DNA of 31,806 nucleotides from an uncultured Lentimicrobiaceae bacterium (GTDB lineage: Bacteria > Bacteroidota > Bacteroidia > Bacteroidales > WCHB1-69): positions 1-31,806 of the forward strand of contig CAYYHC010000002.1 of the NCBI GenBank assembly GCA_964471715.1, given 5' to 3'. Below the pieces are notes generated by a model, which saw nothing but the letters and a program-made list of their open reading frames with translations, had not been told where the DNA came from and did not search any database. Below, in pieces: positions 1 through 31,806 of this stretch. How positions within the stretch are numbered: position 1 is the stretch's first letter; every line of letters begins with the position of its first letter. Made by a program: the position numbers and the translations under genes.

Positions 1-72
1 TATTGCTACCCGATTTTCGACAATTTCAACTCGATATTATTTAGACTTAATTGATAATAAATATATACAAAA

Positions 73-876
73 ATGAAAACTATTTACAATTCATTAAAAT
101 TAGTTCTTTTTATTTCTCTTCTCATTTCATGTGATAAGAGCGATTCTGAATTGAAATCTTCTTATAGCTATTATAATGAGCCAACTTTTATTAAAAATGG
201 TCTTGTAGGATACTACCCTTTTAATGGAGATTTAAAAGATTATAGTGGCCATGAAAATCATGCGATTGGAACGCCCTCAACTTTTAATTCTGATAGATTT
301 AATAATTCTGCTGGAGCAATTCATTTTAATGGAATGACTGATTTTATAACAATAACTAATTTTAGCAAATCATTAGTCAACAACGAAGGAACAATTATTA
401 TTTGGAGTAAAATAGATACTCCCTATTTAACAAATTATCAGCCTAAATCTGTAGTTTTATCTATTGTTGATTCAGTAAACTCCTGCTTTTTGCTTAGTTA
501 TGGGATGGGAAGTTTAGATTATTCAATTGGTAACTATCCTGGATTAGGCGGAGGTAGTGTAGTTTCAAATATTAATGAAAATGGATTTAAATTATTTGTT
601 GTATCATTTACGGATAATTGCATTACGTTATATGATTTTGAAAATGAAGTATTTCAAAAAGAGACACGAAGTAATCCAAAATATTCTTTTGGATTTAATT
701 GGAATAGGAAGGAACAGGATTTGTATTTAGGTAAAAGTATTATAGATACTTTCGATTCAGGAACATTTGATAACACATTTACATACTTTAAAGGTGATAT
801 AGATGACTTATTGATATATAATCGTATTCTCACGGATGATGAAATAAAGTGCTTTTTTAATTTAGTAAAACAATAG
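73..876 (+). CDS. LamG/concanavalin A-like lectin-domain lipoprotein
   Basis: Lipobox-like LISC; motifs GLVGYYPFNGDLKDYSG and FKGDIDDLLIYNRILTDDEI typical of LamG-like jellyroll domains. Confidence 0.8.
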   Translation: MKTIYNSLKLVLFISLLISCDKSDSELKSSYSYYNEPTFIKNGLVGYYPFNGDLKDYSGHENHAIGTPSTFNSDRFNNSAGAIHFNGMTDFITITNFSKSLVNNEGTIIIWSKIDTPYLTNYQPKSVVLSIVDSVNSCFLLSYGMGSLDYSIGNYPGLGGGSVVSNINENGFKLFVVSFTDNCITLYDFENEVFQKETRSNPKYSFGFNWNRKEQDLYLGKSIIDTFDSGTFDNTFTYFKGDIDDLLIYNRILTDDEIKCFFNLVKQ

Positions 877-905
877 TAAGGATAATTAAGAAAATAAATG
901 ACAAA

Positions 906-992
906 AGCCAACATACGATATAACCAATAAGAGTAGAAGTAGTATGGGAAGGTTTGTAACCGATAAAAAGAAAAAATGGCTACCCGTTAGGG
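906..992 (+). repeat. attC-like site, degenerate or hybrid
   Basis: agccAAC 906-912; right end tggctacccGTTagggcca (977-995) matches the right end of the local repeat family; AT-rich interior does not pair with it. Confidence 0.65.
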
Positions 993-1024
993 CCAATTAA
1001 AGAAACCGCATCAAATAAACTGTC

Positions 1025-1987
1025 ATGAATTTGAAAATGTATTTTTTATTGTTCGTTTTTATATTCTCTCATCAAAATATGGTTGGGATAGAAAAATCGA
1101 CAAATACAGACTATAACAAAAAGATTAATAATATATTTATAAATCTAGATTCAGTAATTTCAAATTCACAACATAAGGATAGAACCGTAGAAGAACACTT
1201 TAGATTTGTATATAAAAAGATAAAAGATGGCGATTTAGTTGTTCGTTTTGATAGTAATCTTGTGTATGATTTTTTTGGTTGTTCCTCTTTTAATGTTTCA
1301 AAAGGTGCTAACCATGATATTGAAATGATATTTGGTAATTATATTATAGATAAATATTTAAAATATCCATACCTGGTTTATGCTATTGTAGTACATACAT
1401 TTCAATACGCCTATGATTATTATAACAATCAATCTTTATTCATGATTAGTACTGAGAATCAAATTGAAAGTATTTTTTTTAAGATGGATGCTATTACAAT
1501 AGAAGCCATGTTCTTGAAGGCCTATAGTTCATACAATAAAAACCTTGGACCATTTGAAAATCTAATAATTGATGATTTTAGTAATGGTTTACCAAGTTCC
1601 TCAGCTCTTTTTTTGAAGACGGATATTCATCTGCTTCATGAAATGGATGCATTAAAGTCAAAGAGTGGCACAAGTAAATCTCTTTTAGACGAATATATGA
1701 ATATGGGTGAAACACTGATTAAGAACTTTAAACTAGAAAATAAAAGTGAATGGGAGAAATATTGTGCCTTGATTACTTTAAGGACATATGTATATTATAG
1801 TAAACAAGTTGTTTTTGATATTGTTTATGCAAAAGATGGTATCACTCAGGAATCATTTAATTTTGATCGATACTCAGATATTAGAACAACAATAGATAGA
1901 ATAATTAATATAATTGAATTGAATGAAGAACTATATAACGTTAAAGATAAAATATTGAAGGCATATAGTGATAAGTACAAGAATTAA
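1025..1987 (+). CDS. Hypothetical protein with probable signal peptide (cassette gene)
   Basis: 320-aa ORF with hydrophobic N-terminus; no recognisable family; bounded by complementary cassette ends. Confidence 0.75.
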   Translation: MNLKMYFLLFVFIFSHQNMVGIEKSTNTDYNKKINNIFINLDSVISNSQHKDRTVEEHFRFVYKKIKDGDLVVRFDSNLVYDFFGCSSFNVSKGANHDIEMIFGNYIIDKYLKYPYLVYAIVVHTFQYAYDYYNNQSLFMISTENQIESIFFKMDAITIEAMFLKAYSSYNKNLGPFENLIIDDFSNGLPSSSALFLKTDIHLLHEMDALKSKSGTSKSLLDEYMNMGETLIKNFKLENKSEWEKYCALITLRTYVYYSKQVVFDIVYAKDGITQESFNFDRYSDIRTTIDRIINIIELNEELYNVKDKILKAYSDKYKN

Positions 1988-1991
1988 CTGG

Positions 1992-2072
1992 CCCTAACAA
2001 CATCTAAACCTCAACCGCCGCTTCGCAGCTAACGCCGCTTGCTGACGGTCGTGGTCTGGATACTCGTTAGGA
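1992..2072 (+). repeat. attC-like recombination site
   Basis: ccctAAC-aacat-ctaaacc...ggtctgg-atactc-GTTagga, 81 bp, begins 5 nt after the stop codon. Confidence 0.85.
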
Positions 2073-2147
2073 GCAACGTTAGAACCAACTTCTTTACATT
2101 TATGCAACATTCATCATTCGCAATTTAAAAATATTCATATCTACAAA

Positions 2148-4721
2148 ATGAAAAAAGTATTCTTTGTAATCATGTTGATTATACTAAAAGCCGTAACGGC
2201 TGCTGCCACCACTCAGGTGCCTGCTGAACTGCGCGGTTACTGGCAATTACCAAACAAGATTGAATCCAAAGATGATTGGGCCGGAATAAACGTGGGTGAA
2301 AACTATGTGGAATTTGTTTACGCATTATTTTCAGTGGACAGCATTCACCAGTCGGATAAAAACTATACACTATTTTTAAACCTCGAGGGAAAGTGGAATG
2401 TTACCATGTCAATTGAGCTTTCGGCAAATGACAGCGCGGCGATTGAACTGAAACAGTATAATATGTCGGAAAGATGCAAACGGTATGACCGCGATCCGGA
2501 AATCAACTTTTTGCCCGTAGCTGATTTTTCGAAGGTGATAGCCGGAAAGCGGTTTGATGATTCCAATACACGTGAATCGTTTGCCATTGAGAAAGGTAAA
2601 TTGCTGTATGATGGCAAACGGTGGAATATTCTCTGGTTGGGAGAAGTTAAGAAGCATCAATACCGCTCAATCATTGAACGTGAAGGGAACTATCGTATGA
2701 TATGGTTTGATAGGCTGGAGGATAATTCATTGAAAGTTAGCTATTATGGAAAGACGTCTTTATACAAACCAAAGGAATCGGGCAGCAAATTGGCCATTGT
2801 GGGCAATTGGTATGAACCAGAAGGCAATGCGTGGGTGTTTGGCTTTTTTGAGAAGTTTGCTATTTACGATGGGAAGTTCTGGGACTATAAAACCCTAAAT
2901 CTTCAAGAATACAAAGGAACGGCTACACTGACAAATGGGAATGAGTCGCTTCAACTGACCTTCCAAAAGAATAAGGACAACACCCTGCAGGTTGTAATCA
3001 ACAATCAGAACGCTGTTACCTATCACTTGGCCGGACGCACGCTTCCACCGTATAAAACGAGCGATACGACTTCTTTTATCGATACGCATTATGCTCGCAT
3101 TGATACAGCCTACATTTCCGGATACTTGCGCTACAAGAAAAGAAAAGAGCCTTTTAAGATAGCTGTTCGCGATCCGATTTCCGACAATGAGGTGTCTTTT
3201 TATGGTAATGTGGATGATTTGGGGCGCTTTGAGATGAAGGTCCCCTTATACAATAGTTCCATGGCTTATTTTGAATGGGGGCAAATGAATGTATTGGAAC
3301 CCAATGAACACTATGTTGTTTTTTACGATGAAATAGGGAAGCAAACGCTGTTTATGGGTAAGAATACCCGCTGCCAAAATGAATTGGCAACAATTGATTT
3401 TTTCAAAATGCCCCAGGGTAATAAGGTCTCCGGTAAAACCACGCTTGATTTTTTAAGTGCTCAAAAAAGTGTTTTTGCCGTGAGAAAAGCATACATGGAT
3501 AGCATTATAAACCAAATGCCCAACCCTTCTTACAAGTTTCGCTATTTTTCAAACAACTATATTCGATACAACATAGCATTTGATCTGATGCAAAGACGTT
3601 TCTTTTTAGATAGAAAGAATCAGGAACAATTTCCCGTTGAATACATGGATTTTGCAAGGGATACCCTGCTTTCCAATCCAATACATCCTGTGACGCTGAA
3701 TCGGGATTTATTAAACTTTATCCGTGATTATGTGGGCTATTACACCGATCAAAAAGGAGCTATTTCCGTCAATACAATTGATGCCCTGCTTTCCTTGATT
3801 AAGTCTGAAAAGATCAAACTGGATGCCTCCGATTATCAACTTGTGGAAACAATTAAGACTGCTATTGGGTTTGAATTAAAAGGGGATACTGTTCAGGCTA
3901 AAAAGGTGGTCGCTAATTTTACACAAAAAGAGATTGATCGATTAAATAACATCACCAACAAGGTTCAAAACAAGAAAGCTATTTCAGCCGAATTGTCCAG
4001 GATGACGTCGGAAATGCGGTTGAAAAGAACGATTGAAGCCTTGCATGAGGAGATTCAGGATAAAAGCATCCGTGATTATTATGTAGCAAAATCACTTTAC
4101 GAAAAATTGAATGGTGACAGAGCTCCCTTGGATTCAAAATTGCTCGACAGTTTATTGGTGCAGGTGGAATCACCGGCTTTCAGGAAGAAAGTGATGGATG
4201 CTCAAACGTTTTATACCGAATTATCCGGGCAAAGTATAGAGCATGTCGAAAGCTTGAAAAACACCGATCATTTGAGCAACGCAAAAAATGCCGATTCGTT
4301 GTGGGTGGAACTAATTCGTCCCTACAAAGGAAAAATTATTTACGTTGATTTCTGGGGTACGTGGTGTGGTCCCTGTAAAAAGGAAATGGAATACGTTGCT
4401 GACTTGAAAAAGCAATTTGTGGGTAAGGATGTTGTCTTTATGTATTTGGCCAACAATTCACCGGAAGTCAGTTGGAAAAATGTCATCAAGGACTATTCGC
4501 TAACGGGCGAGAACGTGGTGCACTATCGGTTGCCTGCAGAGCAACAAACCATGATTGAGCAACGATTTGGAGTCAATGCCTTTCCCACCTATATGATTGT
4601 GGATAGGAATGGGAACATAGTAAACACCGATCCACCAAGTCCAAGCCAAAAACAAGCAACGGTAAGCTTTCTGAACGACTGGTTAGAGAAAAAAAATGAG
4701 AATACTGAAATCAAAAGATAA
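2148..4721 (+). CDS. Large exported protein with C-terminal TlpA/redoxin (thioredoxin-like) domain
   Basis: Signal peptide; VDFWGTWCGPCKKEM CxxC motif; FPTYMIVDRNGNIV cis-Pro loop region. Confidence 0.85.
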   Translation: MKKVFFVIMLIILKAVTAAATTQVPAELRGYWQLPNKIESKDDWAGINVGENYVEFVYALFSVDSIHQSDKNYTLFLNLEGKWNVTMSIELSANDSAAIELKQYNMSERCKRYDRDPEINFLPVADFSKVIAGKRFDDSNTRESFAIEKGKLLYDGKRWNILWLGEVKKHQYRSIIEREGNYRMIWFDRLEDNSLKVSYYGKTSLYKPKESGSKLAIVGNWYEPEGNAWVFGFFEKFAIYDGKFWDYKTLNLQEYKGTATLTNGNESLQLTFQKNKDNTLQVVINNQNAVTYHLAGRTLPPYKTSDTTSFIDTHYARIDTAYISGYLRYKKRKEPFKIAVRDPISDNEVSFYGNVDDLGRFEMKVPLYNSSMAYFEWGQMNVLEPNEHYVVFYDEIGKQTLFMGKNTRCQNELATIDFFKMPQGNKVSGKTTLDFLSAQKSVFAVRKAYMDSIINQMPNPSYKFRYFSNNYIRYNIAFDLMQRRFFLDRKNQEQFPVEYMDFARDTLLSNPIHPVTLNRDLLNFIRDYVGYYTDQKGAISVNTIDALLSLIKSEKIKLDASDYQLVETIKTAIGFELKGDTVQAKKVVANFTQKEIDRLNNITNKVQNKKAISAELSRMTSEMRLKRTIEALHEEIQDKSIRDYYVAKSLYEKLNGDRAPLDSKLLDSLLVQVESPAFRKKVMDAQTFYTELSGQSIEHVESLKNTDHLSNAKNADSLWVELIRPYKGKIIYVDFWGTWCGPCKKEMEYVADLKKQFVGKDVVFMYLANNSPEVSWKNVIKDYSLTGENVVHYRLPAEQQTMIEQRFGVNAFPTYMIVDRNGNIVNTDPPSPSQKQATVSFLNDWLEKKNENTEIKR

Positions 4722-4731
4722 AAAAAGCTGC

Positions 4732-4792
4732 TCCTAACACTACCAAAGCCACATGCGCCTGAAGGAACACGTGGCCTAGCCACCTGTTAGCG
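4732..4792 (+). repeat. attC-like recombination site (short type)
   Basis: tcctAAC-actac-caaagcc...ggcctag-ccacct-GTTagcg, 61 bp; inner stem acatg/cacgt. Confidence 0.85.
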
Positions 4793-4860
4793 AACATTGC
4801 AAGAAAGTTGAAGCAATTGCATACTATCTTATGCTTTTAAAAACAGATAAAAATCAAGCA

Positions 4861-5298
4861 ATGAAAACGAAACTTACATTTGGAATTTTAATCCTGATAA
4901 TATTTATTGGATGCACTTTCAGTTATAATAAGAGTGAAATAAACGGAATTGAAGCCCTAATTGAAGCAGAAGATATTACAAAATCATTTTATGATTATCA
5001 AACAACTGATAGTAAGGATATTTTCAAATTATTTAGTAGCGACTTTTTAAATAGTATAGGAGAAGATAGTTTGCTCGCATACTTAAAACATAAAAAAATA
5101 CTATTGGGGAACCTTAAAAAGGATTCTCTTGAAGAATGGGAAACTAAAATTGTAAAAGGGAAAAACTCTAGCTCTAGTTACTTTTTAAAATATAACAATG
5201 TATATGAGAATAGCCTTGTAACTGAATCTTTTAAAATGAAAAAAGGATTTTTAGGCAAAATAAAGATTATAGACTATAGATATGAGATTAAAAACTAA
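4861..5298 (+). CDS. Hypothetical lipoprotein (cassette gene)
   Basis: MKTKLTFGILILIIFIGC lipoprotein-like signal; alternative start at 4831. Confidence 0.7.
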   Translation: MKTKLTFGILILIIFIGCTFSYNKSEINGIEALIEAEDITKSFYDYQTTDSKDIFKLFSSDFLNSIGEDSLLAYLKHKKILLGNLKKDSLEEWETKIVKGKNSSSSYFLKYNNVYENSLVTESFKMKKGFLGKIKIIDYRYEIKN

Positions 5299-5305
5299 AA
5301 ACGTT

Positions 5306-5386
5306 TGCCAACACCACCCAAACCACAGTCGCCGCTGCGTAGCTAACGCCGCTTGCTGACGGTAGTGGTCTGGATATTCGTTAGCG
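5306..5386 (+). repeat. attC-like recombination site
   Basis: tgccAAC-accac-ccaaacc...ggtctgg-atattc-GTTagcg, 81 bp; core gctaacgccgcttgctgacggt shared with the site at 1992. Confidence 0.85.
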
Positions 5387-5503
5387 GCACGCATAAAACC
5401 GGCAATTCAAAGTTCCATTAATTGTAAAAGGTAGAAATCCAATACCACCAAGAGATTGAATGATAACCACAGTATTAGCTTTTATAATTTAAAACCGAAA
5501 AAC

Positions 5504-5932
5504 ATGAAAAAAGCATTTGTCTTATTAAGTTTGGTGATTGTCTCATTTGCATTATCGGCACAAGTTCATGTTCCCGCCTCCAAATCGATTATTGGAGTAT
5601 GGAGACAAACTGGCGCAATGACTAATACCGGTGAATTAGTTAAAGTGAAATCCGGCAATTATAAGGTTATCAATCCTGATGGTACATCTTACACCATTAT
5701 AACGTGGGGTAATGGTTCTACAACGATAGGCTTTTATGCTACTTGCAAAATGACATCAGATAGTACATGCAAAGAACATATTTTTAAACATGCCAATCCA
5801 GAGATGGATGGAAAAGATGTTGCAATTAGATTTAGATTGATTGATGAAAATAATATGAGAATGGATTGGAATCTTGGTGAAAGATGGATAAATGAGAGCT
5901 GGACGAGATTACAAGTTGGGAATCAGAATTGA
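5504..5932 (+). CDS. Exported protein, DUF4488-like
   Basis: Signal peptide MKKAFVLLSLVIVSFALSAQ; IIGVWRQ...NYKVINPDGT pattern resembles Bacteroidota DUF4488 (family recalled, not searched). Confidence 0.6.
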   Translation: MKKAFVLLSLVIVSFALSAQVHVPASKSIIGVWRQTGAMTNTGELVKVKSGNYKVINPDGTSYTIITWGNGSTTIGFYATCKMTSDSTCKEHIFKHANPEMDGKDVAIRFRLIDENNMRMDWNLGERWINESWTRLQVGNQN

Positions 5933-6020
5933 GTTTATATCAGATAAACATATAAAATGATGTAAGTCAATTGGCTGATAAATAAAAAATGACACCTACT
6001 ACCTTATATAACATTAAACT

Positions 6021-7091
6021 ATGAGAATAATTTTCACAGTGATTTTTATTCTTTCATGTCTAATTTCATTTGGACAAACTTCTGCAATTGACGATTTATG
6101 GAAATTGTACAACTCACAAGATTTAAAATCAGCAATTGAAAAAGCGAAATCACTTCTTGAAAATGACCCCCATAATATTGACTTAAATTTAATAATTGGG
6201 CGTTCATACACAGACCAAACAAATTATAAAAATGCTATTACTTATCTTGAATCGACAGTAAAAAATGATAAAAACAATTCTTGGCGCAAAGCATGGGCAC
6301 TTGAATATTTAGGTACTTGTCATTTCATGCTTCAAGATTATGCCAATTCAAAAAAAACTACTATAGAATGTTTTGATTTAAATGTTACTAAAAATGTAAC
6401 ACAAAATGCGTACAAACAAATCTTATTGTTTGGATTTGACGATTTCTACAAGGATTGGAAAATTGTTGAATCAGATAATTTTAGGTTTCATTTTCAAAAC
6501 ATGAGTGATTCTGATATAAAAAGCTATGTATCATCGCGAGAAGAGACTTTTCAGAATATAAATAAATTCTTTACTAGCAGATTGCCAAAGAAGATTGATT
6601 TCTTCGTTTGGGAATCAAGAGAGGATGCAAAGAACCTGTTAAAAGTCAATTTAGGATTTGCTGACCCTGGATTTTGTATCGTTCATTCTCATTATCAGCA
6701 AACAAGAGGACATGAAATGACCCATGTTATATCAAACTATTCGACCAAGGTTATTACTAAAACTGGATTGATAAATGAAGGTACTGCGGTATGTTTTGAC
6801 CAAACAAATCAAAATAAAGAGCAAATTGTAAAAGATTGGTTAAAAGAAAATGACAAGAAAATCTCAATTGGAGAGATTTGGGACAATTGGAAAAATTATT
6901 CAGAGGAATTAACATATCCGCTTTCTGGATTATTTGTAAAAGAATTGATTGATACATTTGGCAAGGAAAAATTCATCGATTTTTTCAGTAATCAGACTTA
7001 TGAAAATGCGAAAATAGTATTCGGTGCTAATCTTGACAAAATGATTAAAGAGTTTGAAGATAAGATAAATAAAATACTACAGACAACATGA
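6021..7091 (+). CDS. TPR-containing exported protein with zincin-like (HExxH) domain
   Basis: Signal peptide; N-terminal TPR-like helices; GHEMTH followed by INEGTAV. Confidence 0.7.
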   Translation: MRIIFTVIFILSCLISFGQTSAIDDLWKLYNSQDLKSAIEKAKSLLENDPHNIDLNLIIGRSYTDQTNYKNAITYLESTVKNDKNNSWRKAWALEYLGTCHFMLQDYANSKKTTIECFDLNVTKNVTQNAYKQILLFGFDDFYKDWKIVESDNFRFHFQNMSDSDIKSYVSSREETFQNINKFFTSRLPKKIDFFVWESREDAKNLLKVNLGFADPGFCIVHSHYQQTRGHEMTHVISNYSTKVITKTGLINEGTAVCFDQTNQNKEQIVKDWLKENDKKISIGEIWDNWKNYSEELTYPLSGLFVKELIDTFGKEKFIDFFSNQTYENAKIVFGANLDKMIKEFEDKINKILQTT

Positions 7092-8688
7092 TGCGACAGA
7101 TTCAAATTTTAGCATTGCTTTTATTTCTATCCGCTTGTGGGCAAAAAAAAGTAACGATTGAGGCATTAACTACAACAAAAAACGAACTTGAAAAACCCAT
7201 AGGTATTTCTTTTGAGGTGGACAATGTTGAGTTGGCGAATGCTTTGCTTAAAACTGATTCGGCAAGATTTATTTTTGAAAATAAAATTGGCAAAGAAATT
7301 CGTTATTTCCCCGAAGTACAAATTAATGATTGTCTGGTTAATTGTTCCAATAATGGTTTAATTCAAACCATCCAGGAGTGTTATGATAATCATCGCCCAT
7401 TGGTATTAACACCTGATGTAATCTGGTTGGCGATATGTCAAGGCGTTTCGATTCACATTAATGAACAGTATGATTCGCTTGAAAATACAATTTTCAAAGA
7501 ACACAAACCAGATGAAATTATCATTAGAAATGATGACCTGGATAAATCCAATAATTACTGGGGAAAACTGATTGCTTCGTTTGCAAATGAAACAAAGAAG
7601 TACACGCGTGATGATTTTTATTCATTTTTTGTTTCTGAGTTTACAACAACTACTCCAATCATCAAGACTACTTATCAGATTACATTGTTGGAAAGCTATA
7701 AGAAAGCATTTGAATACATTGGTGAATCCGGTTGCGGTATACCATCAATTTGTCTTACTGGAACCAAAGCAGATTGGATAAGTATATACAATAAACTGGA
7801 TATGCTGGATAAAATAGGTCTAGCCAATTGGAAAAAAAATCTAAAACCAATTATCTCAGAATTTATCAGTGCATCTGAAGGACACATAAAAATGCCACTG
7901 AATATAATGCGTTTTATATATCGGGTTGGATTATTAAGTTCTTTCCCTATATAAAAGAGCATGAATCCGATGGTGTATATATTAAAGAGCGTGATGAAAC
8001 CAGATTTGGAGACATTTTTCTTACAAATAAATTTATAGATGATAATGACTATTTACTTTCAACATTATCAACGGACAACTTTCCATCAGGCATAGCAAAG
8101 GTTCCGATCACCTGGAATAATTATTACAAGAAAACAACAATTAAAATGGAGGTTTATGCTGGATTCTTTGCTATAAAACAATATCACGATAAAAGTCTTG
8201 AGCCATTTGTTTCATGGGCAATCTGCGAAAAAAATGCAAAGATTGCCAATCATAGTCTGGTAGAAAATGAAAGTCTAAACTTAAAACATCAACCGGATTA
8301 TTGGTCACCAAATTTTGCATGGAGGTTAACTGATTCTGCTATATATGACGTTAAAAGGTTTAAATCACAAAGCATAAGTCTTGCGTATATAAAATCAAAG
8401 ATTCTTGATTCATTAAGAAGAAATTCACGCTTTAATAGTGCTGAATACAGTAATGATACCATTCAAATTGAAATATTGTCAAATGGTAGGCCTGCAGGGG
8501 TTACAATGTATAAGTCAAAAAATGTGCAATTGTCTAATTATATCAAAGGTTTGATAAAAGGTTTACCCGAACAATGGTTTCCTGCATTAGCACATCCAAC
8601 AGATGTTTTGGATCTGATGGATGCTATTTCAGACGAAGAAAATAAAATAAAAGTAAGAGTAAACAGTATGGTAAAAATTGGATTGTAA
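7088..8688 (+). pseudogene. Frameshifted DUF4419-like lipoprotein
   Basis: LSAC lipobox; NGLIQTIQECYDNHRPLVLTPDVIWLAICQG motif; frame shifts -1 near 7888 and continues KNATEYNAFYISGWIIKFFPY... without a stop into ORF 8146..8688. Confidence 0.75.
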
Positions 8689-8699
8689 GTAAGTACTGG

Positions 8700-8771
8700 C
8701 CCAAGGAACATCTAAACCCCAACCGCCGAAGCGCCTCTTGCTGACGGTAGTGGTCTAGATACTCGTTATAA
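8700..8771 (+). repeat. attC-like site with mutated left core (AAC changed to AGG)
   Basis: tggcccaagg-aacat-ctaaacc...ggtctag-atactc-GTTataa; aligns with the 1992 site; interior shortened. Confidence 0.8.
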
Positions 8772-8774
8772 GCC

Positions 8775-9266
8775 ATGTTAGAGCCCACTATGTTGGTATC
8801 TGCCATTTTAAATCAAAGAAAGTTGTCATATGTACATTTGCCAAACAGTATTTTAGATATTGATGTTTTTGCTTTTTCTATGTGCGAGCAATTGGAATCA
8901 GTACTATTGCCATCGGATTTAGATAGCATATCAGATGCGTTATTTGCCGGATGTCAAAAATTGAAACACGTAAATATTCCAAATGGATTAACGTACATTG
9001 GTCATAAAGCGTTTTTTCTTTGCATGAGTATTGAATCTATTTCGATACCAAAATCAGTAGTTGACTTGAATGGTTGTGCTACATTTCTCGGATGCAAAAG
9101 CTTAAAGAAATTTGTTGTGTCATGGCTACAACCTGTCCAAATTCACCCGCTTATGATTGATGATATTGGTTCAAATCTTTGTGAGTTAGTTGTTCCAAAA
9201 GGTAAGTTGAAAAAATAGAAAGAAGCCAATGGTTGGAAAAATTTTAAAAAGATTGTCGAATCATAA
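8775..9266 (+). pseudogene. BspA-type leucine-rich repeat (LRR_5) protein remnant
   Basis: About four 23-aa repeats (e.g. LKHVNIPNGLTYIGHKAFFLC); in-frame TAG at 9216-9218 interrupts the KK*KEANGWKNFKKIVES tail; no signal peptide. Confidence 0.75.
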
Positions 9267-9280
9267 TCAGAAATCGCTGC

Positions 9281-9360
9281 AGCTAACAACATCTAAACTC
9301 CAACCGCCGCTGCGCAGCTTCACCGCTTGCATACGGCCGGTGTCTGGCTACTCGTTAGCT
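9281..9360 (+). repeat. attC-like recombination site
   Basis: agctAAC-aacat-ctaaact...tgtctgg-ctactc-GTTagct, 80 bp. Confidence 0.85.
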
Positions 9361-9510
9361 CTAATCGTAAAACGCACAGGTCTAGTTTTCTACAATTGAA
9401 TTTGAAAAGAAATGCATTAAGCTTGGTTTGACAAACAGAAATTTCAGAAAAGCGGAGACAATTAAATTTTGGTATTACCTGATACAAACAACTATAAAGA
9501 CTGACAGAAA

Positions 9511-9984
9511 ATGGATTTAATAGGGAAAACAACAATTAACCCACTGTTTTTTTATTCGGGAAAGATTTTGGGTTATATAACGTGGATTGTTCAGTTGCTA
9601 TTAATAATGGGAATGGATGTAATTAACAGATTAACATGCAGATATAATGAATATTTGTCTTTCACGTTGCTTTTTGTAGGATTGGTTTTTATTGTACTTA
9701 GCCTAATAAATTTGGGTCGCTCAACAAGATTGGGACTGCCTACAGATAAGACAGTTTTTAAAACGAATGGTCTCTATAGACTAAGTAGAAATCCAATGTA
9801 TGTTGGGTTTAATCTGTTGACTATATCGTCAATGATTTACACTTTAAACATCTGGATATTAGTGCTAGGGATTTATAGTATAGTTATTTACCATCTGATA
9901 ATTTTGGGAGAGGAACGATTTTTGAAAAACAGATTTGGTGAGCAATATTCAGCCTATTTACTAAAAATTCGGCGATATTTGTAG
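9511..9984 (+). CDS. Isoprenylcysteine carboxyl methyltransferase/PEMT-family membrane protein
   Basis: Several TM segments; GLYRLSRNPMYVG and EERFLKNRFGEQY motifs. Confidence 0.85.
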   Translation: MDLIGKTTINPLFFYSGKILGYITWIVQLLLIMGMDVINRLTCRYNEYLSFTLLFVGLVFIVLSLINLGRSTRLGLPTDKTVFKTNGLYRLSRNPMYVGFNLLTISSMIYTLNIWILVLGIYSIVIYHLIILGEERFLKNRFGEQYSAYLLKIRRYL

Positions 9985-10048
9985 ATAACGTTAGATGACA
10001 AGATTAATTATTTTTGTCCCCATTATCTCAAGATAAAAAAACGACCAG

Positions 10049-10109
10049 GGCTAACAACCGCCTAAGCCATAGCCACCAAAAGTGGATGCGGCCTGGCTAC
10101 CCGTTAGCT
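10049..10109 (+). repeat. attC-like recombination site (short type)
   Basis: ggctAAC-aaccgc-ctaagcc...ggcctgg-ctaccc-GTTagct, 61 bp. Confidence 0.85.
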
Positions 10110-10198
10110 GCCATAGTAACAGTCCGTAACTCATATGAGTTCGATTTATCAACAAAGGATATACAATAATAGAATTTCAGTACAAAATTGAGGATAAT

Positions 10199-10654
10199 AT
10201 GAAAGAAATTAAGAATTTATCTGAAGGCAATTTTCATACAGCTATTGATTTGGGGTTGTTTAGCGAATTATTCGATTATTCGCTGATTCACCCAGTGAGT
10301 AAACGTGAAATTGAAGGTAAGGTTTTTCTAAAAAATGCAACGAAATCAACTGGTACAGAGATATCATTTAATTCCATTCCGCCTAAAACAGAGGTTCCTT
10401 ATTTTCATATACATCGAAAGAATGAGGAAACATATATAATTCTTCAAGGATCCGGATACTTTCAAGTAGATGAGAATTGTTTCAAGATCAAACAGGGAAG
10501 CATTATTAGAGTTTCTCCAGCTGGCAAACGTGGATTGGTAAATACCTCAGATGAGCAGATGATTTATTTAGTAATTCAATCGAAAGAAAATTCACTGGAA
10601 GAATATACCACAGCTGATGGTGAGATGCTTCCTGTTGATCCTAAATGGAGATAA
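10199..10654 (+). CDS. Cupin-domain protein
   Basis: PYFHIHRKNEETYIILQGSGYFQVD (cupin motif 1) and IRVSPAGKRG (motif 2). Confidence 0.85.
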   Translation: MKEIKNLSEGNFHTAIDLGLFSELFDYSLIHPVSKREIEGKVFLKNATKSTGTEISFNSIPPKTEVPYFHIHRKNEETYIILQGSGYFQVDENCFKIKQGSIIRVSPAGKRGLVNTSDEQMIYLVIQSKENSLEEYTTADGEMLPVDPKWR

Positions 10655-10666
10655 ACAAACTACGGC

Positions 10667-10749
10667 AGCAAACACAGCCTAAGCTACAGCATTCACTCAG
10701 TCGAATATGTACCTTCGATTTCGGCCGTTGGCCTAGATACCCGTTATGT
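10667..10749 (+). repeat. attC-like recombination site
   Basis: agcaAAC-acagc-ctaagct...ggcctag-ataccc-GTTatgt, 83 bp. Confidence 0.8.
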
Positions 10750-10770
10750 GGCATTTTAAAATAAAGAAAA

Positions 10771-11526
10771 ATGGCATTCTTTACATTTGAAAACAAGAAA
10801 GTTTATTATAAAGAGATTGGGACAGGAGAGCCGATATTACTTTTAGCCGGAAATACAGCTTCTTCAAAGATGTTTAAATCTATAATTGGAAAATACTCTA
10901 AAGATTTCAAAGTGATTCTGATTGATTTTCCAGGTCATGGAAAATCTGAAAGACTTGAAAAATTTGAAATTGATTTTTGGCATTATAACTCAAGAGTATG
11001 TTATCAGTTGATTGAATTTTTAAAACTTGATAAAATATCAATTATTGGAACAAGTGGAGGTGCATTAGTTGCAATTAATTTAGGGTTAGAAAATCCGGAA
11101 AGGATTAATTATTTAATTGCAGATAGTTTTGAAGGTGAATATCCCTTAGATTCTTATATAGACTCATTAGAAAGTGATAGAGAAAAAGCTAAAAAGAACA
11201 TATTTGCAAAATTATTTTGGTTTTATAATCATGGTTTTGATTGGAAAAAAGTAGTTGATTTGGATACAGAGATGCTGGTTAATTTCTCCAGGCAAGGTAA
11301 GTCATTCTTTCATAAGTCAATTTCTGAATTAACAGTTCCTACTTTATTGTCAGGTAGTAAAGTTGATGAGTATTGCGATTCATTGGATAAAATATATGAA
11401 GCATTGAAATTTAAAAATAATAAACTAGAAATTCATATGTTTGAGAAAGGGAAACATCCAGCAATGCTAACCAATAAGAATGACTTTTATGAAATAGTGA
11501 AAAACAAAATAAAAAACGCAATATAA
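10771..11526 (+). CDS. Alpha/beta-fold hydrolase
   Basis: DFPGHGKS; nucleophile elbow GTSGG; C-terminal GKHP. Confidence 0.85.
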   Translation: MAFFTFENKKVYYKEIGTGEPILLLAGNTASSKMFKSIIGKYSKDFKVILIDFPGHGKSERLEKFEIDFWHYNSRVCYQLIEFLKLDKISIIGTSGGALVAINLGLENPERINYLIADSFEGEYPLDSYIDSLESDREKAKKNIFAKLFWFYNHGFDWKKVVDLDTEMLVNFSRQGKSFFHKSISELTVPTLLSGSKVDEYCDSLDKIYEALKFKNNKLEIHMFEKGKHPAMLTNKNDFYEIVKNKIKNAI

Positions 11527-11567
11527 TTGAAAAGAATTATAAAAAATCTAATAAATAACAAAACCAC

Positions 11568-12146
11568 ATGAAAACACGTGAACTTTATTCTATTGTTTTA
11601 AAGATTATTGGCTTGATATCGTTGTGGCATTTAGTAACCATTTTATTTCCTATATTATTCTCTGGCGTTTTTTTATCTAAAATGTTATTTTCAGCCGTTA
11701 ATTTAGTACCTGTTAGCTATCTGTCAGCATCATTATTTGTCATGATTCTTCAGTTGGCATTGGTGTTAGTTATCTCGATTTATTGTTTGTTTCGTACTGA
11801 AACTCTGCTCAAGGTCTTAAAGTTGAATGATGATTCAACGTTGGAGATATTGTCAGAGAGAAAAGTACTATATCATTTACTTGTATTGTCATTTGGCGTG
11901 TTCTTGTTTGCCGATGGTTTAAACAGTTTTTATACGATAAATACAAAAACAGACACAATAAGTGATATGTCAAAAGCGATGTATACAGTAAATAACACTC
12001 TAAGTATTGTACAAATGACAGAATCAAAGAATTACAGTCTTAATTATTTTGCATTTATTGAGTTATTGATAGGACTAATTCTGTTGATTAAATCTAGAGC
12101 TGTTACAAAATGGATTCTTTGTAGGGTTGATTCGTCCAGTTATTGA
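11568..12146 (+). CDS. Hypothetical membrane protein
   Basis: About four hydrophobic segments. Confidence 0.7.
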   Translation: MKTRELYSIVLKIIGLISLWHLVTILFPILFSGVFLSKMLFSAVNLVPVSYLSASLFVMILQLALVLVISIYCLFRTETLLKVLKLNDDSTLEILSERKVLYHLLVLSFGVFLFADGLNSFYTINTKTDTISDMSKAMYTVNNTLSIVQMTESKNYSLNYFAFIELLIGLILLIKSRAVTKWILCRVDSSSY

Positions 12147-12345
12147 GCAGATTAGAGATCTGTACTTCATGAATTTTGCTGAAAGAGTGACGTCAATTCA
12201 CTTAAAGATTGAGAGTGATACAAACAATATTGTCGATATAAATACCGTAAATGAAAGATTGGATTGTGTGTATAATGATTCGATTCTAGAAATTTATGTT
12301 CAAGATGAAACGTCAGTTACATCATGTTTTAGTGGGGGCAAATAA

Positions 12346-12402
12346 AAGTACATAAATGCTTTTCTTTAATAAAATCAACTGCGCCGTAGCTATAAGTTAT
12401 GC
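12346..12402 (+). repeat. Degenerate attC-like site (only the right core is convincing)
   Basis: GTTatgccg at 12396 complements cggcacAAC at 13315-13323 after the next gene (8/9); left part (gtacataaa) is degenerate. Confidence 0.5.
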
Positions 12403-12431
12403 CGCATACAATCATACCAATATAAATAGAT

Positions 12432-13307
12432 ATGCTTACAGAAAATATTGATAACCAAATCGAGTTTAATCAAGGCAAGAATATTTTTCTTGATCGATTG
12501 GATTTTTTTCAATTTGCAGAAGAAACGGTTAAGGCTATTTCAAATATTGATCAGTTAAATCCAGATTCAAAAGAAACCTTAATTGATTACACTACTGATA
12601 AAGCAATAGAAGAATTTTGTAGGATAAACCAATATTACTCGTTTGACTCAAAGGCAAAAAATGAGTTAAGAAAAATCTACTCTGATTTATTTGGGACTTT
12701 TCAGACAAAGACAGATTCGATTGAAAATATTTCTAAGAATCATTATGAAAAACTAAAAGAGTGGATTAGAGAAAGTAATCCTTTTGCTGAAAAAATTTAT
12801 AAGAATAACAACAAGAATGTTAATCCAATTGCTTGCTCAGAATATAGTCCTGATTTACAAATCAATATATTAAAGATTGATATTGAACATTTAAGGCAAC
12901 CTGTTTTAGATATAGGTTGCGGAAGTCAGGGACATTTAGTTAATTATCTCAAAAATCTAGGGGTTGAAGTTTTTGGTATTGACAGATTTAGGTTTAAAAC
13001 CTTAAATATGAAAACAGTAGATTGGTTGGAATTTGATTATGGAAAGGAAAAGTGGGGGACAATAGTAAGTAACTTAGGTTTTTCCAATCATTTCATTCAC
13101 CATAATTTGAGAGAAGATGGAAACTATATTGAATATGGAAAAACATATATGAATATTTTGAAATCATTGAAAGTTGGTGGATGTTTCCATTATGCACCAG
13201 ATTTGCCATTTATTGAAAAATATCTTGACAATAATCAGTTTGACTTAAAGAAATTCGAGATAAATGAATATGGTTTTAAAACGACGATAATAAAAAGAAT
13301 GAAATAA
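12432..13307 (+). CDS. Class I SAM-dependent methyltransferase
   Basis: VLDIGCGSQG motif I; FGID; LKSLKVGGCF. Confidence 0.8.
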   Translation: MLTENIDNQIEFNQGKNIFLDRLDFFQFAEETVKAISNIDQLNPDSKETLIDYTTDKAIEEFCRINQYYSFDSKAKNELRKIYSDLFGTFQTKTDSIENISKNHYEKLKEWIRESNPFAEKIYKNNNKNVNPIACSEYSPDLQINILKIDIEHLRQPVLDIGCGSQGHLVNYLKNLGVEVFGIDRFRFKTLNMKTVDWLEFDYGKEKWGTIVSNLGFSNHFIHHNLREDGNYIEYGKTYMNILKSLKVGGCFHYAPDLPFIEKYLDNNQFDLKKFEINEYGFKTTIIKRMK

Positions 13308-13316
13308 AGTACGACG

Positions 13317-13350
13317 GCACAACATAGTGTATAAAATATTGGGGTTAATG
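13317..13350 (+). repeat. Truncated attC-like site (left arm only)
   Basis: gcacAAC-atagtgtataaaatattgggg begins 10 nt after the stop codon; no matching right arm follows. Confidence 0.5.
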
Positions 13351-13399
13351 TATTTCAGTTGCCAACATCTACAGTGAATCTTAATTATTCAAAAGAAAT

Positions 13400-13790
13400 C
13401 TGTCCATTTTAACAAGACATATCGATATGGGATATACTTTTGATTATGTTCATGAATGGGATTTGTTAGGTAAATAGTTGACTGACCATTGGACTCGTAT
13501 ATCTAATCCATATGGATTTTATGTCCACGAAGCCAAGTCTGGTGGATATCTTAATTTGGGGACATACTTTTTTTTAGACGAACATCTCATTTGTACCCAA
13601 GTCAAGATTGGATGTTTATCCTAATCTTCGAATGAATGCTGTAAGAAGTTTAATAACTCAGGATTTATAGAGAATTTGCAAAGCAAGATTCTGGTTCATT
13701 GGTTCGTGAAGATGCTTTCAAGCAGCTTATTGATAATGTGTACATTATGAGAGAGCTATCCTTGCGCGCATTTTATAAAATTAGTTGAAG
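13400..13790 (+). pseudogene. Degraded coding remnant, possibly HEAT/leucine-rich-variant repeats
   Basis: Interrupted frames read DVYPNLRMNAVRSLITQDL* and AKQDSGSLVREDAFKQLIDNVYIMREL. Confidence 0.35.
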
Positions 13791-13916
13791 GCTATTTTTT
13801 TGAAAAACGACAATTCTATTTTACGAGAGAAAGGTTGGGTATCGTGGGAAAAACTTCCAGACGAACGTAAAGCAAAAGGAGTCGGATTTACTTATGTTAA
13901 TAAAAAATGATATACG

Positions 13917-14360
13917 ATGAGAATCAAAAAGATTATCGAAAATAAGAAACAATTTCTGGATTTATTGTTGTTGGCAGACGAGCAGGAAAATATGATTGAC
14001 AACTATTTGCCGAGTGGAGAGCTGTTTGCATTATATGACGATGATTTGAAAAGTCTCTGCGTTGTAACACCGATAAATAACGAAAGTTGTGAGTTGAAGA
14101 ATATTGCAACCTACGAGAAATATCAAGGCAAGGGCTACGGTAGAGCATTGATAAGTTTTATTTCTGATTACTACAAAAACACCTACAAAACAATGCTTGT
14201 GGGAACAGGCGAAACGCCTTCAATCTTGTCATTTTACGAAAATTGCGGATTTGAAAAGTCGCATCGGGTAAAGAATTTTTTTACAGACAATTACGATCAT
14301 CCAATGTTTGATGGCGACATCCAACTTATTGATATGATTTATCTAAAAAAGGATTTATAG
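13917..14360 (+). CDS. GNAT-family N-acetyltransferase
   Basis: [21 protein letters not shown] (motif A); FYENCGF. Confidence 0.9.
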
Positions 14361-14386
14361 GAAAGTGGGATGGCAATAAAAACGAA

Positions 14387-14466
14387 GACTAACATTACAT
14401 AAACCCCAGCCGCAGCTACGCAGCTACGCTGCTCGCTGACGGCCGGGGTCTGGCTACTCGTTGTAA
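14387..14466 (+). repeat. attC-like recombination site
   Basis: gactAAC-attac-ataaacc...ggtctgg-ctactc-GTTgtaa, 80 bp; inner stem ccagccg/cggccgg. Confidence 0.85.
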
Positions 14467-14481
14467 CAATGAACTGTGACA

Positions 14482-15405
14482 CTAGAAACGCATAAAGAAA
14501 TCCCACGTTTCTTTGGCAATCCAGTTGACATCAGAACCGGCATCTTTGACGTTTTCCGTATGGCCACCAACGAATGAACCGAACATGACCGGATATTCTG
14601 CAGGAAGACCTTTGAATTCAGTGGTAACATGAGTCGTCTTTGTCGTGGCTAAGGGTATTTCCGGCATTTGTTTCAAGCCATTGTCTTCGATGTGTGTCAA
14701 TACACAGTACTTGCCTCCTTGCTTGCGTTCATCGGAGTTGACATACTTGCAAAGTCCATCTTCGGTACCTGTTGTGCTGAAGAAAGCCAATGGTTTGTGT
14801 TTGTTTTCAGGCAGGTAAATGTTCCAGTTGGCAGGAGCATAACACGCTACAGCACGCAGGTCGTCCTGGAATTCCAATGACAAGGAGTAGGTAAACATGG
14901 CACCAAAGCTGAAACCGCAACTGTAAATGCGGGAAACATCTATGCTCAACTTATCTTTGAACAGTTTAAGCATATCGGCAAAGAAGATGTGGTCTTTGTC
15001 ATCACGCGTACGCCAGGGAGAACCGTCGGTGTACCCCTGAGGTGCCACGAAAATGACAGGTTCATTGCTTTTTTCGGCATAGGTTTTTAACCCATAATAG
15101 TTGTTGTCAACCATTGTTTTCATGCTGCCCCCCATCATGTGCATGGTAAAAATCAAGCGGTATGATTTTTTCTTGTCGTAGTTTGCGGGGATGTCAATGG
15201 TGTATTGGCGTTCAAGTCCGGCACTGGTCATGGTATAAATACCGCTTTTGAAATCACCCAGTTCTTTGCCGTAACCGGCACTGCGAACCGGCGCATTTTT
15301 AAGATTGCGGGCAGCATTGACTGAGTTGACCGTTTGGTGGCTGGCACATCCCGTGAGCGCTAAAATTGAAACTAAAAGGAGAAAGAGTACTACTGTTTTT
15401 TTCAT
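14482..15405 (-). CDS. Secreted esterase lipoprotein (feruloyl esterase/PHB depolymerase-like alpha/beta hydrolase)
   Basis: LTGC lipobox; FTMHMMGG; VAPQG; GFSFG nucleophile; GGHT. Confidence 0.75.
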   Translation of the reverse strand: MKKTVVLFLLLVSILALTGCASHQTVNSVNAARNLKNAPVRSAGYGKELGDFKSGIYTMTSAGLERQYTIDIPANYDKKKSYRLIFTMHMMGGSMKTMVDNNYYGLKTYAEKSNEPVIFVAPQGYTDGSPWRTRDDKDHIFFADMLKLFKDKLSIDVSRIYSCGFSFGAMFTYSLSLEFQDDLRAVACYAPANWNIYLPENKHKPLAFFSTTGTEDGLCKYVNSDERKQGGKYCVLTHIEDNGLKQMPEIPLATTKTTHVTTEFKGLPAEYPVMFGSFVGGHTENVKDAGSDVNWIAKETWDFFMRF

Positions 15406-15698
15406 CGTTCATGATTTAAAAATGATTCTTTGTTTTTTCTTGTTATCTTGTATGTGTTAAACAACTGATGTTCGTTTTTACGGTTTGTCCACTATCCTTG
15501 TTTGGAATGGAAACGAGTAAAGCTGCATATGAATACCAAGCGACTTTCCTTTATTTACAGGGCGAAGATACACATATTTCTGTTTGAGTATATGTCAATA
15601 ACATTTTATATAGATGTTGCCAAGAGCCCTGTCTTTTTACGTCAATATTAATTGTTATGATTTTAAACCAATGCTTCGTTTTTGGTTTACCGAAATCC

Positions 15699-15713
15699 GG
15701 ATACCCGTTAGCA
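15699..15713 (+). repeat. attC-like right-end remnant
   Basis: gg-ataccc-GTTagca matches the family right end (compare tag-ataccc-GTT at 10734); 34 nt upstream of the WYL gene ATG. Confidence 0.5.
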
Positions 15714-15740
15714 ACAATATAACAACCACACACATAGACA

Positions 15741-16439
15741 ATGAATAGAATTGACAGGCTTACAAGCATACTTATACAACTTCAATCCAAACGACTGATA
15801 ACTGCTGGTGAAATAGCTGAACGGTTTGAAGTTACAAACAGGACAATTTACAGAGATATACAAACATTACGGCTTGCAGGTGTTCCAATTGGCGAAGAAG
15901 AAGGAAAAGGTTATTTTCTAGTGGAAGGTTATCGGTTGCCACCTGTAATGTTCACAATGGAAGAAGCGAGAGCTTTGGTAACAACTAGTAAAATTTTAAA
16001 CTACCATACCGAAGATTCTCTTAGACATAATTATGAATCTGCACTTTTGAAAATAAAAGCAGTTTTACCACTCAAAGACAAAGACAAACTGGAATTTTTA
16101 AATGCAAGAATTGGATTTCATGAACCATGGGCACCGACAAGTTTATATTTAGACAGTATCCAGCATGCAATTACCGAAAGCGTAAAACTGAAAATGGCCT
16201 ATCAGACAAGAGGAGAAGATCAACTAAAAGATCGAACCATCCATCCTTATGCTGTTTATTTCAGTGGTGCTGTTTGGACAACCATTGCCTTTTGTGAATT
16301 ACGACAAGAAATAAGAGAGTTTCGCCTTGACAGAATAAAAGAACTAATCGTGCTTCAAGCTCATTTCAAACCCGACAAGACTTTCTGTATTGAACATTAT
16401 TTAGAAGAACGTTCAAAAAGATTATTTTCAAACCCCTGA
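15741..16439 (+). CDS. YafY-family HTH-WYL transcriptional regulator
   Basis: MNRIDRL...AERFEVTNRTIYRDIQTL wHTH; GYFL; WYL-like WTTIAFCELRQEIREFRLDRI. Confidence 0.9.
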   Translation: MNRIDRLTSILIQLQSKRLITAGEIAERFEVTNRTIYRDIQTLRLAGVPIGEEEGKGYFLVEGYRLPPVMFTMEEARALVTTSKILNYHTEDSLRHNYESALLKIKAVLPLKDKDKLEFLNARIGFHEPWAPTSLYLDSIQHAITESVKLKMAYQTRGEDQLKDRTIHPYAVYFSGAVWTTIAFCELRQEIREFRLDRIKELIVLQAHFKPDKTFCIEHYLEERSKRLFSNP

Positions 16440-16452
16440 CAAAGGGCTGTCC
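16437..16452. promoter_or_regulatory. Candidate operator TGACA-N6-TGTCC
   Basis: Near-palindrome overlapping the WYL stop codon, 38 nt upstream of the hydrolase ATG. Confidence 0.4.
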
Positions 16453-16489
16453 TATGTGCCTTTTATTTTTGCTTCAAATTCAAACAAAA

Positions 16490-17380
16490 ATGAAAACAAG
16501 AGTAATTTTATTAATGGTTATTGCTTCACTTTTATCAAATGTAAGCATGGCACAGGCACAAGAAAGAATGATGGCTAAACAAGTTACTATCAGAGACAAA
16601 CAGGTTGAAATCAATTATTTTCAACAAGGGCAAGGTGACACTACACTTCTCTTTTTGCACGGCTGGAGTATTAACGGAACGTATTGGGAGAATCAAGTAG
16701 ACTATTTTTCTAAAAAATACACTGTTTTCGCAATTGACCTGCCGGGCTTTGGCAAATCAAAAGCTGCAAGAACCAACTGGACCATTGAAGAATATGCCAA
16801 TGATGTAACTGCATTTATAGACGCAATGAACCTTACTCATGTTATTATCATTGGACATTCTATGGCAGGCGAAATTATGTTACAAACTGCCTTAACCAAC
16901 AATCCCAAAATAGTTGGCATTGTAGGTGTCGACAATTTCAAGTCCATTGACGTTGTATTACCGCCGGAACAAATGAAACAAATGAACGACTTCTTTCCTC
17001 TGCTTGAAAAGGACTTTAAAAACTCAGCACCTGTTTATGCTGATCTGATGCTTTTTCACCAGACAACGTTAAAGGAAGTCAAAGACAGAGTAAAGACTGA
17101 TTTTGCGAACAGCGATCCCATCATTGGTTATGGCACAATTATTACCCAAATGCAATACTCATATAACGATGCACAAAGGCTGGAGCAGCTCAATTACAAA
17201 TTATATTTGATAAACAGTGACGGTATTCCAACAAACGAAACCGGTCTTAAAAACCATTGTAAAAATGGCTTTCAAGTGGAAACCATCTCTGCGACCGGAC
17301 ATTTTCCAATGATAGAAAAACCGTCAGAATTTAATTTAAAATTAGAAAAGGTGCTGACGAGTATTTATATATTTTTATGA
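16490..17380 (+). CDS. Exported alpha/beta hydrolase
   Basis: Signal peptide; FLHGW, DLPGFGKS, GHSMA, GHFP. Confidence 0.85.
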   Translation: MKTRVILLMVIASLLSNVSMAQAQERMMAKQVTIRDKQVEINYFQQGQGDTTLLFLHGWSINGTYWENQVDYFSKKYTVFAIDLPGFGKSKAARTNWTIEEYANDVTAFIDAMNLTHVIIIGHSMAGEIMLQTALTNNPKIVGIVGVDNFKSIDVVLPPEQMKQMNDFFPLLEKDFKNSAPVYADLMLFHQTTLKEVKDRVKTDFANSDPIIGYGTIITQMQYSYNDAQRLEQLNYKLYLINSDGIPTNETGLKNHCKNGFQVETISATGHFPMIEKPSEFNLKLEKVLTSIYIFL

Positions 17381-17442
17381 TTTATAAAATAAGAAAGAAG
17401 CATAATTAGTAGATATTTGCAATACATAAAAAAAAATTGTTG

Positions 17443-18864
17443 ATGACTACCGAAAAAAAGATTTCACGATTTCAGCAACCAAGAAAACAGTGGATTAAAT
17501 GCCTCGCGTGGAGTTTATTGTACATTCTATTTATTGTTTGGGTCGATAACTTTTGGTGGTTATTTTTATTACCCTTCATTTTTGATGCATTTATTTCCCA
17601 CTATATACCATGGACATGGTGGAGAAAAACAAGAAACAAGACACTATTAAGTATTATGGGTTGGATCGATGCGGTATTTTTTGCATTGATTGCAGTGTAT
17701 TTCATCAATATCTACCTTTTCCAGAATTATCAGATTCCAAGTTCCTCACTCGAGAAGAGTTTATTGGTGGGTGATTTCTTGTTGGTTAGTAAAGCAAGTT
17801 TCGGGCCCCGTGTTCCAATTACTCCTCTTTCTTTCCCTTTGGCGCAACATACATTGCCGATTCTCAATTGCAAATCATTTATCGAGCATCCTCAATGGAA
17901 TTACCGACGTTTAAAGGGTTTTGATAAGTTGGAACGTGATGATATTGTGGTTTTCAATTTTCCAACAGGCGATACGGTCACATTGAAGGTTTCAAATCCC
18001 GATTATTACACGTTATGTTACCTGTATGGAAAAGAAACCGTTCATGGAAGAAAGGATATTTTCGGCGATTTGGTTTATCGACCTGTTGACCGCCGTGAGA
18101 ATTATGTGAAACGATGTGTCGCCATTGCCGGTGATTGGCTTCAGATAAAAGAGAATCAGGTTTTCGTAAATGGGCAAAAGCAAAAGAAAATTCCAGGAAT
18201 GCAGTTGAACTACTTTGTCCAGACTGATGGTACCTATTTGTCAAGATCACAAAAGTTAGCGTTGGGAATAAGTCATGAAGATGATTCACTGATGATAAAG
18301 AGTGGTCAAAGCCAACAACTGAATCAAATGAATGCACAACTCATCCAAGCAATCGGGTTAGACCCGCAATTGCCTGTATACCATTTTCCTTTAAATGAAG
18401 AATCATATAGAAAAATACTCAAAGTAAGAGGCGTTACAAAAATTAAAATGGAACAATCGATGAGTATGGATATGTTTCCCCTAGGTGGACAAAAAAATTG
18501 GACACGCGATAATTATGGGCCAATATGGATACCCCAAAAGGGTGTGACACTAACGCTCAATTCCTACAATTTCCCACTATACGAACGAATCATCCGGGTC
18601 TATGAGAACAACCAACTGGATGTGATAAATGGTGTTTTTTATATAAACGGTAAGCCTACAAATACGTATACATTCAAAATGAATTATTACTGGATGATGG
18701 GTGATAACCGTCATAATTCATTAGACTCTCGTTATTGGGGATTCGTGCCAGAGGATCATATTGTTGGTCGACCGGTTTTTGTGTGGCTTTCCTTAGACAA
18801 AGACAAAAGCTGGTTAACAGGTAAGATAAGGTGGAATCGTTTTTTTAAGAATGCTGAGAATTAA
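17443..18864 (+). CDS. lepB: Signal peptidase I (long Bacteroidota type)
   Basis: YQIPSSSLEKSLLVGDFLLVSK (Ser box), DIVVFNFP, YVKRCV (Lys), MMGDNRHNSLDSRYWGFVP. Confidence 0.92.
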   Translation: MTTEKKISRFQQPRKQWIKCLAWSLLYILFIVWVDNFWWLFLLPFIFDAFISHYIPWTWWRKTRNKTLLSIMGWIDAVFFALIAVYFINIYLFQNYQIPSSSLEKSLLVGDFLLVSKASFGPRVPITPLSFPLAQHTLPILNCKSFIEHPQWNYRRLKGFDKLERDDIVVFNFPTGDTVTLKVSNPDYYTLCYLYGKETVHGRKDIFGDLVYRPVDRRENYVKRCVAIAGDWLQIKENQVFVNGQKQKKIPGMQLNYFVQTDGTYLSRSQKLALGISHEDDSLMIKSGQSQQLNQMNAQLIQAIGLDPQLPVYHFPLNEESYRKILKVRGVTKIKMEQSMSMDMFPLGGQKNWTRDNYGPIWIPQKGVTLTLNSYNFPLYERIIRVYENNQLDVINGVFYINGKPTNTYTFKMNYYWMMGDNRHNSLDSRYWGFVPEDHIVGRPVFVWLSLDKDKSWLTGKIRWNRFFKNAEN

Positions 18865-18882
18865 GAAGGGAAACAAACTGCT

Positions 18883-18890
18883 TATATTTG
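18883..18890 (+). promoter_or_regulatory. Bacteroidota -7 promoter element TAnnTTTG
   Basis: TATATTTG ends 7 nt before the ATG at 18898. Confidence 0.5.
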
Positions 18891-18897
18891 TTACACG

Positions 18898-19752
18898 ATG
18901 AGTATGGGACAAGAACAGGATGCGGCGACTTTGAGAAAGCTATATGAATCAGACATAGACGCAATTATAGCAAAACGTCACGACAATGGAGATGATTTAT
19001 GGAGTACCCCTGATAAGCGGATTTATAAAGGTACCCCATTTTCAACTCTTGAATGTGTTATCATGCTTGCAGAGTTGGAATCCTATTCGAGTGCAATATT
19101 AAAGGAGGCAGGTGAATTATTGCTTAGTTTATGGCGGGATGACGGCCGATTTAGAATAGCACCCCAAGGTGCTATCTATCCATGTCATACGGCTAATGTT
19201 GCAAGAGCGTTGTGCCGTTTGGGATATGCAAATGATGAAAGGATTAAAAAGACGTTTGACCATCTGTTGAAAACTCAGCATGAAGATGGGGGGTGGCGGT
19301 GTAATACGTACAAATTCGGAAGAGGAGACGAAACTGCATTCTCGAATCCGGGAACGACCTTGGCGGTTCTGGATGCATTCAGATTTTCTCCTTTTCTTAC
19401 TAACGATGAGCGACTTGATAAAGCGGTGGAATCCTTACTAAGCCATTGGGAAACACGCAAACCTCTTGGTCCTTGTCATTATGGAATTGGTACATTATTC
19501 ATGAAAGTTGAATTCCCGTTCTTTCGCTATAATCTGTTTTTTTATGTTTACGTTTTATCATTTTACGAACGAGCTAAAAAAGATCCCAGATTCTTAGAGG
19601 CACTGAATGTGCTTACGTCTAAAACGATAGATGGAAAAATCATTATTGAAAATCCCAATAGAAGATTGGAAAACTTTTCATTCTGTAAAAAGGGGGAGCC
19701 AAGCGACCTTGCAACCAATCGCTATCTTGAAATAGTAAAACACCTTAAATAG
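18898..19752 (+). CDS. Prenyltransferase/squalene-cyclase-repeat protein
   Basis: LLKTQHEDGGW QW-type repeat; WRDDGRF. Confidence 0.65.
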   Translation: MSMGQEQDAATLRKLYESDIDAIIAKRHDNGDDLWSTPDKRIYKGTPFSTLECVIMLAELESYSSAILKEAGELLLSLWRDDGRFRIAPQGAIYPCHTANVARALCRLGYANDERIKKTFDHLLKTQHEDGGWRCNTYKFGRGDETAFSNPGTTLAVLDAFRFSPFLTNDERLDKAVESLLSHWETRKPLGPCHYGIGTLFMKVEFPFFRYNLFFYVYVLSFYERAKKDPRFLEALNVLTSKTIDGKIIIENPNRRLENFSFCKKGEPSDLATNRYLEIVKHLK

Positions 19753-19908
19753 ATGGATGTTACTATTGAATTCTTGTGATGCATTTTTCCATGCAAACGG
19801 AATTGTTGGTTGAAAAACCTGGCTATGAACCACGTTCAATTTTTTGACTCTTATGTTCGTATTGTTCTTCTGGATACTATTTATCTTTAAACAAGATTGG
19901 AATACATA

Positions 19909-20235
19909 ATGAATTGGTTGATTTTAGTAATGGCAGGATTCTTTGAAGTGGCTTTTGCTTTCTGTTTAGGAAAAGCAAAAGAGGCAGCAGGGATTGAAAT
20001 GTATTTATGGTATACAGGCTTTCTAATTGCAATTGCATGTAGTATGGGACTTTTAATTAAGGCAACGCAGACCTTGCCAATTGGGACGGCATATGCTGTT
20101 TGGACAGGAATTGGAGCAGTCGGGACGGTTCTGGTCGGTATTTTTGTGTTCAAAGAGCCTGCAACCTTTCTTCGATTACTTTTTCTGACAACGTTAATTT
20201 GTTCTATTGTAGGACTAAAAGTAGTTTCACAATAA
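19909..20235 (+). CDS. SMR/DMT-family efflux transporter (SugE/Gdx-like)
   Basis: Four TM segments; AGFFEV with conserved Glu; LPIGTAYAVWTGIG. Confidence 0.9.
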   Translation: MNWLILVMAGFFEVAFAFCLGKAKEAAGIEMYLWYTGFLIAIACSMGLLIKATQTLPIGTAYAVWTGIGAVGTVLVGIFVFKEPATFLRLLFLTTLICSIVGLKVVSQ

Positions 20236-20292
20236 AGAGTATGGGTCAATTATTATTCAGTTTACACGAAAAGTATATAACCAGTTATAACC

Positions 20293-20730
20293 ATGGAAAA
20301 GAATAAATCAATCAATAAGAAACGTATTGGAACGATTGTTGCCATAATTGTATTAGGCCTTTCCTATTTTGCGGTTCAACAACTCTTTTTTAAAGAGCCA
20401 TCGTTTGACAAGGAAATTGAGCATGCCTCAATTGAATTAAATAAAGAGTGTCCCATGATGGTTGACCCAAATACACGTTTGGATAATGCTGAGGCTTTAC
20501 CGGGGAGAAAGATCAAATACAATTACACGTTGGTGGAATTGGAGAAGTCTGAGATCAATCTGGATACGGTAACGAAATACGTTGAACCGGGAATTGTAAA
20601 CAACATAAAAACCAATCAGGAAATGGCATTATATCGTGACAACAACACAACTTTCATTTATAATTATAAGGACAAGAATGGCCTGTTTGTCTATGAGTTT
20701 ACGGTAACACCTGAAATGTATAAAGAATAG
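20293..20730 (+). CDS. Membrane-anchored hypothetical protein
   Basis: Single N-terminal TM segment; CPMMVDPNTRLD pattern. Confidence 0.65.
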   Translation: MEKNKSINKKRIGTIVAIIVLGLSYFAVQQLFFKEPSFDKEIEHASIELNKECPMMVDPNTRLDNAEALPGRKIKYNYTLVELEKSEINLDTVTKYVEPGIVNNIKTNQEMALYRDNNTTFIYNYKDKNGLFVYEFTVTPEMYKE

Positions 20731-20819
20731 GGTCTCTAACGTTTTTTTCTGATTTTTCAAAACAAATGAATAAAAGAGATGTTATACTGGAATAATCTGA
20801 TACGTTAATCTGCAAAAAA

Positions 20820-21215
20820 ATGAAAACAGTTAAACTATTGACAGTCATTGGAGTTGTTGCACTGATGACATCGTGCTCCTCCACGGAAAAATTTCCTGTT
20901 TCCCAGGTAACTCCTGCTGCAGATATTTCAGCAAGAATCCAGAAACAGGGTAAACCAAACTATTTGGTTACACTAGTAGCAAACAACTTGGCGGCATCCG
21001 AAAGATTAACTCCACCTAAGAAATTATACGTGATTTGGGCCGTGTCTGATTCAGGTATTACAAGAAATGTAGGACACTTTACTCAGAAAAATGCAGTTAA
21101 ATCAACCTATAAAGCTTCTTTCCCCTATCAGCCTGTTGAAGTATTTATAACAGCAGAAGATGAAGAAGGTGCTTGCTCACCTGCAGGAATTGAAATCTCT
21201 AGGGTTTCATTCTGA
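20820..21215 (+). CDS. Hypothetical lipoprotein
   Basis: ALMTSC lipobox. Confidence 0.75.
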   Translation: MKTVKLLTVIGVVALMTSCSSTEKFPVSQVTPAADISARIQKQGKPNYLVTLVANNLAASERLTPPKKLYVIWAVSDSGITRNVGHFTQKNAVKSTYKASFPYQPVEVFITAEDEEGACSPAGIEISRVSF

Positions 21216-21245
21216 TTGCCATATGAAGGAAGTGAATATAGAATA

Positions 21246-21608
21246 ATGAAAATGGATATTGAGGAAATTAGGGCCTACTGTTTGTCAAAGATGGGTGTTT
21301 CAGAATGCCTGCCATTTGATGATACCAGTTTGGTTTTTAAAGTTGCAGACAAAATGTTTGCTTTACTTGATCTTTCAGAAGAGAATAGGGGCATCAGTCT
21401 AAAATGTGATCCTGATTTGGCGATAGAATTGCGCGAACAGTATGCAGAGGTAACTCCTGCTTATCATTTTAACAAAAAGCACTGGAATGGAGTTGATTTA
21501 TCGGGTACTATTGCTCCAGAACAGTTAAAGCAATGGATTGACCATGCCTACTTGATTACGTTCTTAAATCTGACTAAGAAAAAACAGGAAGAATTGAGAT
21601 CAACATAA
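21246..21608 (+). CDS. MmcQ/YjbR-family DNA-binding protein
   Basis: VFKVADKMFA, LKCDPDLAIELRE, PAYHFNKKHWN. Confidence 0.9.
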   Translation: MKMDIEEIRAYCLSKMGVSECLPFDDTSLVFKVADKMFALLDLSEENRGISLKCDPDLAIELREQYAEVTPAYHFNKKHWNGVDLSGTIAPEQLKQWIDHAYLITFLNLTKKKQEELRST

Positions 21609-21695
21609 TTGTGAAACACAGTTATCAAACTTCTTGTAAAAAACTATTCAACTGATTATAAAAAGGATGACGGGAATAAGTCAGCGAGTTAAAAC

Positions 21696-22493
21696 ATGGT
21701 GCAGCTACTCAGGACTAGACTAAATGAATTAGCTGCTTTACGTAGCGCCTATTTCAAATCACTTCCTTGTTTTCAGGAGTTGTATATGGAAATGCTGGTC
21801 AATGATTCACATTGTTACCGGATTGTCATGAATCAACGTGATGTGGGTTATTTTATACTAACATCGTCGAACATCCTGGTTGAGTTTTATCTGGTGGATG
21901 CATATGTGCCGAACAGTGAAGGGATCTTTCAGACCATTATTCGCGATCATTCCATCCATACAATTTATTGCAAGTCCTTTGACGCCTTGTTGTTGGATTG
22001 CTGCTTGCAACAGGCTGTCAGTCATCAGGCTATTGGCTGCTTATTTCGGGATTATTACTCAACAAACGATTATTCCTTGAATGGATTGAACAGTCGGTTT
22101 GCAACACTGGCTGATTACTCGTTCCTGCTTCAACAGAAAGATGGCTTGTATGAGACTCCTGAGGAATTGCATCAATTTGTCAGTGGCAGAAATGTTCTTA
22201 TGTACATGAATAATGAGGACTTATATGGCTGTGGATATTTGATTCAAGTCCATCCGGAGTGGGATTATTACGACATTGGCATGTGGGTCAATCCCAGGTT
22301 TCGAAAGCAAGGCATAGCCACCGGCATCATTTCCGACTTAAAGCAACGGTGTTTGCAAAACAATTGGATTCCTATTTGTGGTTGTGCGTATGAAAATACG
22401 GCATCCCGTAAGACATTGGAGAAAAATGGCTTTGTGAGTAGGTACAAGTTGGTTGAATTTAATTTATCTTACGAGTATGCGCTAACAACATAA
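21696..22493 (+). CDS. GNAT-family acetyltransferase (C-terminal GNAT domain)
   Basis: DIGMWVNPRFRKQGIA; NTASRKTLEKNGF. Confidence 0.8.
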   Translation: MVQLLRTRLNELAALRSAYFKSLPCFQELYMEMLVNDSHCYRIVMNQRDVGYFILTSSNILVEFYLVDAYVPNSEGIFQTIIRDHSIHTIYCKSFDALLLDCCLQQAVSHQAIGCLFRDYYSTNDYSLNGLNSRFATLADYSFLLQQKDGLYETPEELHQFVSGRNVLMYMNNEDLYGCGYLIQVHPEWDYYDIGMWVNPRFRKQGIATGIISDLKQRCLQNNWIPICGCAYENTASRKTLEKNGFVSRYKLVEFNLSYEYALTT

Positions 22494-22497
22494 GCGA

Positions 22498-23172
22498 ATG
22501 AAACCGAATACGTACATTATTTTTGATTTCGATGGAACGATTGCTGACACGATTGATCTTGTACTCACCATCTACAACAGAATCGCATCGAAATACGCGT
22601 GTAAACCCGTACGTGACGAGGATAAGAAAGGAATAAGCCTACTGCAAACGAAAGAAGTGCTCGAAACATACGGAATCACAAAGTTGAAACTTTTGTTGTT
22701 GTTGCTCCGAATTCGAAAAGAAATGGGTAAGCGGATGTCTTCCATTACACCGGTTGAAGGTATAAAAGAATCGTTTCAGGCATTGAAAAACAACGGATTC
22801 AGTCTGGGGATACTAACCTCAAACTCAACATCAAATGTCAGTATATTCGTGGAAAACAATGGAATAGCTGAAATGGTTGATTTCATTTACAGTGGAAGAA
22901 GCCTTTTTGGTAAAGATAAAGTGATGGCCCACATGTTTGAAAAAGAAAAAATCTCAAAAAACGACGTTATTTATGTGGGTGATGAGAAACGAGATATTGA
23001 AGCGTGTAAAAAAGTGGGCGTTCCGATTATAGCCGTCAGCTGGGGAATCAGCGATTACAACACATTGGAAACGCTGCAACCCGATTGCATTGCTCGAACT
23101 CCGGCGGATTTGTTATCTTGCGTCCATCAACTGACCGATGCCAATACAACCCGATTGCCCATCGTAACATGA
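22498..23172 (+). CDS. HAD-family hydrolase (phosphoglycolate phosphatase-like)
   Basis: FDFDGTIADT motif I; ILTSN; YVGDEKRD. Confidence 0.9.
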   Translation: MKPNTYIIFDFDGTIADTIDLVLTIYNRIASKYACKPVRDEDKKGISLLQTKEVLETYGITKLKLLLLLLRIRKEMGKRMSSITPVEGIKESFQALKNNGFSLGILTSNSTSNVSIFVENNGIAEMVDFIYSGRSLFGKDKVMAHMFEKEKISKNDVIYVGDEKRDIEACKKVGVPIIAVSWGISDYNTLETLQPDCIARTPADLLSCVHQLTDANTTRLPIVT

Positions 23173-23186
23173 AAAAAAACATTTGA

Positions 23187-23891
23187 ATGAAAAAAGCAAG
23201 TTGGATATGCCTGTTCCAGTTCGTTGTTTCGGTAAGTTTTGGCCAAACAAATGCTGTCACCATCATTGAATCGGATGGTATAGTAACGGAAATAGGTAAA
23301 GAGGAAAAGACTGAAAGCAGGATAATAGAAAGGCCTGCTAACCGAAATGCCTATATTTCAAAGGATATATTTGGAAACACAGTCATAAAAGATAGAAAAG
23401 GCCGTACAATTAAATCCATTGAAAAAGATATTTTTGGCAATACCATTATCAAGGATGGCAATGGCCATACCATCAAATCGATTGAAAAAGATATTTTTGG
23501 TAATACGGTCGTGAAAGACGGACACGGCCACACCATTAAATCCATTGAGAAAGATATATTCGGCAATATTGAGATTAAGGATGGAAATAGGCATACCGTC
23601 AAATCAATAGAAAAAGATATCTTTGGAAATACCGTAATCAAAGATGGTGACGGCCATACATTGATATCTATCGGAGAAGATATTTTTGGCGTCTACATTG
23701 TAAAGGATATTGAAGGGAATATCATTCTTAGTCTTTTAAAGGATCATGTTTCAAATAAACTGATTATCAAAGATGGGCCTAACAACAAGATGGATGACTA
23801 CCTTGATGAGGTGTTGAATTTCAGAAAGGACGATTACTCATTTGATTTGTTAATCATGGAGCAACTATTGAACAGTGTACAAAATCAATGA
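23187..23891 (+). CDS. Exported protein with 21-aa tandem repeats
   Basis: Signal peptide; six IEKDIFGNTVIKDGNGHTIKS-type repeats. Confidence 0.75.
   Translation: MKKASWICLFQFVVSVSFGQTNAVTIIESDGIVTEIGKEEKTESRIIERPANRNAYISKDIFGNTVIKDRKGRTIKSIEKDIFGNTIIKDGNGHTIKSIEKDIFGNTVVKDGHGHTIKSIEKDIFGNIEIKDGNRHTVKSIEKDIFGNTVIKDGDGHTLISIGEDIFGVYIVKDIEGNIILSLLKDHVSNKLIIKDGPNNKMDDYLDEVLNFRKDDYSFDLLIMEQLLNSVQNQ
23355..23732 (+). repeat. Intragenic 63-bp tandem repeat, 6 copies
   Basis: Repeated aaagatat(a/t/c)tt(t/c)gg...aatac units; last copy degenerate. Confidence 0.9.
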
Positions 23892-23948
23892 AAGACCATT
23901 TGTTTGTGTGGCTGGTAGCCGGAAGTTTACGTATGACTTGTATAACAA

Positions 23949-24443
23949 TTAAGGCTCAAGGTTTTTGAGCAAATACAATTGGGCGCAGGCCCTTGCATCG
24001 CTCAACGCTTCGTGGTGGTTGAGTGAGATGCCCATACGCTCGCAGCAGACAGCCAGGTTGGCCGGTCGGAAGCCTTTGGCGCGGTAAATGCGGCAGGTAC
24101 ATTCCCACCGGTGCGGCAGGTCAAGGTCGTCATAATCCAACCCATTATCCATCATGCTTCGGAGGAGTACACTGCGATCAAAGCTTTCGTTGTGGGCAAC
24201 CACCACCCTGCTTCTCAGCCGCGCCCGGATTTCAGGGTAGATGTCAGCAAACGTCGGGGCGTGTTCGGTATCTTCGGGATGGATGCCATGTACCTGGATG
24301 GTAAACCAACTGTAGCGGTTGGCCGGTGGCCGAATCAGGGTGCTGAACTCATCAACTACCACCCCGTTTTCCACGCATACGATGCCCACGGCACAAATAT
24401 GGTGGTCGATGGCAGTTTCGAAGTCGATAGCGGTGAAAGTCAT
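23949..24443 (-). CDS. DEDDh 3'-5' exonuclease (DNA polymerase III epsilon-like)
   Basis: IDFETA (Exo I), VAHNESFD (Exo II), HHEALSDA (Exo III). Confidence 0.9.
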   Translation of the reverse strand: MTFTAIDFETAIDHHICAVGIVCVENGVVVDEFSTLIRPPANRYSWFTIQVHGIHPEDTEHAPTFADIYPEIRARLRSRVVVAHNESFDRSVLLRSMMDNGLDYDDLDLPHRWECTCRIYRAKGFRPANLAVCCERMGISLNHHEALSDARACAQLYLLKNLEP

Positions 24444-24465
24444 GTGAAATTGCACGTATTTTTGA

Positions 24466-24473
24466 CAAAGATA
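24466..24473 (-). promoter_or_regulatory. Bacteroidota -7 promoter element for the exonuclease gene
   Basis: Minus-strand TATCTTTG 23 nt upstream of the ATG. Confidence 0.55.
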
Positions 24474-24523
24474 GAAAAAATGAAGGGTATGATAATGTGC
24501 GATTTTAATTGTACTTTTAGACA

Positions 24524-25384
24524 ATGAAACGAGTAGCTATACATATTGTTAGGGGCAGGCATGCGATAGATGGTGCCGGTGTACGGTTACGGAGGGTGTT
24601 GGGTCTGAATACCGTCCGGGAGTTTGACCCGTTTCTGATGCTGGACGGCTTTGATTCAACCGACCCGAATGATTACATCAAGGGCTTTCCCTGGCATCCG
24701 CACAGGGGTATTGAAACCATCACGTATTTGCTGAAAGGCACCGTTGAACACGGTGACAGCCTGGGAAATAATGGCATTATTGGTGAATTGGAATGTCAAT
24801 GGATGACAGCCGGTTCCGGTATCATTCACCAGGAAATGCCCAAAGCTTCCGAGCGTATGCTGGGATGCCAACTGTGGGTTAATTTACCGGCCAAGTACAA
24901 GATGACCCATCCAGCTTACGGCGATATTACCAGTGAAAAGATAACGTTGGTGGAGGAAGAAAACGCAACCATCCGTATACTGGCCGGCACCTACAAAGGT
25001 AAAACGGGTGTTTTTACGGGGAAATTTGTGGCCGTTACCTATCTGGATATCAATTTGGCACCCAATACGACCTGGAGCTATGCTGAAACGCCAAATTTAG
25101 AGACACTGTTCATTTATCTGTTGGATGGAACGCTGGCTGTCAACGAGGATTTATCGGATTTCGAAGCCAAATCGTGTGCTGTTTTGTTTGCTGCCCACGA
25201 TAAAACAGCGGCCGAAAACGATGCCGTTGTTGTACGTTCAGGAAACGAGGGCGCACGATTTGTCTTATTGGCCGCATTACCGTTGAACGAACCGGTAGCC
25301 TGGGGTGGCCCCATCGTCATGAACACGGAGGAAGAACTGGAGCTGGCGTTTGAGGAATTGGAAATGGGCACATTCATAAAATAA
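24524..25384 (+). CDS. Pirin-family protein
   Basis: DPFLMLD, WHPHRGIETITY, QWMTAGSGIIHQE, GGPIVMNT. Confidence 0.93.
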   Translation: MKRVAIHIVRGRHAIDGAGVRLRRVLGLNTVREFDPFLMLDGFDSTDPNDYIKGFPWHPHRGIETITYLLKGTVEHGDSLGNNGIIGELECQWMTAGSGIIHQEMPKASERMLGCQLWVNLPAKYKMTHPAYGDITSEKITLVEEENATIRILAGTYKGKTGVFTGKFVAVTYLDINLAPNTTWSYAETPNLETLFIYLLDGTLAVNEDLSDFEAKSCAVLFAAHDKTAAENDAVVVRSGNEGARFVLLAALPLNEPVAWGGPIVMNTEEELELAFEELEMGTFIK

Positions 25385-25398
25385 ACGAACGAAAATTC

Positions 25399-27534
25399 AT
25401 GAATATGTTGCTTAAACAAGTAGTATGGGTGGTCCTGATGGCTGTTTCGGTTACCGTGTGCTACGCGCAAGTAAACGCACCGGCACCCTGCGGACCCATT
25501 CCTACGGAAAACCAATTGCGGTGGCAGGAAATGGAGTATTATGCGTTCATCCACTTTTCAACCAACACGTTTACTGATCAGGAGTGGGGCTACGGGGAGG
25601 CTGATGATGCGAAGCTGTTTAATCCGACTCAGTTGGATTGCGACCAGTGGGCCCGCGTGTGCAAAGAAGCAGGCATGAAAGGCGTCATCGTTACTGCCAA
25701 ACACCATTCGGGTTTTTGTTTGTGGCCTACCGAAACCACCGATTATTCTGTGAAAAACTGCCCCTGGAAAAATGGGAAAGGCGATATTGTGGGTGATTTG
25801 GCCAAGGCCTGCAAAAAATACGGACTGAAACTGGGTATCTACATTTCTCCCTGGGACAGGAACAATGCCAGTTATGGTGTTGTGAACAACGATGGCAGTT
25901 CCCCTTATGTACAGAACGTGTTTCGCAAGCAAATTGAGGAATGCCTCACCCGTTACGGAGATATTTATGAAATTTGGTTTGACGGGGCCAACGGAGGCGA
26001 CGGGTATTACGGAGGGGCGCGCACTTCCCGCAGGATCGATCGCAAAACGTATTACGACTGGCCCAACACGTATAGCATGATCCGGAAACTTCAACCCAAC
26101 TGTGTTATTTGGAACGACAACGGTGACAGAGCCGATCTGCGTTGGGTGGGTACCGAAGCCGGTTACGTGGGCGAAACCAACTGGAGTATGCTGTACAAAA
26201 CCGGAGATGTACCCGAGAACTGGCTACGATATGGCGTTGAAGACGGAGATGCCTGGGTGCCGGGCGAGGTGAACACTTCCATTCGTCCGGGTTGGTTTTA
26301 CCACGAAAACGAAGACCGCCTTGGGAAGAAACTTCCCAAGTTGATGGAAACATACTATAAATCCATCGGTAGAAACGGAACATTCCTGCTCAATTTCCCC
26401 ATTGATAAACGTGGTCTGATTCATGAAAACGATGAGAATGAGGTTGTTTTATTTGCAAAGGCAGTAAAAGAAGCGTTTGCCGTCAACCTGGCTCCAAAAG
26501 CGACCGTTACAGTTTCCAATACCCGGGGCAATAGCAAGCGATTTGGAGCAGCACAGGTAACGGACGGAAAAAAAGACACCTATTGGGCAACGGACGATTC
26601 GGTTAAGGCGGCGTCGTTGACCTTCGATTTCGGTAAACCTCAGTTGATGAACCGTTTTCTTGTGCAGGAAGCCATTCAACTGGGTCAACGGGTGAAAGCC
26701 TTTACCCTCGATGCGTTCATCAACGGGAAATGGGTCAAACTGAAAGACCAGCTGGTTTCAACCGGTGAAGGAACAACCACGATTGGCTACAAGCGGATTA
26801 TTTGTTTTTCAACCGTTCAAGCGAGCAAACTGCGCTTTACCGTCACCGATTCGAAAGCCTGTTTGGCTATCTCCAACATTGAAGTGTACAATGCCCCTCA
26901 ACTGTTGATGCCACCTTCCATCATGCGTCAAAAGTCAGGTGACATCCTGATTACAGCCGCCGACAAGGAATCAGCTATTTATTATTCACTGGATGGTTCA
27001 AATCCCGATCCGACATCGCGCAAATACACCGGACCGATTGTCACCGATGGGGGAAAGGTAGCTGTCAGAGCTGTTGCCTATGAGGCCTCAACCCGGAAAA
27101 GTAGTACCTTTGCCGAAGAATCGTTCGATGTGGCAAAAAATGACTGGGTGGTGCTTGGCTCAACCGACCGCAGAGCCGGCGATGCCATTGATGGCAATCC
27201 CGCCACGGACTGGACTCAGGAACGGAACCTAAAAATGCCCATTGACCTGGTAATTGATTTGGGTAAGTTTGAAAACCTGGCCGGATTCAGGTATCTGCCT
27301 TCCCAGTCTCGCCAAGTGGGCATCATCACACATTACCAGTTTTATACGTCCAGCGACAACGAAAACTGGAAACTATCCGACGAGGGCGAATTCTCGAACA
27401 TTCGTAACAATCCGCTGTGGCAATCCAAACGGTTTGACACGGTTCGTACCCGATATATTAAACTGAGGTCACTGAATAATACGCAGGGCAACAATGCGGC
27501 CTGCTATGCAGAGATTGATATCATAACCAAATAA
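25399..27534 (+). CDS. Alpha-L-fucosidase (GH29) with F5/8-type C domains
   Basis: TAKHHSGFCLWP, YISPWD, EIWFDGA; C-terminal discoidin-like domains and a YYSLDGSNP Fn3-associated module. Confidence 0.92.
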   Translation: MNMLLKQVVWVVLMAVSVTVCYAQVNAPAPCGPIPTENQLRWQEMEYYAFIHFSTNTFTDQEWGYGEADDAKLFNPTQLDCDQWARVCKEAGMKGVIVTAKHHSGFCLWPTETTDYSVKNCPWKNGKGDIVGDLAKACKKYGLKLGIYISPWDRNNASYGVVNNDGSSPYVQNVFRKQIEECLTRYGDIYEIWFDGANGGDGYYGGARTSRRIDRKTYYDWPNTYSMIRKLQPNCVIWNDNGDRADLRWVGTEAGYVGETNWSMLYKTGDVPENWLRYGVEDGDAWVPGEVNTSIRPGWFYHENEDRLGKKLPKLMETYYKSIGRNGTFLLNFPIDKRGLIHENDENEVVLFAKAVKEAFAVNLAPKATVTVSNTRGNSKRFGAAQVTDGKKDTYWATDDSVKAASLTFDFGKPQLMNRFLVQEAIQLGQRVKAFTLDAFINGKWVKLKDQLVSTGEGTTTIGYKRIICFSTVQASKLRFTVTDSKACLAISNIEVYNAPQLLMPPSIMRQKSGDILITAADKESAIYYSLDGSNPDPTSRKYTGPIVTDGGKVAVRAVAYEASTRKSSTFAEESFDVAKNDWVVLGSTDRRAGDAIDGNPATDWTQERNLKMPIDLVIDLGKFENLAGFRYLPSQSRQVGIITHYQFYTSSDNENWKLSDEGEFSNIRNNPLWQSKRFDTVRTRYIKLRSLNNTQGNNAACYAEIDIITK

Positions 27535-27558
27535 GGCTTCATCATAACAAACAATACT

Positions 27559-28002
27559 ATGGAAAACAAAGAAGTATCAGAAAACGAAATGGTGTTCAAT
27601 TTCGACATCAAAAGGTATTTATTGGAAACAGCAAAATGGGGTAAGTTTATGGCCATACTAGGCTTTATCGGTTTGGCTGTCATGCTCATCATGTCACTAT
27701 TGATGTTGATTGGAGTGTCTTTTTTAGACTCATTATTCAAAACAGTGCCGATGTTTGTATTCGGTTTGATGTATTTGATCTTTACCGTTCTATACTTTTT
27801 TCCAACCACCTATTTATACCGTTTTTCCAAAAAAATCAAACAGGGTGTGCTTACCGATGATGAGGCGGTTATGACAAACGGTTTCAATCATCTTAAAAAC
27901 TTGTTCCGGTTTATGGGAATTTTGATGATTGTCATGCTTTCCATGTATGCATTGATCGCACTCATTGCAGTGCCGTCTGTCTTATTTGCCCGGTTTGCTT
28001 GA
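27559..28002 (+). CDS. DUF5362-like membrane protein
   Basis: YLLETAKWGKFMAILGF; three TM segments. Confidence 0.7.
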   Translation: MENKEVSENEMVFNFDIKRYLLETAKWGKFMAILGFIGLAVMLIMSLLMLIGVSFLDSLFKTVPMFVFGLMYLIFTVLYFFPTTYLYRFSKKIKQGVLTDDEAVMTNGFNHLKNLFRFMGILMIVMLSMYALIALIAVPSVLFARFA

Positions 28003-28069
28003 AACATCGATTCAACAGGAAGCCCGTTCGAATGAATGGAGATAGAACAACAACTCCAAAAAACAAACA

Positions 28070-28504
28070 ATGAAGAATCTGCTGCGTTTACTGTTTAGCT
28101 CAGGCAACTACACGATGCCTGTTTCTCTCTCATTGTTGCTTGTTCGGCTTGTTGTGGGCGCTTTTATGCTGACACACGGCTATGGCAAACTGGTCATCTT
28201 ATTGGGAGAGGGTCCGGTACAATTTGCCGATCCCATAGGAATTGGAATGACTGCTTCGTTGGTATTGGCTGTATTTGCCGAGTTTTTCTGCTCGTTGTTC
28301 CTGATCATTGGTTTCGCAACGCGGCTTTCAACCATACCCTTGCTGGTCACCATGCTGGTGGCTGCTTTTGTAGTGCATACCAGCGATGGTTTCGGTAAAC
28401 AGGAATTGCCCTTGTTGTATGCGAGTATTTATGGTATGGTTGCATTGGCGGGTGCCGGTAACGTTTCCGTTGATTACTGGATATCATCCAAATCAGGTTG
28501 GTAG
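28070..28504 (+). CDS. DoxX-family membrane protein
   Basis: LLVRLVVGAFMLTHGYGK; AEFFCSLFLIIGFATR; GAGNVSVD. Confidence 0.9.
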   Translation: MKNLLRLLFSSGNYTMPVSLSLLLVRLVVGAFMLTHGYGKLVILLGEGPVQFADPIGIGMTASLVLAVFAEFFCSLFLIIGFATRLSTIPLLVTMLVAAFVVHTSDGFGKQELPLLYASIYGMVALAGAGNVSVDYWISSKSGW

Positions 28505-28655
28505 CGATGCCATCCGCCGTCTTTATCGGGGGATGGGTGTGATTTCGGTGAAGTCATAAAAAACGCTAAAAATTAGTTGGGGAATACAACTTTTCAGGTG
28601 CTTGTCAGTCAAACCGTCTGATGTGTTTTCCATCTACTTTACGTCTACTATCAAC

Positions 28656-31187
28656 ATGAAACGAATTGTCCTATTATCACTGGGGTTGATGCTGCTTGGT
28701 GCAATCGAAGCAGTTTTTTGCCAGGATCTAAAAATCAACGATCTGGAGTATTTTGAGAAGCAAGGCGTCAATGTGCTGGTTTACAGCAACCTGTTTAGCG
28801 GAGGCTTCAACGATGAAAAAAACGCCGGTATCGAATTGATCCACCACGGCGTGCGAACCGCTCAGGGTGGTGCCGTTCGGCTTGCCAATACGCCTGAGCA
28901 ATGGGATTTGGTGCCAACCATTTCCAACCGGAAAGTCAACCGCGTTGCCAATTCCATCGAGGCCACCATGCGGTTTGCCGATTATGATTTTGACTCACGC
29001 GTGGTGGTGACCGCCAAAGGCAAAGGGGTGGAGATTTCCATTTACCTGGATAAGCCTGTTCCTGCTTTTTTGGTTGGAAAAGCCGGTTTTAATCTGGAAT
29101 TTCTGCCCTCCCAGTACTGGGGAAAGGCGTATCTGATGGATGGCAGTCCCAACCGCTTTCCTCGCTACGTAGTGGGTACCACGACAACTCAACCCAACAG
29201 CGAAAAGCTAAAGCAATTCAAGGGTTACAATACCTCCGACGACAGGGGAACAGGCCGGTTCATCGATCCGCTTCCGCTCAAAATAGGACGCAGTATCTTG
29301 ATGGCTCCCGATGAGCCCGAACGGATGGTGAAAATAACGTCTCAGGATGCAGATCTGATGCTGTTCGACGGACGTATCCTGGCCCAAAACGGTTGGTTTG
29401 TAGTACGCAGTTTGTTGCCTGCCGGAAAAACCGGCAAGGTGTTGACTTGGACCGTTGAAGCCAATGCCATCAATGGTTGGATGCGCGAACCCAATGTGGG
29501 TTTCTCGCAGGTGGGTTACCAACCATCGCAACCTAAGGTAGCTGTGATTGAACTTGATAAGAAAGATAAACCGTTGGCCAAGGCTTCCCTCTTCAAAATC
29601 GGTGAAGACGGTACTGAAACGGAAGTGTTCAGCGGTAATGTGGTTTCCTGGGGGGACTACTACAAATACCACTACGTGAAATTTGACTTTACTTCGGTTA
29701 AAACGCCCGGCATCTATTTCATTCAGTACGGGAAGGTTAAAACAAACAACTTTCTGATTGACAAGAGTGTGTATGAGCAGATAACCGATGCCACCAGTGA
29801 TGTATGGGTGCCCATCCACATGAACCACATGAAGGTACGGGAGGGGTACAGGATTTGGCACGGTGAACCGTTTATTGAAGGATACCGTCAGGCACCTCCG
29901 AGCACCGACCACTTTGACCTGCACAGTCAGGGACCCACCACGGATACCAAATTCAAAGCGCTGGAATTGATTCCAGGTTTAAACGTGGGTGGCTATTTCG
30001 ACGCCGGTGACTTCGACATTGAAACCGAATCGAACATCAACGTGGTACAGAATTTTGTCCGTACCTGGGAATACTTCAAACCCCTGCGCGACCAGACCTT
30101 CGTCGACGAGAAGCAACGATACGTCGAGCTCCATCGCCCGGATGGCAAACCCGACATCTTGCAATTTATCGAACACGGTGTGTTGAATTTGTTGGCACAA
30201 GCCGAAATCATCGGCCACATGTCGCAGGCTCTTTCGAATTCGGTGCTGTTCAATTACCACCACCTGGGTGATGCGGCCTCACTGACAGACGGCCTTCCCT
30301 ACAACCCTGAACTGGGACGGTATGAAGTGGCTGCCGACGGCAAATCGAGTGGCTTTAACGATGATATGTGGGCGTTTACCACCCGCAATCGCGGCCGCGA
30401 CCAACAGGCTGCCACCATGTTTGCTGCCGCCAGCCGTGCCTTGAAAGGGTACAACGATGACCTGGCTGCCAGGGCCTTGGCCCAGTCGAAACGACTTACG
30501 CAGGAAGCTTCGGCACCGGCCGCCAACCAAACCGCTATGCGTGCGGGCAGGGGAGCTGGAGGGGGCGATGTGGCCACCAATTTGCAACTCTATATTTCAA
30601 CTGGTGAGCAGCAGTACCTGGATAAATACCAGGAACAAATCTGGACCTCGTTAGACCGTGGCGTCAACAACAACCTGCTGACAGCGTTGAATGCCATACC
30701 GCATTTGCCGGCTTCCTATAAGGAAAAGCTCAAACCGTATGTGGTGAAATACAAAGAATACGTCGAAAGCCTGGAAAAAGAAAATCCCTACGGTGTACCC
30801 ATCGGTACAGGCAACTGGGCGGGTAACGGTGGCATTGTCAGCTTTGGTACCACGGTTTGCTTTGCCAGCAAGTACTTCCCGGAAATTGTGGATAAGAGAC
30901 ACGCGTACAAGGTGACCGATTATTTGTATGGCTGTCACCCGTACCACAATTACTCCCTGGTGGCTACGCTGGGTGCCACCCGTCCCAAGGCTGTATTCTA
31001 CGGCAACAACCGGGCCGACTTTTCCTTCATTCCTGGCAATATGGCACCCGGTCTGTTGTTCCGGAAACCCGACCACTTTGAGAACTACGATGACTGGCCT
31101 TTCCTGTGGGGGCAAAACGAAGGTACGATTGCCGGAAATACCAGCTATGTAATTTTCGGATCGGCGTTTAAAGATTTGGTAGATTAA
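28656..31187 (+). CDS. Glycoside hydrolase family 9 with N-terminal extension and Ig-like domain
   Basis: Signal peptide; VGFSQVGYQPSQPKVAV Ig-like start; GGYFDAGD; GCHP; QNEGTI catalytic Glu region. Confidence 0.85.
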   Translation: MKRIVLLSLGLMLLGAIEAVFCQDLKINDLEYFEKQGVNVLVYSNLFSGGFNDEKNAGIELIHHGVRTAQGGAVRLANTPEQWDLVPTISNRKVNRVANSIEATMRFADYDFDSRVVVTAKGKGVEISIYLDKPVPAFLVGKAGFNLEFLPSQYWGKAYLMDGSPNRFPRYVVGTTTTQPNSEKLKQFKGYNTSDDRGTGRFIDPLPLKIGRSILMAPDEPERMVKITSQDADLMLFDGRILAQNGWFVVRSLLPAGKTGKVLTWTVEANAINGWMREPNVGFSQVGYQPSQPKVAVIELDKKDKPLAKASLFKIGEDGTETEVFSGNVVSWGDYYKYHYVKFDFTSVKTPGIYFIQYGKVKTNNFLIDKSVYEQITDATSDVWVPIHMNHMKVREGYRIWHGEPFIEGYRQAPPSTDHFDLHSQGPTTDTKFKALELIPGLNVGGYFDAGDFDIETESNINVVQNFVRTWEYFKPLRDQTFVDEKQRYVELHRPDGKPDILQFIEHGVLNLLAQAEIIGHMSQALSNSVLFNYHHLGDAASLTDGLPYNPELGRYEVAADGKSSGFNDDMWAFTTRNRGRDQQAATMFAAASRALKGYNDDLAARALAQSKRLTQEASAPAANQTAMRAGRGAGGGDVATNLQLYISTGEQQYLDKYQEQIWTSLDRGVNNNLLTALNAIPHLPASYKEKLKPYVVKYKEYVESLEKENPYGVPIGTGNWAGNGGIVSFGTTVCFASKYFPEIVDKRHAYKVTDYLYGCHPYHNYSLVATLGATRPKAVFYGNNRADFSFIPGNMAPGLLFRKPDHFENYDDWPFLWGQNEGTIAGNTSYVIFGSAFKDLVD

Positions 31188-31201
31188 TTCATTATCTTAG
31201 T

Positions 31202-31240
31202 GTCGTGTTGAGTCTGTTTGGATTCAACACGACTTTTTTT
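31202..31240 (+). terminator. Rho-independent terminator
   Basis: gtcgtgttgagtc / gattcaacacgac 13-bp stem followed by T7. Confidence 0.85.
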
Positions 31241-31288
31241 ATACCAACGAGTGATCCGGAATCATTTATATACAAACGTTGTCAGATT

Positions 31289-31806
31289 ATGAACACTCAT
31301 CAAACCTGCAAGGACATAGATGCGTATCATGCCCTTCAACCTGTTGAATTCCGGGAGATGTTGGAACAACTGCGTCAAGCCATAAGGCAGGCGGCACCCA
31401 CAGCAACCGAGACAATCAGCTACGGAATGCCTGCCTTTAAGCAAAACAGCGTGTTGGTCTATTACGCATTGAATAAGAAGCACATCGGTTTTTACCCGAC
31501 GCCCAATCCCATAGAGCATTTCAAAAAGGAACTGCAATCCTTCAAAACATCAAAAGGGGCCATTCAATTTCCAATAGACAAGCCATTGCCCTTACCCTTG
31601 ATTCAAAAGATGGTAAGATTTAGGTTGGAGGAAGACGCTCAACGAGCAACCGTTTCTGTCTTGTCCGGTGTTGTTCACGACATACCAACAGATATGGAAC
31701 AGGTGTTGAAAACCGATAGCGGTTTGCTGGAACGTTGGAACAACCTAACACCCATCCAACGCAACGAATGGATTTGCTGGGTGACCAGTGTCAAGAAACC
31801 GGAAAC
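31289..31806 (+). CDS. DUF1801 (YdhG-like) domain fused to YdeI/OmpD-associated domain, partial
   Basis: Read manually (absent from the ORF track): ETISYGMPAF...HIGFYP...KTSKGAIQFP, then LTPIQRNEWICWVTSVKKPE; open to the window end. Confidence 0.85.
   Translation, partial: MNTHQTCKDIDAYHALQPVEFREMLEQLRQAIRQAAPTATETISYGMPAFKQNSVLVYYALNKKHIGFYPTPNPIEHFKKELQSFKTSKGAIQFPIDKPLPLPLIQKMVRFRLEEDAQRATVSVLSGVVHDIPTDMEQVLKTDSGLLERWNNLTPIQRNEWICWVTSVKKPE

Follow-up and report, generated by a model that had tools for sequence, protein, structure and literature searches.

The first 15.7 kb of the window (the whole 31,806-nucleotide stretch analysed here, contig C2 of the MAG) constitute a mobile gene-cassette array, in which folded recombination sites lie between the cassettes. 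The array shows an attC architecture, composed of (i) eight co-oriented sites of 63-87 nt, (ii) one weak site (at 906) and (iii) three remnants. An earlier sequence-only reading had listed the eight sites and the weak one, all nine of which were found where it placed them, and had described the intervening genes as unrelated and co-oriented; they are indeed unrelated, and all but one are located on the + strand. As that reading also held for most sites (within about 30 nt of a stop codon), seven of the nine begin 5-30 nt past it, and the other two 63 and 65 nt past it.

Cassette A (1-986, + strand), whose 5' boundary lies off the contig, carries an ORF (73-876) with a weak match to Laminin_G_3 (concanavalin-like) and closes with a degenerate site, the crossover G of which is at 986. 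This site, a weak AT-rich attC-like element (906-994, + strand; R'' GCCAAC ... R' CCG|TTAGGGC), yielded no stable fold in folding calculations. A homologue with 75% identity occurs as a cassette elsewhere, in an array (L152) whose sites are of another type. An alternative junction at position 882 recurs in runs of three studies.

The next three cassettes, all on the + strand, are cassette B (987-2066), with a 320-aa ORF without a Pfam match (1025-1987) and site 1992-2075 (96 bits in the covariance model described below; bottom-strand fold -15.4 kcal/mol, z -2.25), cassette C (2067-4786), with an 857-aa ORF encoding a C-terminal thioredoxin/redoxin-like domain (2148-4721) and site 4732-4795 (54.4 bits), and cassette D (4787-5380), with a 155-aa ORF without a Pfam match (4831-5298) and site 5306-5389 (87 bits). 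Compound cassette E (5381-8765, + strand) contains four ORFs (DUF4488, TPR/peptidase-MA-like, DUF4419 and unknown) and closes with site 8700-8774 (68.9 bits), whose R'' is degenerate; no internal sites were seen in its intergenic sequence. Cassettes F (8766-9354), G (9355-10103) and H (10104-10743), again on the + strand, carry a BspA-type LRR_5 ORF (8775-9218), a PEMT/ICMT-like methyltransferase ORF (9511-9984) and a cupin ORF (10199-10654), and end with sites 9281-9363 (90.1 bits), 10049-10112 (55 bits) and 10667-10753 (60 bits), respectively.

An alpha/beta hydrolase gene, two unknown ORFs and one of 291 aa, a non-coding segment of 600 nt and a GNAT gene make up compound stretch I (10744-14460, + strand), which closes with site 14387-14469 (83.8 bits). 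It has two internal boundaries, both decayed, at 12396 (an R' end) and at 13314-13380 (two R''-L'' halves). The ..AAG|TTATGCCGC junction at 12396 begins a cassette at 12397, whose predicted R'' is found, with 8 of 10 positions matching, at 13314-13323. These two boundaries correspond to remnants that the first reading had noted at 12396 and 13317. Of its third remnant (15699), only the L'-R' end of the family is recognizable (GGATACCCGTTAGC), with 7/10 matches to the predicted R'', and the covariance model makes no call there. It belongs to the last unit (14461-15715), which consists of a 307-aa ORF on the reverse strand (14482-15405), with a faint match to an esterase, and of what may be a terminal remnant site (approximately 15650-15715). 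Partial decay of the array is evident from the weak site, the three remnants and the two compound cassettes.

Structure of the Recombination Sites

The eight sites that close cassettes B to H and stretch I align as a single family, in which each member has xCTAAC at its 5' end and CGTTAG at its 3' end. In the two-helix structure proposed for them, 80% of cells are paired (R helix 77%, L helix 82%), compared with 27-49% when the partners are slid, and there is covariation, six pairs being altered on both sides. The sites have the features expected of attC: R''/R' boxes (AAC...GTT), L''/L' boxes, an unpaired spacer (5 and 4 nt on the two arms), a variable loop and a length within the range of approximately 55-140 nt.

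To our knowledge, Rfam holds no attC family. A covariance model was trained on the eight sites, with site 906 excluded. The training sites score 54-96 bits (E 1e-13 to 1e-24), and site 906 is the best correct-strand match outside the training set (12.9 bits, E 0.22). Applied to the whole genome, as the sequence-only reading had proposed for a custom model of this kind, it gave matches only in the array, and no further match was obtained in the other 16 kb of the window or the remaining 2.1 Mb of the MAG. A generic inverted-repeat finder missed the window sites, which were recovered by sequence reading and the covariance model, while a loose regular expression run over the genome returned thousands of chance matches and was uninformative.

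We infer that the window sites act as single-stranded hairpins. In integrons, according to published structural work, extrahelical bases are read by the additional domain of IntI. In an arm-versus-arm alignment, a simple method whose outcome is provisional, bulged bases of the canonical type on the R''-L'' arm (bottom strand) were absent from the L box of the window sites; the four long sites carry a single additional T, located on the arm opposite. In the same alignment, two sites adjoining a canonical IntI (L088) do show the expected extra bases. Being small and of canonical size, the window sites would make a convenient assay substrate.

The Split-Site Rule and the Crossover Point

According to the split-site rule, the crossover lies between the G and the TT of R', and the TTRRRY with which a cassette starts pairs with its own R''. 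Five single-gene cassettes obey this rule: to the bases after the G|TT of the previous site, their R'' boxes match at 9/9 (B), 9/9 (C), 7/9 (D), 7/9 (G) and 8/9 (H) positions, compared with only 4-7/9 to the bases after the G|TT of the next site (4/9 for C and D, 5/9 for G and H). For cassette B, the pairing bases are those past the G of weak site 906. In the 9x9 matrix of all comparisons the best match falls in the preceding column in five of eight rows, where chance would give about one row in nine. The paired 9-mers vary between cassettes, so the matches are not an artefact of near-identical repeats. Three of the eight cassettes fail the rule; the match is 3/9 in cassette E and just 5/9 in cassette F. 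The pairing in five cassettes shows that recombination has taken place at the canonical crossover point in the past, and eight related arrays obey the rule as well. The attC/cassette layout recognized in the first reading is borne out by the family structure, the covariation and this rule.

It is very improbable that the palindromes are repetitive extragenic palindromes, terminators or small mobile inverted-repeat elements. The window sites are, as such elements could be, intergenic, G+C-rich compared with their surroundings and folded into hairpins past stop codons. They are restricted, however, to one 15-kb stretch and one strand, unlike REP/BIME, which are dispersed genome-wide and often occur in both orientations, and T-runs after the window sites are absent. 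A rule by which the 5' box of a site is linked to the first bases of the cassette that it closes would be explained by neither terminators nor REP, and in another array members of the same gene family have boundaries of a different site type.

Genomic Context and Host of the Array

The array runs off the start of the contig. The expectation of the sequence-only reading, that it extends upstream of position 1 with the integrase out of view, agrees with public contig L028, which reaches 611 bp further upstream and adds one site (49.5 bits) and one ORF; this upstream sequence was not found in the MAG. On the other side lies a site-free flank (15741-31806, + strand) with genes for a WYL/HTH regulator, a hydrolase, a second LepB (lepB), SMR, YjbR, GNAT, HAD, pirin, fucosidase, DoxX and GH9 proteins. 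Its G+C content climbs to about 0.5 beyond 24 kb, and it contains no model matches.

C2 has almost no DNA in common with the 18 genomes compared from the genus of the MAG. Synteny of the right flank beyond single genes was found neither with same-genus genomes nor with the genome carrying the closest GH9. The GH9 protein has a counterpart with 75% identity in another family, this being the only gene common to both, and the second lepB is likewise of another family's type. Because of the near absence of same-genus DNA and the type of the second lepB, C2 was probably mis-binned or horizontally acquired. The assignment to a Bacteroidota chromosome made in the first reading consequently holds only at the phylum or order level.

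The array recurs, with 100% identity, in samples taken between 2019 and 2025. Pieces from other studies are also 100% identical, and gene order is unchanged at the sole site bridged by a listed piece (10049-10112), which fits a sedentary array. Alignment of public contigs with the array gave two joints inside sites (5332>14440 and 5333>10088), whose sides are only 23-24 nt long; as such short sides may stem from other array sites, these joints were not taken as evidence of excision.

Related Arrays in Bacteroidales

Sites of the window type are present in several Bacteroidales and Paludibacter MAGs. The complete chromosome of G151 (= G407), a member of the same order, contains 47 model matches, 45 of them in the same orientation, at 1,785,412-1,858,793. 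This array of the window site type spans 73 kb, and a 428-aa recombinase is encoded on the same strand, approximately 6 kb ahead of the first match; canonical IntI was not found in this chromosome. In G155, sites of the window type (three model matches) are located 2.2 kb after the recombinase gene, and the contig terminates inside the array. The primary site is conserved between G151 and G155 (..ACACGGGTG|TTA), and the first cassette past it obeys the split-site rule in both (9/9). The same order of elements, i.e. recombinase, hairpin-GTT site and rule-obeying cassettes, was found in G190, G282, G516, G156, G222 and G432, which belong to other families.

In G151 and seven further genomes checked, the arrays thus lie downstream of a co-oriented Xer-like recombinase. 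A hairpin-plus-GTTR attI-like site is located 3' of the recombinase gene in these relatives, usually at a distance of 50-250 nt (1.5 kb in G155 and approximately 4.7 kb in G151), and the first cassette begins at G|TT. The recombinase has a conserved N-terminal extension of approximately 150-340 aa, which was detected in 30 of the 401 genomes of the order. Of 23 extension loci in which the gene is complete, 14 are on contigs that terminate 103-507 nt past the stop codon, and five of those ends fall exactly on GTTA, GTTG or GTTAG; breaks at GTT would be the outcome expected from strain-variable cassettes starting there.

The N-extended recombinase lacks about 40 aa that are present in all canonical IntIs (17 aa against approximately 60 model positions) and forms a clade separate from IntI in the tree. 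It scores as XerA-like (NF040815; 222.8 bits, cut-off 220) and has a short Xer-type core. No published account of such a platform was found in the literature. Since the enzyme is without the domain that defines IntI, standard integron searches would class these arrays as integrase-less.

Search for the Recombinase of the Window Array

Neither the recombinase nor the primary site of the window array itself was recovered from the MAG, public contigs or a metagenome scan, the last of which yielded only a homologous cassette elsewhere. No tyrosine recombinase was found in the 31.8-kb contig, which holds 8-9 sites, and no protein of the MAG scored above the TIGR02249 cut-off for canonical IntI, which was not found in 150 genomes of the family either. 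The N-terminal extension domain had no match in the 84%-complete MAG. Several other candidates in the MAG were rejected: that on C202 is merely a broken C-terminal fragment beside era, those on C24 and C64 are weaker Xer-like matches, and the gene on C12, encoding a 280-aa Xer-like protein, faces dnaK in convergent orientation at a distance of 84 nt.

In the tree, the C12 protein falls, on a long branch, with the N-extended clade, and it matches the same NCBIfam model. One could therefore suppose that no enzyme is dedicated to the array and that a housekeeping Xer-like recombinase such as this one acts in trans, or that the array is a dead relic, with which its decay and its identity across the samples of 2019 to 2025 would agree. 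We regard this as improbable: the C12 gene has no adjoining site or array, C2 and C12 may come from different cells, and a dedicated enzyme adjoins the arrays in eight other genomes.

Canonical Integrons in the Order

Canonical IntI above the family cut-off was identified in eight of the 401 genomes of the order (325-493 bits, TIGR02249), with the insertion present. The canonical integrons of G480, G281 and G400 share their order with the window; G480 has a divergent intI on an AT-rich contig, with cassettes that obey the split-site rule. They differ from the window array in having a true IntI with the insertion, in the divergent orientation of intI (where checked) and in the absence of the window site type. 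This site type is absent from nine genomes with a canonical or near-canonical intI (eight over the cut-off and one with a split gene just under it), although the covariance model is narrow and its silence there is weak evidence. Within 1.5 kb of the order's canonical IntI genes, the model gave only one weak match (17 bits). A pattern scan, for which approximately 35 chance matches had been estimated beforehand, was of no use as validation on the Vibrio superintegron, its matches there lying inside a 350-aa coding gene without a model score and being attributed to chance; matches in Lysinibacillus, Buttiauxella and similar genera were treated in the same way.

Given the canonical size and R/L boxes of the window sites, the occurrence of canonical IntI in the order, including the G480 case, and the uncertain host of C2, the window could be an ordinary integron array, classed as CALIN only by the cut of the contig and served by a canonical IntI that is encoded upstream or at another place in the genome of its true host. 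This appears unlikely, as a complete chromosome with 45 such sites in one array has no such enzyme, the nine intI-bearing genomes are without the window site type, and the window sites are without the two bulged bases of the R''-L'' arm seen beside canonical IntI.

Proposed Platform of the Array

Positions 1-15.7 kb of the window are likely to be the distal part of an integron-kind cassette array, with an upstream platform of the Bacteroidales N-extended Xer-like type. Each cassette would be a promoterless gene, or a few genes, ending in a folded attC-like site. A tyrosine recombinase would insert and excise cassettes by cutting the 3' box between G and TT, and because the cut falls there, the 5' end of a cassette carries the bases that pair with the 5' box of its site. 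Upstream of the contig start would lie the platform, composed of the recombinase gene and the primary site, its enzyme being Xer/XerA-like, with the conserved N-terminal extension seen in relatives and without the insertion specific to IntI. The recombinase gene would be co-oriented with the cassettes, and new cassettes would enter downstream of it, at an attI-like hairpin ending in ...G|TTR.

We infer that an N-extended recombinase serves the window array; as its own enzyme was not recovered, the link is drawn from the likeness of its site type to that of two genomes. The sequence-only reading had placed the recombinase upstream or in trans: an upstream platform is what we propose, the most likely enzyme being other than a classical IntI. 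It had also suggested testing for the IntI-specific insertion, which, since the enzyme of the related arrays lacks it, would probably give a negative result even on the true enzyme. For the wider proposal, that a separate Xer-like lineage runs the arrays of Bacteroidales, that of the window among them, and recombines hairpins without the IntI domain, on sites correspondingly devoid of the extrahelical bases, recognition of site and strand being supplied by the extension or by the hairpin primary site, we see the balance as even.

Relation to Known Systems

The window array resembles sedentary chromosomal integrons (e.g. the Vibrio superintegron) and CALIN in its co-oriented, mostly single-gene cassettes of unrelated function and in its imperfect palindromes of 60-90 nt, in which R boxes (AAC/GTT) and an L box are combined with a variable loop and an unpaired spacer. 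Further features shared with sedentary integrons are the G|TT crossover and the similarity of sites within an array. Unlike in these, the recombinase of the relatives is without the IntI insertion, carries a long N-terminal extension and is co-oriented with the cassettes; the duplex attI has its counterpart in a short hairpin ending in GTTR, and the bulged bases of the canonical R''-L'' arm are absent from the window sites.

The relatives' recombinase is similar to those of Xer/dif systems (XerC/D, archaeal XerA) in its XerA-like score and short core. Xer sites, however, are duplexes of approximately 28 bp with two binding arms, and not hairpins of 60-130 nt after every gene, and we know of no split-site cassette rule for them. 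Integrases encoded in the same orientation as their cassettes (Treponema type) still carry, so far as is known, the IntI additional domain. Such integrons (PMC3607928) are alike in having a co-directed recombinase and cassettes, a chromosomal location and hosts outside Proteobacteria. In the terms of IntegronFinder (Cury et al., 2016; PMC4889954), the window is a CALIN, i.e. at least two attC sites (8-9 here) without an integrase in the window, a label limited by the assembly, since the contig breaks off within the array. The additional domain of IntI is necessary for its activity, according to the title of Messier and Roy (2001) as cited in PMC4889954.

Significance

Bacteroidota appear nearly devoid of integrons in surveys (IntegronFinder 2.0; 10.1101/2022.02.28.482270). 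Surveys define the integrase by its insertion, and the window array combines the hallmarks of cassette recombination with a site family found behind an insertion-less recombinase. If the N-extended enzyme is the cassette recombinase, the additional domain would not be a universal requirement for cassette capture, and surveys filtered by this domain would undercount a system present in roughly 7% of the sampled Bacteroidales genomes. The rules of hairpin-site recognition could then be compared between two solutions. Gene-capture platforms would be more diverse and widespread in Bacteroidales of anaerobic digesters, wastewater and sediments than has been recorded, and the cassette pools of those habitats would be under-sampled by IntI-tuned PCR and HMM methods.

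Site family and recombination signature

Nine sites in the first 15.7 kb of the window had been proposed by the sequence-only reading, and all nine (starting at 906, 1992, 4732, 5306, 8700, 9281, 10049, 10667 and 14387) were found where it had placed them. Eight of them form one alignable family with an xCTAAC 5' end and a CGTTAG 3' end. The structure written for them has an R helix of 6 bp and an interrupted L helix of 15 bp, with a spacer of 5 or 4 nt depending on the arm and a loop that varies; pairing is observed in 80% of the cells vs. 27-49% after shifting the partners by 1-3 columns, and six base pairs show changes on both sides. A covariance model was built on the bottom strand from the eight sites, which score 54-96 bits, with site 906 excluded from the training. 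Site 906 is weak (12.9 bits), yet it is the top untrained match on the correct strand; apart from it, the model detected no further sites across the remainder of the window or of the metagenome-assembled genome (MAG). The genes between the sites are unrelated, as had been proposed, and all but one of the ORFs lie on the + strand. Their predicted products include a lectin-like protein, a thioredoxin-like protein of 857 aa, DUF4488 and DUF4419 proteins, a BspA-type LRR protein, a PEMT-like methyltransferase, a cupin, hydrolases, a GNAT protein and several proteins without a family.

Integron crossover splits the 3' box at G|TT, and the start of a cassette should therefore pair with the 5' box (R'') of the cassette's own terminal site (the split-site rule). 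The 9 nt preceding the C of each AAC were compared with the 9 nt following the G of every site. The best partner was the preceding site at five sites (1992, 4732, 5306, 10049 and 10667, with 9, 9, 7, 7 and 8 of 9 positions, respectively), while their own 3' ends matched at only 7, 4, 4, 5 and 5 of 9. Since the paired 9-mers vary between cassettes, these matches are not due to identity of the repeats. The rule did not hold in three cases, namely the two multi-gene stretches and cassette F. It accounts for the remnants suggested at 12396 and 13317, as a cassette starting at 12397 has its predicted 5' box at 13314 in 8 of 10 positions; the remnant at 15699 retains only the 3' end of a site. With its site family confirmed and this recombination signature, the window array is a real integron-type cassette array.

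The array runs off the start of contig C2, which makes up the entire window (31,806 bp), since a public contig from a bioreactor metagenome (run SRR8925824) carrying its first gene reaches 611 bp further upstream and there adds a site scoring 49.5 bits, as well as the end of another ORF. This upstream DNA was not found in the MAG. In three different studies, runs yielded contigs that agree with the window from 882 on and have a different, common sequence before it, which could be an alternative upstream neighbour of site 906 or reflect a second copy at another place in the array. Two other public contigs, L131 (at its end) and L152 (at both ends), start or stop exactly at ..CCGTT within a site; the conserved 3' box is where assemblies of such arrays break.

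Recombinase candidates

No canonical integron integrase (IntI, with the IntI-specific insertion) is present in the MAG, and none was found in 150 genomes of the MAG's family; the integrase of the window array is out of view, as the sequence-only reading had stated. The main alternative for the platform is that a canonical IntI nevertheless serves the window array; proteins above the IntI family cut-off and with the full insertion occur in 8 of the 401 sampled genomes of the order. The site model was run on nine genomes from that search with canonical or near-canonical intI matches (G471, G480, G281, G361, G535, G400, G179, G319 and G232), of which seven belong to the eight above the cut-off, and the window's site type was found in none of the nine. 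We consider service by a canonical IntI unlikely. The most likely platform is of a non-canonical Bacteroidales type, a reading that we regard as probable.

A degenerate pattern derived from the sites matches several Bacteroidales MAGs, the named carriers being labelled Bacteroidales or Paludibacter, and it places the window's site type also in a complete chromosome from the order (OW818699.1, 4.12 Mb). This chromosome, which lacks a canonical IntI, has 47 site-model matches, 45 of them in one orientation across 73 kb. Approximately 6 kb ahead of the first model match, on the same strand as the sites, it encodes a 428-aa recombinase with an XerA-like score of 222.8 bits (NF040815) and 17 residues vs. 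approximately 60 positions of the IntI model at the insertion. In another genome (G155), sites of the window's type begin 2.2 kb past a near-identical recombinase, and the contig stops within the array. A conserved primary site with ACACGGGTG|TTA at its end is common to both genomes, and in both the first cassette past it obeys the split-site rule in 9 of 9 positions.

In the OW818699.1 locus (L082, 9410-13260), approximately 3.8 kb of small ORFs, missing in G155, separate the recombinase gene from the conserved primary-site region. This stretch is flanked by CAGACAGTGTCTG-type palindromes and may be an inserted element. In the MAG itself, contig C202 carries (340-825), next to era, a broken C-terminal fragment of an Xer-like recombinase, whose nearest likeness is the gene on contig C12; its conserved LLGH motif is LLGN and the upstream frames are closed.

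N-extended recombinases across the order

The Xer-like recombinases adjoining these arrays share a conserved N-terminal extension (N-extended recombinases), which, used alone as a query, was found in 30 of the 401 genomes of the order. Wherever the sequence goes on downstream of the gene, a short hairpin is followed by a few bases and then GTTR. In six genomes (G190, G282, G516, G156, G222 and G432) the next cassette begins at the G|TT of this hairpin site, and its own end site has an exactly complementary 5' box. The site types vary by lineage, and several are 110-130 nt long and were missed by the narrow site model. The contig ends 103-507 nt past the stop codon in 14 of the 23 loci with a complete gene, and five contigs stop exactly on GTTA, GTTG or GTTAG; breaks at the crossover point would follow from population-level variation in the first cassette, which may be their cause. 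One Bacteroidales array (L130, contig C3 of G190, reverse strand) carries a duplicated cassette, with a 287-aa product, present twice (6276-7139 and 10266-11129) with the same flanking site.

An insertion of approximately 40 aa is common to all canonical IntIs aligned (Vibrio and four from the order), and is lacking in the N-extended recombinases and ordinary Xer proteins of the same alignment. The canonical IntIs group together in the tree with 98/96 support, as a clade separate from the N-extended group; the 280-aa C12 protein of the MAG falls with the latter, on a long and unreliable branch. The two arms of each site were also aligned against each other in a simple test for bulges. Two sites adjoining a canonical IntI have extra bases on the top-strand 5' arm, i.e., the classical extrahelical bases. 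The window sites have no L-box bulge in this alignment, only mismatches, and the four long ones have one extra T on the opposite arm. In the solved VchIntIA-VCR complex the additional domain of IntI touches the extrahelical bases. Judged from the simple arm alignment and this structure, a joint absence of the insertion and of the extrahelical bases would be coherent. On a 4.2-kb contig of a Bacteroidales MAG (L088, contig C68 of G471), class-1-like attC sites rich in G+C accompany a canonical IntI (493 bits); the amino-acid make-up of this IntI is unlike that of the other sequences of the tree alignment, so that the contig may be a contaminant.

Bacteroidota are counted among the integron-bearing phyla in reviews, and for the Bacteroidetes the IntegronFinder 2.0 study reports only In0 elements and one complete integron, that of Salinibacter (10.1101/2022.02.28.482270). 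Recombinases without the insertion near attC sites were examined and judged not to be IntI by Cury et al. (2016; PMC4889954), who cite Messier and Roy (2001) for the additional domain being necessary. A full-text literature search yielded no description of the N-extended recombinase platform.

Host and flank of contig C2

The MAG (2.15 Mb, 253 contigs, 38% G+C) is 84% complete with 3.8% contamination, and its assignment to the phylum Bacteroidota in the sequence-only reading is correct. C2 has almost no DNA in common with 18 genomes from the genus of the MAG. The lepB on C2 (17437-18864) is a second one, of another family's type; along its entire length it is 45-50% identical to lepB of other families, the genus-type lepB being located on contig C231. 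Its GH9 gene is 75% identical to one from another family and missing in 24 genomes of the MAG's own, and no synteny was found past that gene. C2 was therefore probably either placed in the wrong bin or acquired as a (large) island.

The 16 kb to the right of the array (15741-31806) contain mixed accessory genes and no sites. At approximately 24 kb the G+C content steps from about 0.38 to about 0.50, and the region 24000-31806, encoding an RNase T-like exonuclease (minus strand), pirin, a fucosidase with F5/8 domains, DoxX and GH9, looks like a second block of different origin. At the junction of array and flank, a gene for an HTH-WYL regulator (15741-16439) starts approximately 25 nt past the last site remnant. 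A small-multidrug-resistance (SMR) gene (19897-20235, + strand) is wholly covered by an antisense 120-aa ORF (19887-20249) without a family match, which is probably spurious.

Activity of the array

Parts of the array occur at 100% identity in runs from three further wastewater studies, and one of the public pieces listed spans a site with the order unchanged, which fits a sedentary array. Two contig joints within sites were considered as evidence of excision and set aside, their sides being too short to count. The reading that the window array is still undergoing rearrangement is given a weight of about one half. A homologue of the array's first gene (75% identical) is a cassette of a different array, where both the neighbours and the site type differ; this implies that the gene family has in the past been mobile as a cassette.

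Follow-up and report, generated by a model that had tools for sequence, protein, structure and literature searches.

Integron gene cassettes are joined to one another through attC sites, and published work places the crossover at G|TT, which splits the R' box, so that the TTRRRY past each attC is part of the cassette that follows (PMC11014356, PMC3518468). Experiments have established the exact G|TT bond (PMC3518468, PMC5027507). In this scheme, a cassette would consist of a gene followed by its attC, made up of R'' (YYYAAC), L'', a loop, L' and R' (GTTRRRY), and would travel as a circle. A tyrosine recombinase would act on the folded bottom strand and cut AAC between its A and C, a point that reads G|TT on the top strand. 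Once inserted, the cassette would keep at its 3' end the G together with all sequence 5' of it, while TTRRRY and the following bases would come to lie at its 5' end, so that within an array the R'' arm would match the start of its own cassette rather than the adjoining R' bases; excision would reunite the two halves. Such complementarity between the two ends of one cassette, running across the gene from GTT, can be read in a class 1 array (NZ_CP132601.1), where it extends over 9 bp for blaOXA-1, 13 contiguous bp for catB3, and 8 bp each for arr-3 and dfrA27, and also, over 11 and 9 bp, in a cyanobacterial integron adjoining an annotated integron integrase. Complete integrons are rare among complete genomes of Bacteroidota, and CALIN calls are inflated by draft assemblies (PMC9024848).

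The window, the 31,806-nucleotide stretch of DNA analyzed here, very probably holds between position 1 and ~15,710 the distal portion of an integron-type gene-cassette array that is cut by the contig start. Like sedentary chromosomal integrons and CALINs, it carries small, diverse, mostly co-oriented and mostly promoterless genes of a content typical for integron cassettes, separated by mutually similar repeats of the form R''-L''-loop-L'-R' with AAC and GTT at their borders; their bottom strand folds better than their top strand, and R' is split at G|TT, with TTRRRY belonging to the next cassette. Unlike those systems, the window shows no IntI, attI or Pc, and its host is a putative Bacteroidota metagenome-assembled genome (MAG), 84% complete, to which the assignment of the contig (C2) is doubtful. 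Whole-MAG scans with nhmmer and a covariance model confined the attCs to this contig, which has eight strong attCs and no IntI and thus falls within the CALIN definition of at least two attCs without a nearby IntI.

The repeats between the genes are attC sites. A covariance model (R1), with its alignment and consensus fold derived from eight sites, was built on the window repeats and finds eight strong matches of 53–92 bits in a single orientation. The consensus fold has an inner stem with compensatory pairs, and each site is an imperfect palindrome with R'' (RYYYAAC) and R' (GTTRRRY) around L''/L' and a variable loop. All sites lie on the plus strand. The attC of cassette A (1992–2072; R'' 1992–1998, R' 2066–2072) scores 91.6 bits on the bottom strand and is also matched by nhmmer; it is followed by those of cassettes B (4732–4792, short type, 53.2 bits), C (5306–5386, 84.4 bits), E (9281–9360, 89 bits), F (10049–10109, short type, 54.3 bits), G (10667–10749, 62.3 bits) and J (14387–14466, after a GNAT gene, 84.6 bits). 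The attC that ends block D (8700–8771, 69.4 bits) has a degenerate R'', its column reading CCAAGG, not YYTAAC. A weak, atypical site at 906–992, after a LamG-like gene and with its R' GTT at 986, scores only 11.5 bits; its best own-partner R'' is 918–924, with 10/15 matches when the upstream left end is taken from the related locus L052. The alignment suggests a 1x1 C/A mismatch in the L box, at columns 15/70, in place of a bulge; a mismatch standing in for the classical extrahelical bases would count against the integron-type reading.

The sequence-only reading had proposed that the ends of each cassette pair across the gene rather than within the repeat, quoting six end comparisons, all of which are exact at their coordinates and in their identities. 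We compared 15-bp half-stems, all on the plus strand, the left end against the reverse complement of the right. Cassette A (986–1000 with 1984–1998) matches at 14/15, the sole difference being position 11 (A versus G). Cassette B (2066–2080 with 4724–4738) matches at 13/15, the first ten contiguous (10/10 against 4729–4738), cassette F (9354–9368 with 10041–10055) at 12/15 and cassette G (10103–10117 with 10659–10673) at 13/15. Cassette C (4786–4800 with 5298–5312; 10/15, or 8/10 against 5303–5312) is the weakest among the attC-bounded positive pairs. The probable half-stems of cassette I (12396–12410 with 13308–13323) match at 8/9 against 13315–13323, after which a 1-nt bulge is needed to reach a further 4/5 plus the A/G position; the model detected no attC flanking these ends. 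As arrayed, unbroken pairing within a repeat is indeed short, at 6 bp for the 1992 site and 5 bp for the 4732 site. The generalization to every cassette fails, however: the list was selective, leaving out two of the seven model-bounded cassettes, 5380–8709 (block D) and 8765–9287 (cassette E), in which pairing is absent.

When these two are included, the signal still stands. We permuted the ends of the seven unselected cassettes bounded by covariance-model attCs over positions 4–15, excluding the invariant GTT. Own-cassette pairs match at a mean of 7.9/12 positions versus 4.45 (sd 1.64) for all other pairings (exact P = 0.0006); P is 0.0009 without position 11 and ~0.001 when only positions past the 7-bp core are used. 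The expectation that permuted pairings would score lower than same-cassette pairings is thereby borne out. When the right end of cassette i is instead set against the left end of cassette i+1, so that the pairing lies within one repeat, the mean is only 4.2/11. An open partner search within 3 kb gives scores of 14–15 to pairs A, B, F and G (null P ≤ 0.001 each), a marginal 13 to 12396/13323 with one bulge allowed (P ~0.05), and an individually non-significant 12 to 4786/5312, whose partner is set independently by the attC model.

The pattern recurs in related arrays. L019, an independent metagenome contig of 12.5 kb whose repeats are of the same family, carries 14 cassettes whose own ends pair at 10.3/11 positions (P < 5e-6), the own partner being strictly the best in 13/14. 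Among 25 cassettes overall, 21 have their own partner as strictly the best. The single failure arises because an IS110-family element interrupts that attC; for the same reason the model missed the site, which was found through own-end complementarity. An insertion sequence within an attC is a further likeness to integron cassettes, where this location is known for the IS1111-attC group. Contig C239 of G088, a MAG of the same family, shows own-end pairing at 14/15 and contains no recombinase. Stem sequences vary by cassette yet remain complementary, with positions 4–10 and 12–15 matching in 19–21 of 21 cassettes, while position 11 is A in the left end and G in the reverse-complemented right end in 21/21, so that the bottom strand carries a T.G wobble where the top strand has a C/A mismatch. 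Among 150 family genomes R1 found nothing except two weak matches on G088:C239, two exact-pattern scans of genome contigs returned no match, and an exact-pattern scan of metagenomes returned five loci.

The matching cassette ends are therefore real, and they are the textbook outcome of a circular cassette opened inside GTT. The bases past G|TT are part of the cassette downstream and are complementary to that cassette's own R'', as expected of a hybrid R'. In fact, paralogous L019 attCs are near-identical between AAC and GTT, with divergence setting in at position 4 on either side, and the cassette-specific sequence that covaries with its own far end begins at position 4 after the G. With a conserved module running from AAC to GTT, this brackets the exchange point, as far as the sequences can place it, within the GTT triplet; the exact G|TT bond is beyond their resolution. 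We infer the circle, that bond and the enzyme from published integron biology. The proposal that each unit was a circle opened at G/TT is thus supported as a reading but was already known, and the end-pairing footprint adds nothing new to integron biology, as it re-derives cassette insertion from raw sequence. Its practical value is that own-end complementarity marks true cassette boundaries and, in the window, flags blocks D and H as fused or decayed. Public reads from four runs (short unitigs only) contained no circle junction and no precise excision variant, which counts against the integron-type reading. One read joint, from 5332 to 14440, was rejected as a repeat artefact, with a 23-nt side and lying between two similar attCs.

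The units that lack pairing, two of the seven model-bounded cassettes (D and E) and several distal units (H and J), also count against the integron-type reading. Cassette E matches at 5/11 variable positions, and block D (5380–8709, plus strand), which holds four ORFs, at 2/11; the latter probably consists of fused or decayed cassettes, and its DUF4419 ORF covers only profile positions 1–178 of 303. Block H (10743–12396, plus strand) combines genes for a hydrolase and a membrane protein that no attC separates, and lacks a clear right end. Its segment 11526–12133 is 90% identical to a discrete L019 cassette (8926–9532) that has intact 15-bp ends there and different neighbors; the window copy has eroded ends. 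This modularity, one gene being a discrete cassette in one array and set in another context in the other, would favor the integron-type reading. The last unit, K (14460–15713, plus strand), contains a reverse gene (14482–15405, minus strand), a decayed R''-like box at ~15650–15661 and an R' GTT at 15707 within an R'-like motif (15696–15710); its left end matches 15647–15661 at 10/15, with the AAC replaced. Nowhere in the window do five left ends (5380, 8765, 8777, 10743 and 15707) have a better partner. At 8/12, the similarity between the left end at 5380 and the right end at 9287 lies in the range that off-diagonal pairs span.

It is possible, but in our judgment unlikely, that the pairing is a fossil only and that the locus is an inactive CALIN whose cassettes are now immobile in this genome. 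Degenerate or absent right-end sites (12396, 13323 and 15650–15707), the fusion of blocks D and H, the truncated DUF4419 match and the failure to find an integrase would all fit. Against this, five cassettes retain 12–14/15 complementarity together with the invariant position 11, and the near-perfect pairing of the related array L019 argues for recent or ongoing selection on the rejoined stem. We note that this reading addresses present activity and is compatible with the footprint origin proposed above.

A slightly less probable alternative keeps the same cassette logic but assigns it to a non-canonical, Xer-like tyrosine recombinase without the IntI-specific segment, which would make the system integron-like, not a true integron. 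In the 84% complete MAG, with the array cut at the contig start, no IntI (TIGR02249) scores above the NCBIfam cut-off: the best hits, of 113 and 103 bits against a 265-bit cut-off, lie on other contigs, and all sub-cut-off hits skip model positions ~182–236, which the full IntI hits of the order cover. All recombinase hits in the MAG are Xer-like. Furthermore, R1-type attCs are absent from the nine IntI-positive genomes of the order (eight of them above the curated cut-off). This absence, and that of an IntI above the cut-off in the MAG, count against the integron-type reading as well. Several observations speak against this alternative. Canonical IntI above the curated cut-off is present in the order (8/401 genomes), and no Xer-like gene adjoins an attC, the attCs lying only on C2. 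Two recombinases were considered as the array enzyme and rejected: that on contig C24 resembles an ordinary XerC/D, and it is a different gene from that on C202, which is a broken Xer-like fragment. The upstream end is cut in every recovered array (the window, L019 and L048); every related contig starts within its array, L052 extends 611 bp upstream with only another attC there, and a search for contig-end overlaps extending the array found none. Incomplete recovery of the MAG and truncation of the array by the contig start may account for attI, Pc and the enzyme being out of view. Applied to the 20-kb IntI flanks of G276, G395, G356 and G466, the own-end detector gave no convincing arrays, and the arrays of those genomes were not located.

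Compared with these alternatives, it is very improbable that the units are small transposons with 15-bp terminal inverted repeats whose pairing reflects transposase recognition ends. Every unit does have inverted ends that start with GTT and end with AAC, but the end sequences vary among units to a degree that a transposase would not tolerate, flanking target duplications are absent from the sequence, the units are joined solely via the conserved hairpin module of attC architecture, and position 11, with its fixed A/G difference, makes the pairing strand-specific. Least credible of all, chance or the common GTTRRRY/RYYYAAC consensus, which does make off-diagonal pairs agree at 4.5/12 positions and could be invoked for the individually weak pairs 4786/5312 and 12396/13323, is refuted by the permutation tests in the window and L019, with the own partner so often the best and the signal remaining past the 7-bp core.

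The integron-type array departs from described systems in the geometry of the rejoined stem. In canonical cassettes the R arm is nominally 7 bp, and those checked here vary between 8 and 13 bp; the stem regenerated in this attC family has a constant length of 15 bp, with the invariant bottom-strand T.G wobble at position 11, which sets it apart from sedentary chromosomal integrons and CALINs. The class 1 cassettes share the own-end complementarity but differ in stem length (8, 8, 9 and 13 bp), with no fixed wobble position, and in having mutually unrelated attCs alongside IntI1 and attI1. The fixed stem and its wobble look family-specific. A literature search for attC and wobble matched only unrelated primer papers. 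We tentatively suggest, while regarding it as rather less probable than its negation, that the competent site is this fixed 15-bp arm, present only in the circle, rather than the 7-bp R box, that the wobble is an undescribed determinant of strand choice or recognition, and that the system is biased toward insertion. If so, the wobble would add to extrahelical bases, the unpaired central spacer and the variable terminal structure, and a free cassette would be a far better substrate than an arrayed site, favoring insertion over excision. Were the arm and wobble functional, they would offer a testable handle on strand choice, and on the reactivity of free circles versus integrated sites, for attCs outside Proteobacteria.

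Folding of 21 sites with DNA parameters favors the integron-type reading. At 21/21 sites the bottom strand folds more stably than the top, with arrayed means of −17.5 versus −11.1 kcal/mol. Rejoining the circle junction brings the bottom strand to −24.3 kcal/mol, versus −17.5 as arrayed (Wilcoxon P = 2e-6), and the top strand to −16.1 kcal/mol. In cassette A, the bottom strand of the regenerated circle junction folds into an unbroken stem of 17 bp.

A row of small, mostly co-oriented genes runs from base 1 to ~15,710 of the window, which is contig C2 in full, within a MAG of 2.1 Mb (253 contigs, 84% complete). The products include LamG-like, redoxin-domain (857 aa), DUF4488, TPR, DUF4419, BspA-type LRR, PEMT-like methyltransferase, cupin, alpha/beta hydrolase and GNAT proteins, and several are without a family match. 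Between the genes lie 60-85-nt repeats that start with YYYAAC and end with GTTRRRY, the arrangement of attC sites (59-base elements) in integron cassettes. The eight window repeats were aligned on the bottom strand, and their RNAalifold consensus, a hairpin with compensatory pairs in the inner stem, was used to build a covariance model (R1). R1 matches exactly those eight repeats in the window, at 53-92 bits and in a single orientation, with an additional weak site at 906-992; the R'-like boxes at 12396 and 15707 are degenerate. We note that two left ends (2066-2084 and 8765-8783) carry a second GTTAG 12 nt past the first, at 2078 and 8777.

The sequence-only reading had proposed that cassette ends pair across each gene, the upstream GTT end with the reverse complement of the downstream AAC end, as the footprint of insertion at G/TT. 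All the end pairs it quoted were found at their coordinates with the identities given, and the R''/R' pairing within the array is indeed unbroken for only 6 bp at the 1992 site and 5 bp at the 4732 site. Pairing across every cassette holds for the pairs then listed and fails in cassettes D (5380-8709) and E (8765-9287), both of which were unlisted. Because that list held working pairs only, the permutation test was run on an unselected set, namely all seven window cassettes bounded by model-confirmed attCs. Own-cassette pairing exceeded permuted pairing (exact P=0.0006), with a mean of 7.9/12 over positions 4-15 vs 4.45 (sd 1.64) for other pairings, and positions past the 7-bp core gave P ~0.001. 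Pairing within the same repeat averaged 4.2/11. In an open partner search, the pairs of cassettes A, B, F and G were each significant (P <=0.001), the pair 12396/13323 was marginal (P ~0.05, one bulge permitted), and the pair 4786/5312 was weak alone, its partner being set by the attC model.

Metagenome contigs with the same attC family were obtained by a degenerate-pattern scan. On one of them (L019, 12.5 kb, 15 R1 matches), 13/14 cassettes have ends that agree at 13-16 of 18 positions (permutation P <5e-6). The single failure is explained by an IS110-family element (PF01548/PF02371) at L019 459-1803, which interrupts the attC between R'' and L''; the own-end rule places the right end at 457 (14/15). 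This element is 99.9% identical to L050 1-1345, and therefore occurs in two different arrays; its position inside an attC resembles that of the published IS1111-attC group. A contig of a same-family MAG (G088:C239, also L047) has an own-end match of 14/15, and the L048 array has several own-end pairs at 12-14/15. In 21/25 cassettes overall, no other partner scores as high as the own one. In one L048 cassette (2394 and 3356) the left end reads ATT, and its own R'' carries AAT instead of AAC. Position 1 appears to covary here, though under G|TT exchange it would belong to the upstream cassette; as a single case, this may be coincidence. A ParD/ParE toxin-antitoxin pair forms a cassette at L048 1718-2261, a type common in sedentary chromosomal integrons.

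Paralogous attCs of L019 are near-identical from AAC through GTT. On either side divergence sets in at position 4, and from there on the sequence covaries with that at the opposite end of the same cassette. Judged from these alignments, the exchange is therefore bracketed to the GTT triplet, and the exact G|TT bond is taken from the literature (PMC3518468), where the cut is placed after the A and before the C of AAC on the bottom strand (PMC5027507). Since cassette insertion is stated to split the R' box (PMC11014356), the earlier interpretation is correct and textbook: own-end pairing is confirmed and its reading as insertion at G/TT supported, but it was already known. The footprint is also present in canonical integrons. 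In a class 1 array (aac(6')-Ib-cr, blaOXA-1, catB3, arr-3, dfrA27, aadA16), own-end runs reach 9 bp for OXA-1, 13 bp for catB3 (15/16), and 8 and 8 bp for two others, and runs of 11 and 9 bp occur in an integron on a cyanobacterial plasmid, next to an annotated integron integrase. Extension of own-end pairing past 7 bp is thus common and variable in length.

The only potentially new detail is the fixed 15-bp arm of the R1 attC family and its invariant wobble. The rejoined stem is 15 bp throughout (window 986-15707, L019, L047 and L048): at each of positions 4-10 and 12-15 the ends agree in 19-21 of 21 well-paired cassettes, and position 16 is always unpaired, with A on the left end and T on the other. 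At position 11 all 21 carry A on the left end against G on the reverse-complemented right end, which pairs as a T.G wobble in the bottom strand and leaves C/A mismatched in the top strand. Left-end positions 15-17 are mostly TAA or TAG, and the right-end flank is a top-strand A-run immediately past the ORF stop codon. Folding of the 21 sites with DNA parameters gave mean energies of -24.3 kcal/mol for the rejoined circle junction on the bottom strand, -17.5 kcal/mol for the site as in the array on the bottom strand, and -16.1 kcal/mol for the rejoined junction on the top strand. It is conceivable, and we offer it as a tentative idea and not as a result, that the fixed wobble in the extended R arm could be one further determinant of strand choice.

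The exceptions in the window fit an old array that has decayed toward its distal end. Block D holds four ORFs and a degenerate R''; within 7088-8688, its DUF4419 ORF matches profile positions 1-178 of 303 only, the next ORF (8146-8688) is without a family match, and the region is possibly a disrupted gene. In block H, a membrane-protein gene (11526-12133) shared with L019 8926-9532 at 90% identity is fused behind the hydrolase gene with no intervening attC, whereas the L019 copy forms a separate cassette whose 15-bp ends are intact. The sites of units I, J and K are atypical or decayed, and the unit K gene is in reverse orientation. Parts of the array are present in 8 public runs from 4 studies (bioreactor and wastewater metagenomes), whose short unitigs gave no readable circle junction or clean excision joint. 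Unitigs of three studies join 882 onward, just past the LamG-like ORF, to different upstream sequence, which suggests that the attC region following this ORF also follows another gene elsewhere.

No integron integrase above the NCBIfam cut-off was found in the MAG (84% complete). Its integrase-profile matches are Xer-like, sit on contigs other than C2 without attC nearby, and skip model positions 182-236, where the IntI-specific extra segment lies; full IntI matches in the same order, above cut-off in 8/401 genomes, cover this region. R1-type attCs were found in 0/9 IntI-positive genomes tested. The upstream side is cut in every recovered array of the family (window, L019, L048), and contig L052, which extends the window upstream by 611 bp, adds one more attC and nothing else. 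The array as visible is a CALIN, a call that draft assemblies inflate (PMC9024848). The host assignment of C2 is doubtful, and it may be a mis-binned contig or a foreign island: in positions 15700-31806, only ~135 bp of a signal peptidase gene resembles any DNA of 18 same-genus genomes, a segment with a second copy on MAG contig C231, and C2 is a composition outlier (tetranucleotide distance rank 75/78), its right half having 0.43 GC vs 0.38 genome-wide. Outside the array, six tandem 63-bp units (23298-23752) lie within the ORF at 23187-23891.

Follow-up and report, generated by a model that had tools for sequence, protein, structure and literature searches.

Judging from their sequences, the eight repeats at positions 1992-14466 of a contig from an uncultured Lentimicrobiaceae bacterium are genuine attC-type cassette recombination sites, because the bases that follow the G|TT of these repeats are complementary to the left end of the following site rather than to that of their own. 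We consider it likely that they belong to an integron variant of Bacteroidales whose sites fold as single strands. There is about an even chance for a broader proposition, namely, that Bacteroidales have a second, specialized kind of integron, with an integrase in which three HARP-like domains binding structured DNA are present and the IntI additional domain is absent, attC sites without the bulge, and strand choice by T.G wobbles present on the bottom strand only. Throughout, the window is the whole stretch of DNA that was analysed (31,806 nt).

Table 1. Sites, half-sites and cassette array in the window, and recombinase genes of related arrays
Feature	Position	Strand	L'' start	L'' box	L' start	L' box	Model score (bits)	Fold energy, bottom/top (kcal/mol)	Remarks
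First half-site	978..991	+							GGCTACCCG|TTAGG; left boundary of first cassette
Cassette array	986..14466	+							Same-strand ORFs of unrelated function with eight sites between them
Site 1	1992..2072	+	2004	CTAAACC	2053	GGTCTGG	94.6	-15.0/-8.0	R'' CCCTAAC, R' GTTAGGA
Site 2	4732..4792	+	4744	CAAAGCC	4773	GGCCTAG	52.8	-10.5/-6.3	Short form
Site 3	5306..5386	+	5318	CCAAACC	5367	GGTCTGG	89	-15.7/-10.9	Bottom-strand L box all paired, G.T at centre
Site 4	8700..8771	+	8712		8752		61.9		Degenerate R'' CCCAAGG, no AAC; end of a four-gene, 3.3-kb block
Site 5	9281..9360	+	9293	CTAAACT	9341	TGTCTGG	89.5		
Site 6	10049..10109	+	10062	CTAAGCC	10090	GGCCTGG	49		Short form
Site 7	10667..10749	+	10679	CTAAGCT	10730	GGCCTAG	64.1		
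Site 8	14387..14466	+	14399	ATAAACC	14447	GGTCTGG	84.2	-20.6/-17.4	Last of the array; R' GTTGTAA
Second half-site	15699..15712	+							GGATACCCG|TTAGC; 5' of WYL-regulator and hydrolase genes
Recombinase, intact, at array head	G064 contig 6; L138; L088 (overlaps array L095); L141								
Recombinase, C-terminal remnants	L068, L092, L100								0.55 kb 5' of a site

The cassette ORFs of the window encode, among others, redoxin, DUF4488, TPR/peptidase, DUF4419, LRR_5, PEMT, cupin, hydrolase, and GNAT proteins, and the cassette at 11526-12133 is 90% identical to one that lies between two sites of a metagenome array, L095 (Table 1). Toxin-antitoxin and restriction-modification cassettes also occur in the arrays. 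The spacer of the right arm and the family R' are present at the first half-site, and the L''/R'' arm is absent; TTAGGGCC, which follows its G, is exactly complementary to GGCCCTAA within the site 1 R''. The minus-strand ORF beside the last site (14482-15405), a candidate integrase by position, was rejected because it is alpha/beta-hydrolase-like.

A covariance model built from the eight window sites scores these same sites at 49-95 bits (E from 3e-13 to 5e-28), and the next-best matches in the window, antisense reads of the eight sites aside, are at E values of about 0.5 and above. No Rfam family reached its gathering score in a scan of the window. A pattern match in a Bryobacterales genome was dismissed as a chance match, given that the covariance model found nothing in that genome. 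Seven of the eight sites, all except site 4, are bounded by imperfect inverted repeats with an AAC-ending R'' and a GTT-starting R', and pairs R5-R7 hardly vary among the family sites. The GTTGTAA ending of site 8, or GTTGTAT, recurs at sites in four other loci (L124, L095, L021, and L141).

The footprint of the crossover was sought in the 8 nt 3' of GTT. Over 53 distinct consecutive site pairs, on average 6.3 of these 8 nt pair with the R'' side of the next site, compared with 3.7 for the R'' side of their own site and 3.3 for that of a random site; the pairing with the next site exceeds that with the own site in 45 pairs, and the reverse holds in 4 (Wilcoxon p = 1e-8). Within the window, the next site prevails at the junctions from the half-site to site 1, from 1 to 2, 2 to 3, and 6 to 7, and there is a tie, at 5/8, from 5 to 6. 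This complementarity shows cassettes to have been exchanged, as far as a sequence footprint can tell, at the G|TT of the R' box. Joints from 5332/5333 to 9334, 10088, and 14440, considered as excision products, were attributed to cross-mapping between site copies: their sides are 23-26 nt long and lie inside the repeats (contig-level data of four public runs). No recombination event was observed in these data, which yielded short-sided joints only.

The hairpin was compared across 144 distinct homologues of these sites, drawn from further genomes and metagenomes of Bacteroidales; the family alignments were fitted to the model that had been trained on the sites of the window itself. Both partners have changed at 15 of 21 pairs, for example, L2 alternates between UA and CG and L5 between GC and AU, and the covariation score of 0.265 exceeds those of shuffles (0.106) and slid controls (0.067 or less). 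The spacers between the R and L boxes, of 5 nt on one side and 6 nt on the other, display no conserved complementarity, as befits the unpaired central spacer of attC sites, and the left spacer is 5 nt long in 140 of 148 family sites. The comparison shows a hairpin composed of an R box, an asymmetric unpaired spacer (5/6 nt), a 7-bp L box, and a further stem.

The two strands of this hairpin are far from equivalent. At L4, S1, and S3, the top strand has A.C where the bottom strand has a T.G wobble (in 103, 98, and 133 of the 144 sites, respectively), and, over all 144 sites, there are 403 G.T pairs and 313 mismatches on the bottom strand versus 58 and 658 on the top strand. When both strands were folded, as the original prediction had proposed, the bottom strand was predicted to be the more stable one in all eight window sites and in 144/144 family sites. 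The bottom strand folds much better because L4, S1, and S3 are T.G (or T-A) there; its mean predicted advantage is 7.5 kcal/mol, in contrast to 0.5 kcal/mol in the aadA1 attC from R100, where the strands are nearly equal (top -18.3, bottom -18.8).

The original description of the L boxes, seven nucleotides on each side with A opposite C at position 4, was reproduced to the letter in all eight window sites, and so were the left spacer of 5 nt (6 nt in the window only at site 6) and the right spacer of 6 nt. The predicted lack of a bulged L'' base was likewise borne out: across the family, the register without a bulge pairs all 13 stem positions of the bottom strand, whereas the same folding script reveals the bulged G of the aadA1 site, used as a control. 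A different register of the L box, in which one base bulges, was rejected because the next six stem pairs then fall out of register. The absence of the L'' bulge is thus real across the family, although the extrahelical L'' base serves as a criterion of attC sites and has been described as conserved in all of them, 'absolutely conserved' (PMC2727003).

The A/C had also been called invariant, which is true within the window and fails outside it: the centre of the L box is A/C in 103 of the 144 homologous sites (72%), a plain A-T pair in 38 (26%), and something else in 3, and this count probably understates A-T, since the model that ranked the sites had been trained on A/C. It is unlikely that the central mismatch itself is a fixed structural code, read by the recombinase in place of the bulge, as originally suggested. 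The A/C does lie exactly where the canonical extrahelical base is found (a 5-nt spacer plus 3 nt from AAC, compared with aadA1), it occupies the centre in 8/8 window sites and in most of the family, and a T.G wobble opens more easily than a Watson-Crick pair; but A-T centres exist even beside A/C centres within one array (G064), nine family sites have the A.C shifted to position 5 (CTAAACC/GGCTTAG), the central T is paired in the minimum-energy bottom-strand folds of 130 of the 144 sites, and S1 and S3 follow the same strand pattern, S3 more commonly than L4. The central A/C is best understood as a wobble pair by which the fold is biased, rather than as a fixed mismatch code, because A-T alternates with it, S1 and S3 behave alike, and the bottom strand has T.G.

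The original prediction also invoked a divergent recombinase, and the related arrays agree with it: in four of them, the gene at the array head encodes an IntI-like tyrosine recombinase, co-oriented with the cassettes, that lacks the additional domain binding the extrahelical bases. The linkage between recombinase and sites comprises four intact cases and three remnant loci, the latter probably a single element; the recombinase-headed arrays come from several independent genomes and occupy different chromosomal places. An arrangement of integrase-like gene, adjacent attI-like sequence, and cassette array is seen in L045, L088, L138, and L141 and is absent on the window's contig. A conserved attI-like sequence, ACTTCGTATA followed by G|TTAG, lies 3' of the recombinase gene, and, in L088, its TT side matches the R'' of the first cassette. 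Over the core, the recombinase is 34% identical to IntI1; the best-scoring solved relative is VchIntIA (E 3e-38), and the sequence is nearer to IntI than to Xer proteins. In IntI, the additional domain (alpha-I2, beta-4,5) holds the residues that contact extrahelical bases (PMC3053210). This domain, around patch III, is missing in all array-head recombinases: the respective region consists of 20 residues compared with 63 in VchIntIA, leaving a 43-residue gap relative to IntI1 residues about 203-252. Members of the array-head family number in the thousands in public data. Arrays headed by more distant homologues have other repeats (L140) or minimal sites (L142), and, in L142, group II introns lie antisense between cassettes.

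These observations bear on another explanation, that of an ordinary integron with lineage-specific attC sites, in which the canonical IntI would have remained unassembled and the neighbouring recombinase would be an unrelated Xer-type enzyme. Canonical features of the sites are the R boxes, the crossover at G|TT, the 5/6 spacers, and the folding of the bottom strand; the genomes are metagenome bins and incomplete; and, because IntI1 can do without extrahelical bases at some sites when attI is recombined with attC (PMC5027507), a canonical integrase may act on these sites. We nevertheless regard this explanation as quite improbable: no TIGR02249 match above the cut-off (265 bits) was detected in the four genomes carrying the sites, the array-head recombinases themselves scoring 212 and 210 bits; no recombinase with the IntI insert was found among the ~100 loci examined; and it is the insert-less, co-oriented enzyme, more similar to IntI than to Xer in sequence, that sits directly at the array heads in independent genomes, followed by the attI-like G|TTAG with its match to the first cassette. 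The window's own genome (84% complete) contains neither a canonical IntI nor a full-length HARP-type recombinase; it encodes a 280-aa paralogue that lacks the N-terminal domains (contig 12) and a truncated remnant (contig 202). The contig starts only ~1 kb 5' of the first array boundary, so the array head may simply be missing from it.

N-terminal to the core, the array-head recombinase has three HARP-like domains. Pfam HARP is recognized above the cut-off in three homologues (up to 32 bits, cut-off 25), and the AlphaFold model of the N-terminus consists of three bbabba repeats (pLDDT 86). The model matches the N-terminal domain of T4 UvsW, the damage-recognition domain of XPB, and the HARP domain of SMARCAL1 with Z of 4.2-6.2, below 8, and these matches came from the exhaustive aligner only; a Foldseek search of the N-terminal model against the PDB gave nothing below E 0.001. 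HARP, UvsW N-terminal, and XPB damage-recognition domains bind branched DNA or single/double-strand junctions. We found no description of Bacteroidales attC arrays or HARP-fused recombinases in the literature searched, the coverage of which was incomplete, so that an earlier description is possible.

That the repeats are other intergenic palindromes, such as REP-like elements or terminators, clustered by chance, is hardly credible: they are GC-rich hairpins just 3' of stop codons and no recombinase was found in the window, but terminators offer no explanation for the cross-cassette complementarity at G|TT, a covariance-model search of 60 related genomes returned zero sites, one cassette is common to another array in a different context, and the arrays are headed by a recombinase, with group II introns present in some of these arrays.

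For the reading that we favour, an attC-type system of single-strand-folding sites, the following mechanism can be envisaged. Strand choice would be set by the wobble-driven asymmetry of the fold together with the asymmetry of the spacers, rather than by extrahelical bases docking in pockets of the integrase; the HARP-like domains and the conserved CYAARCC L box might supply the recognition that is otherwise provided by the additional domain; and the array in the window would rely on such a recombinase encoded off this contig. Two linked features are treated as defining integrons, namely, the extrahelical bases of attC sites and the additional domain by which IntI binds these bases. If the above is correct, cassettes are exchanged at G|TT without either, so that both are dispensable, and these arrays constitute a natural test of strand choice through folding energy alone. 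Surveys that define the integrase by the additional domain, which have reported almost no integrons in Bacteroidetes (PMC9024848), could then not count such platforms as complete integrons, and elements of the kind described here would escape them. Standard attC models may miss the sites as well, as originally suggested.

With canonical attC sites (59-base elements; aadA1/aadA7, VCR), the family shares R''/R' boxes edged by AAC and GTT, the G|TT crossover, unpaired spacers of 5 and 6 nt, L boxes followed by a variable stem-loop, the predicted preference for bottom-strand folding, and the presence of one site per cassette end. It differs in having T.G or T-A (bottom strand) where canonical sites have an unpartnered L'' base, and in the strong conservation of the L-box sequence (CYAARCC). 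Furthermore, the family L box does not mirror the R box and includes no GTT-like 2L box, unlike that of aadA1 (GTTCAAGC), and the family covariance model scores the aadA1 site at just 14.5 bits. The window as assembled, with eight attC-type sites and no integrase on the contig, resembles the system reported in 2016 (PMC4889954), but the related arrays do have a recombinase, although not a canonical IntI.

As with IntI1 and VchIntIA, the array-head gene adjoins an attI-like site and a cassette array; however, the enzyme lacks the additional domain of ~43 residues and has three HARP-like domains instead, and its gene is co-oriented with the cassettes, whereas the canonical IntI gene is divergent from them. 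The predicted folds of these domains match those of SMARCAL1 HARP, T4 UvsW, and XPB with modest scores; here, the domains are fused to a tyrosine recombinase. With XerA and XerC/D, the recombinase shares the core length and architecture, the IntI insert being absent; its alignment to XerA is uninterrupted, and its NF040815 score is 218.5 bits (cut-off 220). In contrast to the array-head enzyme, Xer proteins have no N-terminal HARP-like domains and act at dif sites, whereas the recombinase described here is not located at a dif-like site but heads variable cassette arrays, the long hairpins of which, with their strand-asymmetric wobbles, make sense only for single-stranded DNA.

The window, one entire 31.8-kb contig from a Bacteroidales-like metagenome bin that is fragmented into 253 contigs (2.15 Mb, 38% G+C, 84% completeness), carries eight related repeats, each preceded by a single open reading frame (ORF) or ORF block, with unrelated functions. 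Segmenting each site reproduced all the L''/L' inner-box sequences and spacer lengths of the original prediction (5 nt on the left, 6 nt in site 6, and 6 nt on the right), with A facing C at L-box position 4 in 8/8. The repeats are confirmed and are not a chance occurrence. A covariance model trained on them (R1) scores the eight sites at 49-95 bits; antisense reads of the same sites aside, no other match in the window is better than E ~0.5, and there are no matches in 60 related genomes. The multi-gene blocks at 10749-14387 (3.6 kb) and 5386-8700 (3.3 kb) contain no detectable internal sites; such sites seem to have been lost, given that the homologue of the ORF at 11568-12146 is a cassette on its own in the metagenome array L095. 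A 610-nt stretch (13307-13917) is non-coding.

Repeats of the window, array-head recombinases and recombinase remnants
Feature	Location	Strand	Remark
Site 1	1992-2072	+	
Site 2	4732-4792	+	
Site 3	5306-5386	+	
Site 4	8700-8771	+	
Site 5	9281-9360	+	
Site 6	10049-10109	+	
Site 7	10667-10749	+	
Site 8	14387-14466	+	
Head recombinase	genome G064, contig 6		2.2 kb upstream of first detected site; HigB/HigA-type cassette between
Head recombinase	metagenome locus L138		
Head recombinase	metagenome locus L088		contig end overlaps L095, closest relative of the window's array
Head recombinase	metagenome locus L141		
C-terminal recombinase remnants	metagenome loci L068, L092, L100		0.55 kb upstream of a site

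A pattern search of public collections, unconstrained at the L-box centre and accepting an L'' of 7 or 8 nt, retrieved homologous sites from three Bacteroidales genomes and 88 metagenome contigs; on these contigs, R1 detects 352 sites, with more than 15 in some arrays. In alignments fitted to R1, itself trained on the window's sites, 15 of the 21 hairpin pairs vary on both sides, and the covariation score is 0.265, compared with 0.106 for shuffles and at most 0.067 for slid controls. The second L-box pair (L2) alternates between UA and CG (82/41), and the fifth (L5) between GC and AU (54/53). This covariation supports the predicted hairpin.

The central A/C had been proposed to be invariant, a structural code that a divergent recombinase may read in place of the canonical extrahelical base. 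However, among 144 distinct sites, the central pair (L4) is A/C in 103, A-T in 38 and another pair in 3; both A/C and A-T centres coexist in one array of G064, and the A.C is shifted to position 5 in nine sites. The same pattern recurs at the first and third pairs past the L box (S1 and S3), which are bottom-strand T.G in 98 and 133 sites, respectively. The A-T sites and the other wobble positions weaken the case for a fixed code, and the invariance did not hold. Across the 144 sites, the wobbles are biased to the bottom strand, with 403 G.T pairs there versus 58 on the top strand, and 313 mismatches versus 658. Folding both strands, as the original prediction had proposed, showed the bottom strand to be more stable in 8/8 window sites and in 144/144 family sites (mean gap 7.5 kcal/mol with DNA energy parameters). 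In 130/144 bottom-strand minimum-energy folds, the central T is base-paired to the middle of the L' box. Given the A-T alternatives, the S1/S3 pattern, the stability gap and the paired central T, the A/C is best read as a paired bottom-strand wobble that T-A can replace and that, with two others, would block top-strand folding.

The predicted lack of a bulged base in L'' was upheld, and this absence is real: without a bulge, pairing takes in all 13 positions (L1-S6), so that a bulge would shift the remaining stem out of register. The control was the aadA1 attC site as carried by R100 (a 60-nt query had matched more than 1,900 plasmid records at 100% identity). With the same folding script, this site does show a bulged G in L'', and its strands are nearly equal in energy (top -18.3, bottom -18.8 kcal/mol), in contrast to the mean bottom-strand advantage of 7.5 kcal/mol in the family; R1 scores it at 14.5 bits only. 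Counted from AAC (5-nt spacer plus 3 nt), the central A of the family L'' occupies the position of the canonical extra base, where the family sites gain a partner on the L' arm. The extrahelical L'' base has been described as conserved in all attC sites, and IntI1 and VchIntIA reportedly do not recombine attC with attC when the extrahelical bases are lacking (PMC2727003; PMC5027507).

The array head is absent from the window contig, which encodes no recombinase (the ORF adjoining the last site is hydrolase-like), and the rest of the source genome (84% complete) contains no more than a paralogue of 280 aa and a truncated remnant. This remnant (contig C202:340-831) matches the last 155 residues of the array-head recombinase at 51% identity, and an in-frame stop interrupts the upstream portion of the match. 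Related arrays are headed by a gene, in the same orientation as the cassettes, for a tyrosine recombinase of 450-630 aa. Its closest solved relative by sequence is VchIntIA (E 3e-38), and it is 34% identical to IntI1 but has 20 residues where VchIntIA has 63; the alignment to IntI1 leaves a 43-residue gap at ~203-252. By alignment, the missing region is the IntI additional domain, which carries the residues listed as contacting the two extrahelical bases (PMC3053210). No recombinase of any fetched locus contains this insert. The divergent recombinase envisaged originally is thus borne out in the related arrays, and the sites there are linked to an insert-less IntI-like enzyme. A canonical IntI that serves the sites but escaped assembly is a weakened alternative: there are no TIGR02249 matches above cut-off in four genomes, IntI is absent from these and from ~100 loci, and the array-head position is held by the other recombinase. 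The conserved N-terminal extension comprises three bbabba repeats (predicted structure, pLDDT 86). Pfam HARP is above cut-off in three homologues, and single repeats match the T4 UvsW N-terminal domain, the XPB damage-recognition domain and SMARCAL1 HARP (Z 4.2-6.2); these scores are modest and no more than supportive of HARP-like repeats.

Integron crossover occurs between the G and TT of the outer box R', so the bases 3' of the G belong to the next cassette and are expected to pair with the left end of the next site. In the window, TTAGGGCC, which follows the half-site 978-991, is perfectly complementary to the R'' side of site 1, and post-G bases pair better with the next site than with their own in pairs 1->2, 2->3 and 6->7 (5->6 is tied at 5/8). 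In the family at large, over 53 distinct consecutive pairs, the octamer that follows GTT pairs on average at 6.3/8 positions with the next site, versus 3.7 with the left end of its own site and 3.3 with a randomly chosen one; next-site pairing prevails in 45 pairs, with 4 the reverse (p = 1e-8). In L088, an attI-like sequence, ...ACTTCGTATA...G|TTAGGCC, lies 445 nt past the recombinase stop codon, its TT side fitting the R'' of the first cassette; a similar motif is found downstream of the L140 gene. L095 has a 90%-identical copy of the window cassette 11526-12133, flanked there by two sites as a cassette in its own right. On this sequence evidence, the eight repeats are real integron-type sites, with exchange at G|TT, a footprint that excludes palindromes unrelated to recombination. 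Contig-level data of public runs showed no recombination. Several cassettes (window 1-16000) have exact partial matches in wastewater metagenomes whose study and year differ from those of the best-matching bioreactor run; coverage is patchy, as expected if populations differ in cassette content.

The substrate would be single-stranded bottom-strand hairpins, since a difference in wobbles between the strands can have no effect in duplex DNA. Strand choice would be set by folding energy together with the asymmetric spacers, and the conserved L-box sequence, together with the HARP-like domains, would take over from extrahelical-base recognition.

Beyond the array, a second half-site (15699-15712) is followed by a WYL/HTH regulator and an alpha/beta hydrolase (15741-17380). 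The 79% DNA identity of the hydrolase gene to one in G043, a genome from another family, suggests that it was also horizontally acquired. The metagenome relative L076, with a signal peptidase gene 79% identical to that of the window (17437-18864), has a family site ~1 kb upstream, so the array position adjoining lepB may be conserved. Further on, a 63-nt unit is repeated six times in tandem (23298-23752) within ORF 23187-23891, yielding a 21-residue protein repeat.

More distant recombinase homologues head arrays with other repeat types. In L140 (14236-19620), small genes (a NotI-like restriction-modification pair and a Gp49/HTH pair) lie downstream of a homologue 59% identical to the array-head recombinase and share its orientation; instead of family hairpins, four ~190-nt copies of another repeat separate them. 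In L068 (1177-4409), three consecutive tyrosine recombinase genes (recombinase-in-trio) adjoin the truncated array-head recombinase; an IS21-like gene pair takes the matching place in L100. Neither such arrays nor a recombinase of this architecture turned up in full-text literature searches; a classification paper remarks only that, in its integron-like subgroup, the IntI insertion is "not fully conserved" (PMC8138268).

Upstream of the head recombinase lie housekeeping genes that differ from genome to genome; downstream, the genes are small, varied and co-oriented. Some of them encode restriction-modification or toxin-antitoxin systems, and L142 also carries antisense group II introns. There, downstream of another recombinase homologue (12931-21596), three copies of one group II intron ORF (RVT_1 + GIIM) lie antisense between cassettes, and the model matches are 31-36-nt minimal sites only (for example, 14869-14899). 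Restriction-modification and toxin-antitoxin cassettes and antisense group II introns are likewise found in classical integrons.
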